Positions 1 through 64,000 of a stretch of DNA of 64,000 nucleotides are shown here, piece by piece. The translations under genes were made by a program, and so were the position numbers. Positions within the stretch are counted from its first letter, which is position 1. Each line of letters starts with the position of its first letter. The notes beneath the pieces are model-generated. The model was given only the letters and a program-made list of their open reading frames with translations, did not search any database and was not told the DNA's origin. The stretch lies in contig JBGPQK010000008.1 of NCBI GenBank assembly GCA_041489005.1, positions 6,602 to 70,601 of the forward strand, read 5' to 3'. The stretch comes from Anaerolineae bacterium (GTDB lineage Bacteria; Chloroflexota; Anaerolineae; Anaerolineales; Villigracilaceae).

Positions 1-336
1 CTCATACTGACAGCAGAAGAAATCGTGGATGAAGCAGTCATCCGGTCCGATCCAAACCGGACGATCATCCCCGGCTTCATCGTCAGCGCGGTGTGCCAGG
101 TTCCTGGCGCGGCGCACCCATCTTATGCCCAGGGCTACTATGACCGCGATAATGATTTCTATCTTAAGTGGGACAAGATAAGCGAGAACGCCGAAACGGT
201 CAAGGCATATCTGGATGAATGGGTGTATGGTGTGAAAGACCGTCTTGAATACTGGCAGAAACTCGGCGTGGAAACGCGTAAACGTTTGAAGGTCAAGGCA
301 CACTATAGTGAGAAGATCAATTACGGAAAATATTAG
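1..336 (+). CDS. CoA-transferase alpha subunit, C-terminal fragment (gene enters from the left edge)
   Basis: Frame is open from base 1. The tail PGAAHPSYAQGYYDRDNDFYLKWDKIS is the conserved C-terminus of family-I (glutaconate/3-oxoacid type) CoA-transferase A subunits. The cognate B subunit is at 1186-1956. Confidence 0.75.
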   Translation, partial: LILTAEEIVDEAVIRSDPNRTIIPGFIVSAVCQVPGAAHPSYAQGYYDRDNDFYLKWDKISENAETVKAYLDEWVYGVKDRLEYWQKLGVETRKRLKVKAHYSEKINYGKY

Positions 337-349
337 TGGACAGGGTTAA

Positions 350-1189
350 ATGAGCATACCTTACATTACCCTTGGTGAGTCCGGCTTGCCGCTGGTCTTC
401 CTCCACGCTAATGGCTATCCGCCTGAATGCTACCGTCCCCTGATCACCAGACTTTCCGAACAATACCATGTTTTTTCAATGCGTCAGCGCCCCCTTTGGC
501 CGGATTCCAGGCCGGATGAAATAATGGATTGGAATCCATTGACAGATGACTTCCTGCGCTTTCTAGACGAGCAACAAACCGGAGCCTCGATCGCCATAGG
601 CCACTCGGTCGGAGGGATCGTCGCTCTGCGGGCTGCGTTGCGCCAGCCGGAACTCTTCCGGGCGCTGGTTTTGATTGACCCGGTGCTTTTTCCGCCATTC
701 ATTATCCGCTCCTGGAAGGTTATCTGCGCCCTGGGATTGGGCTACCAAATGCACCCCCTCGTCCGGGCAACCAGGGACCGTCGTCGCCAGTTTGATGATC
801 TGGACAGGCTGTTCGAAGGTTACCGGCGCAAACCGGTTTTCCGGTATATGGGTGACCCGGAGTTGCACGCCTACATTGAGGGGATTGCCTGCCCGGGGGA
901 ACATGGTTATCAGCTATGCTACAGTGCCGATTGGGAAATGCGCATTTACGTTACCAGCGTGGGGTCCGACATGGACATCTGGCGCGGTCTGCCAGGTCTG
1001 AATATTCCGCTCCTGATTATTCGCGGAGCAGAAACGGATACTTTCTGGGCCTCCACCGCTCGCCGCGTACTCCACAAAGTCCCCGCGGCTCACGTCGTGA
1101 CCGTGTCCCAAGCCACCCACCTCGTCCCGCTTGAACGTCCAAACGAGGTTTACCGGGCTATACAGGAATTTTTGCAGGAGAATTTATGA
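350..1189 (+). CDS. alpha/beta-fold hydrolase
   Basis: 279-aa ORF with HANGYP near the N-terminus, a GHSVGG nucleophile elbow (GxSxG) and a C-terminal ATHLVPLE histidine region. Its stop overlaps the next start (ATGA). Confidence 0.8.
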   Translation: MSIPYITLGESGLPLVFLHANGYPPECYRPLITRLSEQYHVFSMRQRPLWPDSRPDEIMDWNPLTDDFLRFLDEQQTGASIAIGHSVGGIVALRAALRQPELFRALVLIDPVLFPPFIIRSWKVICALGLGYQMHPLVRATRDRRRQFDDLDRLFEGYRRKPVFRYMGDPELHAYIEGIACPGEHGYQLCYSADWEMRIYVTSVGSDMDIWRGLPGLNIPLLIIRGAETDTFWASTARRVLHKVPAAHVVTVSQATHLVPLERPNEVYRAIQEFLQENL

Positions 1190-1956
1190 CCAACCTGACC
1201 TCTTCAGAACTTATGATTGTCAATGCATCCCGGATGCTCAAAGACCGTGACGTAGTCTTCGTGGGTGTGGGACAGCCCAACCTGGCCTGCAACCTCGCCA
1301 AGCGGACGCATGCCCCGAACCTGGTTATGATCTATGAAGCGGGTGTGATCGGCGCCGAACCGGCCCGCTTGCCCCTCTCCATAGGCGATCCGACACTGGT
1401 CAGTGGGGCACTCTCGGTGGTCAGCATGTACGATATATTTACCAATTACCTGCAACGTGGCAACGTGGATGTTGGTTTCCTGGGCGGAGCTCAGATTGAC
1501 AAGTATGGGAACATCAATGCCACCATCATCGGTAGTGACTACACCCATCCAAAAGTACGTCTGCCCGGTTCCGGTGGCGCGCAGGAAATTGCCGCTTGGG
1601 CCAACCGTTGCTATATTATGACACCCCATCAGAAGCGTCGCTTTCCAGAAAAGGTGGACTTCATCACCTCCGCCGGCTATCTAAATGGGATAGGCGGGCG
1701 CGAGAAAGCCGGACTGCGCGGCAAGGGTCCCATTGGTGTGGTGACCGACATCGGGCTCATGGAACCTGACGAAACCGGTGAGTTGATACTGACAGCTCTG
1801 CACCCCGGCAAAACACCTGAAGAAGCTGTCAACAATACTGGCTGGCCATTGAAGGTGACCGCTCACCTCCGCTATACGGAGCCAGTCACGGAGAAAGAAC
1901 TCAGGATATTACGCGAGGAGTTGGATCCGGCCGGGATTTATCTAAAAGGTGGATAG
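1186..1956 (+). CDS. CoA-transferase beta subunit
   Basis: VGVGQPNLACNLAKRTHAPNL, GFLGGAQIDKYGNINAT and RLPGSGGAQEIA are typical of family-I CoA-transferase B subunits. Confidence 0.8.
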   Translation: MTNLTSSELMIVNASRMLKDRDVVFVGVGQPNLACNLAKRTHAPNLVMIYEAGVIGAEPARLPLSIGDPTLVSGALSVVSMYDIFTNYLQRGNVDVGFLGGAQIDKYGNINATIIGSDYTHPKVRLPGSGGAQEIAAWANRCYIMTPHQKRRFPEKVDFITSAGYLNGIGGREKAGLRGKGPIGVVTDIGLMEPDETGELILTALHPGKTPEEAVNNTGWPLKVTAHLRYTEPVTEKELRILREELDPAGIYLKGG

Positions 1957-1976
1957 AAGAAAGAGATTCTCAGAAC

Positions 1977-2007
1977 GGAGCGAGAAAACAACACTCGCTC
2001 CTTTTTC
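1977..2007 (+). terminator. intrinsic terminator after the CoA-transferase genes
   Basis: Stem GGAGCGAG / CTCGCTCC followed by TTTTT. Confidence 0.6.
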
Positions 2008-2085
2008 ATTAGTCCAGGTTGCTTTTACAACCCATCCTACTCATCGTCGTATGTAGAGATATTCACTTTATAAGGAGAGTACCCT

Positions 2086-2289
2086 ATGACTACAACTACT
2101 CAAAACCCATTCCGTCGGTCCAAGGATAATCGTGTTGTCGCCGGCGTCTGTGGTGGCCTGGAAGAATTCTTCGGCATCCGCGCATTCTGGTTCCGGTTGG
2201 CTTTCCTCATTGCCCTGATCCCCGGCGGCGTCCCCGGTCTTCTCACCTACATGCTTTTCTGGCTGATTGTCCCCAAAGCAAACGACTGA
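2086..2289 (+). CDS. PspC-domain small membrane protein
   Basis: RSKDNRVVAGVCGGLEEFFGI followed by two hydrophobic helices. GGAG lies upstream of the ATG. Confidence 0.75.
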   Translation: MTTTTQNPFRRSKDNRVVAGVCGGLEEFFGIRAFWFRLAFLIALIPGGVPGLLTYMLFWLIVPKAND

Positions 2290-2493
2290 CAGATAACGAT
2301 TGCCAAACAATAATTAGATCGCCCTTCCTCCCAGCCATATACAAAACAGGCACGGTTGATTATCGTCTTTTCTGGAAGACTCCGTAGAATTGGGTGAACA
2401 AGAGGGCCTTTTTCTTTATCCTCTTTATTTGAAACAACTAGAGGGGATACAAGAAATGATTAAATTCTTCTTTGCAGATATAATTCATTCATT

Positions 2494-3255
2494 ATGTCCA
2501 CGCTTGAAGTTGTCTTCTTCGACTTGGGTTCAACCCTCGTTTATTCAAAAGATCACTGGCCGCCCATTTACGAGCAGGCTGACCGGGCTCTGATCGAAGC
2601 GCTTTGCCGCCTCGGTATCGAGATTGACCCGGCCGCTTTCTACACCGAATTTGGTGGTTTCATCCGCTTCTATTATGACAAACTCACTGAAGACAATCTT
2701 GAGCCGACAACATTCAAAGTCCTGCGCGACGTGCTGTCCCGGAAAGGCTTCCGGAGTGTCCCGGAACCAGTTCTGCGTGCCGCGCTGGAGGCGATGTACG
2801 CCGTCACACAGCAGAACTGGTATCTCGAAGAGGATGCCATTTCGACCCTCGAAATACTCAAATCCCGCGGTTACCACCTGGGCCTAATCTCCAACACTTC
2901 GTACGACAATAACGTTCAAGGAATTATAGACCGCTGGGGGCTTCGTCCTTTTTTTGAGACCATCGTCACCTCCGCCGCGCTGGGCATCCGTAAACCGGAT
3001 GCGCACATCTTCCAGGTCGCGTTGGATCGTTTCCGGGTCCAGCCCGAAGCAGCGGTAATGATTGGCGATACGTTGAATGCCGACGTGCTGGGAGCCAATC
3101 GGTCCGGGATTTACAGCATTTGGATCACGCGCCATGTCCAATTCCCCGAAGAAGGGGAACTAGCGATCCAGCCGCAAGCGGTAGTCTCAGCACTCGCCCA
3201 AATTCCAGACCTGCTTGCCGATGTCGAAAACGATCACCTCAAAGGTTTTGCCTAA
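2494..3255 (+). CDS. HAD-superfamily hydrolase (subfamily IA-like)
   Basis: N-terminal FFDLGSTL, ISNTS, a KPD lysine and the GDTLNADVLGA motif IV. Confidence 0.8.
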   Translation: MSTLEVVFFDLGSTLVYSKDHWPPIYEQADRALIEALCRLGIEIDPAAFYTEFGGFIRFYYDKLTEDNLEPTTFKVLRDVLSRKGFRSVPEPVLRAALEAMYAVTQQNWYLEEDAISTLEILKSRGYHLGLISNTSYDNNVQGIIDRWGLRPFFETIVTSAALGIRKPDAHIFQVALDRFRVQPEAAVMIGDTLNADVLGANRSGIYSIWITRHVQFPEEGELAIQPQAVVSALAQIPDLLADVENDHLKGFA

Positions 3256-3325
3256 AGCGTGTTTCTTCATACTGAGGCTTTTGATTCATTCATAATTCAT
3301 TAATCCATCTCGAAAGGAAAATTTC

Positions 3326-4489
3326 ATGCCCAGCAAAGTTTACTTCGGTACCGCCCGCCAATCCCGCCTCGATGCAAAAGAGACTTTACCGGCAAAACTC
3401 GACCTGATCCTGGAAAACCTTCAAATCCGCCAGCGCGTCAAAGACGAGATGGTGGTCATCAAAATGCACACCGGCAATAACATCGGCTATTCGACCATCC
3501 ACCCGGTCTTCGTGCGGCGCGTCGTACAGGCAGTCAAGGACGGTGGCGGCAAACCCTTCATCGCAGATGTGAATTGGGACGTTGCCGGAGCAGAGACACG
3601 TGGCTATACTCAGGAGACCATCGGCTGCCCGATCTATCCCGCCGCCGGCCCTGACGAGAAATACTTTTACGAGTACGAGAAGCCTTATAAAAGTATCCAA
3701 AAATGGAAATTAGCCGGGATGATCCATGACGCCACGTTTCTCATTAACTTCTCCCACGTTAAAGGACACCCTTCTTGCGGTTTCGGCGCGGCCTTCAAAA
3801 ACCTGGCGCTGGGTTGCATGGCGGGGGAAACCCGAGGCGATATGCACCGTGCTACCCACTTCGATCAATACTGGTTCCCCGAAAAATGCACGGATGCCGA
3901 GACAATCCAAAAAATCGCTGCATCGTGTCCATTTGAAGCCATTGTCGAAGATAAAAAACAGCCCGGCCAGATGCACCTGCATATGGAACAGTGCAACCAG
4001 TGCGGACGATGTCTCAAAGTGGCTCCGCCCGGAAGCCTGAAGATTGACGCATCCAACTTCAACACCTTCCAGGAAGCCTGCGCCATCTCGACCAGCATAA
4101 CACTCTCTACCTTCGACCCAAAGAAGGTTACCCACCTCTCCTTAGCCACGCACATGACCCCGGTCTGCGACTGCTTCGGATTCACCTCCATGCCCATCCT
4201 GCCCGATGTTGGTATCTTCGGGTCCGATGATATCATTGCCATCGAACGCGCCGTGCTGGATGCCACCGCCGGGATGTGTCTTATCGAGGAGAACCTGCCG
4301 CTGGTGATGGAAGTCCACTCCCACGCAGGCCACCCCTTTCAGCAGTTACATGGTCCTCTAAAAGACCCGTACCTGGTAACCGAATACGGAGAAAAACTCG
4401 GTCTCGGAAGCCGCGACTATGAATTGGTGGATATCCTCCCGCTCGAAAAGGTCGAACGCTCCGCCCTGCAATATATATCGGCAAAATAA
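3326..4489 (+). CDS. DUF362-family protein with an inserted 4Fe-4S ferredoxin-type motif
   Basis: The N-terminus (KVYFG...VVIKMHTGN...KPFIADVN) is DUF362-like. It also carries the cysteine motif CNQCGRCLKVAP. Confidence 0.7.
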   Translation: MPSKVYFGTARQSRLDAKETLPAKLDLILENLQIRQRVKDEMVVIKMHTGNNIGYSTIHPVFVRRVVQAVKDGGGKPFIADVNWDVAGAETRGYTQETIGCPIYPAAGPDEKYFYEYEKPYKSIQKWKLAGMIHDATFLINFSHVKGHPSCGFGAAFKNLALGCMAGETRGDMHRATHFDQYWFPEKCTDAETIQKIAASCPFEAIVEDKKQPGQMHLHMEQCNQCGRCLKVAPPGSLKIDASNFNTFQEACAISTSITLSTFDPKKVTHLSLATHMTPVCDCFGFTSMPILPDVGIFGSDDIIAIERAVLDATAGMCLIEENLPLVMEVHSHAGHPFQQLHGPLKDPYLVTEYGEKLGLGSRDYELVDILPLEKVERSALQYISAK

Positions 4490-4502
4490 ATTGGAATGAC
4501 AG

Positions 4503-4534
4503 CCCCGTTTCTTCGAGACGGGGTTGTTTGGTTT
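4503..4534 (+). terminator. intrinsic terminator after the DUF362 gene
   Basis: 9-bp stem CCCCGTTTC / GAGACGGGG with a 3-nt loop, then TTGTTTGGTTT. It lies inside the first 17 codons of the long ORF 4496-5953, which argues for the later start. Confidence 0.65.
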
Positions 4535-4546
4535 ATAATCATCTCG

Positions 4547-5953
4547 ATGACCGATCTGTTTGACCACGCCATGCAGCAACGCATGAAGAACGAAGCCCCG
4601 CTGGCCGCCCGATTGCGCCCGCGCACCCTCGACGAGTACGTCGGTCAGGAACACATCGTCGGCCCGGGCAAACTTCTACGCCGCGCCATCGAAGCAGACC
4701 GACTTTTCTCGTCCATCATCCTGTGGGGTCCGCCCGGAACCGGAAAGACCACCCTGGCTCAGGTTATTGCCAACCGCACCCAATCGCATTTCGAGACGCT
4801 CTCCGCCGTCCTTGCAGGCAAGGCCGAACTCAAGGAAGTCATTGACGCCGCCCAGGAACGCCGCCGTCTGTATCAAAAAAAGACTACCCTCTTCGTGGAC
4901 GAGGTCCATCGCTGGAATAAGGCTCAACAAGATGCTCTTTTGCCGCATGTCGAGATTGGCACCGTGCTGCTCATCGGCGCCACCACCGAAAACCCATATT
5001 TTGAAGTGATCGGCGCGCTGGTTTCCCGCAGCCGTGTCTTCCAACTGCTCCCATTGACCGGTGAACAAACCGGTAGAATCCTCGACACGGCCCTCATCGA
5101 CCCGGATCGCGGTTATGGTAACCGCCGCATCGTTCTGGACCCCAAGGCCCGCTCTCACTTAATTGACGTTTCTGGTGGCGACGCGCGTAATGCGCTAAAC
5201 GCCCTCGAACTGTCGGTTGAATCCACACCCCCCGAAGCAGATGGCATTATCCACATCACCCTTGACGTCGCCCAGGAATCCATTCAGCGCCGCGCGGTGC
5301 TTTATGACAAGGATGGCGACGCCCATTACGATACGATCAGCGCCTTCATCAAATCCGTCCGTGGCTCAGACCCGGACGCCGCCCTTTACTGGCTGGCGAA
5401 AATGCTCTACGCCGGGGAAGACCCGCGCTTCATTCTGCGCCGTCTCATCATTCTTGCCGGGGAAGATATCGGTCTTGCCGACCCGATGGGTCTGGTGGTC
5501 GCAGCCTCTGCCATGCAAGCCTTCACCTTTATCGGCCTGCCAGAGGGCGTTTACCCCATCGTTGAAGCGACGCTTTACCTGGCGACTGCTCCCAAGTCCA
5601 ACACAGCCACATCTTATTTTAAAGCCTTCGAGCGCATTGAAAAGGAAGGGTTGGGTGACGTGCCAGTTCATTTGAAAGATAACAATCGGGACGCGGCCGC
5701 CCTGGGTCACGGCAAGGGATACGTCTATCCGCACATGTCCGAAGACCATTTCACTCCCCAGCAATATCTACCTAAAGAGCTGCTAGGAACATATTTCTAT
5801 AAACCTTCCAGTGTTGGTTATGAAGTCGCAGTCGCAGACCGGTTGTCACGCTGGCGCAAGGCCCAGCGCAAGGCTCTTGGTATCACCCGTCTCGAAGAAA
5901 TCCCTGATCTGACTCAGGAACAAATCGACGAGATGAAGCGGAAAATTAAATAG
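4547..5953 (+). CDS. rarA: replication-associated recombination protein A (AAA+ ATPase)
   Basis: MTDLFDH...RPRTLDEYVGQEHIVG, Walker A GPPGTGKTT, VDEVHRWNK and the C-terminal MgsA-type domain (GEDPRFILRRL). Start moved to the ATG at 4547, downstream of the terminator hairpin. Confidence 0.9.
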   Translation: MTDLFDHAMQQRMKNEAPLAARLRPRTLDEYVGQEHIVGPGKLLRRAIEADRLFSSIILWGPPGTGKTTLAQVIANRTQSHFETLSAVLAGKAELKEVIDAAQERRRLYQKKTTLFVDEVHRWNKAQQDALLPHVEIGTVLLIGATTENPYFEVIGALVSRSRVFQLLPLTGEQTGRILDTALIDPDRGYGNRRIVLDPKARSHLIDVSGGDARNALNALELSVESTPPEADGIIHITLDVAQESIQRRAVLYDKDGDAHYDTISAFIKSVRGSDPDAALYWLAKMLYAGEDPRFILRRLIILAGEDIGLADPMGLVVAASAMQAFTFIGLPEGVYPIVEATLYLATAPKSNTATSYFKAFERIEKEGLGDVPVHLKDNNRDAAALGHGKGYVYPHMSEDHFTPQQYLPKELLGTYFYKPSSVGYEVAVADRLSRWRKAQRKALGITRLEEIPDLTQEQIDEMKRKIK

Positions 5954-6125
5954 AAAAGTTTTAAAGAAAGAAAACCTCCCCCGCTTGTGGCTACGAGGAG
6001 GAGAGTATCGCTAAAAAGAGTTACTCTGGTAATCACCATGGTGATATGGATAATATGGGGGTATTGGGCGGAGTCTGCTTAATACCCCCATACCATTCTC
6101 TCTATCTCGGAAATTCGCAAAGACC

Positions 6126-6623
6126 TTGCAAAGAGAGGCAGAGGTCTGCTGGAGTATAATTCAAGCAATGGAACTTCGTCCCCATACTTCCTTCCGTCCC
6201 TACATCGCATCGACGATCGTCCTTTTTATCATTGGCTGGGGGTGCGCAGCGCTCGCCGTCTTTACGCTTACCCCTACCGTCTGGGCACGTTGGTTGCTCT
6301 TCTTCGGTGGCACACTCGGACTCACCAGCCTCGCCCTGCCCGCCACCTGGTTCCTGAACCTGCGTTTTCCCGCCAAGTCGCCCGTCGGGACCGTTGTAAT
6401 TGTCCGGCAAGCCGTCTGGCTCGGTGTGTACGGGGCCTTGCTGACCTGGCTCCAGCAGGAGCGCCTGGTATCCTTGTGGACCGGCCTCGGTCTGGCCGCA
6501 GGCCTGACTGCCATCGAATACCTCATGCGCATGAGAGAGAATGCCCGCTGGCAACCCACCCCGAATTTACCATCAAGTACCATCGTGCCGCCTTCATCGG
6601 ATAATGACCAGTCGAAAGAATGA
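6126..6623 (+). CDS. hypothetical polytopic membrane protein (start uncertain: TTG 6126 or ATG 6168)
   Basis: Four hydrophobic helices (IASTIVLFIIGWGCAALAVF, WLLFFGGTLGLTSLAL and others). The stop overlaps the selA start by 4 nt. No family recognised. Confidence 0.45.
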   Translation: MQREAEVCWSIIQAMELRPHTSFRPYIASTIVLFIIGWGCAALAVFTLTPTVWARWLLFFGGTLGLTSLALPATWFLNLRFPAKSPVGTVVIVRQAVWLGVYGALLTWLQQERLVSLWTGLGLAAGLTAIEYLMRMRENARWQPTPNLPSSTIVPPSSDNDQSKE

Positions 6624-7996
6624 ACCTGCGCGGACTTCCCTCTGTTGAACAATTACTCCAAACCCAATTGGCTGCTGAACTCATCGCGAGTTACGGCCGC
6701 CCGTTAACGTTAAAAGCCATCCGTAGCGCAATGGACGAGGCGCGGAAGGACGTTTCGAAGCTCAGCGAGGCCACCTTGCCCGACCGGGAAACCCTCCTCA
6801 TCCACACAGCATCCCGGTTGCACCTGTGGACAGCCCCGACGCTGCTGTCCGTCATCAATGCCAGTGGTGTCATCCTGCACACCAACCTGGGCCGCGCCCC
6901 GCTTTCAATCGCCGCCATCCAGTCCATGGATGCTGTCTCGCGCGGCTACTCAAATCTTGAATTCAACCTGGAAACCGGCAAACGCGGAAGCCGCCAGATC
7001 CACACCGAGGCATTGCTCCAGGAATTGACCGGTGCAGAGGCTGCGTTGGTGGTCAATAATAATGCTGCGGCCGTTCTGCTGGTTTTATCTTCCCTTGCGA
7101 ATAAGAAACGCGTGATCGTTTCCCGTTCGCAACTGGTCGAAATCGGCGGTGGGTTTCGCATCCCCGATGTGATGAGGCAGTCAGGAGCAAAACTGGTCGA
7201 AGTCGGCACAACCAACCGCGTTCACCTTTCAGATTACGAAGAAGCCCTGTCCGTACCAACCGCACTGGTAATGCACGCTCACCACTCAAACTTCAAAATG
7301 ATCGGCTTTACCATAGAGCCTGAACGAAAAGAAATCGCGGACCTCGCCCACAAATTCGGGGTTATATTCGCAGACGACCTCGGGTCTGGGACGCTGCTGG
7401 CGACTGAACTCTACGGGCTGGCTCACGAACCGACTGTTCAAGAATCGCTCGCAGCCGGTGCAGACCTGGTTTGTTTTTCCGGAGATAAGTTGCTCGGCGG
7501 CCCGCAGGCAGGCATCCTCATCGGTAAAGCCGACCTGCTGGCGAAAATCAAGAAGCACCCGTTGGCGCGTGCCCTGCGCGCCGATAAACTCTGCCTGGCC
7601 GCGTTGACGGCTACTCTGCTACACTATATCAAGGATGAGGCTGAGCGTGAAATCCCCATCTGGCGCATGATTTCAGCATCTCCAACGCAGGTGAAGGAAC
7701 GTGCGGAATACTGGGCTGCCAAACTTGGACAGGGCGAAGTGCTGGCAAGCGAATCCACCGTCGGCGGCGGAAGCTTGCCCGGCGAATCCCTGCCGACCTG
7801 GGTCCTTGCGCTTACCGTCAATAGTTCCGACAGGTTTATGGAAAAACTGCGCCAGGAACAACCACCGGTCATTGCCCGCACCGTAAATGACCGTATCCTG
7901 CTCGATCCACGCACAGTCCTGCCTGAGCAGGATGGAGTATTGCTGGTCAATCTGGCAAAAGTCCTTCAATCTCAAAAGCGCAAGCGTAATCCTTGA
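6620..7996 (+). CDS. selA: L-seryl-tRNA(Sec) selenium transferase
   Basis: N-terminal LPSVEQLLQ, VINASGVILHTNLGRAP, and FSGDKLLGGPQAGI carrying the PLP lysine. Confidence 0.88.
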   Translation: MNLRGLPSVEQLLQTQLAAELIASYGRPLTLKAIRSAMDEARKDVSKLSEATLPDRETLLIHTASRLHLWTAPTLLSVINASGVILHTNLGRAPLSIAAIQSMDAVSRGYSNLEFNLETGKRGSRQIHTEALLQELTGAEAALVVNNNAAAVLLVLSSLANKKRVIVSRSQLVEIGGGFRIPDVMRQSGAKLVEVGTTNRVHLSDYEEALSVPTALVMHAHHSNFKMIGFTIEPERKEIADLAHKFGVIFADDLGSGTLLATELYGLAHEPTVQESLAAGADLVCFSGDKLLGGPQAGILIGKADLLAKIKKHPLARALRADKLCLAALTATLLHYIKDEAEREIPIWRMISASPTQVKERAEYWAAKLGQGEVLASESTVGGGSLPGESLPTWVLALTVNSSDRFMEKLRQEQPPVIARTVNDRILLDPRTVLPEQDGVLLVNLAKVLQSQKRKRNP

Positions 7997-8026
7997 GAAA
8001 TCCTTTTCAGACTGGATAATTGGCCT

Positions 8027-8848
8027 ATGACTTTACATGCCGACCTTAAGCGCATCCTGAAAAATACAAGCCGGACTTTTTTTATACCAATTACCCGTCT
8101 GCCTGCTAGGCTCCAAGAAACGGTTGCATGTGCTTATCTGTGCATGCGGGCTATTGACGAGATCGAAGACCACCCTGATCTGGATGACACCACCAAAGCG
8201 GCATTGCTAAACGGACTAGGTCCAATTCTGCAAGCGCATTTAGGCGTGGGGAATGCACATACAGTTCTCGCTGAATTGGATTTCTTTTTCTCCCCATATC
8301 GTTCCATCCTTCCAGAAGTCACTTTGCGGATGGGTGACTGGCTTTCGAGTACGCCCAGCGCCATTGCCCCACGCGTCTGGGACGCTACGATAGCGATGGC
8401 TGAACGCATGGCCTATTGGGTAGAGAACCATTGGCAGATTCAAACTGAAGCCGACTTGGATGGGTACACATTCAGTGTAGCAGGGGCGGTGGGGTTGCTG
8501 ATTTGCGACATCTGGGGCTGGTTCGACGGGACAGCGATTGACCGGATTTGCGCGGTCCAATTCGGGCGCGGCCTTCAGGCGGTCAACATCCTTCGCAACC
8601 GCAAGGAAGATACAGACCGCGGTGTGAATTTCTTCCCGAGCGGCTGGACAGAAAAACATATGTTCAGGTATGCCCGGAAGAACATAGACCTCGCCAAAGC
8701 GGGTGTCATCTCCATGCCTAAAAGTTCCTTTAAATTTTTTGTAGAGATCCCCTTGCACCTTGCAGAGGCCACTCTGGTTGCAATCGAAAACGGGGTAGGG
8801 AAACTATCACGCGAGCAGGTTATGCAAATCGTGGGGCAAGCCTCTTAA
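8027..8848 (+). CDS. squalene/phytoene synthase family protein (head-to-head isoprenoid synthase)
   Basis: TSRTFFIPI, an Asp-rich AIDEIEDH motif and LQAVNILRNRKED. Confidence 0.75.
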   Translation: MTLHADLKRILKNTSRTFFIPITRLPARLQETVACAYLCMRAIDEIEDHPDLDDTTKAALLNGLGPILQAHLGVGNAHTVLAELDFFFSPYRSILPEVTLRMGDWLSSTPSAIAPRVWDATIAMAERMAYWVENHWQIQTEADLDGYTFSVAGAVGLLICDIWGWFDGTAIDRICAVQFGRGLQAVNILRNRKEDTDRGVNFFPSGWTEKHMFRYARKNIDLAKAGVISMPKSSFKFFVEIPLHLAEATLVAIENGVGKLSREQVMQIVGQAS

Positions 8849-8928
8849 ACACAAACATCGCAAAAGGGTGCAAGATGAGGGAAAGAATAGCAAATGACCA
8901 CAAAAACCATTGAGATTGAGATTATTTA

Positions 8929-10494
8929 ATGAGGATACGCTCAATCAAAGGCCCTTGGGTTATCCTGGCACTGATGGCGGGCGGAGCCATCCTGCGGGTC
9001 GCGCATCTCTTCTCTATTCCCTTCGATGCTCCGTTTCATCTGGGCGGTCTATTCTACGAATTTTCACGCCAAATCATCCAAAATCATTTCGCCCTGCCCG
9101 AAACCATCCCGTATTACTCGCTTGGAGGCATCCCTTTTGCTTACCCACCGCTCGTTTTCTACCTCCAGGCGATCGTGATAGAGTTGTTTGCTCCTCCGCT
9201 TTTCGTGTCCGTCAATCTGTTACCCCCGCTGGTTGCTGCATTTTCGGTGCCCGCCTTCTACTGGATGATCAAAGGGTTCACCGACGACAACCGCCTGAGG
9301 ACTGCGGCGTTGTTCTCCTTCGCGTTGATGCCGAGTGCTTTCGTAAACCAGATCGAAGGCGCCGGGCTGGCTGAAGCATGCGGGACCCTGGTACTGCTTT
9401 TCTACCTGGGTTGGTTGTTTCGCTTCGAAAAGAACTCTCATCCAGCTCCTGCTCTCTGGGCCGGACTCTTCCTCGGGCTGAGTGTCCTTTCCAGCCCAGG
9501 CAGTGCCTATGGCGGCGTGATCATCTCCATCCTTTTCTTCATTAGATTTCTCGGGCAGGACTTTAAAAGGCGTTCATTCAAAAGATCCGCTTGGCTGTTG
9601 CTGACTGGACTGACCGGCCTGATTATCTCCGCACCCTACTGGTTGACGATCATCCTGCACCACGAATTCGGTGGCTTCACCATCGCCTTTCTAACACAAC
9701 AGGATACCTCTTCATTACTCAATCAGATCAGATACATGATCACCTTCAAACCTGCGGACATGATTACTTTCGTGTCTGACGAGGGCATCTATGGTTTCCT
9801 GTTTGACTGGTTGGTCTTCGCCGGGCTGATATGGGCCTTGTTGAACAAACAGGTTTTCCAGGCTGTGATCTTTTTTGCCGTCTGGCTGATTCCGCGCGAA
9901 GGAAGCTGGCTGGTTGCCATTCCAGCCGCCTGGCTGGCAGCCTCAGGAATTGTCCATCTCGTCTGGCCGCTTCTCCAAAAGGCCTTCTCGATCAGCGGCA
10001 TAAACAACAGACCACCGCTGGCTCCTGGGTTGCTGGCAATGGTTCTGGTGCTGCTGGGTCTGGCTAGTGCTGTGAACGCCCTGTACGACATGCAGAATCA
10101 GGCGGAATTGCAGATCAGCGCCGCGACAACTGAGACCCTGCGTCAGGAACGTCAAATCATTCCTCCCGGCGCACACGTACTTATCGCCGGCAACGGCGCC
10201 CTCCGTGAGTGGGCGCCAGCACTGCTGGAACGTCAAGTCTTGAATTGTGAGTTCGGGCTGGAATGGCAGCCGGATGAGTTAAAGCAAGTCTACCTCATCA
10301 ATGACGCACTCCACGCCAACGACCTGGCCGCAGCAATGGCAGCCGTCCAAGGTTACAGCGGGGATACCCGCCTCTGGCTGGTAGGGGATCCAGACCTGGT
10401 CGGAAAACTCGCCGCAGATGCCGGCCCGTCGCTTGAAATCTCCATCCAGGTCCATACACCAGAGGTTGTTTTTGCCATTATTCAAACGAAATAG
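8929..10494 (+). CDS. large polytopic membrane protein, possibly a GT-C-fold glycosyltransferase
   Basis: About 12 predicted TM helices in the first ~370 aa, then a soluble C-terminal domain. The N-terminal layout resembles GT39/ArnT-type enzymes. Function is not established. Confidence 0.5.
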   Translation: MRIRSIKGPWVILALMAGGAILRVAHLFSIPFDAPFHLGGLFYEFSRQIIQNHFALPETIPYYSLGGIPFAYPPLVFYLQAIVIELFAPPLFVSVNLLPPLVAAFSVPAFYWMIKGFTDDNRLRTAALFSFALMPSAFVNQIEGAGLAEACGTLVLLFYLGWLFRFEKNSHPAPALWAGLFLGLSVLSSPGSAYGGVIISILFFIRFLGQDFKRRSFKRSAWLLLTGLTGLIISAPYWLTIILHHEFGGFTIAFLTQQDTSSLLNQIRYMITFKPADMITFVSDEGIYGFLFDWLVFAGLIWALLNKQVFQAVIFFAVWLIPREGSWLVAIPAAWLAASGIVHLVWPLLQKAFSISGINNRPPLAPGLLAMVLVLLGLASAVNALYDMQNQAELQISAATTETLRQERQIIPPGAHVLIAGNGALREWAPALLERQVLNCEFGLEWQPDELKQVYLINDALHANDLAAAMAAVQGYSGDTRLWLVGDPDLVGKLAADAGPSLEISIQVHTPEVVFAIIQTK

Positions 10495-10532
10495 CAATCC
10501 TCGATAAACCGACTCTCAAGGAGCACTCTGAC

Positions 10533-11780
10533 ATGAAATCCGACCTCGACGCTCATATGCAAACGAAGAATCTCGATGCTATCCTTGTAATCGGCGATGC
10601 CACCCACAACCCGCCCATGTATTATTTGACCGGTGGAGGGCACGTTACCGGCGCGACCCTTATCAAGAAGCGCGGGAGCGAACCCGTATTATATTGCAAT
10701 GATATGGAACGCGAAGAGGCCGCTAAGTCGGGATTAAAGGTCATCCCATACAGCACCTACAATTTCGACTCCCTTTTAAAGGAAGCTCAGGGTGATCCAG
10801 GTCTAGCTTCGGCCATCCGGTATAAACGCATGTTCACCGATCAGGGCATGCACGGACGGGTCGGCATCTACGGCAACACGGATTTGGGGTCGGCCTTCGC
10901 CATCTTTGCCCATTTGCAGAAACTCATGCCTGAGTTCGAACTGGTTGGCGAGACTCGTGACAATTCTCTCTTCATGTATACCATGGAGACGAAGGACGAG
11001 GCCGAAGTCGCCCGCATCCGTAAGATGGGCAAAGTCACCACCACGGTCGTGGGGCGCGTCGCCGGGTATCTCACCAGCCGAGAGGTCCGGAAAGATGAAG
11101 TCTTGTTAAAAGAAGATGGTTCCCCGTTGACCATTGCAGATGTCAAATCCCGCATCGACCTGTGGCTGGCTGAACTGGGCGCTGAGAACCCTGAAGGGAC
11201 GATCTTTGCCATCGGTCGCGATGCGGGTATCCCCCACTCCGCCGGTACACCCACCGACCTGTTGCGCCTGGGCCAGACTATTGTCTTCGACATCTACCCG
11301 TGCGAAGCGGGCGGCGGCTATTTCTACGATTTCACCCGAACCTGGAGTCTGGGCTATGCCACTCCCGAGGCGCAGAGACTATATGACGAGGTAAAAACCG
11401 TTTTTGATAAGGTTCAGGAGAATCTCGACCTGAATGCGCCATTCAAAGACTATCAACGCTTGGTATGCGAAGAGTTCGAGAAGAACGGACACAAGACCCC
11501 GCTCAACACACAAGCGCCGGTGGAAGGCTACGTTCACTCGCTGGGACACGGCGTTGGGCTGAACATACACGAACGGCCCTGGTCTGGTCTGACTGCCGCG
11601 GACGATAACATCCTGAAACCGGGCGTGGTTATTACCAGCGAGCCGGGCTTGTATTATCCCGAAAAAGGCATGGGTATCCGCATCGAAGATACGCTCTTGG
11701 TTCGCCCGGATGGGACAATGGAAGTCTTGGCTGAGTATCCTTATGATTTTGTGTTGAAAATGAAGAAATGGAAGATGTAA
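10533..11780 (+). CDS. M24-family Xaa-Pro aminopeptidase
   Basis: Metal-ligand context VFDIYP...YFYDFTRT, HSLGHGVGLNIHE, EPGLY and IRIEDT. Confidence 0.85.
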   Translation: MKSDLDAHMQTKNLDAILVIGDATHNPPMYYLTGGGHVTGATLIKKRGSEPVLYCNDMEREEAAKSGLKVIPYSTYNFDSLLKEAQGDPGLASAIRYKRMFTDQGMHGRVGIYGNTDLGSAFAIFAHLQKLMPEFELVGETRDNSLFMYTMETKDEAEVARIRKMGKVTTTVVGRVAGYLTSREVRKDEVLLKEDGSPLTIADVKSRIDLWLAELGAENPEGTIFAIGRDAGIPHSAGTPTDLLRLGQTIVFDIYPCEAGGGYFYDFTRTWSLGYATPEAQRLYDEVKTVFDKVQENLDLNAPFKDYQRLVCEEFEKNGHKTPLNTQAPVEGYVHSLGHGVGLNIHERPWSGLTAADDNILKPGVVITSEPGLYYPEKGMGIRIEDTLLVRPDGTMEVLAEYPYDFVLKMKKWKM

Positions 11781-11858
11781 AGAATTCGTTGTTCGTAAAA
11801 GAGGAACTATTTCCGCCCAAGCGTTGACGTACAAGCAGATAACACTATAATCACCTCA

Positions 11859-12881
11859 ATGACCAACTTAAAACCCGCCCGCATCCTCGCCATCGAAACC
11901 TCCTGCGATGAGACCGCCGCGGCCGTGCTCGAAAACGGACGTGCGCTGCTGGCATCCACCGTAGCCTCCCAGATGGATATCCACGCTCGTTATGGCGGGG
12001 TCTACCCGGAAGTGGCTGCGCGCCAGCATGTCCTGTCCATCCTGCCGGTTATCGAGGAAACCCTGGCTCAGGCGCACCTGGCACTTGCGGATATCAATGC
12101 CATCGCCGCCACGCGCGGCCCAGGTTTGGCCGGATCGCTTGTGGTCGGGCTTAACACGGCCAAAGGTCTGGCACTCGGGACGGGTTTATCGTTGGTGGGC
12201 GTGAACCACTTGGAAGGCCATATCTACTCGGCCTGGGTATACAATGACGGGGATACTCCTGCCCCCGAGCCGAAGTTCCCACTGATGGCCTTGCTCGTTT
12301 CCGGCGGGCACACCGAATTAAACCTGATGGATGCCCATCTTTCTTACAGGCGCCTCGGCGCCACCCTCGACGATGCAGCTGGCGAAGCCTTCGACAAAGT
12401 TGCCCGCCTTCTGGGACTCCCCTACCCCGGCGGACCGTCTATTCAAAAAGCTGCCGAAGAGGGTGATCCGACGGCCTTTAAATTCCCGCGCGCCAGGCTG
12501 GAAGGGACTTGGAATTTTTCCTTTTCCGGTTTGAAGACGTCTGTCCTCAAAGAAACGAAAAAACTGGCCGGCAAGCCTTTGCCCGTGGCAGACCTGGCTG
12601 CAAGTTTCCAGGCGGCAGTCGTTGATGTGCTATTCAACAAAACGTTGAATGCGTCGCGCGAGTTTCACGTAAAGCAAATCGTCGTAGGCGGCGGTGTCTC
12701 AGCCAATAAACCCCTGCGTGATGTATTTCTGGCGCAAAAGGAATTTCCGGTCAACATCCCGCCTCTGTCGCTCTGTACCGACAACGCTGCCATGATCGCT
12801 GCAGCAGGTTATTTCCGTTACGCTCTCGGTCACACCGATGGGCTGGAGATAGATATTCTGCCGACCTGGCCATTATCTTAA
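11859..12881 (+). CDS. tsaD: tRNA N6-adenosine threonylcarbamoyltransferase
   Basis: ILAIETSCDETAAAV, HLEGHI and LLVSGGHT. Confidence 0.9.
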   Translation: MTNLKPARILAIETSCDETAAAVLENGRALLASTVASQMDIHARYGGVYPEVAARQHVLSILPVIEETLAQAHLALADINAIAATRGPGLAGSLVVGLNTAKGLALGTGLSLVGVNHLEGHIYSAWVYNDGDTPAPEPKFPLMALLVSGGHTELNLMDAHLSYRRLGATLDDAAGEAFDKVARLLGLPYPGGPSIQKAAEEGDPTAFKFPRARLEGTWNFSFSGLKTSVLKETKKLAGKPLPVADLAASFQAAVVDVLFNKTLNASREFHVKQIVVGGGVSANKPLRDVFLAQKEFPVNIPPLSLCTDNAAMIAAAGYFRYALGHTDGLEIDILPTWPLS

Positions 12882-13057
12882 CTGCCCCATAAAAAACACA
12901 AACCCCTGGGGGGACTGGCCCTAGTCCCGGCGGGGTCTGTTAAGGAGGAGAATTAATTATTATTATATGCTTTGAGATGAGAACAAGATGAACAAAGATT
13001 AAGTTGCAGATGAGAGAATTTTGGGCGGGAAACGAGGGGATTGTACCAAGAAATGGA

Positions 13058-13684
13058 TCAGACCTTTTGACCTGACACCTCCAGGATTTCACTTTTGGAG
13101 ATCGGCCCTGCGCGCAAAACCTGCGGCTCTGCTCCAATGCAATCCACCACGGTGGATGGGACTCCGCCCGGCGTCTTGCCGCCGTCGAGGATTAAGGCGA
13201 TCCGTCCACCGAGCTGGGCATAGACTTCCTCCGCCGTGGAGGGGCTTGGTTGACCTGAATGATTGGCAGAAGTGACCGCCATCGGTCCGGCTAAGCGCAG
13301 CAAGGCACGCGTCACCGGGTGGTTCGGGATACGCACACCCACTGTCGGCGTGGCGGAGACGGCCTCAGGAAGTTCTGGGTGTTTTGGTACCACCACGGTC
13401 AAAGGACCGGGCCAAAAACGGGCAGCCAGTTTTAGGGCAATTTCCGGGACTTCAGCGGATACTTTCGCCAGATCATCTACATCACCAATCAAAATCGGAA
13501 TGGCTTTTTCCACCGGGCGATCCTTGGCTGCATAAATGCTTTCTACCGCCGCTCCGTTAAAAGCCAGCGCACCCACACCATAGACCGTGTCGGTTGGAAA
13601 AGCCACTAGCCCACCCAATTGCAGGATTTCGAGGGCGCGCGGCAGGGCAAACGGGTCTTGCACAGATAAAATTACCGTCTTCAT
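13058..13684 (-). CDS. tsaC: L-threonylcarbamoyladenylate synthase (YwlC/TsaC type)
   Basis: FPTDTVYGVGA, GPLTVV and SANHSGQPSP. Overlaps the prmC stop by 4 nt. Confidence 0.85.
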   Translation of the reverse strand: MKTVILSVQDPFALPRALEILQLGGLVAFPTDTVYGVGALAFNGAAVESIYAAKDRPVEKAIPILIGDVDDLAKVSAEVPEIALKLAARFWPGPLTVVVPKHPELPEAVSATPTVGVRIPNHPVTRALLRLAGPMAVTSANHSGQPSPSTAEEVYAQLGGRIALILDGGKTPGGVPSTVVDCIGAEPQVLRAGPISKSEILEVSGQKV

Positions 13685-14556
13685 ACCTGTACTTCCAGCA
13701 GCCGGTCGTGACCGGCAATGTCTTTGTGCAGTTGAACCCGGGCGTTCGTAAAAGCATCAGACGCCAATGACAGCACCGCCGGACCTTCAGACGCTTCGAT
13801 TTCCATCAGCAGCAAGCCTCCGGGGATAAGCTGGTGGGGGACTTCTGCCAGGATCCGGCGGATGAGCGTCAGCCCGTCAGGACCGCCATCGAGAGCCAGT
13901 GTCGGTTCGCGACCATACACAGGGATTTTATACAGGGTGCTGGATGGAATATATGGCGGGTTGGATACGATCAGGGAGAAGGAATCGGAGATAGCAGGGT
14001 TGGGAAACAGGTCGGTCTCGAGAAAAGTGATATCTCGAGAGACATTCATTTTTTCGGCATTACGGCGAGCAACTTTCAAAGCAGCAAAGGAAATGTCGGT
14101 GGCAGTGATTGATAAGCCCACTACATTGACCGCCATGGAAATTGCAATGCAACCAGAACCGGTGCCCACATCCATTACTCTCAACTCCCGACTCCCGGGT
14201 TCCGACTTTCTCAACCAGGCAATCGCCCGCTCAACCAGCATTTCGGTCTCCGGGCGGGGGATGAGCACATCGGGCGTTACTTCGAACTCCAGGCCGAAAA
14301 ATTCCCAATGACCGACGATGTACGGGAGCGGCTTGCCTCCCTCCAGGCGCGCAACAAGCGTTTCCAATCCGGCATTCTGGCTTCTGGTCAGGGGCTCTTC
14401 TGAGTGGGCCAGCACCCAGGAACGCGGTTTGTCCAACAGGCACGCCAACAACATTTGGGCATCCAGGCCCGGCATGTCACTTGTCATTTTCAAACGGGTA
14501 ATTAGACCGCCGAGGGTTTCCCCAATGGTCTTTCCACGGGCCTTACTCGGCACCAT
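13681..14556 (-). CDS. prmC: release-factor glutamine N5-methyltransferase
   Basis: SAM motif DVGTGSGCI and catalytic SNPPYIP. The track ORF extends to 14625. The ATG at 14556 reduces the overlap with the prfA 3' end (about 80 nt from 14625) to 14 nt. Confidence 0.85.
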   Translation of the reverse strand: MVPSKARGKTIGETLGGLITRLKMTSDMPGLDAQMLLACLLDKPRSWVLAHSEEPLTRSQNAGLETLVARLEGGKPLPYIVGHWEFFGLEFEVTPDVLIPRPETEMLVERAIAWLRKSEPGSRELRVMDVGTGSGCIAISMAVNVVGLSITATDISFAALKVARRNAEKMNVSRDITFLETDLFPNPAISDSFSLIVSNPPYIPSSTLYKIPVYGREPTLALDGGPDGLTLIRRILAEVPHQLIPGGLLLMEIEASEGPAVLSLASDAFTNARVQLHKDIAGHDRLLEVQV

Positions 14557-15622
14557 ACTCCATCCCGCTGGCAGACAGGCGGTCAGCCTCGTCACGGGAG
14601 GAGAGTTCCTCGATAAACTGATCAATGCTCCCCTCCATTACGACCGGAAGGTTGAAGATCGAAACGTTGATGCGATGGTCGGTGACGCGGTTTTGCGGGT
14701 AATTATAAGTGCGGATCTTTTCGGACCGTTCGCCGGTACCCACCTGTGAGCGGCGGTCGGCATCCTGTGTGGAGCGTCGTTTCTCTTCTTCGATTTCGTA
14801 AAGACGCGCCCGCAAAATGGACAATGCGCGCAGTTTGTTCTGCAGTTGTGACCGTTCATCCTGGACAGCGACCACCATACCGGTTGGGATATGAGTGATG
14901 CGGATGGCCGTGGCATTCTTCTGAACATTCTGGCCGCCCGCGCCGGAAGAGCGGAAAACGTCAATTTTCATGTCCGACTCGGGGATTTCCACATCCACAT
15001 CCTCCACTTCAGCGAGAACTGCCACGGTGGCAGTGGAAGTGTGAATACGTCCCGAAGACTCGGTGGCAGGGACCCGTTGGACGCGGTGCACACCCGACTC
15101 GTATTTGAGTTTCGAAAAAGCGCCCTTGCCTTTGACTTGGAAAACTACCTCCTTGAAACCACCCACGCCAATCGCATTTGAATCCATCAGCTCGACTTTC
15201 CAGCCCTGGCGTTCTGCATAACGCGTGTACATGCGATACAGGTCAGCGGCGAAAATGGCTGCTTCCTCTCCACCCGTTCCGGCGCGAATTTCGACAAACA
15301 CATTTTTATCGTCGCGCGGGTCCTTGGGCACAAGCATCAGCTTGAGTTCCTTTTCAAGCAATGCCGCCTGCGGTTCCAGATCAGAAATTTCCGACTCGGC
15401 CAGAAGGCGCATTTCAGCATCTTCTTCGGTCGCGGCAATTCCGCGGGCTTCTTCCAGGCGCGCCATGTCGCGGCGGTATTCTTCCATTTTTTCGACCATG
15501 GGTTCCAGATCGAGGCGTTCTTTGTTCAGTTCGGCAGCGCGTTGATAATCGTCGCCCACTTCCAACAGAAGACCCTGAAGTTCTTCGTATCGTCTCTTAA
15601 TTCCAGCAAGTTTTTCGAGCAT
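14543..15622 (-). CDS. prfA: peptide chain release factor 1
   Basis: RF1-specific PAT tripeptide (RVPATES) and the GGQ motif (SSGAGGQNVQK). Start set at MLEKLAGIKRRYEEL (ATG 15622) rather than the track's upstream start. Confidence 0.9.
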   Translation of the reverse strand: MLEKLAGIKRRYEELQGLLLEVGDDYQRAAELNKERLDLEPMVEKMEEYRRDMARLEEARGIAATEEDAEMRLLAESEISDLEPQAALLEKELKLMLVPKDPRDDKNVFVEIRAGTGGEEAAIFAADLYRMYTRYAERQGWKVELMDSNAIGVGGFKEVVFQVKGKGAFSKLKYESGVHRVQRVPATESSGRIHTSTATVAVLAEVEDVDVEIPESDMKIDVFRSSGAGGQNVQKNATAIRITHIPTGMVVAVQDERSQLQNKLRALSILRARLYEIEEEKRRSTQDADRRSQVGTGERSEKIRTYNYPQNRVTDHRINVSIFNLPVVMEGSIDQFIEELSSRDEADRLSASGMEYGAE

Positions 15623-15810
15623 AAATGACCTTTTCTCGGTATGACGGATACATCTTACGCACGTGTCATATTCTTGTGTCCCGTCTTTTGGGGATATCAT
15701 CCCCAATCGGGGTTTTCATCCCTCGCGAAGCATATTATTTCCAAAGGGAATACCCGAAGCGTCCGCAATGTTAAAATATCCTTGGTGGGAGACACCCGAA
15801 GATGTCACCG

Positions 15811-15936
15811 TTACTTGATGAGGGACAACAGCATGGTCGAGAGAACAATCACCGAGATAATAACAAAAATTACCCGATACGTGCGTGTCTGTCGCTGCTC
15901 TCTGGTTGTTTTTGTCGCATTTTTACCTTTTGCCAT
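15811..15936 (-). CDS. 41-aa basic N-terminus plus single-TM micro-protein (below the ORF-track cutoff)
   Basis: Read by hand as MAKGKNATKTTREQRQTRTYRVIFVIISVIVLSTMLLSLIK*. GAGG lies 11 nt upstream of the ATG. A UUCG-loop hairpin follows the stop. Confidence 0.35.
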   Translation of the reverse strand: MAKGKNATKTTREQRQTRTYRVIFVIISVIVLSTMLLSLIK

Positions 15937-16116
15937 CTCTTCTGCCTCACTTCTTGTCATCAAATATGGACCTGTTTATTATTTTCTAAATGCGCCTTAT
16001 ACATCTTTTTATAACCGTATCCAGCACAACTTTTTCAGCCTGTGGCACCGGTGGATAAGAGCGTCCTTTTGGTGCCTCTAACTTACTTCGTGTTCGTTGT
16101 GCCCTTATTGGTTAAA

Positions 16117-18003
16117 TCATTCCAGTTGCGCTTTGATACTTTCAGCTAATGCCTTATTAATTCCCGGCACGGCGCTCAATTCTACCACCGAAGCCTCTCT
16201 TATCTTATCCACCGAACCGAAATGTTTCAATAGGGCTTTCCGCTTGACAGGGCCAATACCTGGGAGAGAATCCAGAACCGAGGCCATGCCCTGCTTCGTC
16301 CTCCGCGCCCGGTGCGCGGTAATAGCAAAGCGGTGTGCTTCGTCACGGATGCGCTGGATAAGGTATAGCCCTTGCGAATGGCGCGGCAGCATCAAAGAAT
16401 CAGGCTTGTTTGGGAAGAAGATCTCCTCCTCCTGCTTGGCCAGACCCACCACTGGCACTTTGTCAAACAATTCGAATTTATGGAGGACATCCATCGCGCG
16501 GGATAGCTGACCCTTGCCACCATCCACAATCAATAGGTCTGGCAGAAAGGCGAAGGATTCATCCGGTTTGGACCCGGGGGCTGCAACGGGCGATGTAGAT
16601 GGGTCGGTATCCCTTGCCACCTCCCAGCGCTTGAAGCGACGCCTCAGCACTTCCTCCATGCTGGCGAAATCATCAGGGGCGCCGATTGACCCTTCCACAT
16701 TGAACCGGCGGTAGAGTTTTTTATCCGGCACACCTTGCGTGAAAACAACCATGCTCCCAACGGTTGCCACCCCCTGGGTATGAGAAATATCATAGCACTC
16801 GATGCGATTGGGAGGATGAGGCAATTGCAGGGCAGACTGTAACTCGGCCAGCGCCTGTTCCTGCTTGTGAGCGTCGGACTGCCACTGCGTCCGCAAGGCT
16901 TGCAAGGTCTCGGCAGCGTTTTCGGCAGCCATCTCGACCAGGTCATGCGGCTGGCCATTGCGCGGAACAATCATCTCGGTTTTCTCACCGCCCCGTCGTG
17001 ACCGCAGCCACTGGCCGATGATCTGGGCTTCCTCGATCTCCTGAGGCAGTAGTACCTGAGCGGGTATTTCCGCCGCTTCAGTATAAAATTGTTTGACAAA
17101 CTCTGCCATTACTTCTTTATCAGTCGTATCTTCCGTGCCTTCGAGCACGAAATATTCACGTCCGATCAGTTTGCCGCTCCGTATGAAGAAGATCTGTACA
17201 CAAGCTTCGTTATCGGCGCGCGCCATGGCAATTACATCCGAATCCTTGTAATCTGCCGCAAAAACAACCTTCTGGCGCTCAACGATGGATTGCATGGCCT
17301 TCAACTGGTCGCGCAAGGCCGCAGCCTTCTCGAAACGCATTTCCTCTGCCGCCCTATCCATTTCCTGCTGGACACGTGCAATAATAGCCTCGGAGTGGCC
17401 GTTGAGGAACTCCTGTAAGTCGGAGATCATCTGGCGGTATTGCTGCTGGTTCACTTCGCCAATGCAGGGCGCAAGGCAAAGTTTGATGTCGTAGTACAGG
17501 CAGGCGCGTTTATCCTGGCCGGTGATCTCCCGGTCACAGGTCAGGTATGGGAAGACGCGCCGCAACACATCCAGGGTCTGATAGACTGCCCAAGCGGAAG
17601 TGTATGGCCCAAAATAGCGCGCCCCGTCGTCAAGCATCAAGCGCGTCACGGTGACTCTGGGATACGGCTCATTCCAGTGGATTTTGATGTATGGGTAGCG
17701 TTTGTCATCTTTCAGTCGAATGTTGTACTTCGGTCGATGCTTCTTGATGAGGTTCATCTCGAGAATAAGCGCCTCGAGTTCGGACCCGACTAAAATCCAT
17801 TCAATGTGGGTGATCTCACGCACTAGGCGACGCGTCTTGTGGTCCTGGCTGGAATCAGCGCGGAAATACGAGCGGACGCGGTTCTTCAGGCTGATCGCCT
17901 TGCCGACGTAGATGATCTTCCCCTCGGCGTTATTCATCAGGTAACAGCCGGGCTTGGATGGGAGGGTCGCCAGAATCCCCTGGAGGTGTTCGCTAATCTC
18001 CAT
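16117..18003 (-). CDS. uvrC: excinuclease ABC subunit C
   Basis: GIY-YIG N-terminus (GCYLMNNAEGKIIYVGKA), a UVR domain, the endonuclease domain and a C-terminal (HhH)2. Confidence 0.92.
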   Translation of the reverse strand: MEISEHLQGILATLPSKPGCYLMNNAEGKIIYVGKAISLKNRVRSYFRADSSQDHKTRRLVREITHIEWILVGSELEALILEMNLIKKHRPKYNIRLKDDKRYPYIKIHWNEPYPRVTVTRLMLDDGARYFGPYTSAWAVYQTLDVLRRVFPYLTCDREITGQDKRACLYYDIKLCLAPCIGEVNQQQYRQMISDLQEFLNGHSEAIIARVQQEMDRAAEEMRFEKAAALRDQLKAMQSIVERQKVVFAADYKDSDVIAMARADNEACVQIFFIRSGKLIGREYFVLEGTEDTTDKEVMAEFVKQFYTEAAEIPAQVLLPQEIEEAQIIGQWLRSRRGGEKTEMIVPRNGQPHDLVEMAAENAAETLQALRTQWQSDAHKQEQALAELQSALQLPHPPNRIECYDISHTQGVATVGSMVVFTQGVPDKKLYRRFNVEGSIGAPDDFASMEEVLRRRFKRWEVARDTDPSTSPVAAPGSKPDESFAFLPDLLIVDGGKGQLSRAMDVLHKFELFDKVPVVGLAKQEEEIFFPNKPDSLMLPRHSQGLYLIQRIRDEAHRFAITAHRARRTKQGMASVLDSLPGIGPVKRKALLKHFGSVDKIREASVVELSAVPGINKALAESIKAQLE

Positions 18004-18122
18004 GCGGGTGATTCTAACATGTTCTGGAAGCCGGGCACATCCAGGAGAAAAGGGAGCGTAGGGCTTTTATAATGTCGACGTTCTGTGGTTTAGCAATTAC
18101 AGCAATTAATCCATAAAGGAGT

Positions 18123-18162
18123 AAAAAAACACCCGCAGTCAGATAGGAACTGAACGCGGGTG
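18123..18162 (-). terminator. intrinsic terminator after the lipoprotein gene
   Basis: On the minus strand, stem ACACCCGC / GCGGGTGT is followed by TTTTTTT. Confidence 0.6.
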
Positions 18163-18182
18163 TTTTGATTCCTTGCTCGCAC

Positions 18183-18713
18183 TCAAGGGGTCGGTGTGGA
18201 GGTCTCCGGGACATAGGTCGCCCCGACTAGGCGGGCCAGTTCCTGGTTGTACTGTGAGTGCAAGGCCTGCGCCTGGGCGATCCCCTGGGCGACGGTCTGG
18301 CTGTTCGTGTCGCGCACCTGTACAAAGACCAGCAGGGTGTTGATGAAGGTGTTCATCTCCTGCAGCTGCAGTGACTTCAACGTCGACAGGCAATCCGGGA
18401 CCTGCAGGTCCTCTGCCCGGCGGCGGACCGCCTGCAGGGACGGAATGACATCCACCAGCTGATCCACCTGGACGACAGCCGCCAGTTGGGCGGCGTCGTC
18501 GAACTCACGCATCAGGTCGTTGACCGGCTTGATCTCGGCGATCCGGTTCTCGGGTGCACATGGGTCATAGGGGGACGTTGCGGTTGGGGTAGCGGTCGTC
18601 TCCCCAGGGGACTTTGCAGTCGGGGTGGCAGTCGTCTCCCTGCAGGCCGCCAGCAGGAGCAGGACCGACAGGGTTGACATTACAAGGATGATGAATTGTT
18701 TGATGGATTTCAT
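18183..18713 (-). CDS. hypothetical lipoprotein
   Basis: Signal peptide ending in the lipobox LLLAAC, a tandem T/P-rich linker (TTATPTAKSPGETTATPTATSP) and a helical C-terminal domain. No family recognised. Confidence 0.6.
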   Translation of the reverse strand: MKSIKQFIILVMSTLSVLLLLAACRETTATPTAKSPGETTATPTATSPYDPCAPENRIAEIKPVNDLMREFDDAAQLAAVVQVDQLVDVIPSLQAVRRRAEDLQVPDCLSTLKSLQLQEMNTFINTLLVFVQVRDTNSQTVAQGIAQAQALHSQYNQELARLVGATYVPETSTPTP

Positions 18714-18794
18714 GAGCCCTCAAAATAGAAACAAAAATAACGATGAGGGACGGCGGCTGCCGTCCCTCAGGATTGTAGCACGAAACCGGCCAGT

Positions 18795-21131
18795 CTATTT
18801 CTTGATCAGTACGAACACGCCGGTGAAATTGACGGTCGCCTTGACATAATCGCCCAGGGTGCGGGTACCGGAGAAGATGCGCATCCCGTCGGAAGGGTCG
18901 GCATCCGGATGCAGTGCGTACACCAGCGGGACACCATCTAGGCGTTCAGTGTATTTGGGCAGTTCCACCCAGCCACCGGTCCCGTTACTGTCGGTCGGGT
19001 CCCAGTACAGGATGGCATAGTGGTCGTTCGGGGTGGCATCTTCGGGCAGCTTGAAGGCCAGGCCGAGAGAGCCACCATTGGTCAGGAGCGTGACCTGCTG
19101 ATCGCCATCCATCAGGGTGAAATGGAAGGCGGAAACGAACTCCGTTCCCTGTGGGATGACCCCGGGTAAAGCCTCCCCGAGCAGGGCCAGCAGGTTGAAT
19201 GAACCGGTGGCCGGGCAGTTCAGGGTGGCCCTGTCCTCGCCCGGTAGGACCAGCACAGTGCCGATGTAATCGGTGCAGTTCTGCTCGACCGGCTCACCGC
19301 CTGTCTCAGGCACTTCCACCACATGGTAAGGTTTCGGCTCCGGCTCGGATTTGGGCTCTTCCGGCGGAGAGCATGGGGAAACGCTGTTGTCCACAACGAT
19401 GTCGTATATGCTGAGTCCGGTCGCACCGCCGTTATCTCCTAGTAGGGGGGCTGTGACCCTCGTCAACGTGCCGTCCGGCCCAATGGCTGCATAGATGCCG
19501 TAACCGCCATTGGTCTCGTAATCGCCGCTGTTCACGCTGACATTCACCCCGCCGGCGGTTGTACCGCAGGGAGCCACATAGGTGATGTAGGCGCCCTTCA
19601 AGCCGTTGCCAATGGCTGTTACGCCCAGGAGAGTAACATCCGGATCCGTGGCGACACCAGTGGATTCAATATATAGACCTTTTTCGGTATTTCCATTAAA
19701 AATACTTCCCATGATCGTGATCGATCCATCCATATTCCCGACGATCGCACCGATGTTCTGTCCGAGGTCACCGAGTGTGTTGTTCGCAACCACATCGGTG
19801 AGGGTGACGGTTCCCTGCATCGTTCCAGCTGCCAGACCCGCATAGCTGTTATCGGAAAAAGTAGAAACGGCGACATTAACATCCCCCTGCTCGCTGCCAA
19901 CCGTCGCGCCGATATCGTTGCCGGTGGCGGTCACGAAGCTCAGGTTGACATACCCAATCCCCGTACCTGCTTGCAGACCGATCCCGTACCCATCCAATTC
20001 CGGATCTGGGGTGTTGTTACTGTTGAAGGTGCCACCTGATACCATGATATTCCCCGCATCCGTCCCAACGATGGCGCCATATTGGTTGTCCGAGGCGGTC
20101 ACGTTATTGAGGATGACGTCCCCGGAACTTGTACCAGCATATAATCCATTGTAATCATTACCATTGAAGGTGAATCCGGGAGGGTTGGCGACCAAGATAC
20201 TACCATCGGAGTTCAGATCGGCACCGGTGGCATTTCCATCCGCACCAACCATGTTCAAAGAAACTAAACCGGCGCCATCGACATACAACCCGGTACCACC
20301 ATTCAAATCAAATGTGCTGTTGGTGATCAGAACATCGCTGGTCCCGTTGCAGACCCATCCGGCGATGTCCGGATCCGGGTTGGGCACCATCACACAGTTA
20401 TCCAGATAGGCACCGTCATATCCGGCGCCGGTTACATTCACGTTGTTGACGGTGATCGCGTTGGAAATGATGTTATCGCCGGTCGTTACAACACGGAGAC
20501 CATAGGAGTCGGGGGTGTAAGACGTCAGGTCGATATTGATGTCATTCAATGTAACATCCGTCCCCCAGTTGGTGACGAAGATCGGAACAGTGAAAGTACT
20601 GGTCCCAATCTGGGTGGCATAATCCGGGCTCAGAAGGGTGAGATCCCAGCCTCCATCCAGGGTCAGGGCACCCCAGGTAGTCAATGTGGAACCATCGAAT
20701 TGAATACTGGTCTCAGGGCCTGCATAGCTCCCATTCTCGATATAGACAGTGCCAGGCCCGCTGATCGTGGAGTCCGCCAGCAGGGAGGTGAAATCAGAAT
20801 GAGCAATCGTGCAGCCGTTCGTACCGGGCGTCGGTGTGGTTTGTACGGCCGGACACCAGATCGGATCGCTGGTGACGATCGCCTCCGCAGCTGCCTGGGT
20901 GGCGAGTGGTTCGGTCGAGCCGTCCGAGTTCAGGACGACGATCTCGGTCCCCTCCGGGGCCTGGTCGAGGATCTCCGGAACGGTCGGGACCTCCTCAACA
21001 ACCACCGGAGCAACCTCGGTCGGATCCGGAGGTGGTGTCCCATCGTCCGCCCGTGCGACGACAGGCGTCATCAATTGCAGGACGAAGGTCAGAATGACCA
21101 TGCTGGGGACCAGCATGCGTTTGATTGACAT
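18795..21131 (-). CDS. large secreted protein with right-handed parallel beta-helix repeats
   Basis: Signal peptide (VVARADD), a long run of ~22-25-aa G/N/T-rich repeats (NxxG, GxxV, TxxN periodicity), a PEEPKSEPEPKP linker and a C-terminal beta-rich domain. Confidence 0.65.
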   Translation of the reverse strand: MSIKRMLVPSMVILTFVLQLMTPVVARADDGTPPPDPTEVAPVVVEEVPTVPEILDQAPEGTEIVVLNSDGSTEPLATQAAAEAIVTSDPIWCPAVQTTPTPGTNGCTIAHSDFTSLLADSTISGPGTVYIENGSYAGPETSIQFDGSTLTTWGALTLDGGWDLTLLSPDYATQIGTSTFTVPIFVTNWGTDVTLNDINIDLTSYTPDSYGLRVVTTGDNIISNAITVNNVNVTGAGYDGAYLDNCVMVPNPDPDIAGWVCNGTSDVLITNSTFDLNGGTGLYVDGAGLVSLNMVGADGNATGADLNSDGSILVANPPGFTFNGNDYNGLYAGTSSGDVILNNVTASDNQYGAIVGTDAGNIMVSGGTFNSNNTPDPELDGYGIGLQAGTGIGYVNLSFVTATGNDIGATVGSEQGDVNVAVSTFSDNSYAGLAAGTMQGTVTLTDVVANNTLGDLGQNIGAIVGNMDGSITIMGSIFNGNTEKGLYIESTGVATDPDVTLLGVTAIGNGLKGAYITYVAPCGTTAGGVNVSVNSGDYETNGGYGIYAAIGPDGTLTRVTAPLLGDNGGATGLSIYDIVVDNSVSPCSPPEEPKSEPEPKPYHVVEVPETGGEPVEQNCTDYIGTVLVLPGEDRATLNCPATGSFNLLALLGEALPGVIPQGTEFVSAFHFTLMDGDQQVTLLTNGGSLGLAFKLPEDATPNDHYAILYWDPTDSNGTGGWVELPKYTERLDGVPLVYALHPDADPSDGMRIFSGTRTLGDYVKATVNFTGVFVLIKK

Positions 21132-21297
21132 AAAAAATCCTCCTCAAAAATGAATGGGCGAAATTTCACAATGATCGTGCAATTAATTGTAAGTATACAA
21201 TTATTTATTGCTCAAGACAATAATTCTGACAGTCCTAACAGGATTGTAAAGTAATCGGAAAAAAATCCAGGTTTTTAAAAGGCAGTATAATCCCTCC

Positions 21298-21789
21298 ATG
21301 TCTGAAGACTTGGAAGTCACCATTGGAAACCTGCTGCGTCTCCGCGGCCTGAAACTGGCCGCCGCCGAATCCTGCACCGGTGGCCTGGTAGCTGACCACA
21401 TCACGGATGTCCCCGGCTCATCCGATTACTTCGTGGGCGGGGTTGTAGCCTATGCATTTGAGGCCAAAGTGGCCCTGTTGCACGTTTCGTGGGATACCAT
21501 GCGCCTCCACGGTGCTGTCAGCCGGGAGACCGTGATTGAAATGGCACGCGGCGTCCGCACCGCGCTGGGCGCAGATATTGGAATCAGCGTGAGCGGCATC
21601 GCCGGACCTGCCGGTGGATTGCCGGAAAAGCCGGTCGGGTCCACCTGGATCGGTCTTTCGGCGCGTGATGGTGACTGGGCCCGTAAATTCAACTGGGACG
21701 GTGACCGCCGCGCCAATAAAGAGTCCTCGGCGCAGGCTTCGCTCCAGTTAATTCTGGATTACCTGGATAAAAAACTGGAAAATGGGTGA
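21298..21789 (+). CDS. pncC: CinA C-terminal-type nicotinamide-nucleotide amidohydrolase
   Basis: LAAAESCTGGL and VSGIAGPAGG are family signatures. Confidence 0.85.
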   Translation: MSEDLEVTIGNLLRLRGLKLAAAESCTGGLVADHITDVPGSSDYFVGGVVAYAFEAKVALLHVSWDTMRLHGAVSRETVIEMARGVRTALGADIGISVSGIAGPAGGLPEKPVGSTWIGLSARDGDWARKFNWDGDRRANKESSAQASLQLILDYLDKKLENG

Positions 21790-22456
21790 TCAACGTATCA
21801 TCGTACTGATCTCGGCTAATTCCGAATGGCGGGCAGTCAAGGAGATACTCACCCCATCCCGTGTACAATCCACGCTGCTGGGTGAGACTTTCGACGTTCG
21901 ACCTGTGACATATTTCCACGGAGGCTGGGGCAAGATTTCCGCCGCGGCAACGACACAGGTGGTTATTGATCACTTCCAGCCCGACCTGCTGATCAACTTG
22001 GGAACCTGCGGCGGATTCGAAGGCCGAATTGCGCGCGGGACCATCATCCTGGTTACAAAAACGATCGTTTACGACATTATCGAGCAAATGTCCGACCCGG
22101 AGGATGCCATCGCCCACTACTCCACCGAGATCGACCTTTCTTGGTTGCCCGAACCCCTCCCCTTCTCTGTCCAGCGCGGGTTGCTCGTTTCTGCCGACCG
22201 GGACATCCTCCCAGCGGATATCCCCGGTTTGGTTCATAAGTACGGAGCCATCGCCGCAGATTGGGAGTCCGGGGCGATTGCCTGGGTGGCACATAGAAAT
22301 GGGAAGAAGTGTCTCATCCTGCGCGGGGTCACCGATCTGGTCAGCGCGGGGGGTGGGGAAGCATATGGCAATATCGAATTATTCCACGAGAACACAAAAT
22401 CAATCATGAAAACGCTGGTTCACCAGTTGCCAGGATGGCTGGAAAGCATCGAATAA
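21782..22456 (+). CDS. nucleoside phosphorylase family-1 protein (MTA/SAH nucleosidase-like)
   Basis: INLGTCGG and ADWESGAIAWVA...LRGVTDL resemble MTAN/futalosine-hydrolase active-site segments. Confidence 0.7.
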   Translation: MGDQRIIVLISANSEWRAVKEILTPSRVQSTLLGETFDVRPVTYFHGGWGKISAAATTQVVIDHFQPDLLINLGTCGGFEGRIARGTIILVTKTIVYDIIEQMSDPEDAIAHYSTEIDLSWLPEPLPFSVQRGLLVSADRDILPADIPGLVHKYGAIAADWESGAIAWVAHRNGKKCLILRGVTDLVSAGGGEAYGNIELFHENTKSIMKTLVHQLPGWLESIE

Positions 22457-22547
22457 AGGCTCACAACTGTCCCCTTCTACACTTGCTTCCGCTGGACGCT
22501 GCCCGGAGTAAAGTATCTGGCTTGATAGCCGGTATCCTCTTTCCTGC

Positions 22548-23810
22548 ATGTTTCCATTTATGACCTCCCCTGCCCCCGACAATTCTGAAGAAATCCGAAA
22601 GCGCAACTTCCTCAATGTGCAGATTGATGCCATCGGCGTCAGTATCTCAAACGTGGCCGCGCCTTTCCTGCCGGTCTTCCTGACCCGTCTCGGCGCCAGC
22701 AATTTCCAGGTCGGGTTGCTTTCGTCCATGCCGGGGGTGACCGGGCTCATTCTTGCCATCCTGGTGGGCCGCTTCCTCCAGACGCGTCGGCGCATTGTCC
22801 CGTGGTTCAGCCTGTCACGCCTGATGGTCATCTCGTCTTACGCTTTAACCGGCCTGCTGACCCTGCTCCTCCCCAGGAGCTCCATGGTGGCCTCCACGCT
22901 CGCCATCTGGGCCTTAGCCTCCCTGCCTCAGACTGCCCTGGCAGTGTCCTTTTCGGTGGTAATGAATGCTGTAGCCGGTCCGGAGGGACGCTATGCCTTG
23001 CTCAGCCGGCGCTGGGCCATCTTCGGCCTGACCAGCGTGGTTGGTACCTTTATCATCACCCGCGTGATTGACCGGGTGGTTTTCCCGTTGAACTATGCGC
23101 TAATGTTCCTGGGATTGTCGCTGGGCGGGCTGATCAGCTTCTATTTCTCGAACCGGATCACCCTGCCCGACCAGAACACCCAGCCGCTTTCCACCAGTCA
23201 ATCGCCGAAGGAAACCATCCGCAACTACCTGCTCCTGCTGCGAAGCAACCCGGCCTTTGTTTCGTTCGCCTCCAAACGTTTTGTTTATTTTTCAGCGCTG
23301 GCTTTGAGCGCCCCCATCATGCCGTTGTTTCTTGTGTGGGAAGTTGGTGCCTCGGACTCGCAAATCGGCAGCGTCACGATGATCTTCACCCTGGTGATGC
23401 TGGTGGGATACTTCCTCTGGCCGCGCGTATCCAAGCGCCGCGGCGGACGATTCGTCCTTTTGGCGACCACCCTGGGTATGGTGCTCTACCCGGCGCTGAC
23501 CGCAACCACCCGCCACGTGGAGTTGATTATGGTCTTCGCCGGTATCGCCGGATTCTTCCAGGCCGGGCTTGATCTGGTCTTTTTCGACGAGCTGCTGAAG
23601 ACCGTCCCTTCCGAATACAGCGCCACATTTGTTTCAATTGCGCAGTCCGTGCAGTATCTCTCCATCGTCATCGCTCCGGTGATGGGTACATTCCTGGCAA
23701 ATTACATCGGCCTGGGTGGGGCATTGTGGCTGAGCGCCGGTCTGAGGCTCCTGGGATTCTTGCTGTTCCTGAGGCGGGGAAAAATCACCTCGCGCGTACC
23801 CGATGGCTAG
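22548..23810 (+). CDS. MFS transporter
   Basis: About 12 TM helices in a 6+6 layout with a basic loop (GRFLQTRRR). Confidence 0.75.
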   Translation: MFPFMTSPAPDNSEEIRKRNFLNVQIDAIGVSISNVAAPFLPVFLTRLGASNFQVGLLSSMPGVTGLILAILVGRFLQTRRRIVPWFSLSRLMVISSYALTGLLTLLLPRSSMVASTLAIWALASLPQTALAVSFSVVMNAVAGPEGRYALLSRRWAIFGLTSVVGTFIITRVIDRVVFPLNYALMFLGLSLGGLISFYFSNRITLPDQNTQPLSTSQSPKETIRNYLLLLRSNPAFVSFASKRFVYFSALALSAPIMPLFLVWEVGASDSQIGSVTMIFTLVMLVGYFLWPRVSKRRGGRFVLLATTLGMVLYPALTATTRHVELIMVFAGIAGFFQAGLDLVFFDELLKTVPSEYSATFVSIAQSVQYLSIVIAPVMGTFLANYIGLGGALWLSAGLRLLGFLLFLRRGKITSRVPDG

Positions 23811-23864
23811 GGGCCCGACATCTCCCGCAAAAGTGCTGAGAAATGTTGGTCTTATTCCTAATAG

Positions 23865-23896
23865 AAGCGACTCACTTCGTACGTGGGTCGCTTTTC
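23865..23896 (+). terminator. intrinsic terminator between the convergent MFS and metG genes
   Basis: 11-bp stem AAGCGACTCAC / GTGGGTCGCTT followed by TTTT. Confidence 0.6.
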
Positions 23897-23905
23897 AATC
23901 TTGAT

Positions 23906-25744
23906 TTACTTTCCTAGCCTCGCCCGTTCTTCTTCAATCACGCTTTCTTCCAACTTCTTGAACAGCGGCATAGGCTGGTTGAGTTTAGCGCCGGATTTCA
24001 ATTCGCTTGGCTTCCACTGCATCCCGTCAACGCCATGATACATCAGCACAGTATGCTCGCCGAGCGAGTCCTTCACGGTCTCGGTATAGGATTCCCCAAA
24101 CAGCGGACTCCCATTCCCAAGGAATCCATTCAGTTTCTCACTGGTGAATGGCAGGAATGGTGCGAACAAGACCTTCAACGAGTCGATCGCTTTCAGGGCG
24201 GTGTAGATGGTCAGGGCGGCTGATTCCTTGTCTGTCTTGACTGCCTGCCATGGCGCCATCTGGTCGAGGTACTGGTTGACGGTTGTCGCCAGGCGGAAGG
24301 CCTCCTGTAAGGCAGCCCGCAGTTTCACCGCCTCCAGCAGTCCACCCACAGACTGGAATCCGGCCTCGATTCCGGCCAGCATCTCCAGGTCTATGGGACG
24401 TAGAGGCAGTGGCTTGTCCTCGCCCACCTTGAAAGACGGCACATATCCTTCCCAGTGTTGATAACAAAAAGCCAGTACTCTATTCGCCAGGTTGCCCCAG
24501 GTGGCCACTAATTCGCCGTTGTTTTTGGCGACAAATTCCTTCCAGTCCCAGTCAGAATCGTGATTCTCCGGCATGTTAACCGTCAAGTAGTAGCGTAAGG
24601 CATCCGGTTCGTACCGGGTCAGTGCCTCCCGGCCCCACACTGCCCAGTTGCGCGAACCGGAGATCTTCTGACCTTCCAAGTTCATGAATTGGTTGGCAGG
24701 CACATCGTAGGGCAACACCAGGCGTACCCCCTCCCCTGACGCTCTTTCCGCGATGGGGGAGGGCTTGGGTGGGGGTGCGAAGATCTGCAGGAATTGCTCC
24801 CCAGCGCCCATCAACTCGGCCGGCCACATTGCGGTGTGGAAGAAGATATTATCCTTGCCGATGAAGTAAAAAGCCCGCGCCAACGGGTCCACCCACCAGT
24901 TTTTCCAGGCATCGTGGTTGCCGTTGATCTTGGCCCACTCGATCGCCGCCGAAAGATAGCCGATGACCGCCTCGAACCAGACGTATAACCGCTTATCATC
25001 CCAACCCTTCACCGGCACAGGGATGCCCCAATCCAGGTCGCGCGTGATGGGCCGTGGCTTGAGTCCCTCAACTTCGATTTTCCGCAGCGATTCGCCCAGC
25101 ACCGTCTCGCGCATGTAGCCCGAGCGTTCACGCAGGAAGTTGGCAACCTCCGGTTCGAGTTTGGAGAGGTCTAGGTAGAAGTGCTCGGTCTCGCGCAGTT
25201 CGGGGGTGGAATCGTCCACTTTCGATTTCGGGTTGAGCAGTTTTTCGGGTTCGAGCACGTTGCCGCATTTATCGCACTGGTCCGAGCGCGCCCCCGGGTC
25301 GCCGCAAATGTAGCAGGTGCCTTCCACATAGCGGTCCGGCAGAAAACGTTTCGCCCCGGGGGAATACCACTGCATTGATTTCCGAGTGAACAGGAAGCCG
25401 TTCTTCTGCAAGGCCAGGAACATGGACTGCGCCACTTGGAAATGGTTTTCAGTGTGAGTGGTGGTGAAAAGGTCGTACTGGATGCCCAATTTCTGGAACA
25501 GGTCAAGAAATCCGTTGTGAAATTTCTTGTAGACTTCTTCGGCAGGTTTACCTTCTTTATCCGCCGCAATAGTAACCGGTGTGCCGTGCGAGTCCGTTCC
25601 GGAGACCATCAGCACGTTATTCCCTTTCAAGCGGTGGTAACGGGCAACAATGTCACCGGGCAGGTACGAACCGGTAATGTTGCCAACGTGGATCTCGGCG
25701 TTGGCGTAGGGCCAGGCGATGGCGATCAGGATGTTTTCGGTCAT
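23906..25744 (-). CDS. metG: methionine--tRNA ligase
   Basis: HIGH-type motif (PYANAEIHVGN), zinc knuckle CYICGD...CDKCG and a KMSKS variant KISGSRN. Confidence 0.92.
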   Translation of the reverse strand: MTENILIAIAWPYANAEIHVGNITGSYLPGDIVARYHRLKGNNVLMVSGTDSHGTPVTIAADKEGKPAEEVYKKFHNGFLDLFQKLGIQYDLFTTTHTENHFQVAQSMFLALQKNGFLFTRKSMQWYSPGAKRFLPDRYVEGTCYICGDPGARSDQCDKCGNVLEPEKLLNPKSKVDDSTPELRETEHFYLDLSKLEPEVANFLRERSGYMRETVLGESLRKIEVEGLKPRPITRDLDWGIPVPVKGWDDKRLYVWFEAVIGYLSAAIEWAKINGNHDAWKNWWVDPLARAFYFIGKDNIFFHTAMWPAELMGAGEQFLQIFAPPPKPSPIAERASGEGVRLVLPYDVPANQFMNLEGQKISGSRNWAVWGREALTRYEPDALRYYLTVNMPENHDSDWDWKEFVAKNNGELVATWGNLANRVLAFCYQHWEGYVPSFKVGEDKPLPLRPIDLEMLAGIEAGFQSVGGLLEAVKLRAALQEAFRLATTVNQYLDQMAPWQAVKTDKESAALTIYTALKAIDSLKVLFAPFLPFTSEKLNGFLGNGSPLFGESYTETVKDSLGEHTVLMYHGVDGMQWKPSELKSGAKLNQPMPLFKKLEESVIEEERARLGK

Positions 25745-25836
25745 AGGTCACTCCGTTAATGGTGAATGGTTGGTAGATATTGCAGGTTTCGAAAGGTTCA
25801 ATGCCCGAAGGCATAATTTGATGGACCCTGCTCTTC

Positions 25837-25869
25837 CAAACAAAAAGGCCGTCCTTCCAACGGACAGCC
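25837..25869 (-). terminator. intrinsic terminator inside the metG leader (attenuator)
   Basis: On the minus strand, GGCTGTCC-GTTGGAA-GGACGGCC is followed by TTTTTGTTT, about 90 nt upstream of the metG ATG on the same strand. Confidence 0.6.
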
Positions 25870-25891
25870 CTTTGGGTTGGCAAACAATATC

Positions 25892-25975
25892 TTACGCTCC
25901 CGGTACGGCTATCCGTGCGTGGCAAGGCATTGCCATGGGCATCATCATGGAAATGGAAAACGTAGGAGTATTCAT
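25892..25975 (-). promoter_or_regulatory. candidate Met-codon-rich leader peptide ORF of metG
   Basis: The minus strand reads ATG AAT ACT CCT ACG TTT TCC ATT TCC ATG ATG ATG CCC ATG GCA ATG CCT TGC CAC GCA CGG ATA GCC GTA CCG GGA GCG TAA, giving MNTPTFSISMMMPMAMPCHARIAVPGA*. Its 3' part (ACGGATAGCC) is complementary to the 5' arm of the terminator. Confidence 0.4.
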
Positions 25976-25982
25976 CAGGTTG

Positions 25983-26011
25983 AGTTTACTATGTACTGCG
26001 CCAAGTTGCAA
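25983..26011 (-). promoter_or_regulatory. candidate sigma-70-type promoter of the metG leader
   Basis: TTGCAA, 17 nt, then TAAACT on the minus strand. The leader ATG starts 8 nt after the -10 box, so the transcript may be leaderless. Confidence 0.35.
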
Positions 26012-26144
26012 GCTCTAATTTGCAGGCATTCCCTTTAGATCTAATCCAAAAAGGACTGCCCGGTTGCAAGGGGTTCCATCATGAATTGCTTTCGGATTGT
26101 CACCACAGATTGAGAAACTGGTTGTACAATCTCCCCCGAGGTAA

Positions 26145-27878
26145 ATGATGAAACCATTCCAACTCATTTTCAACTATGCTCGCAAATACACCTTCTCGTT
26201 GGTCGTGACAACTGTCAGTATGCTAGCCCTGGTGGGCATACAATTGCTCATCCCTTGGATAGTCAAATTGCTGGTTGCCGAGGTGACAGCACCTGCAGCT
26301 GGTATGGCAGATATGAGCTATATCACTCGACTGACAATCATTGTCTTGATTGCATTTATTGGGCGCGCCGGCCTGCAGTTTGTCCGCTCGTACGTGGCTC
26401 ACGTGGCTGGTTGGGGTGTAGTGGCTGATGTGCGCAAATATATTTACAATCACATGCAGCGCCTCTCCTTGCGATTCTATGAAGACAAGCAGGTTGGGCA
26501 GCTGATGTCCAACGTGGTCAATGATACCGATCTGTTCGAGCAATTCATCTCCCATGCCATCCCAGACGTGGTTGTTAACGTGGTCACCCTGTTAGGCGTG
26601 ACCGCTGTTCTCCTCGGCCTGAATTGGAAACTGACCCTGCTTAGCACCCTCCCCATCCCGCTGGTCATCCTGTCCCTGCAAATATATGCTAAACGCGTCC
26701 GCCCAGCATTCCGCAACCGTCAGAAGGAACTCGGCAACCTGAATGCCCTGCTCAACGACAACCTCTCGGGAATTCGCGAGATAAAGGCTTTCACCAAGGA
26801 AGAAGACGAGGCGAAACGCGTTCACACCGGGATTGACAACTACCGCAAGTCTCTGCTTACCGCGTTGAAATTAATGGCGACTTTCCGACCGTTTGTGGAA
26901 TTCACTTCCTCGATTGGGACGCTGATCGTCATATTCTATGGCGGACGGCTGGCGCTTCAGGGCATGCTGCCGGTCGCGGACCTGGTGGCCTTCTTCCTTT
27001 ATCTTGAAAGTTTCTACTCCCCGGTACGAAACTTGAGCGATGCCTGGGAGGCGGTGCAGTCATCGCTGGCCGGCGCAGACCGGGTGGCTGGTTTGTTAGC
27101 GGAGCCCCGCGAACCTCAGACTGCCCGTGGCGCGGCACCGGTGACGGGTCGGGTGCACGGTGATTTCGTCTTTCACAACGTCAGCTTTGAATACTCCGAG
27201 GGCATCCATGTGCTGGATAATGTCTCGCTGGAGATACCGGCCAAATCGGTGGTGGCACTGGTGGGGCCTACGGGTGTGGGCAAGACCACCCTGGTCAGTC
27301 TCATACCGCGCTTCTACGACGTAACCAGCGGATTGATTACGCTGGATGGGCGTGACCTGTGCGATTACACCCTCGACAGTCTGCGCCAGCAGATCAGCAT
27401 CGTCCTGCAGGATGTGTTCCTGTTTTATGGGACGGTGCGGGAGAATCTGCTCTTCGGCCGTCCGAATGCCGACGAGGCTGAGATGATTGCCGCCGCAAAA
27501 ACAGCCAACGCCCACGACTTCATCGCCGTCTTGCCTGAGGGATACGACACACTCATCGGCGAGCGCGGCGTCAAACTCTCCGGTGGGCAAAAGCAGCGCC
27601 TGTCCATTGCCCGGGCTATATTAAAAGACGCCCCAATCTTGATTCTCGATGAAGCAACTTCCTCGGTGGATACCGAGACCGAGCAACTCATCCAGCAGGC
27701 GCTCGATCGCCTGATGCAGGGACGCACCACCATCATCATCGCCCACCGACTGTCCACCATCCGCAACGCAGACAAGATTGTGGTTCTGGAGGATAAGTCC
27801 ATCCGCGAGATGGGGACACACGAGGAGTTGCTCGAGCTGGGCGGGTTGTATAAAAGGTTATATTCCGTACAGAACTGA
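26145..27878 (+). CDS. ABC exporter, fused permease/ATPase (MsbA/multidrug type)
   Basis: Six N-terminal TM helices, Walker A GPTGVGKTT, signature LSGGQKQRLSIARA and Walker B ILILDEATS. Confidence 0.88.
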   Translation: MMKPFQLIFNYARKYTFSLVVTTVSMLALVGIQLLIPWIVKLLVAEVTAPAAGMADMSYITRLTIIVLIAFIGRAGLQFVRSYVAHVAGWGVVADVRKYIYNHMQRLSLRFYEDKQVGQLMSNVVNDTDLFEQFISHAIPDVVVNVVTLLGVTAVLLGLNWKLTLLSTLPIPLVILSLQIYAKRVRPAFRNRQKELGNLNALLNDNLSGIREIKAFTKEEDEAKRVHTGIDNYRKSLLTALKLMATFRPFVEFTSSIGTLIVIFYGGRLALQGMLPVADLVAFFLYLESFYSPVRNLSDAWEAVQSSLAGADRVAGLLAEPREPQTARGAAPVTGRVHGDFVFHNVSFEYSEGIHVLDNVSLEIPAKSVVALVGPTGVGKTTLVSLIPRFYDVTSGLITLDGRDLCDYTLDSLRQQISIVLQDVFLFYGTVRENLLFGRPNADEAEMIAAAKTANAHDFIAVLPEGYDTLIGERGVKLSGGQKQRLSIARAILKDAPILILDEATSSVDTETEQLIQQALDRLMQGRTTIIIAHRLSTIRNADKIVVLEDKSIREMGTHEELLELGGLYKRLYSVQN

Positions 27879-27999
27879 AGTTGGTAGTTGCGACTTCGCG
27901 AAGCACCTTAAGGGTTGGTCGCAGAAATAAAACCAGGTAATAGCGACCTTAGTCGCTCGTAGCGAATGAAGTTGTTACAACTCACCATCATAAGGCGTT

Positions 28000-28036
28000 A
28001 GAGAAAGCCTCCCCGTTTGGGGAGGCTGTTATTCTT
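28000..28036. terminator. bidirectional terminator between the ABC exporter and rpoD
   Basis: 9-bp stem AGCCTCCCC-GTTT-GGGGAGGCT, flanked by A-rich sequence on one side and T-rich on the other. Confidence 0.6.
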
Positions 28037-28098
28037 AGGATGAGAATTCGCCTTTCATTCTTCTTTTTCCTGTTCCCTGGTCACCAATTCCTTGCACT

Positions 28099-29283
28099 TC
28101 ACAAATATTCCTTCAACTGTCTCGCCCTTCTTGGATGGCGTAACCTCCGCAATGCTTTCCCCTCGATCTGGCGGATGCGTTCGCGTGTCAGGCCAAACTT
28201 CTCCCCCACCTCTTCCAGTGTGTATGGGACGCCCGTGTCCAGCCCGAAACGTAGGCGCAGGATACGCGCCTCACGCGGCGTCAAAGTGCCCAACACCTCG
28301 TCAATCTTCTCCTGGAGCATGGATTGGTAGACGCTCTGCATCGGTGTGGGGGTCTGTTCGTCTTCGATAAACATCCCCAGCTCGGACTCTTCGTCATCCC
28401 CAACAGGACTCTCCAGCGAAAGCGGCAGCCAGGAAACCTGAAGAATCCACTGCAACTTTACCAGATCCAAACCCAGTTCCACCGCTAACTCTTCGAGCGT
28501 GGGAACTCGTCCCAGGCGCTGTTCCAGGTCATGAGTGGCCTTGTAAGTCTTCCGGATGCGATCGCTCATGTGGACCGGGACACGGATGGTTCGTGCCTGG
28601 TCAGCGATGGCACGCGTGACAGTCTGCCGGATCCACCATGTGGCGTAGGTTGAGAATCGGAAGCCTTTATGGACATCGTATTTCTCAACTGCCTTCATCA
28701 GGCCGAGGTTGCCCTCCTGGATCAGGTCTAGGAAAGGCACACCGCGTCCCATGTAACGCTTGGCAATGCTGATCACCAGGCGGGTGTTGGCCTTAATGAT
28801 GTGCTCACGGGCCATAATCCCGTCTTGTACTAGGGCTTCCAGCCGCTGCCGTTCCAGAGTCCGTTTGCGGCCGGGGGCGCGCAGCAAATCGTCTTTTGCC
28901 TTGCGCCCATCCTCAATGCGGACAGCAATCTCGAATTCCTCGTCCGCTTTGAGTAGCGGTACGCGCGACATCTCCTTGAGATACATACCCACGGTATCGT
29001 CGCTGGAATAATCGCTGACGACAGGCTCCGGTTCAGGCCAGGGTTCCAGACCCGGTACGACCAAAATGTCAGTTGGAGGGGTATCCATTACTTCGGGATC
29101 CACCACGTCCACACCCCGGTGGCGCAGGGCCAGCATGATAACAGACAGCCGCTCGGCATCCTCCCCCACTTCGGGAGAGACTTCCAGCAGGTCGTCGGTA
29201 GTCAAATAGCCTTGCACGGACGCTTTCTCCAGAAGCAGGCTCAAAACTTCACGGTTGCGGTGTAGTCGGTCAAGTGGCGCCAA
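28099..29283 (-). CDS. rpoD: primary RNA polymerase sigma factor
   Basis: Regions 1.2 through 4.2 are readable ([60 protein letters not shown]). TTG start with GGAGG 9 nt upstream. Confidence 0.9.
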
Positions 29284-29309
29284 TTATTACCCTCCTCATC
29301 AGGCGCGTT

Positions 29310-29816
29310 CTATTTCAACATGTCCTTCAACGCCGCGAACGGCGAATCGGGTTCAAGCTGGTGTCCACAGGCGGTCTGGTTCAAATTCTCACCGCAGACC
29401 GGACACAGACCTTTGCAGTCCGGTTTACACACCGGGCTGATGGGAAATTCGAGCAAAGCATATTCGCGCAACAACGGTTCCAGGTCAATCTGGGCGTCCT
29501 CTGGCACAAGTAAACCGGAATCGGTAATATTGCGTTTATCGAACGCATACAAATCCGAAAACGACCATTTTAGAGGTTCGGAAAAGGTTTCCAAGCAGCG
29601 GACGCATTCCAGATCTGCGGATGCTCCGAACTTGCCCTGGAGCAGCAGTCCTTGCTGGGTGCGGTCAAAACATGCCGTGCCCGAAAAATTAACCAAAGTC
29701 AGATCCTCCCCCAGGTGAATCTTTTCGTAGTCGAAATTAAAACCACGGCGCGTACCGATCGGCGATTTGATCAGAAATCCAACGTTGAGCCGCAAAGGAC
29801 GACGAAGGTTAGTCAC
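29310..29816 (-). CDS. DUF177 (YceD-like) protein
   Basis: CVRCL...CKPDCKGLCPVCGENLN cysteine pattern. GTG start. Confidence 0.75.
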   Translation of the reverse strand: MTNLRRPLRLNVGFLIKSPIGTRRGFNFDYEKIHLGEDLTLVNFSGTACFDRTQQGLLLQGKFGASADLECVRCLETFSEPLKWSFSDLYAFDKRNITDSGLLVPEDAQIDLEPLLREYALLEFPISPVCKPDCKGLCPVCGENLNQTACGHQLEPDSPFAALKDMLK

Positions 29817-30023
29817 ATTAATACTTCTATACGCAAGTTTGGGAACGTCTACATTCTAGCACAGCGGAGACTCGAAGTCAAGAATTCTTTAAGATTCATC
29901 CACGTTCTCCTTAAAATCCGAAATATCATAAGAGCAGGAATATATTATTGACTTTTCGTTGGATTGTCTCTATACTGTTAATTGATAATCGCCAATATTA
30001 TTCACTTAGGAGGAGGAAGCAAA

Positions 30024-31763
30024 ATGGATGCACATCCCTGGTTAGCGCACTATGATAAAGGAGTCCCGCAAACGATTAGTTATCCTTCTGTTCCTATTTT
30101 CCATTTCCTGGAAGAATCGGCGAGGAAATATCCCGATCAGCCATGCACTATCTTCAAGGGCGAGGCGATATCCTTTCGCGAAATGGATGCCATCACCGAC
30201 AAATTGGCCGCGGCCCTGGCAGGTCTGGGAGTCAAGAAGGGCGATCGCGTGGGGATCTTTATTCCCAACACACCTCAATTCGTCATGGTCTACTTTGGTA
30301 TCCTCAAGGCAGGCGGGGTGGTCGTCGCCATTGACTCTCGTTATACCGCGCCTGAGATTGTTTATCAGGCCAATGATGCTGGTATCGAGACCATGTTCGT
30401 GATGAGCAATTTCTACAAGACAATGAAGGTCGCCCAACCTAAGACCAAGATCAAGACACTGATCGTGACGAACATCAAGGAGACATTGCCGCCCGTGCTG
30501 AAAGTTCTGTTCACCTTGGCTAAGGAGAAAAAAGGCGGCTTTCGCGTACAGTTGGAACCTGGCGACCTCTGGCTTCAAGATCTGCTTGCCAAGTACAAAC
30601 CCGAAGACCGCCCCAAGCTAGATATTGGGTCAGAAGACATCGCCTTGTTCCAGTACAGCGGTGGCACCACCGGTGTCTCCAAGGGAGCGGTGGCCATGCA
30701 CCGCAACCTGGTGGCCGATACCCTCCAAGTGGATAATTGGATGCCCAATCTGTTACCCGGGAAGGAGATCGTGCTGATGGCCATCCCACTCTTCCACGTG
30801 TACGGCATGGTGGTTGGTATGCTCTTTGGCATCTCCATGGGCGCGCCATTAGTGATGGTCCCCAACCCGCGTGATATGCCCGATTTGCTAGAAAATATCA
30901 AGAAATTCCATCCCTCGGTCTTCCCGGGCATCCCCATGCTTTATAACGCCATCTCCAACCATCCGGATGTCATCGCAGGAAAATATAATTTGAGCTGCAT
31001 CAAAGCCTGCATCTCTGGTTCCGCCCCATTGATGCGCGATACAAAGGAACGTTTCGAAGCACTCAGCGGCGGCAAGGTCTTCGAAGGCTACGGGCTTTCG
31101 GAAGCACCAACCGCAACTCACTGCAATCCGCAATTGGGTATCAATAAAACCGGCTCGATCGGCATGCCCTTCCCCGATGTAGATGCAAAGATCATCGACC
31201 TTGTAGACGGTGAGACAGAGATTAAGGTCGGCGATATCGGCGAACTGGTCGTTTGCGGCCCGCAGGTGATGAAAGGCTACCACAACATGCCAGCCGAAAC
31301 AGAAAACACCCTGCGTAAACTGAAAGATGGCAAGGTGTGGCTCTTCACCGGCGATATTGCCCGCATGGACGAGGATGGCTATTTCTACATCGTGGACCGC
31401 AAGAAGGAATTGATTAAACCTGGCGGCGAGCAGGTCTGGCCGCGCGAAGTGGAGGAAGTTATCACCGCCCATCCGAAAGTTTTGGAAGTTGGCGTGGCTG
31501 GCATTCCCGATCCTCTCCGCGGCGAGGCGATCAAGGCATGGGTGGTGGTCAAGCCCGGCGAAAGCTTGACCGAGGATGCAGTGAAGGAATGGTGTAAAAA
31601 GAGCCTGGCGATTTATAAGATCCCCAGGCAGGTCGAGTTTCGCTCCGAACTGCCCAAAACCACCGTCGGTAAGGTCCTGCGCCGCGAGTTAGTAAGACAG
31701 CATAATGAAGAGGAAGCCAAGAAAAAACAAAATAGGGCCCAATTGCCTGTGAAATCGCTTTAA
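30024..31763 (+). CDS. long-chain-fatty-acid--CoA ligase
   Basis: AMP-binding motif YSGGTTGVSKG, GYGLSE and TGDIARMDEDGYFYIVDRKKE. Start set at the ATG preceded by AGGAGGAGGA, not the upstream TTG of the track ORF. Confidence 0.85.
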   Translation: MDAHPWLAHYDKGVPQTISYPSVPIFHFLEESARKYPDQPCTIFKGEAISFREMDAITDKLAAALAGLGVKKGDRVGIFIPNTPQFVMVYFGILKAGGVVVAIDSRYTAPEIVYQANDAGIETMFVMSNFYKTMKVAQPKTKIKTLIVTNIKETLPPVLKVLFTLAKEKKGGFRVQLEPGDLWLQDLLAKYKPEDRPKLDIGSEDIALFQYSGGTTGVSKGAVAMHRNLVADTLQVDNWMPNLLPGKEIVLMAIPLFHVYGMVVGMLFGISMGAPLVMVPNPRDMPDLLENIKKFHPSVFPGIPMLYNAISNHPDVIAGKYNLSCIKACISGSAPLMRDTKERFEALSGGKVFEGYGLSEAPTATHCNPQLGINKTGSIGMPFPDVDAKIIDLVDGETEIKVGDIGELVVCGPQVMKGYHNMPAETENTLRKLKDGKVWLFTGDIARMDEDGYFYIVDRKKELIKPGGEQVWPREVEEVITAHPKVLEVGVAGIPDPLRGEAIKAWVVVKPGESLTEDAVKEWCKKSLAIYKIPRQVEFRSELPKTTVGKVLRRELVRQHNEEEAKKKQNRAQLPVKSL

Positions 31764-31769
31764 TAATAA

Positions 31770-31808
31770 CTCCCGCAGGATCGAAATACCTGCGGGAGTT
31801 TTCTTCTT
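31770..31808 (+). terminator. intrinsic terminator after the acyl-CoA ligase gene
   Basis: 10-bp stem CTCCCGCAGG / CCTGCGGGAG followed by TTTTCTTCTTTC. Confidence 0.7.
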
Positions 31809-31916
31809 TCTCAGGTTCTCTGGGAATCGCCGTGGGATTGGAATAACTGGGGGGATGGTGGGTGTCACCCGCCCACCATCCCCTTTGTTATTTATTACAG
31901 GAATTTCCCAAGACCC

Positions 31917-32243
31917 TTAGCGAATCTTGAACATCGTCATTAATTTCATGGCCAGGTTTAGGTCGCCAGCCAGCTTGAGCTTGCCTCCCATGAAGGCCTG
32001 CATGCCATCTAGTTCGCCGGTGAAGATTTTGACATAGTCGGCGGAATCAGCAGACAGGGTCATCTTGGGGGTGGGGTGCGCACCCTGTTCGACGGTGCAT
32101 TTGTCATTTTTTATCGTAGCGAACCAGTCGCCTGCTTCCGCACCGCTGAATTTGAACTGGATTACCGCATCCAGCCCGGGGACCTTTTCTGGAAGAAAAG
32201 CCTTCGGCATTTTGGACATGAGTTCAGTTACTGTTAGAGCCAT
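31917..32243 (-). CDS. SCP2 sterol/lipid-carrier domain protein
   Basis: 108 aa ending in GKLKLAGDLNLAMKLMTMFKI, typical of SCP2 domains. Confidence 0.75.
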   Translation of the reverse strand: MALTVTELMSKMPKAFLPEKVPGLDAVIQFKFSGAEAGDWFATIKNDKCTVEQGAHPTPKMTLSADSADYVKIFTGELDGMQAFMGGKLKLAGDLNLAMKLMTMFKIR

Positions 32244-32341
32244 ATTTATCTCCTATGGTTTTGGTATATCACAGAGCTCAGGGAATTTCTCGCTGTGCTC
32301 CCCCGGCTCCTGCGTCCGGGGCGGGTGTGTAGTCTTAATGG

Positions 32342-33529
32342 TTAGTACTGCAAGTTCTCAAAGATGGTTGCCGCACCCATGCCTCCACCGATGCACATGG
32401 ACACCATTCCAAACTTCGACTTGCGCCGCGCCATCTCGTAGATCAACTGGGTGGTCAGTTTTGCTCCGGTGCAGCCAAGCGGATGGCCAAGGGCGATCGC
32501 GCCGCCATTGAGGTTGACCTTCTCCATGTCTAGACCCAATTCCCGTGCCACAGCTACAGACTGCGCAGCAAAGGCCTCGTTCAGTTCGATCAGGTCAATG
32601 TCGTTCAGCGAAAGCCCGGCCAATTTGAGCGCCTTAGGGATGGCGACCACCGGTCCGATGCCCATCAGCTCCGGTGGGACTCCGCCGACCGCGAAGGCCA
32701 CGAAGCGCACCAGCGGTTTGAGTCCCAGCGCTTGGGCTTTTTCGCCGGACATGATGACCACCCCCGCTGCGCCGTCGGACACCTGCGAGGAGTTGCCCGC
32801 CGTCACCGTACCGCCCTCTTTGAAGGCTGGCTTGAGTTTGGCAAGCGCCTCCAGGCTGGTATCGGCGCGTGGACCTTCGTCCCGTTTTACCGTGAATTTC
32901 TTCGTTACCGGTTTGCCGTTCGCTCCCAGTTCCTTCAGCTCTACATTAATCGGAACCAATTCAGGGTCAAATTTGCCTGAATTGACCGCCGCAGCAGCCC
33001 GCTGATGGGAACGTAAGGCGAAGGTGTCCTGTTCCTGGCGGCTGATCTTGTATTTTACCGCCACGTTCTCAGCGGTCAGGCCCATGTTGGTGTAGTAATG
33101 GGGCAGTTCCGCCGCAAAGTAGGGGTTCACCGAGAATTTATATCCCATCATTGGCACCATGCTCATCGACTCGACTCCGCCGGCAATTGCCACGTCAATC
33201 TGTCCGGCTAGGATGGCATAGGCCGCGTGAGCAATGCTCTGGACGCCGGATGAGCAGTAACGGTTGATGGTCTCGCCCGGCACTGAATCTGGCAGACCAG
33301 CACGCAGCGCCACCATGCGCGCCATGTTCAAGCCTTGTTCGCCCTCCGGGAAGGCACAGCCGAGGATAACGTCGTCGATCTCTTTTGGAACCAGTCCCGG
33401 GGTCCGGGCAAGCAGCGCTTTCACTACCGCCGTGGCCAGCTCATCCGGGCGGACAGTCGCCAGTCCGCCGCGTTTACCTCTCCCAACGGGAGTGCGTACA
33501 GCAGATACGATTACAGCATCGCGTGTCAT
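32342..33529 (-). CDS. acetyl-CoA C-acyltransferase (thiolase)
   Basis: Active-site Cys region [31 protein letters not shown] and CIGGGMG. Confidence 0.9.
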
Positions 33530-33538
33530 TATTACCTC

Positions 33539-35962
33539 CTAATTCCGTAACGGTCTTCCGGTCTGGAGCATGTTGAACATGCGCGCCTGGGTCTTTTCCT
33601 CACCGCACAGGGAAAGGAAAGCCTCGCACTCCAGGTCGAGGATGTACTGCTCACTGACCCAGGTTGGGCGGCTCAGGTCGCCACCGGCCATGATGTTGGC
33701 AAGTTTCCCAGCAATCACACCTTCGTATTCGGTAATGTACTTACCTTCTTTAAATGTCCAGGCGCCAATTCGCAGCGCCGCCAAGGCCTCTCGACCGCCA
33801 GCATAGATCAGTTCCGGCGCGGGCGGATGGTAACCCGCCGCAGCCATATGCACGGCCTCGCGCTTGGCTTCCGTCAGCAGGTGGTCACGGTTGATTACGA
33901 TCCTGTCCGCTGGACCTAAGAAGCCCATCTGGCGGGCTTCCTCGGCGCTGGTAGCCACCTTGGCCTGCCCGATTATCTCGAAGACTCGCTGGAGGGACGG
34001 AAAGATATCAATGCCCGGGATGCGCATACACGGGTTGATAATGCGGCGCATCAGTTCCTTCGTACCTCCGCCAGCCGGGATGACGCCCACGCCCAGTTCG
34101 ACCTGCCCGATATACGTCTCTGCCGCGGCCACAACGCGGCTGCCGTGCATGGTCACTTCGCCGCCGCCGCCCAGGGTCATTCCCGCCGGGGCGATCACCA
34201 CCGGCTTGGGGAAATAGCGCATACGCATGTTCAAATCCTGGAATGTCTTCACCACCTGCGTGAGCATCTCCCATTGCTGGGACTTGGCGCCCATCAGGAT
34301 CAAGCCAATGTTCGCGCCAACGCAGAAATTCTCAGCCTCGTTGCCAATTACCAGACCGTCGAATTCCTTTTCGGCGCGGTCAAGCGCCTCATTTGTGATG
34401 ACGAAGATATCATTATCCAGAGCATTCATCTTGGTGTGGAACTCGACCAGTGCCACACCATCCCCGATATCATACAGCGACGCACCGGGGTTTGTGCTGA
34501 TAACCTTTTTGGTTTTCTTTAATTCACTCAGTACAATCAGTCCCGGCGTTTTGGGGAGGGTGACGTATTTCTGCTTGGCCACATCGTAGACGCCTACCTT
34601 GCTGTCACCCTTGTACTTGTAGAACGTTTCGCATCCCGCCTTGAGCATGGCTGCCACCCAACTGGCAGGGGCAAAACCCGCGGCTTTCATTTGTTTGACT
34701 GTTTCCTGGACCCCCAACATATCCCAAATTTCGAACGGCCCAGCCTCGTGCATGAAGCCCCAACGGACAGCATCATCTATCGGTTTGGGTGTATCGGCAA
34801 CTTCAGGGATGATGGCCGAGGCATACTGGAATCCCTGGAAGGTCAGATCTTTTATCAATTGTGCGGCGCGGTCGGATTCGCCCAGGATCACTTTCAACCG
34901 TTCGCCCAGGCCATCAATATCCTTCGACTTCCCAACTGAGTCGAAGCGCGGCTTGGACGGAGCGGCATGTTCCATTGTTTTCAGGTCAAGTGACCAGAAC
35001 TCCTTTTTCCCTTCATCGGTGCGGACTTCCTTGTAGAAGCCAACTTTTGTCTTGTTGCCCAGCCAGCCGCGCTCGATCAGGGTATGCACAAGTTTGATCG
35101 GCTTTTCAGCTTCCAGGGATGGCATGGCATATTTGTCGTACGGGATGGCCTCTTTCAGGTTCGTGCCTACGTGCTCCCAAACATCCACGCCGACCAGGTC
35201 GATCAACCGGAAGGTGGCCGTTTTGGGGTGGCCCATCAAGGGACCGGTAAGGGCATCCACCTCATCCACGGTGTAGCCGTTTTCGAGGATGTAATTCAAG
35301 GCGAACGCGCCCGTTCCGAAGGCAACCCGGTTGCCGATAAAGTTGGGCGTGTCCTTGCATAGGACGATCCCTTTGCCCAGCCGGAATTCCCCGAACCAAG
35401 CCATGAACTTGGTCACTGCCGGCAGTGTGTCGCCGGTCGGGATGATTTCCAGCAACTTCAAATAGCGCGGCGGGTTGAAAAAGTGCGTACCCAGGAAGTG
35501 CTGCTTGAAGCCTTTCGAGCGACCCTCGGCAATATCTTTGATTGGGATGCCGGATGTGTTGGTGGTAATGATGGCCTCCGGTTTGCGGACGGCGTCGATG
35601 CGCGTCATCAGGTCCTGCTTGATCTTCAGGTTCTCGACAATGGCTTCGACGACCCAATCGGCCTTGGCGATAGCATCAAAATCGTCTTCGAGATTGCCAA
35701 GTTTGACGCGTGTCACCAGATCGGACGCCATCAGGTTGGCCGGGCGGGCTTTGACACATCGGTCCCAGCCCTCATTGACGATGCGATTGCGAACCGCCTT
35801 ATCCTTTAGTGTCAGTTTCGCTGCCTCTTCCTCAGGTTTGAGCTTGCTCGGAACAATGTCCAGCAGCGTCACCGGCACACCAACATTAGCCAGGTGCGCG
35901 GCGAGAGCTGCTCCCATTGTCCCTGCACCGACAACGACAACGGAATGAATTTTGTAGGTCAT
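33539..35962 (-). CDS. fused 3-hydroxyacyl-CoA dehydrogenase / enoyl-CoA hydratase (FadN-type domain order)
   Basis: N-terminal Rossmann motif VVVVGAGTMGAALA with HAD domains, and a C-terminal crotonase fold (VVIAPAGMTLGGGGEV). Confidence 0.88.
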   Translation of the reverse strand: MTYKIHSVVVVGAGTMGAALAAHLANVGVPVTLLDIVPSKLKPEEEAAKLTLKDKAVRNRIVNEGWDRCVKARPANLMASDLVTRVKLGNLEDDFDAIAKADWVVEAIVENLKIKQDLMTRIDAVRKPEAIITTNTSGIPIKDIAEGRSKGFKQHFLGTHFFNPPRYLKLLEIIPTGDTLPAVTKFMAWFGEFRLGKGIVLCKDTPNFIGNRVAFGTGAFALNYILENGYTVDEVDALTGPLMGHPKTATFRLIDLVGVDVWEHVGTNLKEAIPYDKYAMPSLEAEKPIKLVHTLIERGWLGNKTKVGFYKEVRTDEGKKEFWSLDLKTMEHAAPSKPRFDSVGKSKDIDGLGERLKVILGESDRAAQLIKDLTFQGFQYASAIIPEVADTPKPIDDAVRWGFMHEAGPFEIWDMLGVQETVKQMKAAGFAPASWVAAMLKAGCETFYKYKGDSKVGVYDVAKQKYVTLPKTPGLIVLSELKKTKKVISTNPGASLYDIGDGVALVEFHTKMNALDNDIFVITNEALDRAEKEFDGLVIGNEAENFCVGANIGLILMGAKSQQWEMLTQVVKTFQDLNMRMRYFPKPVVIAPAGMTLGGGGEVTMHGSRVVAAAETYIGQVELGVGVIPAGGGTKELMRRIINPCMRIPGIDIFPSLQRVFEIIGQAKVATSAEEARQMGFLGPADRIVINRDHLLTEAKREAVHMAAAGYHPPAPELIYAGGREALAALRIGAWTFKEGKYITEYEGVIAGKLANIMAGGDLSRPTWVSEQYILDLECEAFLSLCGEEKTQARMFNMLQTGRPLRN

Positions 35963-36079
35963 GTTTCCTCCTCAATTTCTATCACCGATCCCCACCCTTG
36001 TCCGTTCCTAATCCCAAAGAGGGATGGAAGAAAGGGGGACGTCAAGCGCCGGGTGGGGTTTGATGAGGTCTGAATAAGA

Positions 36080-37312
36080 TTACCTCAACTCACTTGAGCG
36101 GTAGCCCAGAATTTGCCGTGCCACCACCAGCCGGTTGATCTGGCCGGTGCCCTCATAGATGTCGCTGATCTTGGCGTCCCGGAACCACTTCTCCAGCAGA
36201 TACTCGCGGCTGTAACCGAGTGGTCCCATGATCTCCACGGCCTTCTGGGTGATCTTATTGACCACGTCGCCGGCCCGGACTTTGGACATCGAGGATTCCA
36301 GCGAGTTCGGTTTGCCGTTATCCATCATCCATACCGCCTTGAGCACCAGCCACCAGGCCGAACGCAGCTGGATTTCCATTTCAATCACGTCCTTTTCAAC
36401 AGACGTCAACTTCTGGCGCGGTAATCCATAGCGAATCGTGACACCCCGCTCAGCCAGCATCTCCTTGAGTAATTCCAGCGTGGCGCGTGCCAAACCGATG
36501 GCCTGCGCGGCGACGATGGGCCGCGTTGCATCGAAAGTTGCCATGGCGCCCTTGAATCCGGTGGCGGCCTTATCGGTGACAACTTCCGGGCTGCCGAGGA
36601 GGTTTTCGAACGGAACGCGGCAATCCTGCAGGACAATGGATACCGTGTCGCTGGCACGGATGCCAAGTTTATGCTCCATCTTCGTGACCTGGCAGCCGGG
36701 CGTCTTGGCCTCGACCACTAGCGGGCGCATTCCGGCACGACCCGCCGCTGGGTCAATCGTTGCCCAGACAACGATAAAGCCTTCCGAGTCGAGCATGGCT
36801 TTATGCCCGGAGGTGACAAAAATCTTCTCGCCGTTCAGCACCCACTCTTTTTTCTCCTTGTCCAGCACCGCCGTGGCGCGGATGGCTGAAGTGTCTGATC
36901 CGCACTGCGGTTCGGTCATGCACATGGCATCGAAGACCGGTTTCTCACCTCGGAAGCGCTTCAGGAAGCGTTCCTTTTGTTCGGGTGTACCGGTGGCCGA
37001 GACTGCCGCCGAACCCAGCATTCCGCCGGGTGTGTCCAGGTAAATTCCAGCATCGCCCCAGGATAGCATCTCAACCATCACCGCCAGACGCTGAAAACCA
37101 AAGCGCGGGCCTTCCTTCTTGCCCTCGCTTGCAGCCATCGAAGTGCCTCCCATCGCCTTTGTGGCGGTGTGCATGAAATTGATGTAATCCCAGGGGATTT
37201 CATGCTCGTGCTCGTCGAAATAGCGCGAGACCGGGCGCATCATGTTTACTGCCACCGTCTCGACAACCAAACGGGTACCAGCGATCTTTTCGGGAATTTC
37301 AAAGTCAATCAT
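36080..37312 (-). CDS. acyl-CoA dehydrogenase
   Basis: ACAD fold with the C-terminal IYEGTGQI segment that holds the MCAD-type catalytic Glu. Confidence 0.88.
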   Translation of the reverse strand: MIDFEIPEKIAGTRLVVETVAVNMMRPVSRYFDEHEHEIPWDYINFMHTATKAMGGTSMAASEGKKEGPRFGFQRLAVMVEMLSWGDAGIYLDTPGGMLGSAAVSATGTPEQKERFLKRFRGEKPVFDAMCMTEPQCGSDTSAIRATAVLDKEKKEWVLNGEKIFVTSGHKAMLDSEGFIVVWATIDPAAGRAGMRPLVVEAKTPGCQVTKMEHKLGIRASDTVSIVLQDCRVPFENLLGSPEVVTDKAATGFKGAMATFDATRPIVAAQAIGLARATLELLKEMLAERGVTIRYGLPRQKLTSVEKDVIEMEIQLRSAWWLVLKAVWMMDNGKPNSLESSMSKVRAGDVVNKITQKAVEIMGPLGYSREYLLEKWFRDAKISDIYEGTGQINRLVVARQILGYRSSELR

Positions 37313-37330
37313 AGTAATCCTCCTTTGGCA

Positions 37331-38416
37331 CTATACCATGGCAAGGCCGGTGAAGGTCGCGAACCCGCGTCCGTTGCGCATCCATAGTTCAACCGGGTGT
37401 TCTCGGATGTATCCGTGACCGCCCAGGATCTGCACGGCTCGGTCTGTTACCATCATCGCCATATCTATCGCACCGGTCACGGCGAGATAGGCTCTCTGGT
37501 TGGCATCTTCTTTCTTGTTGTCTATCGCCCAGGCTGCCTCCCAGACCAACAGGCGGATGGCTTCGATCTCGGTTGCCATCTCGGCCAGCATGAAGGCGAT
37601 GGCCTGTTTTTGAGCCACTTTTACCCCAAATACGTCGCGGTCCTTGGCGTAGTCACGCGAATATCCAAATGCCGCCTTTGCCACCCCGATAGCCATCGCC
37701 GCCACAGCCACGCGACTTGCATCCAGCACCGGTCCAAAACCTCCTGGTAAAAGATTGGCCTTGGGGATTTTCACTTCATCCAGTGTGACTTTAAAAAATG
37801 GGACAGCGTTCAGGCCCATCAATTTCTCGCGTTCCTCCCCCACCTTCAACCCCGCCGCGCCCTTTGGGACAATGAATCCCTTTGTCTCTTTCTTCAATTT
37901 GGCGTAAACGATCATAGCCTCGGCTTTATCGGCAAACGGGACAAAAGTCTTCTCACCAGTCAGGACGTAGTCGCTGCCTTCGGCTTTGGCGGTGGTCTTT
38001 AATTCGTTGGGGTCAAAGTCGAATGCCGGCTCGATAAGGGCGGCAGAGTAGGGCTTCCAGTCCGTTTCGATGATCGGGGGCAGGTATTGCTTCTTCTGCT
38101 CCTCGCTGCCAGTCAGCAGGATGGGCAGGGCGAACAGGCCCGGTGCTCCGACCGCCAGCGCCCCGGCCAGGTCACCGCAAGCCAGTTCCTCTGCTGCCAG
38201 CGCACCCGTCACGGCGGAACGTTCCCCAAATCCGCCATAGGCTTCGGGAATGGATGCCTGGAGGACGCCCAATTCCCAACCTTTGCTGATCAACTTGGGT
38301 GGTAGTTCTTTATTCTCCTCGGCATCGTGGGCCGCTTTCCGCAGGTCACTGATGGCGTAGCGGTTGACGGCATCAATCAGCATTTTTTGTTCATCTGATG
38401 GTTCAAAAGAATACAT
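37331..38416 (-). CDS. acyl-CoA dehydrogenase family protein lacking the MCAD-position catalytic Glu
   Basis: ACAD fold. The C-terminus reads FATFTG where the partner gene has IYEGTG. Start set at the ATG preceded by AAAGGAGGAG (MYSFEPSDEQ). Confidence 0.8.
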   Translation of the reverse strand: MYSFEPSDEQKMLIDAVNRYAISDLRKAAHDAEENKELPPKLISKGWELGVLQASIPEAYGGFGERSAVTGALAAEELACGDLAGALAVGAPGLFALPILLTGSEEQKKQYLPPIIETDWKPYSAALIEPAFDFDPNELKTTAKAEGSDYVLTGEKTFVPFADKAEAMIVYAKLKKETKGFIVPKGAAGLKVGEEREKLMGLNAVPFFKVTLDEVKIPKANLLPGGFGPVLDASRVAVAAMAIGVAKAAFGYSRDYAKDRDVFGVKVAQKQAIAFMLAEMATEIEAIRLLVWEAAWAIDNKKEDANQRAYLAVTGAIDMAMMVTDRAVQILGGHGYIREHPVELWMRNGRGFATFTGLAMV

Positions 38417-38542
38417 GGCTCCTCCTTTAGGTTTGGGTTGCACATTTACAGAATCGGGTTGACTTTTATTAGTGTCAAGCTGCTGTTTTCTTGGGCAATG
38501 TCCTCAAAACTATATTGGCGCTCAGAGAGCGTTTTGGATTGG

Positions 38543-39607
38543 TTAAACTCTCTTAGTGACTGTCTCATCGATGCGCTGATAGCGGGTGACCACTGGGCAG
38601 GTATCGGATTCCAATTCGTCCATGTTGACAATTCGCAGCAGGCCGCGCTGGTGAAGGTATTCCACGTGCGCGCCGGCCTCCTCAATCGCCAGCAGGACAT
38701 GGTAACCATACACGCTGCCAAAGAGTTCCTTTGAGACATCCGCGATGGTATGCGGCTCGGTGAGGAAATCCATTGTAAGCTTCAACCGGGAGGCGTGCTC
38801 CAGTTGAATCTCGGCCAGCCGCACCAGCAGGTTGGGGATCGGGTCGTCGTGACCGGCCAGGGTGAGAGGCAAACCATCGGCCCACTTTTCGAGCAAGGTT
38901 AGCGAATCAAGATAATGTCCCAACCCTGTGTAGAGCGTCAGTCGCTCGGGGCTTTGGTGCGGAGAGATTCGACCGAGTACATGATCACCGCTGAAGAGGA
39001 TGTTGTGCAGTCGAATCACAACATGCCCGGCACAGTGACCTGGTACGTGCAACATTTCGAATGAGTACAGGCGCATTCCGATGGCCTCGTAGGTGAAATC
39101 CACCTTTACCGAATGGGAGAGCATCTTGTTGACGCGGTACATGTTGAGGATGCCTTCGCGCTTATCCTCCCGGACACCGGCCTCAACCAGATAAGCCTTC
39201 AGTCGGTTCTCGGCGATCGCCACGCGCTCCTCGTAATTGGTCAGGTTGCCCAGGTCGAGTTCATGGATGCCGACGAGTGCATTCGTTCGTTCGAGCAGGA
39301 AGACCAGCCCGCCGAAATGGTCAATGTGGCCATGCGTGATAAGGATGTGGGTTAGGTCTTCGATGTGGATCTTCTGCCCAGCCACACGGCTGGCTTGATC
39401 GAACCCGGCTTCCAGGTGGGCATTGGAATCGCCAAAACCGGAGCCAGTGTCTATCAACACAAATTGACCTTCCACCAGTACCAAGTAAGCATACGCCCAG
39501 AAGTCCGGAAAAACGTTCATCGGGATGCGGAAGATACGCGCCCCGCCATTTGTCTCGAAGGTCTGGAAGGTGTAAGGAATTTTGGTCGATTGGATATCCA
39601 TTGTCAA
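38543..39607 (-). CDS. MBL-fold metallo-hydrolase
   Basis: ITHGHIDHFGG (HxHxDH) plus downstream His/Asp ligands. The start overlaps the TetR stop (ATGA). Confidence 0.8.
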   Translation of the reverse strand: MTMDIQSTKIPYTFQTFETNGGARIFRIPMNVFPDFWAYAYLVLVEGQFVLIDTGSGFGDSNAHLEAGFDQASRVAGQKIHIEDLTHILITHGHIDHFGGLVFLLERTNALVGIHELDLGNLTNYEERVAIAENRLKAYLVEAGVREDKREGILNMYRVNKMLSHSVKVDFTYEAIGMRLYSFEMLHVPGHCAGHVVIRLHNILFSGDHVLGRISPHQSPERLTLYTGLGHYLDSLTLLEKWADGLPLTLAGHDDPIPNLLVRLAEIQLEHASRLKLTMDFLTEPHTIADVSKELFGSVYGYHVLLAIEEAGAHVEYLHQRGLLRIVNMDELESDTCPVVTRYQRIDETVTKRV

Positions 39608-40173
39608 CGCCTTCGCAAGCCATCCAGGAAGAGTGCAGCAAAGTTGTCGGAAATCTGCCCAATGGAAGACAATCCATCTGGGTGGTACCAGGTGATCGTC
39701 CAGTTCATCACACCCAGCAGGGCGCGGGCCGTCATGGACGGGTCGGTATTCTGGAACACGCCGCTATCCACACCCTCCTGAATCAAATCGCGCCACAACC
39801 GTTCAAATCGGTCGCGGCGCGGGATGTGGCGTTCATGATATTCCGGGTCGAGCGAGCGGTGTTCGAGCAGCAGGACCGACGTTAAGGCAGCGTGCTTGTC
39901 CAGACTTCCCAAATAGACACGCATTGCCTCGCACAATTTCTCGTCAACCGGCATGTCCCGGTTAAGAACGGCTGAAACACGCTCTATGAGCAAATCCAGT
40001 GCTTTATCTAGAAGGGCAAGGAGGATTTCCTGTTTGCTTGAAAAATGGTGGTAGAGACTGGCCTTTTGCAGATTGACCGCATCAGCAATATCCTGCATCG
40101 AGGCAGCATGATAGCCTTTTTGACGGATGATTTGGGCAGAGGCTTCAAGGATCTGGTCGCGATTCATAGACAC
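39604..40173 (-). CDS. TetR/AcrR-family transcriptional regulator
   Basis: N-terminal HTH (GYHAASMQDIADAVNLQKASLYHHFSSK). It is the first gene of the beta-oxidation operon. Confidence 0.85.
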   Translation of the reverse strand: MSMNRDQILEASAQIIRQKGYHAASMQDIADAVNLQKASLYHHFSSKQEILLALLDKALDLLIERVSAVLNRDMPVDEKLCEAMRVYLGSLDKHAALTSVLLLEHRSLDPEYHERHIPRRDRFERLWRDLIQEGVDSGVFQNTDPSMTARALLGVMNWTITWYHPDGLSSIGQISDNFAALFLDGLRRR

Positions 40174-40175
40174 TC

Positions 40176-40191
40176 TACCGACCGGTCGGTA
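40176..40191. promoter_or_regulatory. perfect 16-bp palindrome, candidate TetR operator
   Basis: TACCGACC|GGTCGGTA lies 2 nt upstream of the tetR start and just downstream of the candidate -10 box. Confidence 0.5.
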
Positions 40192-40196
40192 AAATA

Positions 40197-40225
40197 AGAA
40201 TACCAGAATTGGAATTAAGAGTCAA
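40197..40225 (-). promoter_or_regulatory. candidate promoter of the TetR/beta-oxidation operon
   Basis: TTGACT, 17 nt, then TATTCT on the minus strand. Confidence 0.4.
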
Positions 40226-40268
40226 TAGCCTTAGGCCTGGTTTCTTTTATAGATCATCCGGGTGGATG

Positions 40269-40301
40269 AAAAATGAAACCCCTCTCTTTTTACGAGAGGG
40301 G
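40269..40301 (-). terminator. intrinsic terminator after etfA
   Basis: On the minus strand, CCCCTCTC-GTAAAAA-GAGAGGGG is followed by TTTCATTTTT. Confidence 0.65.
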
Positions 40302-40323
40302 CTTGGATTGATGGTTAAATATG

Positions 40324-41340
40324 TTATTTGCCCATTTTCTTCTTGAACGCCGCAGTCAGCGCTGGGACGATCTGGTACAGATCGCCGACCACGCCGTAGC
40401 GCGCCAATTTAAATATGGGCGCCTCGGGGTCCTTGTTGATGGCAACGATTACTTTGCTGGTGCGCATACCGGCCAGGTGCTGGATCGCCCCTGAAATGCC
40501 GCAGGCGATATATACATCCGGTGAAACAACTTTACCGGTTTGTCCCACTTGGTGAGTGTAGGGAACATAGCCAGCATCCACCGCGGCGCGCGATGCCCCA
40601 ACAGCTGCCCCCAGCGCCGAGGCAAGATCAGAGACCAGGGCAAAACCCTGCTGTGCGCGCCAGATTTCGGCTTGTTTTTCGTCCAGTCCGGCCGGTGGTG
40701 TCAGGGCCGGGTTGTTCGAGACGCCGCGCCCGCCGGAAACGATCACATTCGCGTCCGTCAGACTGACGCCGCCTTCGCTGGTAGTGTAACCTTCTACTTT
40801 GGTAGGGAAATCTCCAATGGCGGCAGCAACCTTGGTTAGCGTCCCGGATTTCCCGGTCTGCTGTGCCGGTTTCGGGAAAGCCCGCCCGCGTAAAGTAATG
40901 ATCTGCGGCTTTGTCGAACATGTCTCCTTGGTCAGCAACTTTCCAGCGTAGATTGGGCGAGTGATAGTGATTTTCCCGCCAGTGGCCTCTAAGGATGTCA
41001 CGTCTACCATCACACCGCTCTTCAGGTCTATGGCGACCATGCCAGCTAGCTCACGGCCGCGAGTTGTGGTTGGGAACAGGAGCAGGTCGGGGGTCCGCTC
41101 CGCTGCGAGTTTGCTTAGAGTCGTCGCATAAGCTTCAGAGCGGTAATCAGACAGGACTTTGTCGTCTGCCAGAAGCACCTCGTCCGCACCATACTCAAAC
41201 GCGGTTTTTGCCAGCGCTTCGATGCCAGAGCCAAAGACCAGAGCGGTGACATTACCGAGCGTTTTACCCACACCGATTGTTTCCCACGAGGCGGGTAGGG
41301 CATTGCCCTTGAAGTGGTCAATATAAACCCAAGTGTTCAT
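40324..41340 (-). CDS. etfA: electron transfer flavoprotein subunit alpha
   Basis: The C-terminal FAD-binding segment (VSPDVYIACGISGAIQHLAGM, VAINKDPEAPIF) is diagnostic. Confidence 0.9.
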   Translation of the reverse strand: MNTWVYIDHFKGNALPASWETIGVGKTLGNVTALVFGSGIEALAKTAFEYGADEVLLADDKVLSDYRSEAYATTLSKLAAERTPDLLLFPTTTRGRELAGMVAIDLKSGVMVDVTSLEATGGKITITRPIYAGKLLTKETCSTKPQIITLRGRAFPKPAQQTGKSGTLTKVAAAIGDFPTKVEGYTTSEGGVSLTDANVIVSGGRGVSNNPALTPPAGLDEKQAEIWRAQQGFALVSDLASALGAAVGASRAAVDAGYVPYTHQVGQTGKVVSPDVYIACGISGAIQHLAGMRTSKVIVAINKDPEAPIFKLARYGVVGDLYQIVPALTAAFKKKMGK

Positions 41341-42107
41341 AGGACTTTCTCCGCCAATATTTTATTGGCCAGTGTTTCCGCGATCTCCTCTGGATTGCCA
41401 CCGGTGATGAACTCGCATATGACTTCCCGGCTGGGTGTGTTCATGATCTCCGGCCAGGCGATGACAGAGGCTGGTGCGACGATGCCAAGCTCGGCCAGCG
41501 ACCAGGTCGGGATTTCGGCACGCGAAGCCTTGCGGATACCCATGAACGATGGGTAGCGCGGCTCGCCGAAGTCTTTTGGTAAGCTGAAGACGGCTGGAAG
41601 TCTGGCCGTGACAATCTGTCGCCCTTCCTCGATACTGCGTTCGACTCGGACGTTTCCCCCCTCAATTTTAATAACTGAGGCCAGGGTCAGCGCAGGCCAG
41701 CCCAGTATACGAGCCGCCTGCCCAGGGACCAGGCCAGCGTCGCCATCAATCGCCTGACGACCAAAGAAAGCCATGTCCACACCACCGGTTTTATGGATCG
41801 CAGCCGCCAGGACTTGGGCGGTAGCTTGAGTATCCATGTTGACCAGTGCGGGATCACAGATCAGGATGGCTTCATCGGCTCCCATGGCAAGGGCGCGCTT
41901 GAGCGCTTCTTTGCAGCTCTCGTCACCGATGGTAATAGCCGTGATGGTACCGCCCAGGGCCTCTTTTTGCTGGATAGCGGCTTCCACAGCATATTCATCC
42001 CATGGATTCAAGATCAGGGGAGCGTCACCCCACGATACCTTTCCCTGCTCAACAATGACCTTGGCTGTTGAATCCGGCACTTGTTTTATACAGACGACAA
42101 TTTTCAT
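41337..42107 (-). CDS. etfB: electron transfer flavoprotein subunit beta
   Basis: MKIVVCIKQVPD, NPWDEYAVEAA. Overlaps the etfA start. Confidence 0.9.
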   Translation of the reverse strand: MKIVVCIKQVPDSTAKVIVEQGKVSWGDAPLILNPWDEYAVEAAIQQKEALGGTITAITIGDESCKEALKRALAMGADEAILICDPALVNMDTQATAQVLAAAIHKTGGVDMAFFGRQAIDGDAGLVPGQAARILGWPALTLASVIKIEGGNVRVERSIEEGRQIVTARLPAVFSLPKDFGEPRYPSFMGIRKASRAEIPTWSLAELGIVAPASVIAWPEIMNTPSREVICEFITGGNPEEIAETLANKILAEKVL

Positions 42108-42176
42108 GAAACATCCTCCTGAAATTTAAGATTTCTGCCTTTTCCTGGATAAATAGATCATCCTTCAATTCAATTA

Positions 42177-42701
42177 TTATACAACACTCCCCAGAAGCCT
42201 AGATAGTTCGCGCATGTGATTCAATTGATGGCCATAGATGGCCACGATCATTATCTCAATATTTACATCCCCTAATGCCGGATGTCGTCCGATCTTCTCC
42301 AACTGGTCTTCCTCAAGGGTCCTGACCCACTCAATGGTCTGCTGCCGGGCTTGATCTAGCAGGTCGAGCAGGATAGGTGGCGATTGACCTTCCAGTCGCC
42401 TTTGCTCATCGGCATTATAGTGATTGATGTCAAAATCAGGTGGGGTGCCCGGGCCACCACCTGCAACAGATTGGGCCAGGGCAAGGAGTTGTCTCTCTGC
42501 AGATACAAAATGCGCTAAGAGGTGGCGCACTTGCCATGTTGGCTCGTGATAGAGGGGTATCTGCCACTGTTCCGGCGTCAAAGCGTTAAAAATCTCAAAG
42601 GTCTTTTGTCGACCTTTTTCCAGTTTGGCTGCTAATTCATCTGCTCTTGGTTGTATCATGGCACAAGTTGTCATCCTTTCTTTTGAGCGCTCAATTCTCA
42701 C
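42177..42701 (-). CDS. DinB-family protein (start uncertain)
   Basis: Four-helix-bundle His pattern (HLLAHFVSAE ... IYGHQLNHMRE) typical of DinB/YfiT-like proteins. Confidence 0.7.
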   Translation of the reverse strand: MRIERSKERMTTCAMIQPRADELAAKLEKGRQKTFEIFNALTPEQWQIPLYHEPTWQVRHLLAHFVSAERQLLALAQSVAGGGPGTPPDFDINHYNADEQRRLEGQSPPILLDLLDQARQQTIEWVRTLEEDQLEKIGRHPALGDVNIEIMIVAIYGHQLNHMRELSRLLGSVV

Positions 42702-42982
42702 TTTCGATGGAGCCCGGTCCTAAATTTATTAGTGTGCTTTGACACCGGAAGTTCAGTTCGAATAAATTGCATGGCTCCACATCCGGGAAAATTTTATTTT
42801 CCTAATACCATCTGACTGCACCTTTCACTGATTTCACTTTGCTGAATCGATTTCCAAGACATTCCCATGTTCACGCAGCCGCGCCCACTGGCAAAGCGAT
42901 CGAACATTAACAATTGACTGAACGTCCCTCCCTACGGAGACCAGCGATCTGAAAAAAAAGATGCCTTTTCAGGCGCCTTCGA

Positions 42983-43171
42983 GTTGCGGGGGCTGGACTC
43001 GAACCAGCGACCTCCAGGTTATGAGCACCAATCTCGCGTCGCACATTACAGACCGACGGGGTGCTGTTTTTGCCTGACCCGGTGGTTTGAGGTAGATAGG
43101 GGCCCGGCGAGCTAAAGTTGGATGATCAGCGAGCGGATTTTAGCACGAACGCAACCAGAACGCAAGTTCTG
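42983..43171 (-). repeat. repeat copy 1: conserved ~145-nt arm plus tRNA-Met(CAU) 3' half
   Basis: The minus strand ends with ...GCTCATAACCTGGAGGTCGCTGGTTCGAGTCCAGCCCCCGCAA. No matching 5' acceptor strand or D-arm is present. By hand alignment the arm differs from copy 3 at about 17 of ~147 positions. Confidence 0.8.
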
Positions 43172-43525
43172 AAACTATTGTTCAAAGCTCACAGCTCGGA
43201 CTTTATTATTTCCTTGAAATCCGTTTGGATGAAGTTATAAACCCTACGGGGTAATACCACAATTCCTACGGGTGTGATCGGATGGAATATTTGCACCATA
43301 CAGCATGGCTCTTGGTTTCCTTAGACAACAAGAACCAAGTTACCATGACCAAGCCTTTCCGTAAACTACTGAGAATAGTAAAAACGATGGTAAACTTAAA
43401 AAGGTTCAGTCAAGATTCTCACCCCGTTTGGGCGAAAATGATGGCAAAATTATTTCGACATGGAATTTCGGGATTATTTTATATTGACGTAGAATTCAGG
43501 TATCAGTTTTTTCATCGAGGGAGCA

Positions 43526-45550
43526 ATGGCTAAATATCTCAGATCAGTTCTCCTGCTCATGATCTTCCTGTTACCTGCCTGTGCCCAGACCAGCATACCT
43601 GCGCCGACCATCATCCCGCCTACAGGTTCAACAATCTCTATAACCACTCCCACAACTATCCCTTCTGTCACTCCTCAGCCATCTGTAACCTTGCAGCAGG
43701 ATGGTAGCCTCTATGCCGGTCCCGGCAACGCGGATTTTGAACAGGTTGCCTCTTTAAAAGCCGGTACGGATGTACTGCCTATAGCGACTTTTGGGGATTT
43801 TGTCCAGGTCGCGACCATCGTGGATGGTCAGGAACTGCATGGATATGTCTGGAAAAATATCCTGGCGGCATTGCCCGCCGGCCTGCCGGCATTGGCCAGC
43901 GCATCTGTTCCCTGGCAGCCACTTTACCTGCCGGATTGTTCGCCGGGGAACTATACCGCAGCCACCGACGCCGTTGTGTTCTCTAATGACAGCAGTGCTT
44001 ATTTGGATAACGAAAGCAGCGCCATTCCTTTGGCAGAACCGCTCAGTATTGCCATCGGTAGCGCTGCTGCCACCCCAGGCGATGGCGCACCTGCGATCAA
44101 GATCCTTGGCAGCCCTGAGCAGCCCAGCGGAGATTGGTGGAAAGGCATCACCCGCCTGGATCTTGGATACATGAATGGCAATTACTATATCGGCATCCGG
44201 GATGGCACCAAGGCCGATTATGTCGTTTATCGGGAACTGCCGATCAAGGCCGATCAAACCATCCAACTTGCCTTTGACCAAATCGAGGGAAAGAGTTTCC
44301 GCATTCTGGACGGGAACAGGCAGAAAATTCTATCTATGGATCTGACCACCACACAAGGCGTGAATCTGCCAAACGGCTTGTTTCCTAAAGGCGTCGTCTA
44401 CATCGGTACCACGCTCCCAGCGCATAGCACCTTCAATGTGACAGGATTGCGGATCGGTGTTCTAGCCTCCGGTCAATGGATGCAGGCACAGAACGGTTAT
44501 TACACCCAACCTGGGCTGGCAGAGCTGGCAGTATCCCACCATGTCACCATCGGGACGGAGTTTTCGGTCGGATATACCTCCGACCCGCGTTACTGCCGGA
44601 CCATGCAGCGGGACTTCAACGTGGCTGTTCTGAGCGAATTTTCCTCGCCCGCCATGTGGCTGGGCATCAGTCAATACGATTTCAGCGCCATTGATCAGGC
44701 CGTGGATTACGCCTCCCGCCACGGCTGGCGTATCCGCGCCTCGCACCTGTTATGGGGCAACCCCGATATTCTTCCCGATTGGCTGAAGAACAGTCACTAC
44801 CCTCGCGAGCAGTATATCCAGATCATGGAACAGTACATCAAAGATGTCGTTGGGCGCTACCGCGGTCGCGTCCAGGAGTGGAGCATTGCCAATGAAGCCA
44901 TCAGCCGCTCCTTCTCATCGGGTACGGATTTTTGGAATGACAAGATCGGCCCGGACTACATTTCGCTGGCCTTCATCACTGCCAGGCAGGCTGACCCCGA
45001 GGGCCTGTTGATCTTCAACGATTACAACAACCAGGCCCCCCAGGATGCCCTGCAAGCGAGTATCATCAACAAGATGTATACCACCGTAAGACAGCTCAAG
45101 GCAGGGGGCGTACCCATCGACGTGGTCGGGATGCAAATGCACCTTTTCATGCCCTGGCTCAGCAGTTCCTTGCTGCCTCAGAAAGCAGCTGTGGTTGCCA
45201 CCATGCAAAAGTTTGCCGCCCTGGGTGTGCGGATCTATGTTACCGAGATGGATGCGGATCTGGCCAGACAGCCGGGCAGCCAGGTCGAGAAATGGGCTTT
45301 TGAAGCCGGGGTTTATCGCGATATTATGGAAGCCTGTATCGAGTCGGGTGTTTGCAACAGTTTTGCCACTTGGGGTATCTCGGATGCGACTTCCTGGATT
45401 TCCTGCGCTTCGAATGGTTGCCTGAATGAAAAGAATGCCGACCCACTCATGTTCGATCCTTCCTATGCCCCCAAACCGGCTTACTTTGCCGTACGGGATG
45501 CTCTCCAGACGGATTTTACCGTCACACCTATTACCACCCCGACGAAATGA
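43526..45550 (+). CDS. GH10-family (endo-beta-1,4-xylanase-like) lipoprotein with an N-terminal SH3-like domain and an unknown middle domain
   Basis: Lipobox LLPAC. An SH3b-like segment (LYAGPG...GYVWKNIL). The C-terminal ~330 aa carry GH10-like motifs: WSIANEA (acid/base region) and YVTEMD (nucleophile region). Confidence 0.72.
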   Translation: MAKYLRSVLLLMIFLLPACAQTSIPAPTIIPPTGSTISITTPTTIPSVTPQPSVTLQQDGSLYAGPGNADFEQVASLKAGTDVLPIATFGDFVQVATIVDGQELHGYVWKNILAALPAGLPALASASVPWQPLYLPDCSPGNYTAATDAVVFSNDSSAYLDNESSAIPLAEPLSIAIGSAAATPGDGAPAIKILGSPEQPSGDWWKGITRLDLGYMNGNYYIGIRDGTKADYVVYRELPIKADQTIQLAFDQIEGKSFRILDGNRQKILSMDLTTTQGVNLPNGLFPKGVVYIGTTLPAHSTFNVTGLRIGVLASGQWMQAQNGYYTQPGLAELAVSHHVTIGTEFSVGYTSDPRYCRTMQRDFNVAVLSEFSSPAMWLGISQYDFSAIDQAVDYASRHGWRIRASHLLWGNPDILPDWLKNSHYPREQYIQIMEQYIKDVVGRYRGRVQEWSIANEAISRSFSSGTDFWNDKIGPDYISLAFITARQADPEGLLIFNDYNNQAPQDALQASIINKMYTTVRQLKAGGVPIDVVGMQMHLFMPWLSSSLLPQKAAVVATMQKFAALGVRIYVTEMDADLARQPGSQVEKWAFEAGVYRDIMEACIESGVCNSFATWGISDATSWISCASNGCLNEKNADPLMFDPSYAPKPAYFAVRDALQTDFTVTPITTPTK

Positions 45551-45678
45551 TCGGCACCCTCACTCTTCACCTGCATCTCCCTGGCTGCGGCTCATTTAAA
45601 AGAAAAACGCGGACGGCATAAGCGCGCTGCTGGCGCGCCTGCACCGCCAGTTCAATGTATCTGCAGCAGTTACAGTCT
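45547..45678 (+). pseudogene. DUF503 (YlxP-like) gene relic, frameshifted and truncated
   Basis: The ATG overlaps the GH10 stop (ATGA). It reads MIGTLTLHLHLPGCGS..K.KR, and after two frame changes LLARLHRQFNVSAAV, matching the DUF503 N-terminal pattern. The rest of the gene is missing. Confidence 0.5.
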
Positions 45679-46053
45679 GCCTATCTTTGTTAGCCCTTTA
45701 ACCTATTAAAGAACTTCTCTTCTACCGGAGAGTATATACTCGTTATTAAGCTGTCAAAAGGCAACAAGCCTGGCGATTTCTGCTAGATATGTTCTTCCTC
45801 CCGAATGCGGGGGCCTGTGCCAACGGTGGTAATTTTAAAACTATCAAAGCCCCAACCATGTGTGTCACCCGGGCGATCAATGTCACAATCAACTCCTAGC
45901 CAGGCACCGTAAACCCACTGATCAAACCCAAACCTGTCTCCCACCTCGATCGACCCGGCGGACTAGTCATACTCAAAATACCAAATAAAGGAAGTGCTCC
46001 AGCATCAGTCCGGTGTATAATTTTTGATCAGCTAAGCTTGAGTCGGAGGTTCG

Positions 46054-46857
46054 ATGTCTACATTCAGAGAAAAATACGGACCTTGGGCACTTGTCACCGG
46101 TGCTGCCATGGGACTGGGAGCAGAATTTGCCCGGCAATTGGCCAAAAAGGGATTAAACCTGGTTCTTGTAGATATTAAAGCCGAACCCTTGTCAGACATA
46201 TCCAAGACATACTCTCGCGAGTTCAACGTTGGCGTCCGACCAATCGTTTTGGACCTGGCTCACGGGATTTTCTCATCCCAGTTGATCCCTGCTACCAGCG
46301 ACCTCGAAGTTGGATTACTGGTGAACAATGCAGGGATCTCAGCCATCGGTCATTTTCTGGACGTGCCTCTTGAAAAACATTTATCCATCCTTGCCATCAA
46401 CGCCCGGGCGCCTCTGATGCTGGCCCATCACTTTGGCGGGCTTATGCGTGAGAGAAAACGCGGCGGGATCATTTTTGTCTCCTCCGTGTCAGCCATTGTA
46501 GGGACAAGTTATGTCAGCGAGTATTCAGCCACCAAGGCGCATGACCTGGCATTGGGTGAAGCTCTTTGGGAGGAATTACGATCCTTCAATGTGGATGTGC
46601 TAACAACGATCGTCGGAGCGACTGATACTCCTGGCTGGCGGGCAGAAAATGCCAGGCCAGATGCGAAAACCTGGCCGCCTGTCATGAAAGCCGAGGATAC
46701 AATCCGCGAAACACTCGCTGCACTGGGGAAGACATCTAGCTTTGTGCCTGGCGCACAAAACCGTTTCGCCACTTTCCTTACATCACGCCTGCTCTCGCGT
46801 AAGACCGCGATCGAGACGACAGGAAAAGAAATGGATAAGAGGTATGGGAAGAAGTGA
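46054..46857 (+). CDS. short-chain dehydrogenase/reductase (SDR)
   Basis: TGAAMGLGAEFA (TGxxxGxG), NNAG and the YSATKA catalytic Tyr/Lys. Confidence 0.85.
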   Translation: MSTFREKYGPWALVTGAAMGLGAEFARQLAKKGLNLVLVDIKAEPLSDISKTYSREFNVGVRPIVLDLAHGIFSSQLIPATSDLEVGLLVNNAGISAIGHFLDVPLEKHLSILAINARAPLMLAHHFGGLMRERKRGGIIFVSSVSAIVGTSYVSEYSATKAHDLALGEALWEELRSFNVDVLTTIVGATDTPGWRAENARPDAKTWPPVMKAEDTIRETLAALGKTSSFVPGAQNRFATFLTSRLLSRKTAIETTGKEMDKRYGKK

Positions 46858-47242
46858 GATGATCGCGGAGAGTATGACGATCGGGTGCTGTACAGTTCTC
46901 TCGTCGGGCGAGGCCATGAGACCTCGCCCTGACCTTGACCGGAGGTCTCTTCCAGCGTGTTGACCAGATCAACGGGCCTTTTTCTTTCCCGGCTCCTCCT
47001 GCAGATCAAGAGCATCCGTGCGTCAAGCGCTTGATATGAACAGGGCATAGCGGAAGGAGAATTCCTCATGTTCGATGCTCCCACATCCGTAGGCAGGCCA
47101 TATCACCTTGCCCCTACATTTACCTATTCAAAGATAGCAGCGGGTTTTGGACCAGAAGAGGGATTCTGTTTTACTTATTTGGTAAAAATGGATCATGTGA
47201 TATTCATCTGAATAGTCCCCAATGTTTGTGCCAGTTATCATG

Positions 47243-47297
47243 TGAGGCTGGAACCAACGACCCAGAGGTTATGAGCTCCAATCTAATTTCGCACATT
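47243..47297 (-). repeat. truncated, degenerate copy of the tRNA-half repeat
   Basis: The minus strand reads GAATGTGCGAAATTAGATTGGAGCTCATAACCTCTGGGTCGTTGGTTCCAGCCTCAC. It aligns to the junction of the arm and the tRNA 3' half in the full copies. Confidence 0.6.
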
Positions 47298-47305
47298 CTT
47301 AAAGG

Positions 47306-47331
47306 AAAAAGTGCCATTTCAGGCACTTTTT
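47306..47331. terminator. symmetric hairpin associated with the repeat unit
   Basis: AAAAAGTGCC-ATTTCA-GGCACTTTTT. Homologous hairpins precede copy 3 (51736-51759) and, in degenerate form, copy 1 (about 42953-42978). Confidence 0.55.
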
Positions 47332-47352
47332 CACTCTCTTTGGGACTAATTT

Positions 47353-47542
47353 AGTTGCGGGGGCTGGACTCGAACCAGCGACCTCCAGGTTATGAGCATC
47401 AATTTTGCGTCGCACATTACAGACCGACGGGTTGCTGATTTTGCCTAACCCGGCGGTTTGAGATAAATTGGGGCCCGGCGAGCTAAAGTTGGGTAATCAG
47501 CGACCGGATTCTAGCACGGAAACAATCAGAACGCAAGTTCTG
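47353..47542 (-). repeat. repeat copy 2: conserved arm plus tRNA-Met(CAU) 3' half
   Basis: Same tRNA 3' half as copy 1. Its arm differs from copy 3 at only about 4 positions by hand alignment. Confidence 0.8.
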
Positions 47543-47748
47543 TTCTCTTTCGTAAAGACTAAAGTGAATTGCAATATTCTTCAACTGCTTTAGAGGATAT
47601 ATACCATACCCGCCCATTCTTGATCGCTTCGAGCCGGCCCCTGTAAGCGCAAGAAGACTCAGGTATCCGGAGTGTATGGTGTTCCCTTCACCGCACCAGA
47701 GAGAGGAATCTACATTGAATCCATCTTGGGTTTTTCGGCTTGAGGAAT

Positions 47749-48227
47749 TCAGGCCTCCACATACATCGTCAGGTTGCGCTCGACTGCCCGTCTAACGAAA
47801 TTGACTAATCGCTCAAACTGTCCCCCGTCCGCTAACGCAAGTACGGTTTAGTATTGACGCCGGTTGACGTGGAATATAGCGGTTGGCGGGTACCCGGCGC
47901 GCATCAAAATCAGGTTTATCACATGGCGCGCCGTCCGTCCATTGCCCTCTACAAAAGGATGGATGGAAACCAGACGGAAGTGCGCCAACGCTGCCAATCC
48001 AACAGGATGTGTGGATATTTCTGATTTCTTGAGCCAACCTCCCCACTCATCCATCTTTCGCGCAACTTCCCACGACTCGGACCATAGATACTGGACCAGG
48101 AGATTAGCACCTGGGTTTTCCGGAATTGTCCTGCCTCGTCATTGTCAATGTTGGTCAGTACAAGTTTGTGGATTTGACGAACATGGAACGGCGTAAATGC
48201 CTCCATCCCCGATGCTAGACTTTCCAC
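47749..48227 (-). pseudogene. Fic-domain protein pseudogene
   Basis: The N-terminal part (FHVRQIHKLVL...GQFRKTQV) is in one frame. The Fic motif HPFVEGNGRTARHV is in another frame. An in-frame TAA follows NRRQY, and a recognisable C-terminus (TVLALADGGQFERLVNFV) comes after it. Confidence 0.7.
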
Positions 48228-48301
48228 CTATTCAAGCGCATCCTTATGATTGATGCAGAATCGCTAAGTTGGAAGAGATAGGTTCAGACCTTGAGTTCGC
48301 A

Positions 48302-48751
48302 TCAACCTGCTTCTACTTCGTCAAGCACAATTACGTTTAATTCGATTACCCGTTTAAGGGTATCGTCGTTTGTTAGAAAAGCATCACAGTCAGCTGCAAG
48401 TGCTGCGGCTGCTTGAAACGCATCAGATAGAGTGAGGTTGTAACGAGCGCGCAGATCCGCAGCTTGACTGGCAATCTGGTCCTCAATAACCACAAAGGTC
48501 ATGTTGTCACTTCTGCTCAACATTCGTATAAAGGATTGAGCAACATCCGGTTTCCCCAACCGGAACGGCAGTACCAGACATTCTGAAAGCGTCACCGGAG
48601 AAGCCACGCCCGCAAGAGTCCCATCATCCAGATGTTCAAATACTACCTGCACTTTTTGCAGGTAGTTCCGATTCTTCTCAACGAAATATATTACTGGTGC
48701 TGTATCGAGAAAAATACGATGAACGTTCTTTAGTTTAGAGGAAATCTTCAT
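48302..48751 (-). CDS. vapC: PIN-domain toxin (VapC family)
   Basis: Acidic quartet contexts FLDTAP, LSEC, LSDAFQ and LTND. Overlaps the upstream antitoxin gene by 4 nt. Confidence 0.85.
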   Translation of the reverse strand: MKISSKLKNVHRIFLDTAPVIYFVEKNRNYLQKVQVVFEHLDDGTLAGVASPVTLSECLVLPFRLGKPDVAQSFIRMLSRSDNMTFVVIEDQIASQAADLRARYNLTLSDAFQAAAALAADCDAFLTNDDTLKRVIELNVIVLDEVEAG

Positions 48752-49005
48752 AAATCATGATTCAACTGACGATCACGTTGAGCAGTGTCTTCACGCCGAG
48801 TACGTGAAATATAGGCCTGGGCATCTTCACCGTAAGCAGGGTAGGGTAGCATCCCACGCAAGTGTCGCCATTTAAGAGGTTTACCGTTTTTAGCAGGTAT
48901 CTCTTGTTTTACACCCTCAATCAGGCGCGACGCCAAGGTCAAACGTTCTGCCGGAGTAAGTCGGGCAGCTTGTTTGAGGACATTTTCGATGGATTGAGCA
49001 GCCAT
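48748..49005 (-). CDS. putative VapB-type antitoxin
   Basis: 85-aa ORF translationally coupled to vapC. The call rests on position and size. Confidence 0.6.
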   Translation of the reverse strand: MAAQSIENVLKQAARLTPAERLTLASRLIEGVKQEIPAKNGKPLKWRHLRGMLPYPAYGEDAQAYISRTRREDTAQRDRQLNHDL

Positions 49006-49094
49006 ATGTTAATCCTTTCGTTTTACTCCAATCAACCAATAACATAACCATTATACACTGTTGCGCTTCAGTATTGACAATAATGGATTGTGGT

Positions 49095-51023
49095 TCAACC
49101 GACTCCTACAATATCATACCCCAAGGCTTTATATCCTTTTCTTCGTTTCTCAAACATCCCTTTTAGGACAGGTACTTGTCCATCTACATAATCATAGATA
49201 AGCACATCAGTCTTCAATTCATATAAACGGTGCAATCGGCCAGCATATTGAGCCAATGTTCCACGCCAAGAAATCGGTAGAGCAAGAAAAAGCGTATCCA
49301 AACGCGCGTCATCAAAACCTTCTCCTAAATAGCGTCCCGTGGCTAGAATCAATCGCTCTTCGTTACTCGAGATCCGTCTTAATTGCTCTTCGATGATCTG
49401 TCGTTGTTTTTTACCCATACCGCCCGACATAACAATAACATTTTTAATTTGTGATTTGAGTTTATCTGCCAATAGCGCCAGATGTTCGCGGCGCTCAGTT
49501 AATAGTACAGGCGAACGTCCGCTATGTACAGCAGTGATCACGTCCTCAATAATCAACGCATTCCGTTCCTCGTTACTCGTCAGAGCGCTGTACAAATCCT
49601 GGATTGCCATAGGTGAATAATTTTCCTCCACGGGAGGCGCGCAAAATTCAGTTCGCCTGATAATGACCTTATGACTGAATGGTCTAGCAGCAGCTTGCTT
49701 TCGATCATCTATCCGATATCTTATTGGCCCACACTGCATAAAGACGATGGGTTGGTGACCATCCTTGCGAGTCACTGTTGCTGAAAGCCCCAAAACATAT
49801 TTGGCTTTGGCTTGTCTCGCCACAAGTTCGAAACTGCTGGCGGAAATATGATGGCACTCATCAAAGATGATCTGACCGTATTCTCCAACAAAATCGCTGA
49901 TCTTCCCCTTCTTCCCGAGGCTTTGGATCATAGCAACATCAACCAGTTTAGTAGGCTTGGTCCGTCCACCACCAATTTGACCGATCTCTTTCTTATCCAG
50001 GTTTAAAAACGCACCTAAGCTGGCAATCCATTGATCGAGAAGCTGTCTGCGATGAACAACCACAAGAGTATTAACTTTACGCTGGGCAATCAAATAACAT
50101 GCGACTACTGTTTTTCCGAAGGCCGTTGATGCCGATAACACGCCGGTATCGAACTGCAGTAATCTATCCGCTACAGATTGTTGTTCGGATCGTAATGAAC
50201 CATTGAAATTTACATCGATGGAGTTGCCTTCAAAACGCTCATCTTTTATCACAACCCTGATTTTTAGCGAATTTAACAGCCCCACCACATCCTCAAGACA
50301 CCCTCTTGGTATTCCAAGGTGATTCGGGAATTCTTCGCAGCAACTGATAATGCGAGGTTTGTTATATGTTGAAAGACGCATTGCTTGCGCCTTGTAAAAT
50401 TCCGGATTCTGAAAAGCAGCCAGTCTGATTAAACGGTTACGGAACGAGGGAGATAACCCCTCCTTCGGAATATACACTTGATTGTTTAAGATCAAGGTAA
50501 TTTCTTCAGGAAATGGTCCCAAGATCGGCGCTTCTGTTGAAGTCCTCGATGGTAACATCTTCCAGGGCTCCGCTTCGTTTTCATCCACTAAAGGCATTCG
50601 AATCCCGGTCAATTCACCTTGTTGTTTTTCAGCTTCTTCGACCACCTGTATGATTCTCGTTTTATCTATTCTTTGAACAGTTGAAAAAAACGCCCATTGA
50701 TCTGGGTATGGCACCAAAGTTTGATCGACAAGAACACTGTTTCCGTGATCACGAGGTTTCTTTTGCAATGGTAAAGCGATCAGGTTACCAAATCCTCCCC
50801 TGGGCAATGTATCCTGACTTGGAAAGAGTCGATCATAAGAATCCAACCCCAATTCAGGTCTGCGACGCATGGTTTCGGTAAGTAAAAAAGTACCCACCTT
50901 CCGAGCCAGAACTGCCGATACAGGTTCCGAGAAGTAAATCCATACGTGACCGCCGTTTCCGGACCTCGAGCGTTCTAACACTGCTGGGATATTGCGCAAA
51001 TCGCAGCTCTCAAGAAAAGCCAA
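49095..51023 (-). CDS. SF2 (DEAD/DEAH, ResIII-type) helicase; distal part of an AEP primase-polymerase/helicase fusion
   Basis: AEP motif II RSRSGNGGHVWIYF. Helicase motifs TAFGKTVVA (I), FDECHH (II), LSAT (III) and QYAGRLHR (VI). The annotated TTG start is in frame with ORF 51036-51554 across a single TAG. Confidence 0.8.
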   Translation of the reverse strand: MAFLESCDLRNIPAVLERSRSGNGGHVWIYFSEPVSAVLARKVGTFLLTETMRRRPELGLDSYDRLFPSQDTLPRGGFGNLIALPLQKKPRDHGNSVLVDQTLVPYPDQWAFFSTVQRIDKTRIIQVVEEAEKQQGELTGIRMPLVDENEAEPWKMLPSRTSTEAPILGPFPEEITLILNNQVYIPKEGLSPSFRNRLIRLAAFQNPEFYKAQAMRLSTYNKPRIISCCEEFPNHLGIPRGCLEDVVGLLNSLKIRVVIKDERFEGNSIDVNFNGSLRSEQQSVADRLLQFDTGVLSASTAFGKTVVACYLIAQRKVNTLVVVHRRQLLDQWIASLGAFLNLDKKEIGQIGGGRTKPTKLVDVAMIQSLGKKGKISDFVGEYGQIIFDECHHISASSFELVARQAKAKYVLGLSATVTRKDGHQPIVFMQCGPIRYRIDDRKQAAARPFSHKVIIRRTEFCAPPVEENYSPMAIQDLYSALTSNEERNALIIEDVITAVHSGRSPVLLTERREHLALLADKLKSQIKNVIVMSGGMGKKQRQIIEEQLRRISSNEERLILATGRYLGEGFDDARLDTLFLALPISWRGTLAQYAGRLHRLYELKTDVLIYDYVDGQVPVLKGMFEKRRKGYKALGYDIVGVG

Positions 51024-51035
51024 AGCATCATCAGA

Positions 51036-51554
51036 CTAGGTGGATTTATCAAAATCAACAGCTAAAAACCAGCAGTTTTCATCAATACACATTGGGTAAA
51101 CACCAATTGTAAAGTCCCGACCAGACCGATCGGTCGGATCAGCTCCTAAAAGATGAGAACGGATTACATCATTGCTAAGTGGAATAAAATCTCGGGCTGA
51201 ACATTCAGCGCAAGTAATCTTTGGCTTGAGACAGACGCCATTGACCCATTCATTTCGGCAAACCGGCTGGTATCCAGATTTTCCCGTCCGAACATTCTCA
51301 AACCTGCGCGGAAATGCATCTTCTCGCCCTCTGAACAAAGCACGGAATAGAGCTATTTTTTCTTCCTGATCGGATTGATTATTGACTGCTACATTCGGCA
51401 ATTGGAGCGCAAGTTGAGCCGGCTGATCAAGCAGAGCCTTTTGTTGCCGAAGCTGCTTTATACGCGCTATCAATTCTGCGCGATGGCTGTCTAAAGCAAG
51501 AAGCTCATTATCGGCTTCGGCTAACAGTCGATCTATTTCAATATACGACATCAT
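51036..51554 (-). CDS. N-terminal part of the AEP primase-polymerase/helicase fusion (coiled coil, Cys cluster, AEP motif I)
   Basis: FRGREDAFPRRFEN...GYQPVCRNEW...C..C and the DxD motif FLAVDFDK. It ends at a TAG that is in frame with 49095-51023. Confidence 0.7.
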   Translation of the reverse strand: MMSYIEIDRLLAEADNELLALDSHRAELIARIKQLRQQKALLDQPAQLALQLPNVAVNNQSDQEEKIALFRALFRGREDAFPRRFENVRTGKSGYQPVCRNEWVNGVCLKPKITCAECSARDFIPLSNDVIRSHLLGADPTDRSGRDFTIGVYPMCIDENCWFLAVDFDKST

Positions 51555-51735
51555 ATCTTTATTCTACTGTGAATCTCTAGAGTCTCAGAAGAAGATAATG
51601 TTATATTGGAGGCATCTCACTGCATGGCTATCTAATCAGATTCTTGATTTCTCCACTTTGTTGTAGCAGGGGAAGGATCCGAAGCAATGAGCCGTTAGTT
51701 ACGAGCCCCTAACCTATTCGTATATTTTTAAAGCT

Positions 51736-51759
51736 AAAAAGTGCCTCAAAAGGCACTTT
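51736..51759. terminator. hairpin associated with repeat copy 3
   Basis: AAAGTGCC-TCAAAA-GGCACTTT, homologous to 47306-47331. Confidence 0.5.
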
Positions 51760-51768
51760 CCATTTGGA

Positions 51769-51951
51769 TGGCTTAGGCTTCAACCTTAGACCTCCGGATT
51801 ATGAGCATCAATTTTGCGTCGCACGTTACAGACCGACGGGTTGCTGATTTTGCCTGACCCGGCGGTTTGAGATAAATTGGGGCCCGGCGAGCTAAAGTTG
51901 GGTAATCAGCGACCGGATTCTAGCACGGAAGCAACCAGAACGCAAGTTCTG
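51769..51951 (-). repeat. repeat copy 3: conserved arm plus a degenerate tRNA-like 3' half
   Basis: The arm is nearly identical to copy 2. The tRNA-like part keeps GCTCATAATCCGGAGGTC, but the T-arm and acceptor are diverged (CTAAGGTTGAAGCCTAAGCC). Confidence 0.75.
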
Positions 51952-51991
51952 TGATATACTTACAGCGTAATTACATTCAAGGAGTAAAACA

Positions 51992-52240
51992 ATGTTACGA
52001 AAAGTTTTCAGAACAGGCAACAGCACGGTAGTTTCTTTACCGAAGGATGTAATTGATCCGCTGGGCGTTAGAGATGGTTCGGACGTTTCCGTGGAACTGG
52101 ACCGCGAACACCGTCAAATAATTATCCGACCAGTGGATAAGCCAATCGCCGCAGCCGGCGTGGATGAGGATTTCGCCCGCCAGGTGAGCGAGTTCATTGC
52201 CGAATACCGCCCCGCCCTGAATTCTCTGGCGAAGAAATGA
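51992..52240 (+). CDS. AbrB/MazE/SpoVT-fold antitoxin
   Basis: MLRKVFRTGNSTVVSLPKDV is the swapped-hairpin DNA-binding motif. AAGGAG RBS. Overlaps the doc start. Confidence 0.8.
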   Translation: MLRKVFRTGNSTVVSLPKDVIDPLGVRDGSDVSVELDREHRQIIIRPVDKPIAAAGVDEDFARQVSEFIAEYRPALNSLAKK

Positions 52241-52629
52241 AATATCTGACTTCCGAACAGGTATTATTCATTCATGCACGCCTGATCGCTGAAACGGGAG
52301 GCAGCCACGGGGTGCGTGACCTGGTCCGGCTGGAATCGGCGGTAGCCCGCCCGCAGGCCGCGTTTGGCGGCAAAGAATTGTATCCGGATGTGTTCCTGAA
52401 GGCGGCCGCATTGCTGGATTCGCTGATCAACAACCACCCTTTTGTGGACGGCAACAAACGGACCGGGATCACTGTCGCAGCGCTTTTTTTGCAGGCCAAC
52501 GGTCGACAATTGACAGCCAATCCCGCCGAACTCGAAGAATTTACCCTGCAGGCAGCCACTTCTCATCCCGACCTTCCCATTCTTGCCGATTGGCTCCATC
52601 GGCAGAGTCAGAATACGGGGAAAAAATAA
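52237..52629 (+). CDS. doc: death-on-curing (Doc) family toxin, Fic fold
   Basis: HPFVDGNKRTG Doc-type Fic motif, 130 aa. Confidence 0.85.
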   Translation: MKYLTSEQVLFIHARLIAETGGSHGVRDLVRLESAVARPQAAFGGKELYPDVFLKAAALLDSLINNHPFVDGNKRTGITVAALFLQANGRQLTANPAELEEFTLQAATSHPDLPILADWLHRQSQNTGKK

Positions 52630-52737
52630 TCCAAAGATAGGATGGCCCTCACCACACGCGACCCTGCTTTTCAATTCTGGTTAACAAACAGGAATCAAGA
52701 ATAAGACCTCAATATCGGTTTCGGGTAAGATAAGCAC

Positions 52738-55329
52738 CTATAGTATCTTTTGGATCAAGCTGAAATAATCAATTTCTACCGGTCTGAGGTTTTCAGATAA
52801 CAACGTACCCCGAGTCTCCACCTGAAGCAGTGTTTTACTCCGGCACTTGAATCCGTCAAACTGATTCGGGTTGACCAGGACTACGCGAGACTCGCCTTGA
52901 GGTAGGATTAACTCAACTGCCCCAGCACCGGTGATGGTCTCGATCAGCCCGGTCATGTGGTTGGTAGTAAGTATCAGTTCGGGAGCAGACAAGCTGGTAA
53001 CATCCTGGTTTTGTTCTTTAATCATGGTGGCGATTCTCCACTTGGTCACCGTATCCATTTTTGCACGCTTTAACAGGCGCATCACGAGTGTTTCTACTGA
53101 GGAAGCGGGTGCGAGGATGAAGCGATTTATCGTGTGGATCTCAACCGTCAGGTCCTGATCGACCCCCATTACAAGAGGTCCGAAGACCACAGTGCGGCTG
53201 ACTTTTTCATAGACTATCGGTAGGTCCAGAATCTTTCCATTGACAGCCGCGCTGTGACCGTCTGGTTGTTCTACACCCCGGATGAGGATACGATAAGTTC
53301 GTTGTTGAGGAATGCATTTTATATCACCGGCAGCAGGTGAAATTCGAACCGAAATTGAATTATCTGTCCAGCTCGAAATGAATTCCGTGCAACAACCGCC
53401 TTTCTGCCGGTACTCCAACGAAACACCGTCATCCTCATACAACTTGAAAGAACCACTATTGCCAGGGAATACAATGAGATCGATAGCATCCGGATTGGCA
53501 ACACCGTTACGAGTGGTTTCAGCTTGTAAAGGCAGGATGGCACCCGCGCGAGCAAAAAGGGGAATTTCGGATAGTCCATAATATTGGATCTTCCACTGCG
53601 GGCCGCTGAAACGCTCACCGTTAAAGAAATCAAACCATTCGCCCGGAGGAAACCAGATAATCTGGCGGCTCTGATTTAGATCCGGGTCGACGGGCGTTGT
53701 GACTGGTGCGGCCATCAGTTCACTGCCCAACAGATACTGGCCACCAGCCAGGAAAGCGGATTCCTCACCCGGCCAATCGTAGTAAAGTGGGGTAATTAGA
53801 GGCAATCCTTCTTGCTCATTTCGTCTCGCCATTGTGTAAAGGTATGGTATTAGAGCGTGCCTGAACTGCATTGCCTGCCGGGTCAATCTCAGAATTTCAG
53901 CATCAAAAGCCCATGGCTGATGGTCGATGAAGTTATCTTTGGTACAGTGCAGCCGGAAAATTGGGCTGATAACTCCGAACTGTACCCATCGGGTGTAAAG
54001 TTCGCTGTCTTCCATCCCGCGCATGTGACCGCCAATATCATGGCTCCACCAGCCGTAGGCCGCATTGGCTGCGGTAGCGGTGAAATAGGGTTGATAAGTC
54101 AGCGCTTTCCAGGTTATGATCGTATCACCGGAAAAACCGATCGGGTAACGGTGGTTACCGGGGCCGCCCCAGCGGGAGAAGATCGCCGGGCGTTTTTTTC
54201 CACCGCGCACCAGGTCATAAAAATGGAGATGGTTCAACCACCAGAGAGGATCCAGACTAGGGATGGAGGTGCTCTTGCCCTGTTGCCAGTCGATCCACCA
54301 GAAATCTACCCCCTCCATTTCAAGCGGGTGGAGCATTTGGTCAAAAAAAACCTGGGCGAACCGCTGGTCAGCAATATCAAAGGGAATGATTTCTTTCTTT
54401 TCCGGGTCCAAACCCAGGGCAAGAGCCGCCTGCGGGTATTTCTCTTCATGCGGGTGAATGCCCTCAGCCGGGTGCAAGTTGAGCGAGGTAATCAATCCTT
54501 GATTGTGTAACCAATTCAGCAATCCGGGAGGATCAGGGAAGAGGGATCGATTCCAGCTATATCCTGTCCAGCCGCTGCAGGTGTTGCCAGTTTCGGTGAT
54601 ATGCCAATCCATGTCAATGATAAATACTGAAAGGGGGATCTGTTCCAGGTGAAAACGTTTTACCAGGAGCTCAATTTCTTCCTGTGAATATTCCCAGTAA
54701 CGGGACCACCAATTTCCGAGAAAGGCGCGCGGCAGCAGGGAAGGTGTTCCAGCAACCCGCTGATAATCCTGCAGGGCTGCTTTGTAATCCTGTCCATAAA
54801 TCAACAGATAAAGGTCTCGGTAACCGGTTTGAACAGGGCGCGGCTCCAACCAGCCGCCGGAATTGAATATCAGGCTGAGGCTATCATCCAGCTGTACCCA
54901 ACCTGCACGGGAGATCAATCCCAGCTGAAGTTGCACAGGTCCGTTGGTTTCGTCCAGCGTGCGGGCTGTGCCAGGCAGAAGCCCCGGGTTTGGATCATCA
55001 ATATGAATGATTGCGCCGGTCTTTTTTATGACCATCTTCAGGGAGTCGTGGGTGAGCCCTTCGGGCGTATCTTTGAATGTAAACTGAAAAGTATCCGTTT
55101 CGATGGACAAGGTTTGTTTTTTTGGATGGAGGTCTGCTTTCGGGAGTGGTTGGCGCCGGAACCAAAATACCTGCGAAGGCCGGTCTTCGAACTGACCCAT
55201 GGGACTGGACTCGATGCGGATCATACGCGAGGTGAGCAGGGTGAAGCGCACCGTCGGGAATTGAAATACCGTTTTAGGGTCAGCTTGAGCGGAGGAAATA
55301 GAGGGAGTGAAGAATTCCAAAGCAGGCAT
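52738..55329 (-). CDS. glycoside hydrolase family 31
   Basis: GVDFWWIDWQQG, GFSGDTIITW and WVQFGVISPIFRLH. Start set at the ATG preceded by AAGGAGAG (MPALEFF). Confidence 0.8.
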   Translation of the reverse strand: MPALEFFTPSISSAQADPKTVFQFPTVRFTLLTSRMIRIESSPMGQFEDRPSQVFWFRRQPLPKADLHPKKQTLSIETDTFQFTFKDTPEGLTHDSLKMVIKKTGAIIHIDDPNPGLLPGTARTLDETNGPVQLQLGLISRAGWVQLDDSLSLIFNSGGWLEPRPVQTGYRDLYLLIYGQDYKAALQDYQRVAGTPSLLPRAFLGNWWSRYWEYSQEEIELLVKRFHLEQIPLSVFIIDMDWHITETGNTCSGWTGYSWNRSLFPDPPGLLNWLHNQGLITSLNLHPAEGIHPHEEKYPQAALALGLDPEKKEIIPFDIADQRFAQVFFDQMLHPLEMEGVDFWWIDWQQGKSTSIPSLDPLWWLNHLHFYDLVRGGKKRPAIFSRWGGPGNHRYPIGFSGDTIITWKALTYQPYFTATAANAAYGWWSHDIGGHMRGMEDSELYTRWVQFGVISPIFRLHCTKDNFIDHQPWAFDAEILRLTRQAMQFRHALIPYLYTMARRNEQEGLPLITPLYYDWPGEESAFLAGGQYLLGSELMAAPVTTPVDPDLNQSRQIIWFPPGEWFDFFNGERFSGPQWKIQYYGLSEIPLFARAGAILPLQAETTRNGVANPDAIDLIVFPGNSGSFKLYEDDGVSLEYRQKGGCCTEFISSWTDNSISVRISPAAGDIKCIPQQRTYRILIRGVEQPDGHSAAVNGKILDLPIVYEKVSRTVVFGPLVMGVDQDLTVEIHTINRFILAPASSVETLVMRLLKRAKMDTVTKWRIATMIKEQNQDVTSLSAPELILTTNHMTGLIETITGAGAVELILPQGESRVVLVNPNQFDGFKCRSKTLLQVETRGTLLSENLRPVEIDYFSLIQKIL

Positions 55330-55386
55330 GATTCTCTCCTTGAGAGGGTATTGACAATTCCAAAAATAATCGTATAATGATATACA

Positions 55387-55407
55387 TAGTTCGTTCAATA
55401 AACAAAG
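55387..55407. promoter_or_regulatory. candidate operator motif, copy A (divergent GH31/ROK promoter region)
   Basis: TAGTTCGTTCAATAAACAAAG. The same 21-mer with one mismatch recurs at 56640-56660. Confidence 0.45.
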
Positions 55408-55417
55408 AAATTATATC

Positions 55418-56617
55418 ATGAATCCAATTCTGCGCGGCAACCGCGCTCTCATCCGGAGCATTAACCGCTCCATCCTTCTCAATGCCATCAAGACACAGGG
55501 GCTGGTCTCGCGTGCCGCCCTTGTACATATAACCGGTCTCAGCCCCGCTACTGTCACTGCCATAACAGGTCGGCTTATCGAGGAAGGTCTGGTGTTTGAA
55601 AAAGCCACCGGCGATTCCACTGGCGGGCGGCCGCCGATCATGCTGGCACTCAACCCGCGCGGCGGCTTTGTCATTGGAATCAAATTGATGGAAGGGCATG
55701 CGGTTGGTGCTCTGACAGATCTGAATGCAACTATTTTAGCGAAAGATTCCATCGAGCTTGCTGACAAGCAGTACGAAACGAGTGTGGAAACCCTGATAGC
55801 CCTCGTTAACCGTTTGATTCACAGCAGCGGTATCCCCACAAAACAACTGATGGGATTGGGAATTGGCTTGGCAGGGGTGGTTGATTTTGCACACGGAATC
55901 GTGAAACAGAATCCTTTTTTTGGCTGGCGGAATATTCTCTTACGCGATGTGTTGGAAACACGAATGCATGTTCCTGTTTATATTGATAACGACGTCAATA
56001 CGCTTACGCTGAGCGAAAAATGGCTCAACCGCGGTCAGCCTGAAGATAATTTTATCGTAATTACGATTGGGCGTGGGATCGGTATGGGCATCGTGATTAA
56101 TGGGGAGGTTTACCGCGGCAAAGGAGGTGGAGCAGGCGAATTAGGGCATGTGATGGTAGACCCCAATGGACCCCTTTGCGATTGCGGCAAGCGGGGTTGC
56201 CTGGAAAGCCTGGTGAGTGATCGCGCTCTTGTTGCTGAAGCGCGGCGTAATGTGAGTCCGGATATTGCTGATCTCGATGACCTCATCCAACTCGCCTCTG
56301 AAGGGGACGCAGGGGCTGCCCAGGTTCTGGCACATGCCGGCACGCTGCTCGGGAGACAAATCGCCAACATAGTGAATGTACTAGATCCGAAATTAATAAT
56401 TATTAGTGGCGAGGGCACTCGCATGGGCGATGTGTTCTTCTCCGCTGTTCGTACCGCTTTTCACGATTGCGTCATGACTGGCCTGGCAGAAGATACCGAA
56501 ATTCGAGTTAATTCCTGGGGGGACGATATCTGGGCGCTTGGAGCAGCCAGCTTGGTGATTGCGGAAATTTTTAAATCACCGATTCAAAAGGAGGAGAGAA
56601 CTGAAAATACCAAATGA
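55418..56617 (+). CDS. ROK-family transcriptional repressor (NagC/XylR type)
   Basis: N-terminal wHTH (RSILLNAIKTQGLVSRAALVHITGLSPATV), GIGLAGVVD and the zinc motif GELGH...CDCGKRGCLE. Confidence 0.85.
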   Translation: MNPILRGNRALIRSINRSILLNAIKTQGLVSRAALVHITGLSPATVTAITGRLIEEGLVFEKATGDSTGGRPPIMLALNPRGGFVIGIKLMEGHAVGALTDLNATILAKDSIELADKQYETSVETLIALVNRLIHSSGIPTKQLMGLGIGLAGVVDFAHGIVKQNPFFGWRNILLRDVLETRMHVPVYIDNDVNTLTLSEKWLNRGQPEDNFIVITIGRGIGMGIVINGEVYRGKGGGAGELGHVMVDPNGPLCDCGKRGCLESLVSDRALVAEARRNVSPDIADLDDLIQLASEGDAGAAQVLAHAGTLLGRQIANIVNVLDPKLIIISGEGTRMGDVFFSAVRTAFHDCVMTGLAEDTEIRVNSWGDDIWALGAASLVIAEIFKSPIQKEERTENTK

Positions 56618-56639
56618 GTAGTTTTTTTTTAAGCCAAGT

Positions 56640-56660
56640 TAGTTCGTTCAATATACAAAG
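56640..56660. promoter_or_regulatory. candidate operator motif, copy B (upstream of the ABC binding-protein gene)
   Basis: TAGTTCGTTCAATATACAAAG. A related half, TTGAATAAACCAAAG, lies at 56680-56694. Confidence 0.45.
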
Positions 56661-56723
56661 TAACTAATCACTTGTATAATTGAATAAACCAAAGTCAATC
56701 CAATCAATCAGAAGGAGTAGAAA

Positions 56724-58052
56724 ATGAAATCACATTTCCAGTTCGTTATCTTGTCCGGCTTGATTGTGATGAGCATGCTTCTGGGTGCATGCGCCACTAA
56801 AACTCCAACGGCCGCACCGACAGCCACAAATTCTGCCGAAACGAATCAGTCTGAAGCAACCACTGCCCCGGTCGAACAGACCACTATCAAGGTCATGTCC
56901 TTCTTCGCCTTTGACACTCCGGGAGTAGAATATGCTGTGGTGAAGGCTTTTGAGGAAAAGAATCCGGACATCACAGTCGTGTTCGAGTCTGTCCCATACG
57001 CTGATATTTTCCTGAAATACAAGACCCTGATCGCGGCTGGTTTGGCACCGGATGTGATGTCGATGAATTACGACAATGCCTACATGTTTGCGTCCATGGG
57101 TGCACTGGCACCATTGGATGAGTTAATCACTGCGTCTGGCTACGACACGAGCACAATCTACAAGAGCGCGTTAGATATGTTCAAACTAAATGGTGTGCAG
57201 TACTCCATGCCCGCCACTTTCTCAGATGTGGTGTTGTTCTACAATAAAAACCTCTTTGATGCTGCCGGCCTGGAATACCCCCAACGCGATTGGACAAAGG
57301 AAGAATTTCAGGCAGCTGCCAAGGCTCTGACCTTAGATACCAACGGCGATGGAAAGATTGATCAATGGGGTTACACCTTCCCCTGGTGGCCGATTGTACT
57401 TGAAATGTACAATGCAAAAATCTGGAGTGCGGATGGCAAGACCTGCACATTGAATTCGCCTGAAGGGATCAAAGCCATGCAGAGCATTGTGGATGCACGC
57501 TACGTGAGTAAATTCGCCATGACCGCTGATGACCTAGCCGTACAGGGCGACTGGGATACGTTCTTTGCTGGAAAACTAGCGATGCTCCCTACCGGACCCT
57601 GGGCTGTTGGGACATTCAACGAAAAAATCACCGGCTTTACCTATGACATTGCCCACATGCCCGCTGGCGACAAACAGGCGACTCATACCTATGCCAATTC
57701 CTATGCCATGTCTGCTACTTCCAAAAATAAAGATGCTGCCTGGAGATTCATTGAATTTGCTACCGGACCTGAAGGAACCAAGATTCGGCAAGATGGCAAA
57801 TATGAAATTTCACCTGTAAAAGAAATCGCAGAGAAATACTACCTCGCTGGTCTTGCTGGCGCTCCTCCAGAACACGCGATTGTCTTCCTGGAAGCTATGG
57901 ACTATGCAGTAGCACAGCCGGTCAATGCCAATATGAACCAGATTTATGATGCGATTCAACCAGAATTGGACCTTGCTCTAACTCAGGCGGAGAGTGTTAA
58001 AGACGCTCTGGATAAAGCGTGCGTGGGTGTGAACGCAGTATTGAACCCATAA
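56724..58052 (+). CDS. carbohydrate ABC transporter substrate-binding lipoprotein
   Basis: Lipobox LLGAC, a T/A-rich linker and family-1 solute-binding protein length and layout. Confidence 0.85.
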   Translation: MKSHFQFVILSGLIVMSMLLGACATKTPTAAPTATNSAETNQSEATTAPVEQTTIKVMSFFAFDTPGVEYAVVKAFEEKNPDITVVFESVPYADIFLKYKTLIAAGLAPDVMSMNYDNAYMFASMGALAPLDELITASGYDTSTIYKSALDMFKLNGVQYSMPATFSDVVLFYNKNLFDAAGLEYPQRDWTKEEFQAAAKALTLDTNGDGKIDQWGYTFPWWPIVLEMYNAKIWSADGKTCTLNSPEGIKAMQSIVDARYVSKFAMTADDLAVQGDWDTFFAGKLAMLPTGPWAVGTFNEKITGFTYDIAHMPAGDKQATHTYANSYAMSATSKNKDAAWRFIEFATGPEGTKIRQDGKYEISPVKEIAEKYYLAGLAGAPPEHAIVFLEAMDYAVAQPVNANMNQIYDAIQPELDLALTQAESVKDALDKACVGVNAVLNP

Positions 58053-58119
58053 CAATCCTCAATCGTTCGAAGGGGATGAGAATTTATTAATTCTCATCCC
58101 CTTGTATTAGAGGTAAATC

Positions 58120-59043
58120 ATGGTGATTAATCCATTTACACAAGTGAAACAGAAAATAACCTGGTCCAAAAAGAACCGTATACGGGAAGCCATTTGGGGG
58201 TATCTTTTCATAACCCCAAATTTTCTAATCATTCTATTTTTCACCGTTATTCCGATCTTTTTTTCGCTTTACATGAGTCTGACCGACTGGAATATTTTAA
58301 GCACTCCTAATTTCATTGGCTTGGAAAACTATCAGAATATTTTTTCCGATAAAGTGGCTCAAGAAACATTCTTTAATACATTTTACTTTACGGTGGTCAG
58401 CGTTCCCATCAATACGGTCATAACCTTATTGCTGGCCGTCTTACTCAATCAAAAAATCAGGGGGATCACCTTTTTTCGAACATCGTTCTACTTACCCGTT
58501 ATTTCAGCTTCTGTGGCTGTGAGTTTAATATTCATGTGGATTCTGGCAAACAATGGGTTGATGAATCAGATCTTGGGCAGTCTGGGAGTTGAGCCTATAA
58601 GGTGGTTAACGGACCCAAAAATTGCCTTGAATTCGGTCATCGGAGTGACGATATGGAAGGGGTTAGGGTTAAATATGATCATTTTTCTAGCCGCTTTACA
58701 AGATATTCCAAAGGAATTGCTCGAGGCAGCTTCCATCGATGGCGCCAACCGAATCCAGCAATTCTTCAAGATCACAGTTCCTTTATTATCGCCTGTGATT
58801 TTCTTTATCACTATTACAGGTGTGATTGGTTCTTTCCAGAGTTTCGACCTGGTGTACAACATGACAAAGGGCGGGCCGGGGCATGCCACCACGGTCATTG
58901 GATATTACATCTGGAAACAGGCTTTTGATTACATGCATATGGGGTACGGAGCTGCACTGGCGTATATCGTTTTTGGGGCTATCCTGGTATTAACCTCCAT
59001 TCAATGGGTTTTGCGCAAGCGCTGGGTGTTTAGCGAGGAGTAA
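58120..59043 (+). CDS. carbohydrate ABC transporter permease
   Basis: Six TM helices and the EAA loop EAASIDGANRIQQFFKITVP. Confidence 0.88.
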   Translation: MVINPFTQVKQKITWSKKNRIREAIWGYLFITPNFLIILFFTVIPIFFSLYMSLTDWNILSTPNFIGLENYQNIFSDKVAQETFFNTFYFTVVSVPINTVITLLLAVLLNQKIRGITFFRTSFYLPVISASVAVSLIFMWILANNGLMNQILGSLGVEPIRWLTDPKIALNSVIGVTIWKGLGLNMIIFLAALQDIPKELLEAASIDGANRIQQFFKITVPLLSPVIFFITITGVIGSFQSFDLVYNMTKGGPGHATTVIGYYIWKQAFDYMHMGYGAALAYIVFGAILVLTSIQWVLRKRWVFSEE

Positions 59044-59046
59044 CCA

Positions 59047-59901
59047 ATGCCCAATAAAAACAACCCTAAAAACGAATCCATTCAGGTGCAAATCATAAAG
59101 ACGATATCGATTACCTTCCTGGTGTTTGCCGCCATTACCATGATTATCCCATTCATATGGAGCGTGATCACATCGCTCAAAAGTGCAGAGAATATTTTTT
59201 CACACTCCGCTTTCTGGATCCAATTTCCTCCTGATTTTTCGGCGTATAAGCAGGTTTGGAATCGAGTCCCACTACTCCTCTATGCTGGTAACACGTTGAA
59301 AGTAGCGTCGATTGTCACAATCGGACAGTTGGCTACTTCTTCCCTGGCCGGATACGCATTCGCGAGACTCAAGTTTCCTGGAAGGGATAAATTGTTCTTC
59401 TTTTATATCGCTACCATGATGATTCCGGGGATGGTTTTATTGATTCCCAATTTCATGGTGATGAAATATCTAGGAGCCATCGATACTCACTGGGCGCTGA
59501 TCCTGTCTGCCGTTGGCAGTGCTTTCGGCACATTTTTGCTGCGGCAGTTCTTCCTCTCATTTCCAGCGGAGTTGGAAGATGCAGCGAAGCTGGACGGTTG
59601 CAATCCCCTCATGTTTTACTGGTATATACTGCTGCCCAATTCCAAGCCAATTATGACTACGCTTGGTTTGATGGCATTTCAATTTATCTGGAACGATTTC
59701 CAATGGCCTCTTATCGTACTAAACTCCCCATCCAAACGGACGCTACAATTGGGTCTTTCCTACTTGATTAATGAATATTACACCGATTGGACCCTCCTGA
59801 TGGCCGCCTCCGTACTGACCTTGATTCCGATTATTGTGCTGTTCTTTGCGGTTCAGAAGTATTTCGTGCAAAGCTTTAAATTTACTGGCCTGAAAGGATA
59901 A
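59047..59901 (+). CDS. carbohydrate ABC transporter permease
   Basis: Six TM helices and the EAA loop EDAAKLDGCNPLMFYWYILLP. Confidence 0.88.
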   Translation: MPNKNNPKNESIQVQIIKTISITFLVFAAITMIIPFIWSVITSLKSAENIFSHSAFWIQFPPDFSAYKQVWNRVPLLLYAGNTLKVASIVTIGQLATSSLAGYAFARLKFPGRDKLFFFYIATMMIPGMVLLIPNFMVMKYLGAIDTHWALILSAVGSAFGTFLLRQFFLSFPAELEDAAKLDGCNPLMFYWYILLPNSKPIMTTLGLMAFQFIWNDFQWPLIVLNSPSKRTLQLGLSYLINEYYTDWTLLMAASVLTLIPIIVLFFAVQKYFVQSFKFTGLKG

Positions 59902-59908
59902 ACTGGCC

Positions 59909-61054
59909 TTGGACTCTCTATATAACAATAGTCTTCGAATTATTAAACAAGGTCAATCGGAATCAGGGGCATATATTGCCTGCCCCAACTTTCCCACCTA
60001 CCATTATTGTTGGCTGCGTGACGGCAGCTTTATCGCTCACGCTATGGATACAGCTGGCCAATTCGCCAGTGCAAAATCATTCTTCCGATGGGTGGGTCGC
60101 ACCATTCAGAAATACGGGGTTAAGGTGGAAGATATCCGCCATCACCTGGAAGCTGGGGTGTCAATTGGCAAGGACGATATGCTGCACACGCGCTACACTC
60201 TGGACGGGAACGAAGTGACCGTTGATAATACCTGGGGCAACTTCCAGATCGATGGTTACGGATCCTGGCTATGGGCTCTTACTGAGCATGTACGTCGGAG
60301 CGGAGACACCTCTCTTCTTAAAGAATTGACAGAGCCTGTGCTGATCACCCTGCGTTACTTGGAGTTGGTCTGGAAACTTCCCAATTATGACTGCTGGGAA
60401 GAACATCCTGAGTGTTTACATCCCTACTCGCTGGCGACAGTTTATTCTGGTTTTGATTCTATCGCGTCTCTGGTTCGTGCAGGTTGGATAGAGGCCTGCC
60501 CGGTGGCAGTGGATGAGTTAGCCAGGCAGGTAAGAAAATTCTTAGTGAAGTACTCAGTGCATGAAGGACACCTTGTTAAACACATCTTGCCGGAACGAAT
60601 GGGTGAATCTCCCAAACCCATTCCGCAGAGCGGTGTTGACTCCAGCCTCATTGGCATTTCAGTACCATACAATGTCCTCAAGCCCGAGGATCCATTGATA
60701 CAAGCTACGATACAAGCCATTGAAACTGAATTGCATCGGCTGGACGGAGGAGTCTACCGGTACAAAGCAGATGTCTATTACGGTGGTGGCGAATGGCTAG
60801 TTTTGACCGCCTGGTTGGGTTGGTATTATGCGCTTATAGGTAAAATTGATCGGGCAGAATCACTTCGTGCCTGGATTGAATCCAAGGCAGATGCAGATGG
60901 ATGTTTGGCCGAACAGGTGAGCGACCACACACTGGCACCCGGCAATTTTGAACCCTGGGTAAAGAAATGGGGTCCGGTGGCTAGTCCGCTTCTCTGGTCA
61001 CACGCCATGTACATCATTCTTGTCAAGGCGATCCAGGAGAGTAAATCGAATTGA
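59909..61054 (+). CDS. glycoside hydrolase family 15 (glucoamylase-related, catalytic domain only)
   Basis: YHYCWLRDGSF, FQIDGYGSWLWAL, NYDCWEE and EQV...WSHAMYI, consistent with an (alpha/alpha)6 barrel. TTG start. Confidence 0.75.
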   Translation: MDSLYNNSLRIIKQGQSESGAYIACPNFPTYHYCWLRDGSFIAHAMDTAGQFASAKSFFRWVGRTIQKYGVKVEDIRHHLEAGVSIGKDDMLHTRYTLDGNEVTVDNTWGNFQIDGYGSWLWALTEHVRRSGDTSLLKELTEPVLITLRYLELVWKLPNYDCWEEHPECLHPYSLATVYSGFDSIASLVRAGWIEACPVAVDELARQVRKFLVKYSVHEGHLVKHILPERMGESPKPIPQSGVDSSLIGISVPYNVLKPEDPLIQATIQAIETELHRLDGGVYRYKADVYYGGGEWLVLTAWLGWYYALIGKIDRAESLRAWIESKADADGCLAEQVSDHTLAPGNFEPWVKKWGPVASPLLWSHAMYIILVKAIQESKSN

Positions 61055-63852
61055 TGATTTCTTCAGACTCTCTGACTCCCATTATTCACCATCAACCCTA
61101 TGGTGAACAGCATCCTTATGACCCTCTGCCTTGCGAGCGATACCCCCGCGATCCATCAGCAGGCGAGCCGGTGATGCTGGGTGTTGAAACTGGGCGCAGT
61201 TATTCAGCCGATGCAGTTTGGTGTATCTGGCAAGTCGAAGGCATTCCTAAGTCTACCCGAGCTGAAGCAGTGAAGCAAAGTGTTGGCGAAACTGCTGACC
61301 ATTGGCAAGTGCAACTGCCAGCCTTAAATGGCGGCGAAGTGGTTCATTATCGTTTTTTTGCGCACAGCGGGGAGCATCAGGTTGAGAGTGAAGAATTCAC
61401 TTTTAGTGTGACCACCTGGGTTGATGTAATGTCCATCGTCGCAATGGTAGAAAACGCGGAGAGGCTGGTCGTAAAGATGGCCACTGGTCGTCCAGGTCTA
61501 TATGTACATCTCCAGGCGGAAGCAGATCCCACGGGGACGATATCCCTGCGGCTGTCATCATTCTACGAAAGCAGCGTTCTAACTCCCACAATATCATTAA
61601 AGGAAACGTTGACCGTGAAATGGGGGGATGTGAGCATCACGCTGCATTGCAATCCGTTTAAGCTGGTGCTTTGCCGGGAAAGCGATGGCTTGATGCTTCA
61701 AAACGCAGGTCCGTTCCGGGTCTTGGTGTGTGCGGATGGGACAGTGGCGCGTTACCGGTTAGGGTTTGACAGCCCATCCGACGAAGCTTTTTACGGCTTT
61801 GGTGAGCGGTTCAATGCGCTTGATCAGCGCGGTAATCAACTGGATAACCAGGTATACGGCCAATACACAAGTCAGGGAAAACGCTCCTATATTCCGATTC
61901 CGTTTTTTATTTCCTCTCGCGGATATGGTTTGTGGTTGAATACGGAGCGCCAGGCAGAATTTGACTTGGCGGCATCTGAGAACAACTGCTGGACTCTGAC
62001 TGGTCATGTCGAAGAAGATGCCAGCCTGGAAATGAGATTCTTATTTCAGAAGCATCCGCGTGCTGTAGTGCAGGCTTTCACAGACCTGACCGGTAAACCT
62101 CACCTGCCCCCACCCTGGGTATTTGGTCTTTGGATGAGCAGCAACGATTGGAACAGCCAATCTGAAGTTTTGCGCCAATTGGACCTGGCTCGGAAGTATG
62201 AGATTCCTGCCACCGTGCTGGTAATCGAGGCTTGGAGTGACGAAGTCAATTTTTATATCTGGAACAATGCCCAATACAGGCAGAAACCCTCCTCTCATGC
62301 ATATAGCCTGAGAGATTACGCTTTTCCAAAGGCAGGACACTGGCCGGATCCAAAGGCAATGATTGATGAACTTCACGAGGCCGGGTTGAGATTGGTGTTG
62401 TGGCAGATTCCGGTCATGAAATCCGGCAATCCAGCTGAGCATATGGATGAAACTCAGAAAGATGCGGACCAGGGGTATGCCATCCAGAATCAATTTGTTG
62501 TTCAAAAAGCCGACGGCAGTCCGCATCGTATAGAAGCTCACTCGCCTTGGTTCGATAATAGCTTGGTGTTCGATTTCACCAATCAGGAAGCCCTAGATTG
62601 GTGGTTTAAGAAACGGGAATACCTGCCAGCCGAAATGGATGTGGATGGGTTCAAAACCGACGGCGGCGAGCATATCTGGGATACCGGAATACACTTCAAA
62701 AACGGCATGCCCGGAAGCCGGGGGATCAATTGCTACCCTTTGATATATGAAAGGGCTTATAACCGCTTCTTAAAAACCCACCGGGGAGAAGATTACATTC
62801 TCTTCAGCCGGGCTGGTTATACCGGGGTGCAGCAGGTTTCCTGCCATTGGACGGGGGATGAAAACTCCACCTGGGATGCCTTCCGCGCCACCCTGCGCGC
62901 CATGCTCAATGTGGGTCTGTGTGGGGTATCGTTTATTGGCTGGGATATTGCCGGGTTCGCTGGACCCATTCCGAGCAGTGAACTCTACCTGCGTGCGGCA
63001 GCGTTTTCAGTTTTTTGTCCGATCATGCAATATCATTCGGATTACAATGCCCGGAGCGAACCCAGCCGGGACCGCACACCGTGGAACATACAGGAACTCA
63101 CCGGCGACCCGGAAGTGATCTCTGTCTTCCGGCAATTTACGAACCTGCGCATGAATTTGATCCCATACATTCTGGGGCAGGCGCTTAAGAGCAGCCAAAG
63201 CGGTTTGCCATTGATGCGGGCATTGCCGCTGGATTTTCCTTCAAGTGCCACCTGCCGGGAATTCCCCTATGAGTATATGTTTGGCGATGCATTGCTGGTG
63301 GTACCCGTGATGGAAAAAGGAAAGTCTGCTTGGGAGGTTTTCTTGCCAGAGGGTGAGTGGCGTGATTTGTGGACCGGAGCGATATTTAAAGGTAATCAGG
63401 AATTCGCCGTTCCGGTGCCGAAAGAGCGGATCCCGGTTTACCAGCGCCGCGGCAGCATTGTGCCACTCAACCTGGGAGAAACGCTGGAATTGTGCAGCCC
63501 GGTAGGAAACTCACCCGTGGAGATCAAGAACCTGGCCGTGCTAGTCTACCCTGGTGATGCATGCCGTGTGGATGTGTACCAAGGCAAAGGATTCCCGTAT
63601 GGTGATATTTCCACTCAGCAGGTTGAAGAAAACGGTCAAATTAAGGTGGTTCTGAAGGGGTTGAAGTACCCAGTGAACTTGCTGATATTGGGGAATGAAC
63701 CCAGCCAGGTGAGTGTGAATGAAACTTTACTGCAACGTCTGGAAGACTGTGTCAGAAGTTCGGATGCTTTTTGGGTCTGGATGCCCGACCGTTATATGGC
63801 CTACATACACTTGCCTCCACATAAGGGAACAGCTGTGGTTATTCTCTCCTAA
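61051..63852 (+). CDS. glycoside hydrolase family 31 (alpha-glucosidase/alpha-xylosidase type)
   Basis: VLVIEAWSDE, VDGFKTDGGE, HWTGDENSTW and FCPIMQYH. Confidence 0.85.
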   Translation: MMISSDSLTPIIHHQPYGEQHPYDPLPCERYPRDPSAGEPVMLGVETGRSYSADAVWCIWQVEGIPKSTRAEAVKQSVGETADHWQVQLPALNGGEVVHYRFFAHSGEHQVESEEFTFSVTTWVDVMSIVAMVENAERLVVKMATGRPGLYVHLQAEADPTGTISLRLSSFYESSVLTPTISLKETLTVKWGDVSITLHCNPFKLVLCRESDGLMLQNAGPFRVLVCADGTVARYRLGFDSPSDEAFYGFGERFNALDQRGNQLDNQVYGQYTSQGKRSYIPIPFFISSRGYGLWLNTERQAEFDLAASENNCWTLTGHVEEDASLEMRFLFQKHPRAVVQAFTDLTGKPHLPPPWVFGLWMSSNDWNSQSEVLRQLDLARKYEIPATVLVIEAWSDEVNFYIWNNAQYRQKPSSHAYSLRDYAFPKAGHWPDPKAMIDELHEAGLRLVLWQIPVMKSGNPAEHMDETQKDADQGYAIQNQFVVQKADGSPHRIEAHSPWFDNSLVFDFTNQEALDWWFKKREYLPAEMDVDGFKTDGGEHIWDTGIHFKNGMPGSRGINCYPLIYERAYNRFLKTHRGEDYILFSRAGYTGVQQVSCHWTGDENSTWDAFRATLRAMLNVGLCGVSFIGWDIAGFAGPIPSSELYLRAAAFSVFCPIMQYHSDYNARSEPSRDRTPWNIQELTGDPEVISVFRQFTNLRMNLIPYILGQALKSSQSGLPLMRALPLDFPSSATCREFPYEYMFGDALLVVPVMEKGKSAWEVFLPEGEWRDLWTGAIFKGNQEFAVPVPKERIPVYQRRGSIVPLNLGETLELCSPVGNSPVEIKNLAVLVYPGDACRVDVYQGKGFPYGDISTQQVEENGQIKVVLKGLKYPVNLLILGNEPSQVSVNETLLQRLEDCVRSSDAFWVWMPDRYMAYIHLPPHKGTAVVILS

Positions 63853-64000
63853 CCGGTTTGAGGCTCTTCCTCCAGTACTAACCGGAGGAAGAAGGGCCCT
63901 TGTTTGTAAATTTCAAGACGAGAGCTCGGATACACAATAGGGTGTGGTAAGCCGCCTGGGCGTCACCTCAAACCTGTCAAATCGGGCAAATCGCTGGACA

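Follow-up and report, generated by a model that had tools for sequence, protein, structure and literature searches.

A Met-codon-rich leader ORF upstream of metG in Anaerolineae with the predicted features of a ribosome-mediated transcription attenuator

Leader-peptide attenuation has been described for Trp, His, Leu, Thr, Phe, and Ile/Val; pheST is the known case among the aminoacyl-tRNA synthetases. The pheST leader (pheM) of E. coli has a short ORF rich in cognate codons, together with an antiterminator that competes with an intrinsic terminator, and it responds to how fully the cognate tRNA is charged. In Firmicutes, metS and metG are controlled by T-box riboswitches, in which uncharged tRNA(Met) allows the leader terminator to be read through. 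For Streptomyces, Seliverstov et al. (2005) predicted classical attenuators of trpS and leuS; they cite pheST as an attenuator of this type and report no RNA regulatory structure for the methionine genes of Actinobacteria (PMC1262725). Mycobacterial poly-Cys leaderless short ORFs sense ribosome pausing and expose or sequester a downstream ribosome-binding site (Canestrari et al., bioRxiv 10.1101/834739).

The metG leader of an Anaerolineales (Chloroflexota) bacterium, found in the 64-kb stretch of DNA analyzed here (hereafter, the window), looks like a trp-style attenuator reading the supply of methionyl-tRNA. All its elements are located on the minus strand (Table 1), at the coordinates given by the first-pass annotation. 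Reading this strand again recovered the promoter, the 27-codon ORF, the Met-codon run, the 10-bp pairing, and the terminator, and the gap between terminator and metG, noted as about 90 nt, was measured at 93 nt. The metG product was assigned to Pfam PF09334 (E 1e-133), and the gene has its own Shine-Dalgarno sequence, GGAG, at 25754-25751. Since the next gene downstream is convergent, metG is monocistronic here.

Table 1. Features of the metG leader region in the window
Feature	Position	Strand	Remarks
-35 hexamer of the leader promoter, TTGCAA	26006..26011	-	read from sequence
-10 hexamer, TAAACT	25983..25988	-	TAG just before; read from sequence; relatives share a similar hexamer
Leader ORF, MNTPTFSISMMMPMAMPCHARIAVPGA*	25892..25975	-	27 codons + stop; stop TAA at 25894-25892
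Met-codon run	25928..25948	-	ATG at codons 10, 11, 12, 14, 16; 5 ATG in 7 codons
Segment R2, ACGGATAGCC	25907..25916	-	antiterminator 5' strand; ORF codons 20-23
Purine tract GGGAG before leader stop	25897..25901	-	possible anti-antiterminator clamp 'P0'
Intrinsic terminator (predicted), stem AAGGGCTGTCC/GGACGGCCTTT	25838..25872	-	stem 25872-25862 / 25854-25844
Segment R3, GGCTGTCCGT	25860..25869	-	antiterminator 3' strand and terminator 5' arm
metG, methionyl-tRNA synthetase, 612 aa	23906..25744	-	presumed regulated gene; ATG at 25744

The leader shares with E. coli pheST the synthetase target, the ORF with cognate codons, the terminator, and the competing antiterminator. The pheST ORF has UUC/UUU (Phe) codons and is led by a Shine-Dalgarno sequence, whereas that of metG has AUG (Met) codons, is apparently leaderless, and belongs to Chloroflexota; it also has neither a supported 1:2 or pause hairpin nor sequence similarity to pheST. 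Mutually exclusive 2:3 and 3:4 helices are shared with E. coli trpL, as is the placement of the regulatory codons such that a stalled ribosome frees segment 2, and the spacing between the codons and segment 2 in trpL is similar to the 16 nt found here. Unlike the metG leader, trpL controls a biosynthetic operon and has segment 2 downstream of the stop codon, while in the probably leaderless metG ORF, which precedes a synthetase gene, R2 lies within the ORF upstream of the stop. The Streptomyces trpS and leuS cases have in common with ours the comparative-genomics prediction of synthetase leader-peptide attenuation outside Proteobacteria; the amino acids and the phylum differ. With the mycobacterial short ORFs the metG leader shares a run of one codon type; it would also share with them the leaderless geometry and the sensing of ribosome pausing. 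Those ORFs act on a ribosome-binding site, whereas upstream of metG the codons are for Met and the conserved competitor is a predicted intrinsic terminator. The Firmicutes T-box is a functional analogue that binds tRNA directly, whereas the metG leader, which contains neither a specifier loop nor the T-box sequence, is proposed to sense via the translating ribosome.

The -35 and -10 hexamers of the leader promoter are separated by 17 nt, and this spacer is conserved in relatives, which carry a perfect -35 hexamer, TTGACA, in 22 cases and TTGCAA, TTGCCA, or TTGTCA in 20 more. In the window, a 7-nt spacer (CAACCTG) lies between the -10 hexamer and the leader ATG at 25975. The -10 variants preceding the leader ATG were TAAACT (33), TAAAAT (22), and TACACT (7). 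Such a hexamer is located 6-7 nt ahead of the ATG in 65 of 74 loci, and 6-8 nt before it in 68 of the 73 Anaerolineae loci with a leader ORF and terminator. A Shine-Dalgarno sequence is impossible for the leader ORF because there is no room for it between the -10 hexamer and the ATG. The ORF probably has no untranslated leader, transcription being expected to begin on the A of the ATG; the earlier guess that the ORF is leaderless is backed by this geometry.

The genome comparison included Anaerolineae loci taken from the best 80 of 281 genome matches. In 73 of 79 loci, metG is preceded by a short ORF with a Met run and by a terminator, and in 65 of those 73 the run has at least three ATG in seven codons; Anaerolinea thermophila carries a version of the leader. 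The metagenome scan used a gene-agnostic R2-R3-R4 DNA pattern. Among the 80 matches listed, 45 precede a metG homologue (60-94% identity) by 26-155 nt, all with Met-rich leaders, and the other 35 had no metG homologue on the recovered DNA and no Met-rich leader in the readable context. Four of these 35 are cut by a contig end. Thus, among the metagenome matches listed, the element appears to be associated exclusively with metG. A search for further attenuators of the same design in the window and 1.23 Mb of related loci returned only metG leaders.

The presence of five ATG among codons 10-16, as first noted, was confirmed, and the run is conserved upstream of metG in relatives, with codons 14 and 16 invariant across 12 of them. 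It is the only non-coding run of its kind in the window. A second Met-codon run, at 33166 on the minus strand, lies inside a thiolase gene and was rejected as a leader. At least four ATG in seven in-frame codons occurred within 300 nt upstream of metG in 33 of 78 related loci, against 4 of 3222 other 300-nt windows and 0 of 1560 shuffles. The first in-frame stop from the promoter-defined ATG ends 10-32 nt before the terminator in 56 of 58 loci, while the other two frames place a stop there in 1 and 6 of the 58. These comparisons indicate that the Met-run leader ORF upstream of metG is not a product of chance. The frame, stop position, ATG run, and spacings are kept in relatives, while the peptide sequence drifts freely: leader peptides are almost wholly different between lineages (e.g., MNPCIMMMPRLYLQFNAR, MFTTFHSMFMMSMPTLARTVSKGTR, and MKFTSAFPMVPMTMLMSMHSMLQMDMPLCAKWKAR), and the stretch from the start codon to R2 is conserved only in its ATG codons. 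Because the peptides differ between lineages, the targets of selection are the Met codons and the RNA rather than a protein.

The predicted terminator has a GC-rich 11-bp stem (computed at -17.8 kcal/mol), a GTTGGAA loop, and a T-run, TTTTTGTTT, reaching 25838. A canonical stem with a T-run is present in nearly all loci, and in an alignment of 30 sequences, 94.8% of the cells of the terminator pairing were paired and 3 pairs were changed on both sides. In the full-length leaders of 12 close relatives, RNAalifold predicted the terminator as the sole consensus structure. With the leader cut before the terminator 3' arm, the only helix predicted was R2:R3, exactly as described in the first-pass annotation, so that folding yielded the two expected alternative structures. 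The 10-bp pairing of R2 with the terminator 5' arm, including one G-U pair, was verified in the window, and both antiterminator and terminator are conserved in relatives.

The motif GGCTGTCC in R3 is nearly invariant among the 48 class A loci, and two-sided covariation of R2:R3 is therefore limited to one pair, the outermost, which covaries as AU/GC/UA. The core of 8 bp is paired in 25-29 of 30 sequences, with 17 of 30 for its outermost pair, and the substitutions that preserve pairing are wobble-compatible transitions. The amino acids encoded by R2 vary (RTA, RIA, WAA, RTV), and the pairing to R3 is kept. In total, 81% of the R2:R3 cells were paired versus 28-40% for slid controls, and it is these controls only that the pairing exceeds, since in the same alignment test it did not surpass the shuffle control. 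The duplex of the window has an energy of -15.0 kcal/mol compared to -9.5 for dinucleotide shuffles (z -2.4, p about 0.025). Better energies than those of dinucleotide shuffles at p<=0.05 were obtained in 21 of the 48 class A loci, and the duplex was no better than the shuffles in the WKAR* subfamily or in class B. In 33 of 48 class A loci, the minimum-energy fold of the prefix pairs the terminator 5' arm with a segment of the ORF, and the antiterminator hairpin is computed at -24.2 kcal/mol versus -17.8 for the terminator.

Single-sequence fold z-scores were modest (-1.8 to -2.2), as they would be if metG had an ordinary promoter, the ORF arose by chance, and the terminator were left from neighbouring genes. 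We give such an absence of regulation a negligible probability. The frame, Met run, and spacings are conserved at only 60-90% MetRS identity, and since the upstream neighbour in the window is divergent, no gene requires a terminator at this place. The comparative statistics effectively refute this explanation.

The leader probably attenuates metG transcription by the ribosome-mediated, leader-peptide mechanism, with the supply of charged methionyl-tRNA as the signal. The first-pass annotation had likened its geometry to classical leader-peptide attenuation, and the ORF, cognate codons, terminator, mutually exclusive antiterminator, and conserved spacings are all present; from these and the promoter geometry we infer where transcription starts and in which direction the system responds, as well as that the ORF is translated, ribosomes stall on it, and transcripts end prematurely. 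Transcription would begin with the A of the leader ATG or a nucleotide adjacent to it, and a ribosome would load on the 5'-terminal AUG without a Shine-Dalgarno sequence. When Met-tRNA(Met) is plentiful, the ribosome would pass the five Met codons, occupy codons about 17-27, and cover R2 during synthesis of R3, the terminator 3' arm (R4), and the T-run by RNA polymerase; the R3:R4 terminator would form and metG would be off. When MetRS activity or methionine is limiting, the ribosome would wait at codons 10-16. R2, which lies 16 nt past the first base of the last Met codon and so would be just outside the stalled ribosome, would then pair with R3 on its emergence, no terminator would form, and polymerase would enter metG, restoring charging capacity.

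In 31 of 39 loci, 14-17 nt separate the last Met codon from R2, which agrees with the earlier proposal that a ribosome stalled at the Met codons leaves the arm free. Across loci, R2 ends 9-15 nt ahead of the stop, and the terminator follows the stop by 15-26 nt. The first-pass annotation also held that a ribosome at the stop codon masks the antiterminator arm. Our model retains masking, but a ribosome at the stop would cover only the last 3 nt of the arm; R2 would be masked mainly while the ribosome reads codons about 17-27. With a stalled-ribosome mask applied, the equilibrium fold of the complete leader still includes the terminator. Antitermination would have to be kinetic, since for the complete leader the terminator is always the thermodynamically preferred fold.

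The ORF could also be translated and control the terminator but sense initiation or general translation capacity, i.e., the availability of fMet-tRNA or ribosomes, with the internal AUGs serving as secondary or back-up starts. We consider this improbable. It is consistent with the conserved leaderless geometry, with the lack of a supported anti-antiterminator in relatives, and with the variant locus L073, whose start codon is overlapped by the R2-like segment and whose single internal Met codon comes last. However, no coding feature is better conserved than the Met run, and its distance to R2 is fixed at 14-17 nt in most loci, a spacing that fits the need of elongation stalling and is not needed for initiation sensing. 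Ribosomes start poorly at internal AUGs that have neither a Shine-Dalgarno sequence nor a 5' end, and the co-transcriptional energy series of the window traps the untranslated RNA in a fold leading to termination. In the attenuator reading, low MetRS activity would also lower fMet-tRNA and reduce initiation on the leader, and the outcome would depend on the default state. A tentative and rather doubtful extension is a dual sensor of MetRS output on one leaderless mini-gene, reading fMet-tRNA at the 5'-terminal AUG, where a failure to initiate would leave R2 never masked, and elongator Met-tRNA at the internal run; its lineage versions would include a new type of antiterminator (the class B pseudoknot and the start-codon overlap of L073).

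Other folds of the leader were inspected as well. The 'P0' tract may pair with the pyrimidine-rich codons 4-7 (about 25964-25955), and this clamp is present in the minimum-energy folds of the window. Eleven of 12 relatives retain a GGAG-like tract, and the 'P0' pairing in these 12 was no better than dinucleotide shuffles; its membership in the element is uncertain. RNAalifold predicted no conserved 1:2 anti-antiterminator or pause hairpin in either the full or the cut leader. In a fold of the whole 5' UTR of the window, nucleotides 6-11 of the leader (UACUCC) paired with GGAGUG at the metG Shine-Dalgarno sequence; this was seen once.

Such a pairing would suit a short ORF that acts on metG translation or mRNA stability, the hairpin and T-run being only a weak or constitutive terminator, and leaderless sensory short ORFs sequestering a ribosome-binding site have precedent (bioRxiv 10.1101/834739). 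We judge this very unlikely, because the conserved partner of the 3' segment of the ORF is the terminator 5' arm and not the region of the metG Shine-Dalgarno sequence, the distance from the terminator to metG is not conserved (26-155 nt), and the stem of the terminator is canonical in nearly all loci.

In class B, an 8-bp hairpin spans the stop codon, and its invariant GCCAG loop faces the terminator 5' arm (CTGGC); the two could form an H-type pseudoknot. The simple duplexes GCCAG:CTGGC and GCAGU:ACUGC gained no support as antiterminators: they never exceeded the local hairpin in stability, falling short of it by 0-5.3 kcal/mol, and were not distinguishable from shuffles. The UUCAUG loop of the class B hairpin raised the candidate of a MetRS-binding anticodon-arm mimic, which was discarded because the loop varies (CAU, CGU, UAU, CAC).

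More generally, the region could be a ligand-, tRNA-, or protein-binding RNA (a T-box, a SAM riboswitch, or an anticodon-arm mimic bound by MetRS, as in E. coli thrS) in which the ORF is incidental. The T-box regulation of metS and metG in Firmicutes and the unusual invariance of the R3 sequence favor this possibility, to which we assign an extremely low probability. Rfam 15 at the gathering score gave no relevant match in the whole window or 16 related loci, and at E<=10 no T-box (RF00230), SAM, or other match was obtained over 25600-26300. Given these absent matches, we reject the T-box, SAM, and the known leader families (Trp, His, Leu, Thr, Phe), including the riboswitches that the first-pass annotation had named as counter-evidence to an attenuator. 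Besides, the poor conservation between the start codon and R2 leaves no room for an aptamer, and the CAU-like loop of class B is variable.

A full-text literature search on Met leaders, metG attenuation, and Chloroflexi attenuators returned nothing pertinent; the broadest survey of synthetase attenuators (Lopatovskaya et al. 2010) was outside its scope. Literature and Rfam 15 thus gave no Met-rich leader for metG, in line with the first-pass annotation, which was aware of none. The type of mechanism itself is textbook; for a putative leader-peptide attenuator of methionine or metG we found no published description.

Methionine is a special case for attenuation since one enzyme also charges the initiator tRNA needed to start the leader ORF. 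The metG leader would take the place that T-boxes have in the control of metS in Firmicutes. For Anaerolineae, a poorly studied and mostly uncultured class, the comparative data point to ribosome-sensed attenuation with leaderless mini-ORFs. In genome annotation, the leader could be added as a new RNA family. Since a version of it also occurs in Anaerolinea thermophila, the leader would offer a clean, testable handle on transcription-translation coupling in Chloroflexota.

In this Anaerolineales bacterium (Chloroflexota), the 400-nt intergenic region carrying the metG leader probably contains a ribosome-mediated transcription attenuator that reads the charging of Met-tRNA. The promoter, the leader ORF, the terminator and the 10-bp pairing with one G-U between R2 (antiterminator 5' strand inside the ORF) and R3 (terminator 5' arm), all described in the first-pass annotation, were exact on re-reading of the sequence. 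The metG ATG is located 93 nt beyond the end of the T-run and has its own Shine-Dalgarno sequence, GGAG. Since the gene downstream is convergent, metG is monocistronic in the window. A UUCG-tetraloop hairpin was found between the terminator and metG; the terminator-to-metG length is not conserved among relatives (26 to 155 nt). When the whole 5' UTR is folded, nucleotides 6-11 of the leader pair with the metG Shine-Dalgarno region, which could be a second, translational control layer or a chance match.

Coordinates of the metG leader and of other features in the window
Feature	Position	Strand	Remarks
metG	25744-23906	minus	612 aa; Pfam tRNA-synt_1g, E 1e-133
ABC exporter gene	26145-27878		divergent, upstream of metG
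Leader -35 TTGCAA	26011-26006	minus	17-nt spacer to -10
Leader -10 TAAACT	25988-25983	minus	followed by 7-nt spacer CAACCTG
Leader ORF MNTPTFSISMMMPMAMPCHARIAVPGA	ATG at 25975, stop TAA 25894-25892	minus	
UACUCC, leader nt 6-11	25965-25970	minus	pairs with GGAGUG
Leader codons 4-7	~25955-25964	minus	clamp partner
R2 ACGGATAGCC	25916-25907	minus	leader codons 20-23
Purine tract	25897-25901	minus	clamp partner
R3 GGCTGTCCGT	25869-25860	minus	R2 complement
Terminator hairpin AAGGGCTGTCC-GTTGGAA-GGACGGCCTTT		minus	11 bp, -17.8 kcal/mol; 19 nt past leader stop
T-run TTTTTGTTT	ends 25838	minus	after terminator hairpin
Hairpin AUGCC-UUCG-GGCAU	25775-25788	minus	
GGAGUG, metG Shine-Dalgarno region	25749-25754	minus	
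rpoD-like sigma-70 gene	28099-29283	minus	
AEP-TOTE primase-helicase gene	49095-51554	minus	in-frame TAG at 51038-51036
selA (selenocysteine synthase)	6620-7996	plus	translation-apparatus cluster
tsaD	11859-12881		same cluster
tsaC (Sua5/YrdC), prmC, prfA	13058-15706	minus	same cluster, in a row

The closest relatives of the window MetRS, among the best 80 of 281 matches in species-representative genomes, were all from Anaerolineae MAGs, and the 80 loci around these metG homologues (67–91% protein identity, one genome per species) were used for comparison. A short ORF with a Met run, followed by a hairpin and T-run, was present upstream of metG in 73 of the 79 evaluable loci, including the window, and in 65 of these 73 the run comprised at least three ATG in seven codons. 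No leader of this design was found upstream of metG in five evaluable loci (L030, L031, L045, L065, and L073), and L071 was left unjudged because its upstream DNA was too short. At least four ATG per seven in-frame codons occurred in 33/78 metG upstream regions versus 4/3222 other 300-nt windows of the same loci and 0/1560 shuffled sequences; for at least three ATG, the figures were 63/78 and about 4% of controls. The distance to metG is unusually large in locus L027, where Met leader MKIVFVTVMMPMSCRARTAAEAAS (locus position 2472) and terminator lie about 530 nt upstream of the gene. In many relatives (L031, L039, L054, L065, L072), an rpoD-like sigma-70 gene in the same orientation adjoins the metG leader upstream; in the window the divergent ABC exporter gene separates the two, which suggests an insertion or rearrangement.

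The leader peptides are nearly unrelated across lineages (...SMMMPMVMLFRARTAAPGA, MNPCIMMMPRLYLQFNAR, MFTTFHSMFMMSMPTLARTVSKGTR, MKFTSAFPMVPMTMLMSMHSMLQMDMPLCAKWKAR, and METLLMGMRGMMMRGRRISPPVLAA, the last from an Anaerolinea thermophila MAG), yet Met run, frame, and geometry are conserved. When the leader start was set by the promoter alone and the first in-frame stop was scored against the terminator stem, the stop fell 10–32 nt before the stem in 56/58 loci, versus 1/58 and 6/58 for the other two frames. Such frame-specific stop placement with drifting peptides is the signature of a translated ORF whose product does not matter. The ORF had been suspected to be leaderless, and this guess was strengthened by the relatives: the ATG lies 6 or 7 nt past the -10 hexamer in 65/74 loci (TAAACT in 33, TAAAAT in 22, TACACT in 7), and therefore its A occupies the canonical transcription start position. 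A 17-nt spacer to a TTGACA-like -35 is usual (22 loci have a perfect TTGACA); the alternative is a TAG-extended -10. The 6–7 nt between -10 and ATG are variable and pyrimidine-rich, with no room for a Shine-Dalgarno sequence. Transcription of the leader thus probably starts at the A of the ATG. In Chloroflexi, a few percent of genes are predicted to be leaderless (PMC3160421).

The association with metG is specific. The gene-agnostic pattern GACAGC-N28-56-GGCTGTCC-N4-10-GGRCRGYCTTT matched 88 stretches of public metagenome contigs. Among the 80 listed, 45 had a metG homologue (60–94% identity) 26–155 nt downstream, all 45 with a Met-rich leader ORF. In the available DNA around the remaining 35 no metG homologue was found; most were ordinary terminators after unrelated genes, in two a longer, unrelated ORF had a C-terminus rich in Met, and four ended at the contig edge just past the pattern, one of them (L113) with a leader-like Met ORF. 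Across 1.23 Mb of retrieved loci, a search for attenuators of this design gave 84 matches, of which 83 were metG leaders. Within the 64-kb window itself, only the metG leader was a convincing match, and no other synthetase or amino-acid operon is present. The window also contains a translation-apparatus cluster and a fusion gene of the TOTE conflict-system type (AEP-TOTE primase domain and ResIII/DEAD helicase), interrupted by one in-frame TAG (...AVDFDKST*SDDALAF...), which may have arisen from TGG by nonsense mutation, mark a pseudogene or be an assembly error.

Class A leaders (48 loci including the window) share a common terminator with an almost invariant R3, GGCTGTCC. Its partners vary: R4, the terminator 3' arm, occurs as GGACAGCC, GGACGGCC, or GGGCAGCC, and R2, towards the 3' end of the ORF, as CGGACAGCC, CGGATAGCC, TGGGCAGCC, or CGGACAGTG, the changes being mostly transitions that preserve pairing with R3. 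The codon meaning of R2 shifts (RTA, RIA, WAA, RTV) and the pairing is kept, which argues for a constraint on RNA rather than on peptide. In a MAFFT alignment of 30 sequences, 94.8% of terminator cells were paired, with three pairs changed on both sides. Of the eight core pairs of R2:R3, the outermost was kept in 17 of the 30 sequences and each of the other seven in 25–29; over the full helix, paired cells made up 81%, versus 28–40% with a slid partner. The R2:R3 pairing in this alignment did not exceed a column-shuffle control because R3 does not vary. Against dinucleotide shuffles, the duplex stood out at p<=0.05 in 21/48 class A loci (z of -2.4 in the window and -3 to -4.4 in several close relatives; weak in the WKAR* subfamily, named by its leader-peptide end). 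The alternative structures proposed in the first-pass annotation were recovered by RNAalifold from a gapless alignment of 12 members of the window's 27-codon leader family: the terminator was the only structure on the full leader, and R2:R3 the only helix on the leader ending just before R4, its outermost pair covarying as AU/GC/UA/GU. The minimum-energy fold of the window prefix likewise includes R2:R3 (antiterminator hairpin -24.2 versus terminator -17.8 kcal/mol), and the global minimum moves to the terminator after R4 is added. Such a switch from R2:R3 to the terminator as final minimum is the kinetic arrangement typical of attenuators.

Counted from the first base of the final Met codon, R2 starts 14–17 nt (mode 16) downstream in 31/39 assignable loci and therefore lies just past the 3' edge of a ribosome with this codon in the A site. 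In most loci it ends 9–15 nt ahead of the stop, which it overlaps in the WDER* subfamily, and the terminator stem starts 15–26 nt past the stop. In a masking model of the window, nucleotides 60–69 stay accessible with a ribosome stalled at codons 10-16 and are hidden by one at codons ~17-27. A ribosome that has reached the stop codon hides no more than the final 3 nt of R2, and an R2:R3 helix across such a ribosome seems sterically implausible. At high charging, the ribosome would clear the Met run and hide R2 during synthesis of R3, R4, and the T-run, leading to termination. With MetRS activity or methionine limiting, stalling at codons 10-16 would let R2:R3 form first, allowing read-through into metG. 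All available computational tests supported this attenuation reading. What sequence comparison shows is the anatomy of the leader and its conservation, from which start site, translation, stalling and termination are inferred.

The behavior of a ribosome-free leader is important here, as the initiator tRNA required by the leader is itself charged by MetRS. In a co-transcriptional energy series for the window, the pyrimidine-rich codons 4-7 clamp the GGGAG tract before the stop ahead of R3 synthesis. This clamp is topologically incompatible with R2:R3, with an estimated barrier of ~14 kcal/mol, so the untranslated RNA would be predicted to terminate, as in trp superattenuation. The pairing could act as an anti-antiterminator; it was absent from RNAalifold predictions and no better than dinucleotide shuffles in relatives. 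A GGAG-like purine tract before the leader stop is kept in 11/12 close relatives.

Class B comprises 17 loci (L006, L007, L012-L015, L017, L019-L021, L035, L039, L044, L054, L072, L078, and L080) with leaders 120–270 nt upstream of metG, the peptide M-x4-MMM-[S/P]-R-..-LQF-x-AR*, and a distinct terminator, CTGCTGGCG-AAAG-CCGGCAG. An invariant 8-bp hairpin, GCAGTTCA/TGAACTGC, includes the stop codon and starts 17 nt past the last Met codon in 14/17 loci. In all 17, its 8-nt loop contains GCCAG, the complement of CTGGC in the terminator 5' arm; a loop-to-arm pseudoknot antiterminator, offered here only as an idea, may give the right logic. Simple nested antiterminators were rejected, being 0–5.3 kcal/mol less stable than the local hairpin and indistinguishable from shuffles. 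In locus L073, about 250–170 nt upstream of metG, GGACAGCT resembles R2, overlaps the leader start codon (ATGGACAGCTG) and forms 9 bp with the terminator 5' arm. The ATG lies 12 nt past the -10, and the sole internal Met codon is the last one. This layout is suggestive of an initiation sensor, not an elongation sensor.

In Firmicutes, a T-box is found upstream of metS, and the metG leader is its functional counterpart. The first-pass annotation had named an Rfam match to a known riboswitch or T-box as grounds against its reading; T-box identity was rejected since neither the window nor 16 related loci had an Rfam match; no Rfam 15 family matches the metG leader. The leader would act in the manner of the pheST and trp attenuators of E. 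coli and of those predicted for trpS and leuS in Streptomyces (PMC1262725). The idea of a leaderless sensory mini-ORF would also link it to the poly-Cys short ORFs of mycobacteria, which act on the ribosome-binding site and not on a terminator (bioRxiv 10.1101/834739). The literature covered, to which the survey PMID 20198868 did not belong, contained no Met-codon leader, metG attenuation or Chloroflexi leader-peptide attenuator. The mechanism class is familiar; new are the amino acid and the target, and the start is probably leaderless. The metG leader is no new principle; it is an attenuator of clean design, conserved widely in an under-studied phylum and apparently undescribed. This reading is directly testable, and its twist is that the sensor would receive input from both products of the enzyme it regulates, the initiator and the elongator one.

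Follow-up and report, generated by a model that had tools for sequence, protein, structure and literature searches.

The 64-kb window (the whole stretch of DNA that was analysed) most probably contains the attR-side part of a composite island that arose by tandem accretion and decay, with an initiator tRNA-Met gene as its target. Small integrative elements of one family would have inserted successively into this gene in an Anaerolineae-like bacterium of the Chloroflexota. The integrase-less units now present in the window are CIME-like, and the process is one that is already well known, met here in a little-studied phylum. A sequence-only reading of the same DNA had proposed tandem decayed or trans-mobilised islands at a tRNA-Met gene, a proposal that is supported by the intact tRNA gene and the integrase found in relatives. 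The alternative that it offered, an undescribed tRNA-derived repeat that bounds cassettes, is not needed.

Anatomy of the repeat array

A repeat search of the window identified one family of direct repeats with three copies, A (42956-43171), B (47327-47542) and C (51736-51951), with 83% and 81% identity to the reference copy, and no inverted repeats. The copy spacing of 4371 and 4409 bp read earlier from the sequence was reproduced by this search, and repeat and profile searches agree with the earlier count of three full copies and one truncated copy, all in the same orientation on the minus strand. The arm profile matches four places alone within the window, namely these four copies, and the four tRNA halves share one orientation. 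An invariant 23-mer, CCAACTTTAGCTCGCCGGGCCCC, occurs three times in the window (0.00 expected) and GCTCATAAYCNNNRGGTC four times (0.01 expected), the fourth occurrence being in the truncated copy at 47259-47276. The repeat of approximately 190 nt is composed of an arm of approximately 145 nt and the 3' half of tRNA-Met(CAU), followed by a terminator. On the minus strand the full copies run in the order arm, G|CTCATAA, 3' anticodon stem, variable loop, T arm, CCCCGCA and a hairpin with a T-run. The features are listed below; L-numbered loci belong to a comparison set of related metagenome and MAG contigs.

42917..42949, minus strand: variable-loop/T-arm-like fragment, resembling halves with a T-loop insertion (GATCGCTGGTC-TCCGTAGGGAGGGACGTTC)
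42952..42980, minus strand: weak hairpin and T8 run past copy A, a degenerate tRNA-type terminator read directly and missed by the terminator scan
42984..43026, minus strand: tRNA-fMet 3' half of copy A (G, CTCATAA, CCTGG, AGGTC, T arm, CCCCGCA, A)
43027..43171, minus strand: arm of copy A, ARM1 family, the P-arm side of an attR-type junction
43157..43170, unstranded: AGAAC-N4-GTTCT palindrome at the outer edge of arm A, LexA/Cheo-box type, overlapping the -35 position of the arm promoter
43526-45550, plus strand: GH10 glycoside hydrolase, content of unit B-A (43526..46857)
46054-46857, plus strand: short-chain dehydrogenase (SDR), content of unit B-A
47237..47297, minus strand: truncated copy, the last ~22 nt of an arm with a different tRNA(CAU)-like 3' half
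47300..47332, minus strand: intrinsic terminator past copy B, 11-bp stem
47355..47397, minus strand: tRNA-fMet 3' half of copy B
47398..47542, minus strand: arm of copy B, ARM1 family
47528..47541, unstranded: AGAAC-N4-GTTCT palindrome in arm B
48302..49005, minus strand: VapBC-like pair (85-aa protein and PIN-domain toxin), cargo of unit C-B
49095..51554, minus strand: AEP (PrimPol, 'AEP-TOTE' type) and SF2 helicase gene, cargo of unit C-B
51664..51712, minus strand: degenerate second half upstream of the AEP gene, counterpart of L001:7620-7660 and L002:7415-7456 (weak profile match, E = 7)
51736..51760, minus strand: terminator hairpin and T-run past copy C, read directly
51765..51806, minus strand: divergent tRNA-like 3' half of copy C
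51807..51951, minus strand: arm of copy C, ARM1 family, 96% identity to arm B up to GCTCATAA
51937..51950, unstranded: AGAAC-N4-GTTCT palindrome in arm C
51992..52629, plus strand: MazE-Fic/Doc toxin-antitoxin pair, directly upstream of arm C and on the other strand

The shared arm of about 145 nt that had been described is present, but homology to some relatives reaches further upstream, by approximately 100 nt in copy A (to ~43268) and as far as ~47818 in copy B (L009). Similarly, the tRNA 3' half thought to be common to the copies is indeed shared by A and B, but that of copy C is divergent, with 22/37 identical positions past TCATAA. L001 and L014 carry an intact tRNA whose 3' half is the same, letter for letter, as the half of copy A, and window positions 42936-43171 match L016 and L018. 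The truncated copy is the second member of a 'doublet', a block homologous to L002:4249-4451, and L010 has the same layout as copy C (arm, divergent half, AEP gene). The GC content drops from 0.547 to 0.491 precisely at copy A.

ARAGORN found no tRNA gene in the whole window, and the tRNA 5' half, which had been noted as missing from the copies, is absent from the window even at three mismatches. That the bracketed segments carry no integrase, recombinase or transposase also holds: recombinase and transposase domains were not found in the 49 ORFs scanned, and tblastn with four integrases detected neither an integrase nor a remnant in the window. Units C-B and B-A are arranged in tandem and have kept their att sites, with integration and transfer genes absent. 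In the AEP-helicase gene of unit C-B, an in-frame TAG (51036-51038) interrupts the coding sequence at a position that is Trp in intact homologues. The MazE-Fic/Doc pair probably closes the cargo of the next unit. The M32 flank that is canonical in relatives is absent from the window. Neither L030 nor L034, which share the DinB-ETF flank, has a tRNA, arm or half beside DinB, so either a rearrangement has moved the array, or it continues for more than 12 kb past the window.

Target gene, integrase and junctions in relatives

The sequence-only reading had proposed a search for an intact tRNA-Met with a matching 3' half, and such a gene, tRNA-Met(CAU) with an identical 3' half, was found in the close relatives L001 (7489-7561) and L014 (1223-1295). 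It shows a C1·A72 mismatch and an A11:U24 pair, both of which are marks of initiator tRNAs. An arm with its half lies downstream of the intact tRNA in both loci, by ~6.2-6.3 kb in L001 and 3.9 kb in L014, an arrangement that is consistent with attL and attR. The chromosomal order Peptidase_M32, ~310-aa protein, tRNA-fMet is conserved in ten loci (L001, L014, L021-L023 and L035-L039), among which L021/L022 and L035-L039 are near-duplicate captures of one arrangement. No empty site was recovered among the related contigs, nor was an excised circle observed.

The integrase of these elements is a XerD-like tyrosine integrase of 331 aa with Phage_integrase and SAM-like domains, and has more than 1400 relatives in public data. 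Its best NCBIfam matches are XerA and XerD, every one below cut-off, and no recognisable arm-binding domain was seen in it, though the arm is long and approximately 90% conserved. The integrase lies ~85 nt past the intact tRNA in L021-L024 and L035-L039. The arm had been expected beside an integrase in relatives, and this is the case in L011 and L017, where the integrase starts ~85 nt past the arm and half; a truncated integrase gene is found downstream of the arm and half in L016, L018, L020, L008 and L013. Units of the same family are both integrase-bearing and integrase-truncated in L016-L018. The position of integrases and truncated remnants within arrays is that expected on the attL side, and this is direct evidence of decay. 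Integrase-less units comprise all of those in the window and most of those in L002 and L014, and also occur in L001. Many integrase losses would be needed if every unit once carried its own integrase.

The interpretation of the anticodon-loop break as a tyrosine-integrase junction is strengthened by the finding that the breakpoint is G|CTCATAA in 27/27 junctions. The left sides of these junctions (the tRNA 5' half or at least five arm types) assort freely with the right sides (integrase, primase-helicase or other flanks). At least seven different right sides follow ARM1, and one identical right side, consisting of the half, the CCATAGCTCGCAAAGCTATGG terminator and the integrase, occurs behind the tRNA 5' half, ARM1 or ARM2. 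Arm A has 90.5% identity to arm B, which is itself 97% identical to the arms of L015, L016 and L018; arms B and C have 96% identity over 163 nt, after which the copies agree at 22/37 positions. The upstream extensions of arms A and B match different metagenome subfamilies. By these comparisons the three arms of the window are of independent origin and so mark separate integrations rather than a local duplication.

An outward promoter-like element was identified in five arm types at 105-113 nt upstream of the core (138-140 nt in ARM2). In arm A this element is TTGCGT-17-TGcTAAAAT, with the -10 at 43137-43142. The GAAC-N4-GTTC box of LexA type occurs three times in the window, in the arms only (0.07 expected), and is found in two arm types, including ARM2, that are unrelated in sequence. 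The predicted arm promoter is probably SOS-repressed; both its activity and its SOS control are inferred from these motifs.

Probable accretion and decay, and other explanations

In the proposed mechanism, the attP of an element would consist of an arm of ~145-250 nt, the core G|CTCATAA and the element's own tRNA 3' half with terminator, and complete elements would carry the gene for the 331-aa XerD-like integrase after this half. Crossover in the anticodon loop would rebuild the tRNA at attL and leave an arm and a tRNA 3' half at attR. Units would then stack by repeated integration into resident att sites, and deletion would strip integrases to give CIME-like cargo units, in the window those with AEP-helicase and VapBC and with GH10 and SDR. 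In the excised circle, the outward arm promoter may read across attP towards the integrase gene. We infer this order of integration and decay events, as well as a potential mobility in trans of integrase-less units.

The free assortment of left and right sides at a single point might also be expected if the arm and half worked like attC. Integrase-less cassettes would then be the usual mobile units and not decayed autonomous elements, and a single integrase, with its gene at another place in the genome, would take them up and exchange them in trans. The absence of an integrase from most units between successive halves (window, L002, L014, L001), the small size of the units (2.5-6 kb), their abundance of toxin-antitoxin and defence genes and the pairing of one arm with very different cargo would all agree with this. 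It is nevertheless unlikely: integrases and their truncated remnants are present inside the arrays on the attL side, the integrase reaches 52.8 bits with TIGR02249, the model for integron integrases (cut-off 265), the sites are tRNA-derived without imperfect hairpins (0 inverted repeats), and integrase-less units are already covered by CIME-type accretion. The same orientation and similar spacing (4371 and 4409 bp) of the copies are also what a local segmental duplication, or a generic dispersed repeat or MITE without site-specific recombination, could produce. This is extremely improbable, as the inter-copy segments are unrelated, the arms diverge from each other as much as from copies in other samples and belong to different subfamilies, terminal inverted repeats are absent, and copies are found solely beside tRNA halves, integrases or tRNA-fMet. 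The sequence-only reading had regarded many copies in non-island contexts as the mark of a dispersed repeat; the copies are confined to arrays like that of the window.

It is quite unlikely, too, that the repeats have been conserved as a functional chimeric RNA gene made up of promoter, ~105-nt leader, initiator-tRNA 3' half and terminator. The RNA might, for example, be an attenuating leader that controls the integrase, or it might serve as a decoy for toxins directed at tRNA-fMet. Such a gene would account for promoter-like elements at a near-constant distance from the core in arm families of unrelated sequence, for the terminator behind each half, and for an arm that is ~90% conserved with a promoter spacer variable in sequence and fixed in length. 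Changes in predicted helices are mostly wobble-compatible, and five of 45 pairs are changed on both sides, compared with 2.2 in shuffles, in a sample of closely related sequences biased by the 19-mer bait. Against this, no Rfam model matched at any threshold, whether in the window (gathering threshold or E <= 5) or in other arm types. RNAalifold gives a covariation term of -0.29 kcal/mol, close to 0, and its consensus fold differs between alignments of 3 and 14 sequences. MFE z-scores range from -3.6 to +0.7 and the arm families have no shared architecture. In copy C and L010 the half has lost its tRNA-like sequence while the arm is kept. The promoter is accounted for by the known switching of integrase promoters, and the terminator by the requirement that transcription of the rebuilt tRNA must end.

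Taken together, a role of the arm and half beyond that of a scar, whether as a damage-inducible chimeric RNA unit or as an attC-like site for cassette exchange in trans in Chloroflexota, seems rather unlikely on the sequence data. The observation that bears on it is that at least four unrelated arm families have their promoter-like element at a constant distance from the core, two of them with a LexA-type box. If such a role were real, a chimeric RNA with an initiator-tRNA 3' half as its last part might regulate recombination or the expression of the integrase, or act against toxins directed at tRNA-fMet.

Terminal inverted repeats, target duplications and scattered copies, by which a MITE or dispersed repeat was judged, were not found here, nor were the IntI-type integrase and attC hairpins of an integron.

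The array and its relatives document a family of very small, tRNA-fMet-specific integrative elements in Anaerolineae-type Chloroflexota. Three features, namely the arm and half signature, the G|CTCATAA core and a position in the M32-tRNA-fMet context, provide simple delimiters for islands in metagenome-assembled genomes, in which the repeats are frequent break points of the assembly. Through its SOS box, the predicted outward promoter may connect the mobility of the islands to DNA damage, a link that can be tested.

Comparison with known systems

P22 and HP1 are examples of tRNA-targeting tyrosine-integrase elements with crossover in the anticodon loop. A scheme of sublocations for integrases that target tRNA genes, attributed to Williams in 2002, reportedly includes this crossover. 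As in islands and prophages of this kind, attP would hold the tRNA segment from anticodon loop to 3' end, the tRNA would be rebuilt, a partial tRNA is left as a direct repeat and, in relatives, the integrase adjoins the intact tRNA. The present elements differ in their initiator tRNA-Met target in Chloroflexota, their very small size (2.5-6 kb) and their short XerD/XerA-like integrase without a recognisable arm-binding domain.

Arrays of promoter-less, integrase-less cargo units between recombination sites, with many toxin-antitoxin cassettes, are shared with integrons, and SOS-box control of recombination is known for intI. Unlike integrons, the arrays described here lack an IntI-type integrase, attC hairpins and an attI/Pc platform, and their sites are tRNA-derived. 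An excised-state integrase promoter is represented by Pcirc of ICEclc (PMC5812530) and integrase promoter switching has been described for ICEKp1 (PMC13023037). Here also an outward promoter at the integrase-distal end would be fused upstream of int on circularisation, and in the integrated state int sits behind the tRNA gene and a terminator-like stem-loop; the difference is that our promoter is only predicted and that the GAAC-N4-GTTC palindrome suggests SOS control.

CIMEs are integrase-less units that keep attL and attR and are stacked by newcomers entering resident att sites, as for ICESt1/ICESt3 of Streptococcus thermophilus (IME review, PMC5704250). The integrase-less units with att sites stacked in tandem are alike, whereas no conjugation or mobilisation genes were seen here. 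In the same phylum, multiple tandem islands at ssrA of Dehalococcoides likewise have the 3' end of a small-RNA gene between them as a direct repeat, and 15 islands without an integration module were read as CIMEs (PMC3146451). Those islands involve tmRNA, a 20 bp repeat and a serine recombinase (PMC3146451), in contrast to the tRNA-fMet, 43-nt half with long arm and tyrosine recombinase found here.

The tycheposons of Prochlorococcus are small cargo elements at tRNA genes, with neighbours split by a partial tRNA alone, fragmented integrases and scattered partial tRNAs (bioRxiv 10.1101/2020.12.28.424599). Compared in architecture only, the two systems share the tRNA-gene site, partial tRNAs, fragmented integrases, primase/helicase modules and nutrient or defence cargo, and differ in phylum and in tRNA. 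The stacked tRNA-fMet islands leave current concepts unchanged: their elements build islands of defence, toxin-antitoxin and carbohydrate genes by accretion and decay, in parallel with the tycheposon islands of Prochlorococcus and the ssrA islands of Dehalococcoides.

A direct-repeat array built on a tRNA-Met 3' half

A repeat search of the window returned one family of direct repeats, at 42956-43171, 47327-47542 and 51736-51951 (copies A, B and C, spaced 4371 and 4409 bp apart), and no inverted repeats. An arm 23-mer occurs three times in the window against 0.00 expected and the core pattern GCTCATAAYCNNNRGGTC four times against 0.01 expected, the fourth match being a truncated copy at 47243-47297; a profile made from 14 arm copies found no further arm in the window. 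On the minus strand each full copy consists of a non-tRNA arm of ~145 nt that opens with the palindrome AGAACTTGCGTTCT, the boundary G/CTCATAA, the remaining 3' half of a tRNA-Met(CAU) (CCTGG, AGGTC, GCTGG-TTCGAGT-CCAGC and CCCCGCA) and a hairpin with a T-run. The repeat search, the pattern counts and this minus-strand reading bear out the array described in the sequence-only reading. A matching tRNA 5' half is absent from the window with up to three mismatches allowed. SelA (selenocysteine synthase, 6620-7996) and MetRS (23906-25744) are encoded in the window, yet ARAGORN found no tRNA of any kind in its 64 kb.

At some sites in the window and in related loci (L numbers) a half and its terminator are followed ~25 nt on by a second, different tRNA(CAU)-like 3' half (CCCTTGGGTCG...), and other halves carry a hairpin-like insertion of 18-21 nt in the T-loop (GGTT-TCTCCCAGGGGGACGTCG-CGAGTC).

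Doublets and T-loop insertions
Window 47237-47297, minus strand: truncated copy, the fourth GCTCATAAYCNNNRGGTC match and second member of a doublet
Window 51664-51712: doublet
L001:7620-7660; L002:4377-4412 and 7415-7456; L009:764-804: doublets
L014:5228-5290; L016:8762-8821; L018:6310-6369: halves with the T-loop insertion

The second half of the doublets looks like a derivative of another tRNA-Met or tRNA-Ile2 gene, and the doublets imply a CTCATAA core common to elements that differ in their tRNA half. A fragment related to the T-loop-inserted halves lies just past the copy A terminator (~42917-42949). A second element, specific to the T-loop, may have left the insertion as a scar.

To the left of copy A lie genes of core metabolism, encoding a DinB-family protein, ETF and acyl-CoA dehydrogenases and, further on, RF1, UvrC, SelA and MetRS. 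Right at copy A (42900 onwards) the GC content steps down from 0.547 to 0.491, and it is low through position 64000, which is consistent with an island that may extend past that position. Database annotation places homologues of the flanking genes in Chloroflexi, Anaerolineae or Anaerolineales. The segment between copies C and B holds an AEP (PrimPol) and SF2 helicase gene, whose AEP domain matches Pfam 'AEP-TOTE', followed by a VapBC-like pair.

49095-51554, minus strand: AEP-TOTE PrimPol and SF2 helicase gene, with an in-frame TAG at 51036-51038

The TAG replaces a Trp present in three intact homologues (P0001-P0003, 85-92% identical). The gene is also split, at a different place, in L002 and L003, and its homologues number more than 8000, mostly from Chloroflexota. 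Between B and A lie a GH10 hydrolase gene and a short-chain dehydrogenase gene on the opposite strand, and upstream of copy C a MazE-Fic/Doc pair and a sugar-utilisation cluster that reaches the window end. This GH31/ROK/ABC-transporter/GH15 cluster may be island cargo, since it lies inside the low-GC region. No recombinase or transposase domain was found in the 49 window ORFs scanned, and tblastn found no integrase remnant in the window.

Several candidate features were rejected. An 83-aa ORF at the arm (43282-43533), considered as an excisionase, has no family match, and a 23-codon ATG-initiated frame spanning the half is lost in copy C. A functional tie between the tRNA-like repeat and the neighbouring 'TOTE' primase was set aside: the name stands for TPR, OB, TBP and Effector and does not refer to tRNA. 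The window holds only the AEP-helicase, and the more distant AEP loci L004 and L005 have no upstream tRNA piece. Literature searches for 'TOTE' with primase gave no match.

Target tRNA and integrase in related loci

Two informative loci came from examining the surroundings of AEP-helicase homologues. On the 672-kb contig L001, from a MAG labelled 'uncultured Chloroflexia', an intact tRNA-Met(CAU) at 7489-7561, with a 3' half identical to that of copies A and B, is followed by the AEP gene and then by an arm and truncated half at 13707-13883. In this tRNA C1 faces A72 and there is an A11:U24 pair, both of them marks of a bacterial initiator tRNA. In L002 six halves with other arms separate units whose cargo comprises toxin-antitoxin pairs, a sigma factor, the AEP-helicase and an oxidoreductase.

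Scanning metagenomes with an invariant arm 19-mer as bait turned up 13 loci, of which 12 contain true arm copies; the same bait in genomes gave only the L001 MAG and one chance match (chance matches: L019 in metagenomes, L006 in genomes). In L011 and L017 the arm and half are followed by a terminator with a 10-bp stem, ~85 nt and the gene for a 331-aa tyrosine recombinase with Phage_integrase and SAM-like domains, for which the best NCBIfam matches are XerA and XerD. The gene is truncated in L016, L018 and L020 and reduced to 14-codon stubs in L008 and L013. L014 has an intact tRNA, a 3.9-kb integrase-less unit (HigBA, VapBC) and then arm and half. A threshold of E <= 1e-30 gives 1436 integrase relatives, the majority from Anaerolineales and Chloroflexota. 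In L021-L024 and L035-L039 the integrase gene lies ~85-90 nt downstream of an intact tRNA-fMet, which is preceded by conserved genes for Peptidase_M32 and a ~310-aa protein; L001 and L014 have the same flank. A scan of IMG/VR with the integrase gave no match, and matches in phage and plasmid collections were limited to the tRNA-Met part.

These loci show that relatives hold an intact target tRNA and a predicted integrase where attL (the rebuilt tRNA end), attR (the arm and half end) and attP-like junctions are expected. Decay is likewise shown by the truncated integrase genes and by the nonsense mutation of the AEP-helicase gene.

After the 331-aa integrase there are often one or two larger tyrosine recombinases (327-432 aa) in convergent orientation, accompanied by DUF5679 or HTH_17 genes; this arrangement may be a multi-recombinase module.

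Larger-recombinase neighbourhoods
L025:12748-16093
L035:9001-10098
L040:8964-11864

The window lacks the canonical M32 flank. In relatives with the same DinB-ETF-TetR-ACAD block, DinB adjoins other genes and no tRNA, arm or half; copy A therefore does not mark an ancestral tRNA site next to DinB. Two accounts are possible: the island may continue past position 64000, or the window part of the array may have been parted from the tRNA by a rearrangement. An empty site was not recovered by the genome scan with the arm 19-mer or by exact look-ups. Other assemblies of the same strain have the same arrangement (L027) or a contig break inside the arm: the independent short-read assemblies L026, L028 and L029 all break inside arm C, their position 1 being window 51901. 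These repeats fragment metagenome assemblies and hide such arrays.

Recombination breakpoint and arm lineages

When 27 non-redundant junctions were aligned on TCATAA, the left sides proved to be the tRNA 5' half, the window's arm family (ARM1), ARM2, ARM3, the L025 or L040 arm, or a ~25-nt stub after an earlier terminator, and the right sides varied independently of them. An identical module of half, CCATAGCTCGCAAAGCTATGG terminator and integrase stands behind the tRNA 5' half (L021, L023), behind ARM1 (L008, L011, L015-L017) and behind ARM2 (L002:11366), and ARM1 occurs with seven or more distinct right sides. Identity between arms B and C is 96% over 163 nt; past TCATAA they agree at only 22 of 37 positions. 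The alignments show a single recombination breakpoint, and such free assortment around one point is what site-specific recombination in the anticodon loop leaves behind.

Identity is 90.5% between arms A and B and 97% between B and arms from other samples, and the sequences extending upstream of A and of B have their matches in different metagenome subfamilies. These comparisons show that the three window arms are of independent origin and are not local duplicates. An inverted ARM2-like arm and half lies 7 kb downstream of tRNA-fMet and integrase in L023 (16879-17046) and L024 (7152-7319), so inversions between att sites do occur.

Predicted arm promoter and comparison with known systems

ARM1 is ~90% conserved across 14 distinct copies, except in a 10-nt stretch (69%) of constant length between the AGAACTTGCGTTCT block and a TGCTA(A/G)AAT block. 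These blocks are read as a putative promoter with an extended -10; a two-hexamer scan did not call ARM1, where the -35 matches at 3/6 positions only. In the unrelated L040 arm the same scan called TTGACG-17-TACTAT at the equivalent place, and further candidates are TGCTATAAT in L025, TGATATAAT in ARM2 and GCTAGAAT in ARM3. All face the half, 105-113 nt upstream of TCATAA (138-140 nt in ARM2). The palindrome AGAAC-N4-GTTCT occurs three times in the window against 0.07 expected, in the arms only, and ARM2 has the same type of box directly after the -10.

LexA (Cheo-box) type palindromes
Window 43157-43170, 47528-47541 and 51937-51950: AGAAC-N4-GTTCT
L002:7178-7189 and 11232-11243: box of the same type

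In Bacillus and clostridia, and reportedly in Dehalococcoides too, the LexA operator is GAAC-N4-GTTC. That the palindrome overlies a predicted promoter in two unrelated arm families suggests that transcription across the att site responds to DNA damage. A GAAC-N4-GTTC over the integrase start codon in L011, L016 and L017 is probably a coding coincidence, since it is broken in L021 and L023.

A transcript of arm and half is likely, given the predicted promoter and terminator. A structured RNA with its own function may exist but is unsupported. Neither the window nor the other arm types matched Rfam, and a tmRNA, Y-RNA-like or other known RNA was rejected on ARAGORN and Rfam. In RNAalifold the covariation term was ~0 and the consensus fold shifted with sampling. 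Pairs changed on both sides numbered 5/45 against 2.2 in shuffles, a weak excess in a sample biased by bait and relatedness, and MFE z-scores ran from -3.6 to +0.7 over five arm types with no common architecture. An integron was likewise rejected, there being no inverted repeats and the best NCBIfam matches of the integrase being XerA and XerD. The earlier proposal of islands at a tRNA-Met gene is supported by the intact tRNA and the integrase beside arm and half in relatives, and there is no need to invoke the alternative offered with it, a new kind of cassette-bounding repeat.

We infer that an XerD-like integrase would integrate elements at CTCATAA and that resident att sites would receive newcomers, giving stacked units. 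Loss of integrases would leave units like CIMEs (integrase-less units that keep their att sites), and the outward promoter, under SOS control, would serve the excised state. In ICEclc the outward promoter Pcirc lies at the integrase-distal end and is fused to int in the circle; ICEKp1 has a state-dependent promoter switch and, once integrated, its int sits downstream of the tRNA promoter and an attenuating stem-loop. The elements described here share this layout, with a predicted promoter. The system resembles classical tRNA-targeting islands that cross over in the anticodon loop, and its array works like CIME and accretion structures. The array is also like the ssrA islands of Dehalococcoides, 15 of which have no integration module, and like tycheposon islands, in which only a partial tRNA stands between neighbours and both fragmented integrases and primase/helicase modules are present. 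We rate the window system as a known type of tRNA-targeted island array, here in an under-studied phylum.

Follow-up and report, generated by a model that had tools for sequence, protein, structure and literature searches.

The repeated arm at positions 47398-47542 of the analysed stretch of DNA (64,000 nucleotides, hereafter the window) is probably the integrase-distal (P) arm of the att site of small integrative islands that target the initiator tRNA-Met of Anaerolineae, with an outward promoter included. Rather than a new structured-RNA gene, the arm is an ordinary kind of feature, which carries a promoter and probable recombinase boxes. The first-pass annotation had left it open whether the arm is an attP arm or encodes a small structured RNA. 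We favour the former, given that the edge of the arm behaves as a recombination joint, that a tyrosine integrase adjoins the arm in related loci, that homologues of this integrase lie behind intact tRNA-fMet genes, and that the arm contains boxes copying tRNA sequence. The features are compiled in Table 1.

Table 1. Positions of the repeat units, their sub-features and the intervening cargo in the window.
Feature	Positions	Strand	Description
Copy 1 unit	42983-43171	minus	tRNA half 42983-43026, same as copy 2; arm 43027-43171, 18 differences from copy 2
Copy 1 terminator	~42952-42980		
Cargo, units 1-2	43172-47244	none	GH10 glycoside hydrolase, short-chain dehydrogenase; no integrase
Decayed tRNA-half relic	47245-47297	minus	with ~20 nt of arm start; directly past terminator H2; older
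Intrinsic-terminator hairpin	47305-47332	minus	just downstream of tRNA half; A-run and T-run, hence bidirectional
Copy 2 unit	47354-47542	minus	tRNA half and arm
Copy 2 tRNA half (core segment O)	47354-47397	minus	anticodon loop CUCAUAA through acceptor end
Copy 2 arm	47398-47542	minus	probable integrase-distal (P) arm of integrative island, joined to displaced tRNA half
Arm-proximal 22 nt	47398-47419	minus	includes palindrome TGCGTCGCA (47406-47414)
Box 2	47449-47456	minus	CCGCCGGG followed by UCAGGC; resembles CGUCAGGC of the lineage's own tRNA; second candidate binding site
Box 1	47473-47485	minus	UAGCUCGCCGGGC; copies tRNA-fMet ~21-33 (D-stem 3' strand and anticodon-stem 5' strand); candidate integrase-binding site
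Extended -10	47508-47516	minus	TGCTAGAAT; column identity 0.91-0.93
Promoter spacer	47514-47530	minus	constant 17 nt; spacer-core identity 0.72
Hairpin CAGAAC-GCAA-GTTCTG	47527-47542	none	cargo-side edge of arm; overlaps -35; weak terminator-like element on both strands
-35 hexamer	47531-47536	minus	TTGCGT; inside the terminal hairpin; column identity 0.98 across 21 copies
Cargo, units 2-3	47543-51650	none	Fic fragment, VapBC (PIN), split AEP-TOTE primase-helicase; no integrase
Older relic by copy 3	~51650-51712		
Copy 3 terminator	51736-51759		
Copy 3 unit	51763-51951	minus	decayed tRNA half 51763-51806 (15 of 45 positions differ, T-stem broken); arm 51807-51951, 4 differences from copy 2

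Mosaic repeat units and the displaced tRNA half

A repeat search of the window revealed a 216-nt direct repeat in three copies (42956-43171, 47327-47542, and 51736-51951), which far exceeds expectation and cannot be accounted for by chance. Each copy contains the 3' half of an initiator-type tRNA-Met on the minus strand, joined to a 145-nt arm. Counted in register, the arms of copies 2 and 3 differ at 4 of 145 positions, those of copies 1 and 3 at 16 and those of copies 1 and 2 at 18. Over the 45 nt of the tRNA part, copies 1 and 2 are identical, whereas copy 3 deviates from either of them at 15 positions. These counts agree with the earlier estimates of about 4 arm differences between copies 2 and 3, about 17 between copies 1 and 3, and strongly diverged tRNA-like parts in copies 2 and 3. 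The accompanying claim of better conservation in the arm than in the tRNA part holds for copies 2 and 3 but is reversed for copies 1 and 2, and to conclude that constraint acts on the arm and not on the tRNA half over-reads one copy pair. The opposite divergence of arm and tRNA half shows that the copies are mosaic and marks the boundary between the two parts as a recombination joint.

The tRNA half of copy 2 matches the 3' half of the intact tRNA-Met(CAT) gene of locus L038 at 44 of 44 positions. When the unit was compared with phage and plasmid collections using BLAST, query positions 48-98 alone produced matches, to tRNA-Met genes, and the arm matched nothing in these collections. ARAGORN called no tRNA in the window, including with intron, relaxed, and tmRNA settings. 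Inspection of the sequence revealed no 5' partner for the acceptor strand CCCCGCA within the arm, which precludes a tRNA-like fold; neither a cloverleaf or tRNA-like domain nor a paired acceptor stem was found. Intron-containing, permuted or D-armless tRNAs, a tmRNA and a group I intron were also considered, and nothing of the kind was reported by ARAGORN or Rfam. Conservation ends at 47542, with no tRNA 5' half beyond. In the related loci, members of one arm family are joined to tRNA halves that differ by host (the half in L018, for example, equals the tRNA of L043), which places the crossover at the anticodon loop. Some tRNA halves have an insertion in the T-loop.

Traces of further joints accompany the three units. 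The repeat search additionally picked up a fourth, partial tRNA-like piece at 47248-47297. Relics homologous to the decayed tRNA half at 47245-47297 are present in L016, L034, and L018, and a fourth joint lies about 400 bases beyond the end of the window.

Integrase neighbourhood of related loci

At least 21 distinct copies of the arm were found in Chloroflexota metagenomes and one Chloroflexia MAG, with a mean column identity of about 0.92 across 21 distinct copies; several loci have two copies located 2.5-2.8 kb apart. The GH10 protein, used as a probe for related genomes, retrieved no relatives. In L030 and L021, the succession of arm, tRNA half, and terminator is followed after about 90 nt by the start of a XerC/D-like tyrosine integrase of 331 aa with Phage_integrase and SAM-like N-terminal domains. 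The integrase behind the unit is truncated in L029 and L031, lies at the contig edge in L036, and appears as a stub in L017 and L024. Homologues of the integrase number 80 in Anaerolineae genomes; an intact tRNA-Met(CAT) gene precedes about 40 of them at a distance of about 90 nt, and 26 follow a tRNA 3' half, mostly with a non-tRNA arm from one of several families ahead of it. Homologues were found in Leptolinea sp. HRD-7, Flexilinea flocculi, and Longilinea arvoryzae (L074, L085/L087, L089), among others. The closest homologue (87%), located in L038, follows the tRNA whose 3' half equals that of the window. Arm families and integrase-side arms assort freely.

Both ends of an island are seen in L027, where an intact tRNA-fMet gene (1223-1295) stands at one end and the arm with the displaced half (5078-5298) at the other, both on the same strand. 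Similarly, one end of L029 retains an integrase remnant and the opposite end an arm. These two loci are degenerate, and two-ended elements were seen only in this form; within 10 kb downstream of the integrase homologues, no second tRNA-half repeat was detected in the 66 loci checked. What characterizes an att site is found here in three respects. The displaced fragment of the target tRNA is oriented like the intact gene at the island end, as seen in L027 and in the match to L038. A cognate tyrosine integrase stands beside the regenerated target or att site in the related loci, though not within the window. Finally, the boundary between arm and core separates different histories, as is evident from the mosaic copies, the host-specific halves, and the free assortment. 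In the window itself, tblastn found no integrase or integrase remnant, and an intact tRNA-fMet gene is absent both there and up to the end of the longer contig, which makes activity of the window copies unlikely.

To account for this arrangement, we propose that a XerC/D-like tyrosine integrase would cross over at the anticodon loop, that the tRNA 3' half and terminator brought by the incoming island would rebuild the tRNA gene, and that the old 3' half of the host would remain at the far island end, beside the arm. Repeated insertion at the rebuilt tRNA would stack islands head to tail, so that internal joints would read arm, old tRNA half, terminator, and next island. The window would then represent a decayed tandem array of islands with three joints, from which the integrases have been lost. 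In an excised circle or a tandem array, the arm promoter would precede the tRNA half, the terminator, and the integrase gene, and would take the place that the tRNA promoter has in the integrated state. Two observations fit this model less well. The even, high conservation over the whole 145 nt exceeds the need of a few binding sites and counts against it, and the recurring relic consisting of a tRNA half and about 20 nt of arm after the terminator would be explained only by secondary deletion.

Same-orientation arrays of the repeat that separate unrelated cargo of 2.5-12 kb, with no integrases in the window, would also be consistent with an intergenic repeat that spreads by itself, or with an integron-like cassette site, either of which would capture genes without integration at tRNA-fMet, as would the finding that short-read assemblies break at the repeat. 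However, the tRNA-fMet half is retained in all copies and oriented as displaced fragments would be, the units abut integrases that have tRNA-fMet-linked homologues, and the unit has neither terminal inverted repeats nor an attC-like imperfect palindrome. Compared with an integron, in which attC is an imperfect palindrome folding into a single-strand hairpin and the cassettes lie beside an IntI gene, the unit is non-palindromic and its recombinase is linked to tRNA-fMet. Furthermore, the exact 23-mer of the arm had no match in 185,579 species genomes, showing that the repeat is not a dispersed high-copy family. We therefore consider a cassette site or self-spreading repeat very improbable.

Boxes, promoter and candidate RNAs of the arm

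The two CCCGGCG boxes about 25 nt apart, the palindrome, the 13-nt complement, and the hairpin listed in the first-pass annotation are all present. On the plus strand the boxes read CCCGGCGG (47449-47456) and CCCGGCGA (47474-47481), with a spacing of 25 nt, and the complement is formed by CGGGTTGCTGATT (47428-47440) and AATCAGCGACCGG (47495-47507). Box 1 matches TAGCTCGTCGGGC of Anaerolineae tRNA-fMet genes at 12 of 13 positions; box 2 of copy 1 is mutated to CCCGGTGG. Boxes recur in divergent arms, with two of them in L044 (-87 and -62) and an exact copy in L059, as well as in the integrase-side arm. The box motif is enriched, with 11 matches in arms and 7 in integrase-side arms compared to 0.36 and 0.06 in shuffled sequences, and was not found in arm family C at the threshold used. 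The 8-mer alone is common in the window (19 matches, 7.8 expected), and its weight as a putative signal comes from the family-wide conservation and from the match to the tRNA. Since box 1 belonged to the search pattern, its invariance in the metagenome set is biased. As copies of tRNA sequence adjoining the crossover that reappear in divergent arms and on the integrase side, the boxes are consistent with the earlier suggestion of recombinase sites, and they are probably extra sites to which the integrase would bind. The arm-proximal 22 nt survives beside older tRNA-half relics and resembles the sequence that separates the terminator from the integrase.

On the minus strand, the arm contains a predicted promoter with a transcription start near 47501. 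The case for this promoter rests on the conservation pattern, in which the hexamers are kept and the spacer is variable. The -35 hexamer is preserved in L029_2, L020, and L034_1 although the hairpin is altered there, and in nearly all copies the best promoter match lies on the tRNA-sense strand. The distance from the promoter to CTCATAA is 102-113 nt in eight arm types, including unrelated arm families. A generic promoter scan misses the arm promoter because the main-family -35 matches the consensus at 3 of 6 positions. At the sequence level, the arrangement is that of an outward promoter, located at the integrase-distal end, pointing to the att core and aimed at the tRNA half and the integrase. 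We infer from this layout that the promoter would be active and would contribute to integrase expression. Descent of the arm promoter and leader from the native tRNA-fMet promoter was considered and rejected, as their alignment is not clearly above shuffles (z = 0.3-3.3).

The hairpin of the terminator differs in sequence in other copies, with stem and U-run retained. The terminator hairpin carries a copy of AGCTCGTCGGGCT. All integrase-side arm types have a strong U-run hairpin ahead of the integrase gene, and the best promoter-like matches in the integrase-side arm score 7-9 out of 12 and are weak candidates.

The identity of box 1 with tRNA positions ~21-33 also bears on whether the units are decaying tRNA-fMet duplicates, made up of a promoter, an altered 5' half, an 83-nt insertion, and a 3' half, that are now functionless. 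In line with such an origin, transcription is predicted to start some 33 nt ahead of the end of box 1, a distance equal to the length of a tRNA 5' half, and the start of the arm is weakly similar to the native tRNA leader. However, alignment to the native promoter and leader gave no significant score (z = 0.3-3.3), and the retention of hexamers with a free spacer and 92% identity over many metagenomes point to selection or recent spread. Duplication may describe how the arm arose but leaves the linkage to the integrase unexplained, and we judge it very unlikely that the units are nothing but decaying duplicates.

The first-pass annotation had alternatively envisaged a structured RNA on the plus strand, beginning with about 45 nt antisense to tRNA-Met and ending with a GNRA hairpin. 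Its fold is good (z = -3.5), the loop of the terminal hairpin is GCAA in 19 of 21 copies, and pairing within the 13-nt helix reaches 83.5% on the plus strand. However, the 13-nt helix has no compensatory pairs, 7 of its 13 pairs vary by breaking only, and its most variable position, at which three bases occur, is paired in 5 of 21 copies (including window copies 2 and 3) and never compensated. The 9-nt palindrome would leave a loop of 1 nt and so cannot fold. In addition, a terminator is located just upstream with no promoter between it and the tRNA half, and the hairpin overlaps the minus-strand -35, which survives where the hairpin is damaged. An Rfam 15 scan gave no match in the region at gathering score or E<=10, and none in seven other arm loci; an SRP-RNA-like or other known RNA in the arm was without Rfam support. 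The terminal hairpin is the exception with respect to covariation: pairing is kept in 84-89% of its cells, and compensatory changes from G-C to A-U occur at two pairs (three copies), while 7 of 21 copies have lost the outermost pair. For the other proposed pairings covariation was not found, nor was a match to a known family. As the conserved signals, namely promoter hexamers, tRNA sense, and terminator, are all on the minus strand, a plus-strand structured RNA is extremely improbable.

The same signals would allow a functional small RNA of about 200 nt on the minus strand, running from the arm leader through the tRNA-fMet 3' half to the terminator, with possible roles as integrase cofactor, regulator or decoy for toxins acting on tRNA-fMet. 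This is consistent with the conserved promoter and terminator that bracket the unit, with a promoter-tRNA distance of 102-113 nt that is constant across unrelated arm families, and with the frequent occurrence of VapC, Doc, and AbiE toxin-antitoxin genes as cargo. The stem between box 1 and CCUGG is 100% paired on this strand (plus strand 82%), its one-sided changes retain G-U pairs, and the fold is somewhat better than that of shuffles (z = -3.1). On the other hand, compensatory changes in the main family are confined to the terminal hairpin and the T-arm, with no other arm helix affected, and the box-2 stem and the anticodon-like stem have none. Arm families B and C and the single arms have no common structure, predicted stems break in divergent members, and Rfam matched nothing in the window or the seven other arm loci. 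Moreover, if the promoter-switch model applies, the integrase mRNA would in any case begin with this transcript as its leader. A functional minus-strand RNA therefore appears unlikely. A common secondary structure across arm families was rejected as well, since MFE and alifold structures differ.

A related idea is that the chimeric transcript of arm leader and tRNA-fMet 3' half is a functional RNA itself and not a mere by-product of the integrase promoter, which we hold to be quite unlikely. Such a transcript could sense or titrate something acting on the initiator tRNA or could be an RNA cofactor of the recombinase. The idea goes back to the observation that arm families keep the promoter about 110 nt from the crossover together with mimics of the anticodon-stem region.

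Known systems and significance

Restoration of the tRNA and displaced fragments are documented in the Islander database, in which attP sites centred on the anticodon are common (PMC4383910). The islands described here resemble such tRNA-gene islands with anticodon-centred attP (Williams 2002 classification; Islander) in having the integrase beside the regenerated tRNA, a tRNA 3' part supplied by the island, a displaced 3' fragment in direct orientation at the far end, and tandem arrays. They differ in their target, the initiator tRNA-Met of Anaerolineae, in an array of at least four units without any integrase, and in a distal arm that is unusually well conserved over 145 nt. Islander lists only 4 tandems of at least three among 3919 islands, with an integrase required for each member (PMC4383910).

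State-dependent switching of the integrase promoter is known from ICEKp1, ICEclc, and ICEEc1 (PMC13023037), as exemplified by the Pcirc promoter of ICEclc (PMC5812530), and was demonstrated experimentally for ICEKp1 and ICEclc (PMC13023037, PMC5812530). The layout is alike: the integrase gene lies behind the tRNA gene and a terminator-like stem-loop, and an outward promoter at the opposite end (the 3'-end promoter of ICEKp1, Pcirc of ICEclc) comes to lie upstream of the integrase gene once the element is circular. In contrast to these proteobacterial ICEs, the elements here are small Chloroflexota islands known from sequence alone, and they combine several unrelated arm families with a fixed distance of about 110 nt between promoter and crossover, a regularity that does not come from those papers.

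Tandem accretion with decayed elements has been described for cis-mobilizable elements (CIMEs) of the ICESt1/ICESt3 type (PMC5704250). Here, too, elements have decayed, integration genes have been lost, att sites are kept, and newcomers stack at the same target; conjugation or mobilisation genes were not seen in the islands of the window. Short repeated boxes with fixed spacing, far from the crossover, are reminiscent of a lambda-type attP with arm-type sites. Unlike lambda, the integrase is XerC/D-like; its N-terminal domain is SAM-like, a separate arm-binding domain was not detected in it, and the boxes copy core-side tRNA sequence instead of forming a distinct arm-type motif.

The island model explains the repeats as scars left at a former tRNA-fMet site by a tandem array of islands. 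It thereby re-labels about 21 kb in the window and its extension as horizontally acquired cargo, comprising a GH10 xylanase-type enzyme, a dehydrogenase, toxin-antitoxin pairs, a TOTE-type primase-helicase, and a 12-kb sugar-use cluster. A TOTE conflict system was also considered as an RNA-linked explanation and dropped, as TOTE systems are defined in the literature through their TPR, OB, TBP, and effector proteins and include no RNA. For annotation, fragments of a tRNA half with conserved neighbours suggest that att joints be considered before new RNAs.

Anaerolineae are common in sludge and sediments, and few of their mobile elements have been described. The analysis defines a widespread family of integrases and att sites in this class and, if the arm promoter works as its sequence suggests, would extend the promoter-switch logic of proteobacterial ICEs to a distant phylum.

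Mosaic repeat units and their cargo

A repeat search of the window returned a 216-nt direct repeat in three copies, spaced 4371 and 4409 nt apart, and an additional tRNA-like piece. On the plus strand, each unit consists of an A-run and a hairpin, the reverse complement of a 44-45 nt tRNA-Met 3' half that spans the anticodon loop CUCAUAA to the acceptor end CCCCGCAA, and a 145-nt arm. ARAGORN, with intron and relaxed settings included, detected no tRNA or tmRNA in the whole window, and Rfam gave no match for this region. In phage and plasmid collections the tRNA part alone matched, to tRNA-Met genes. Searching the window by tblastn with the integrase described below gave no match.

The first-pass annotation had considered the arm better conserved than the tRNA part and proposed that it could be either an attP arm or a structured plus-strand RNA. 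Its estimates agree with our counts: the arms of copies 2 and 3 (about 4 differences estimated) differ at 4/145 positions, those of copies 1 and 3 (about 17 estimated) at 16/145, and the tRNA parts of copies 2 and 3, described as strongly diverged, at 15/45; all sub-features named in the arm were found in place. The better conservation of the arm holds for copies 2 and 3 but is reversed for copies 1 and 2, whose arms differ at 18/145 positions and whose tRNA parts are identical (0/45; copy 1 likewise differs from copy 3 at 15/45). The observation is confirmed, but it shows only half of a mosaic pattern: the arm is common to copies 2 and 3 and their tRNA halves differ, and for copies 1 and 2 the tRNA half is common and the arms differ. 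Different histories on either side of one boundary are the expected product of a site-specific recombination joint.

Coordinates of repeat units, cargo, relics and related features (window positions unless a related locus or contig, L-number, is named)
Feature	Location	Details
Repeat copy 1	42956-43171	216 nt
Repeat copy 2	47327-47542	216 nt
Repeat copy 3	51736-51951	216 nt
Fourth unit	L118 15367-15578 (~64413-64624)	same orientation; T-loop insertion
tRNA-like piece	47248-47297	from repeat search
Relic beyond unit 2	47245-47297	older tRNA half + ~20 nt arm start
Relic beyond unit 3	~51650-51712	older tRNA half + ~20 nt arm start
Cargo, units 1-2		GH10 hydrolase, short-chain dehydrogenase
Cargo, units 2-3		Fic fragment, VapBC, split AEP-TOTE primase-helicase
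AEP-TOTE primase-helicase	49095-51554, minus strand	two reading frames
Cargo, beyond unit 3		MazE-Doc
MazE-Doc + sugar-use cluster	51952-64000	GH31/ROK/ABC-transporter/GH15/GH31
AEP-TOTE gene beside arm	L011 5610-7989; L020 1-458	two other genomes
Disrupted AbiEii toxin gene	L011 2214-4920	DDE transposase insertion
Intact tRNA-fMet	L027 1223-1295	with native promoter
Arm + displaced tRNA half	L027 5078-5298	far end of island
Post-tRNA repeat	L027 1296-1470 and 5299-5470	~190 nt
T-loop insertions	L034 1944-2193; L029 8709-8970; L032 and L027 copies	21 nt
Two alleles of one locus	L037 vs L034, ~1900-2100	segment absent from L037
CRISPR-like repeats	L062 ~9680-9912	upstream of integrase

Integrase, tRNA-fMet and island ends

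GCA_041490165.1 represents the species of the window. Searching with an 18-mer taken from the arm recovered 22 metagenome loci, nearly all with full units and together comprising 21 distinct sequences; the 18-mer includes box 1 (see below), so that the invariance of this box in the set is biased. Several loci (L029, L031, L034) contain two units 2.5-2.8 kb from each other. The hairpin 3' of the tRNA half behaves as a terminator, since its sequence varies among copies while the stem and the U-run on the tRNA-sense strand are always kept. A degenerate junction pattern revealed one copy in a Chloroflexia MAG (L011), where its neighbours are AbiE genes and the TOTE helicase also present in the window. 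The AEP-TOTE primase, fused to the helicase, adjoins arms in two other genomes (L011, L020), with a different toxin-antitoxin pair in between each time (Fic fragment and VapBC in the window, AbiE in L011, where the arm-adjacent AbiEii toxin gene is disrupted).

In loci L030 and L021, a 331-aa protein with Phage_integrase and SAM-like N-terminal domains is encoded on the tRNA-sense strand, starting about 90 nt past the unit's terminator. L036 has the N-terminus of a relative at a contig edge, the copy in L029/L031 is truncated, and that in L017/L024 is reduced to its first codons. As a probe, this integrase retrieved 80 loci, almost all of them in Anaerolineae or other Chloroflexota and often several per genome. 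About 40 loci have an intact 73-nt tRNA-Met(CAT), with ends typical of initiator tRNA (CGCGGGG/TGCGGGG...CCCCGC(A/T)AC), that stops about 90 nt before the integrase gene; 26 others have the tRNA 3' half alone, from CTCATAA on, in most cases preceded by non-tRNA sequence. The tRNA preceding the closest integrase (L038, 87%) has a 3' half identical to that of window copies 1 and 2. The mosaic joint in the window, together with the integrase and tRNA-fMet ends in related loci, supports the reading as an att arm. On a contig binned as Candidatus Nanosynbacter (L062), CRISPR-like direct repeats (GTTCAAAACCCC...CGAGATTAAGAC) reach a tRNA-fMet half upstream of an integrase.

Locus L027 carries, on one strand, a native promoter and intact tRNA-fMet, 3.8 kb of cargo including VapC and HigBA, and then the arm with a displaced tRNA half. 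The order in L029 is tRNA half, terminator, integrase remnant, two cargo genes, arm, tRNA half, host terminator and host genes. These layouts place the arm at the integrase-distal end of the island; where an integrase follows a unit, that unit is an internal joint of a tandem array (P-O-P'). In the integrase-less island of L027, about 190 nt following the tRNA, containing the terminator and the first ~25 integrase codons ended by a stop, are present at both ends, so the direct repeat reaches far past the tRNA half. One arm family is joined to tRNA halves of different hosts (the half in L018 is that of the L043 tRNA), which locates the crossover to the anticodon loop; Islander describes this class as common (PMC4383910). 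Arm families and integrase-side arm types assort freely between loci. On the longer contig L118, a fourth unit lies about 400 nt beyond the window end, so that arms flank the 12.4-kb MazE-Doc and sugar-use cluster as well, making it probable island cargo. No intact tRNA was found from the window array to the contig end.

Predicted promoter, boxes and RNA folds in the arm

The distal 40 nt of the arm contain a predicted promoter on the minus strand, made up of TTGCGT, a 17-nt spacer and TGCTAGAAT or TGCTAAAAT. Mean column identity over the 21 copies is 0.98 for the -35, 0.93 for the extended -10 and 0.72 for the spacer core, and the spacer length is constant. A generic promoter scan missed this promoter because its -35 has only 3/6 consensus matches. 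Two arm families found beside the same integrase family, B (TTGACG-17-TACTAT) and C (TTGACC-17-TATCAT), and the single arms L044, L059, L080, L105 and L116 have otherwise unrelated sequences; each has a predicted promoter on the same strand, with its -10 ending 102-113 nt from CTCATAA. The att-arm model leaves unexplained both this fixed promoter-to-crossover distance of ~110 nt in unrelated arms and the even conservation across all 145 nt of the arm.

Box 1, read on the minus strand as UAGCUCGCCGGGC, matches tRNA-fMet positions ~21-33, the segment immediately 5' of the crossover, at 12/13 positions. The lineage's own tRNA contains CGUCAGGC, to which box 2 (CCGCCGGG-UCAGGC) is similar. Among divergent arms, two CTCGCCGGGC boxes lie at -87 and -62 in L044, and L059 has an exact GCTCGTCGGGC. 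Several integrase-side arms (L038-L117, 95 nt between tRNA and integrase) carry AGCTCGTCGGGCT inside their terminator hairpins, which repeats the D-stem and anticodon-stem segment of the tRNA itself. The box motif gave 11 matches in arms and 7 in integrase-side arms against 0.36 and 0.06 in shuffles; it was not found in arm family C at the threshold used. The 8-mer box by itself is common in the window. From these similarities we infer that the boxes may be extra integrase-binding sites mimicking the left half-site of the target.

The alternative, a structured plus-strand RNA, is not supported. The 13-nt long-range helix proposed for it shows no compensatory change in the 21-sequence alignment; 7/13 pairs vary by breaking alone. 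Its most variable position has three bases opposite an invariant partner and is paired on the plus strand in no more than 5 copies, window copies 2 and 3 among them. The T-arm, used as positive control, showed three compensatory pairs. The 9-nt palindrome cannot fold as RNA since its loop would be 1 nt. The terminal hairpin fares better, being 84-89% paired with two compensatory pairs and, in 19/21 sequences, a GCAA loop, but it overlaps the -35, which persists in copies whose hairpin is disrupted (L029_2, L034_1) or displaced by an insertion (L020); the hairpin may also be a weak terminator for cargo transcripts. On the minus strand, alternative stems join box 1 to CCUGG and box 2 to CCCGUCGG; they are 97-100% paired and vary by G-U changes only. 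Families B, C and the single arms have no common fold, and seven other arm loci gave no Rfam family match. A ~200-nt minus-strand transcript, predicted from the window's units, would be an orphan leader and is no evidence for an RNA gene.

Relics and a candidate promoter switch

Directly beyond the terminators of units 2 and 3 lies an older, more decayed tRNA half with about 20 nt of arm start, and relics with the same truncation point occur in L016, L034 and L018. Their recurrence hints at a preferred deletion joining the arm-proximal 22 nt to a stretch of the integrase-side arm that resembles it (CTGTGATTGGCAAAATT). A 21-nt T-loop insertion (about UCCCCAGGGGGGACGUUCCGC) is present in displaced tRNA halves, which lie in at least four different contexts; a tRNA of this kind could hardly work. 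L037 and L034 are two alleles of one locus, the former without the relic end, terminator and new tRNA half; the junction lies at CCAGCGACCC, which indicates that recombination between tandem tRNA halves is possible.

The islands have a tRNA gene, a terminator and an integrase gene whose own promoter is weak at best, with a predicted promoter pointing outward at the opposite end. When integrated, ICEKp1 relies on the tRNA-Asn promoter, read through an attenuating stem-loop, and the excised circle switches to a promoter at the 3' end of the element (PMC13023037); the same switch is reported for ICEclc (Pcirc) and ICEEc1 (PMC13023037, PMC5812530). The layout here is the same, and in ICEKp1 the evidence is experimental. 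By analogy, the integrase promoter of these islands would switch in this way on excision, a proposal to which we give roughly even chances. In ICEs and IMEs, residents decay to integrase-less elements and newcomers insert, providing a path to accretion (PMC5704250). Contigs of the window's organism from short-read metagenomes break inside the repeat unit (L001, L003, L004, L007-L010), and the MAGs published for this lineage are likely fragmented at such arrays.
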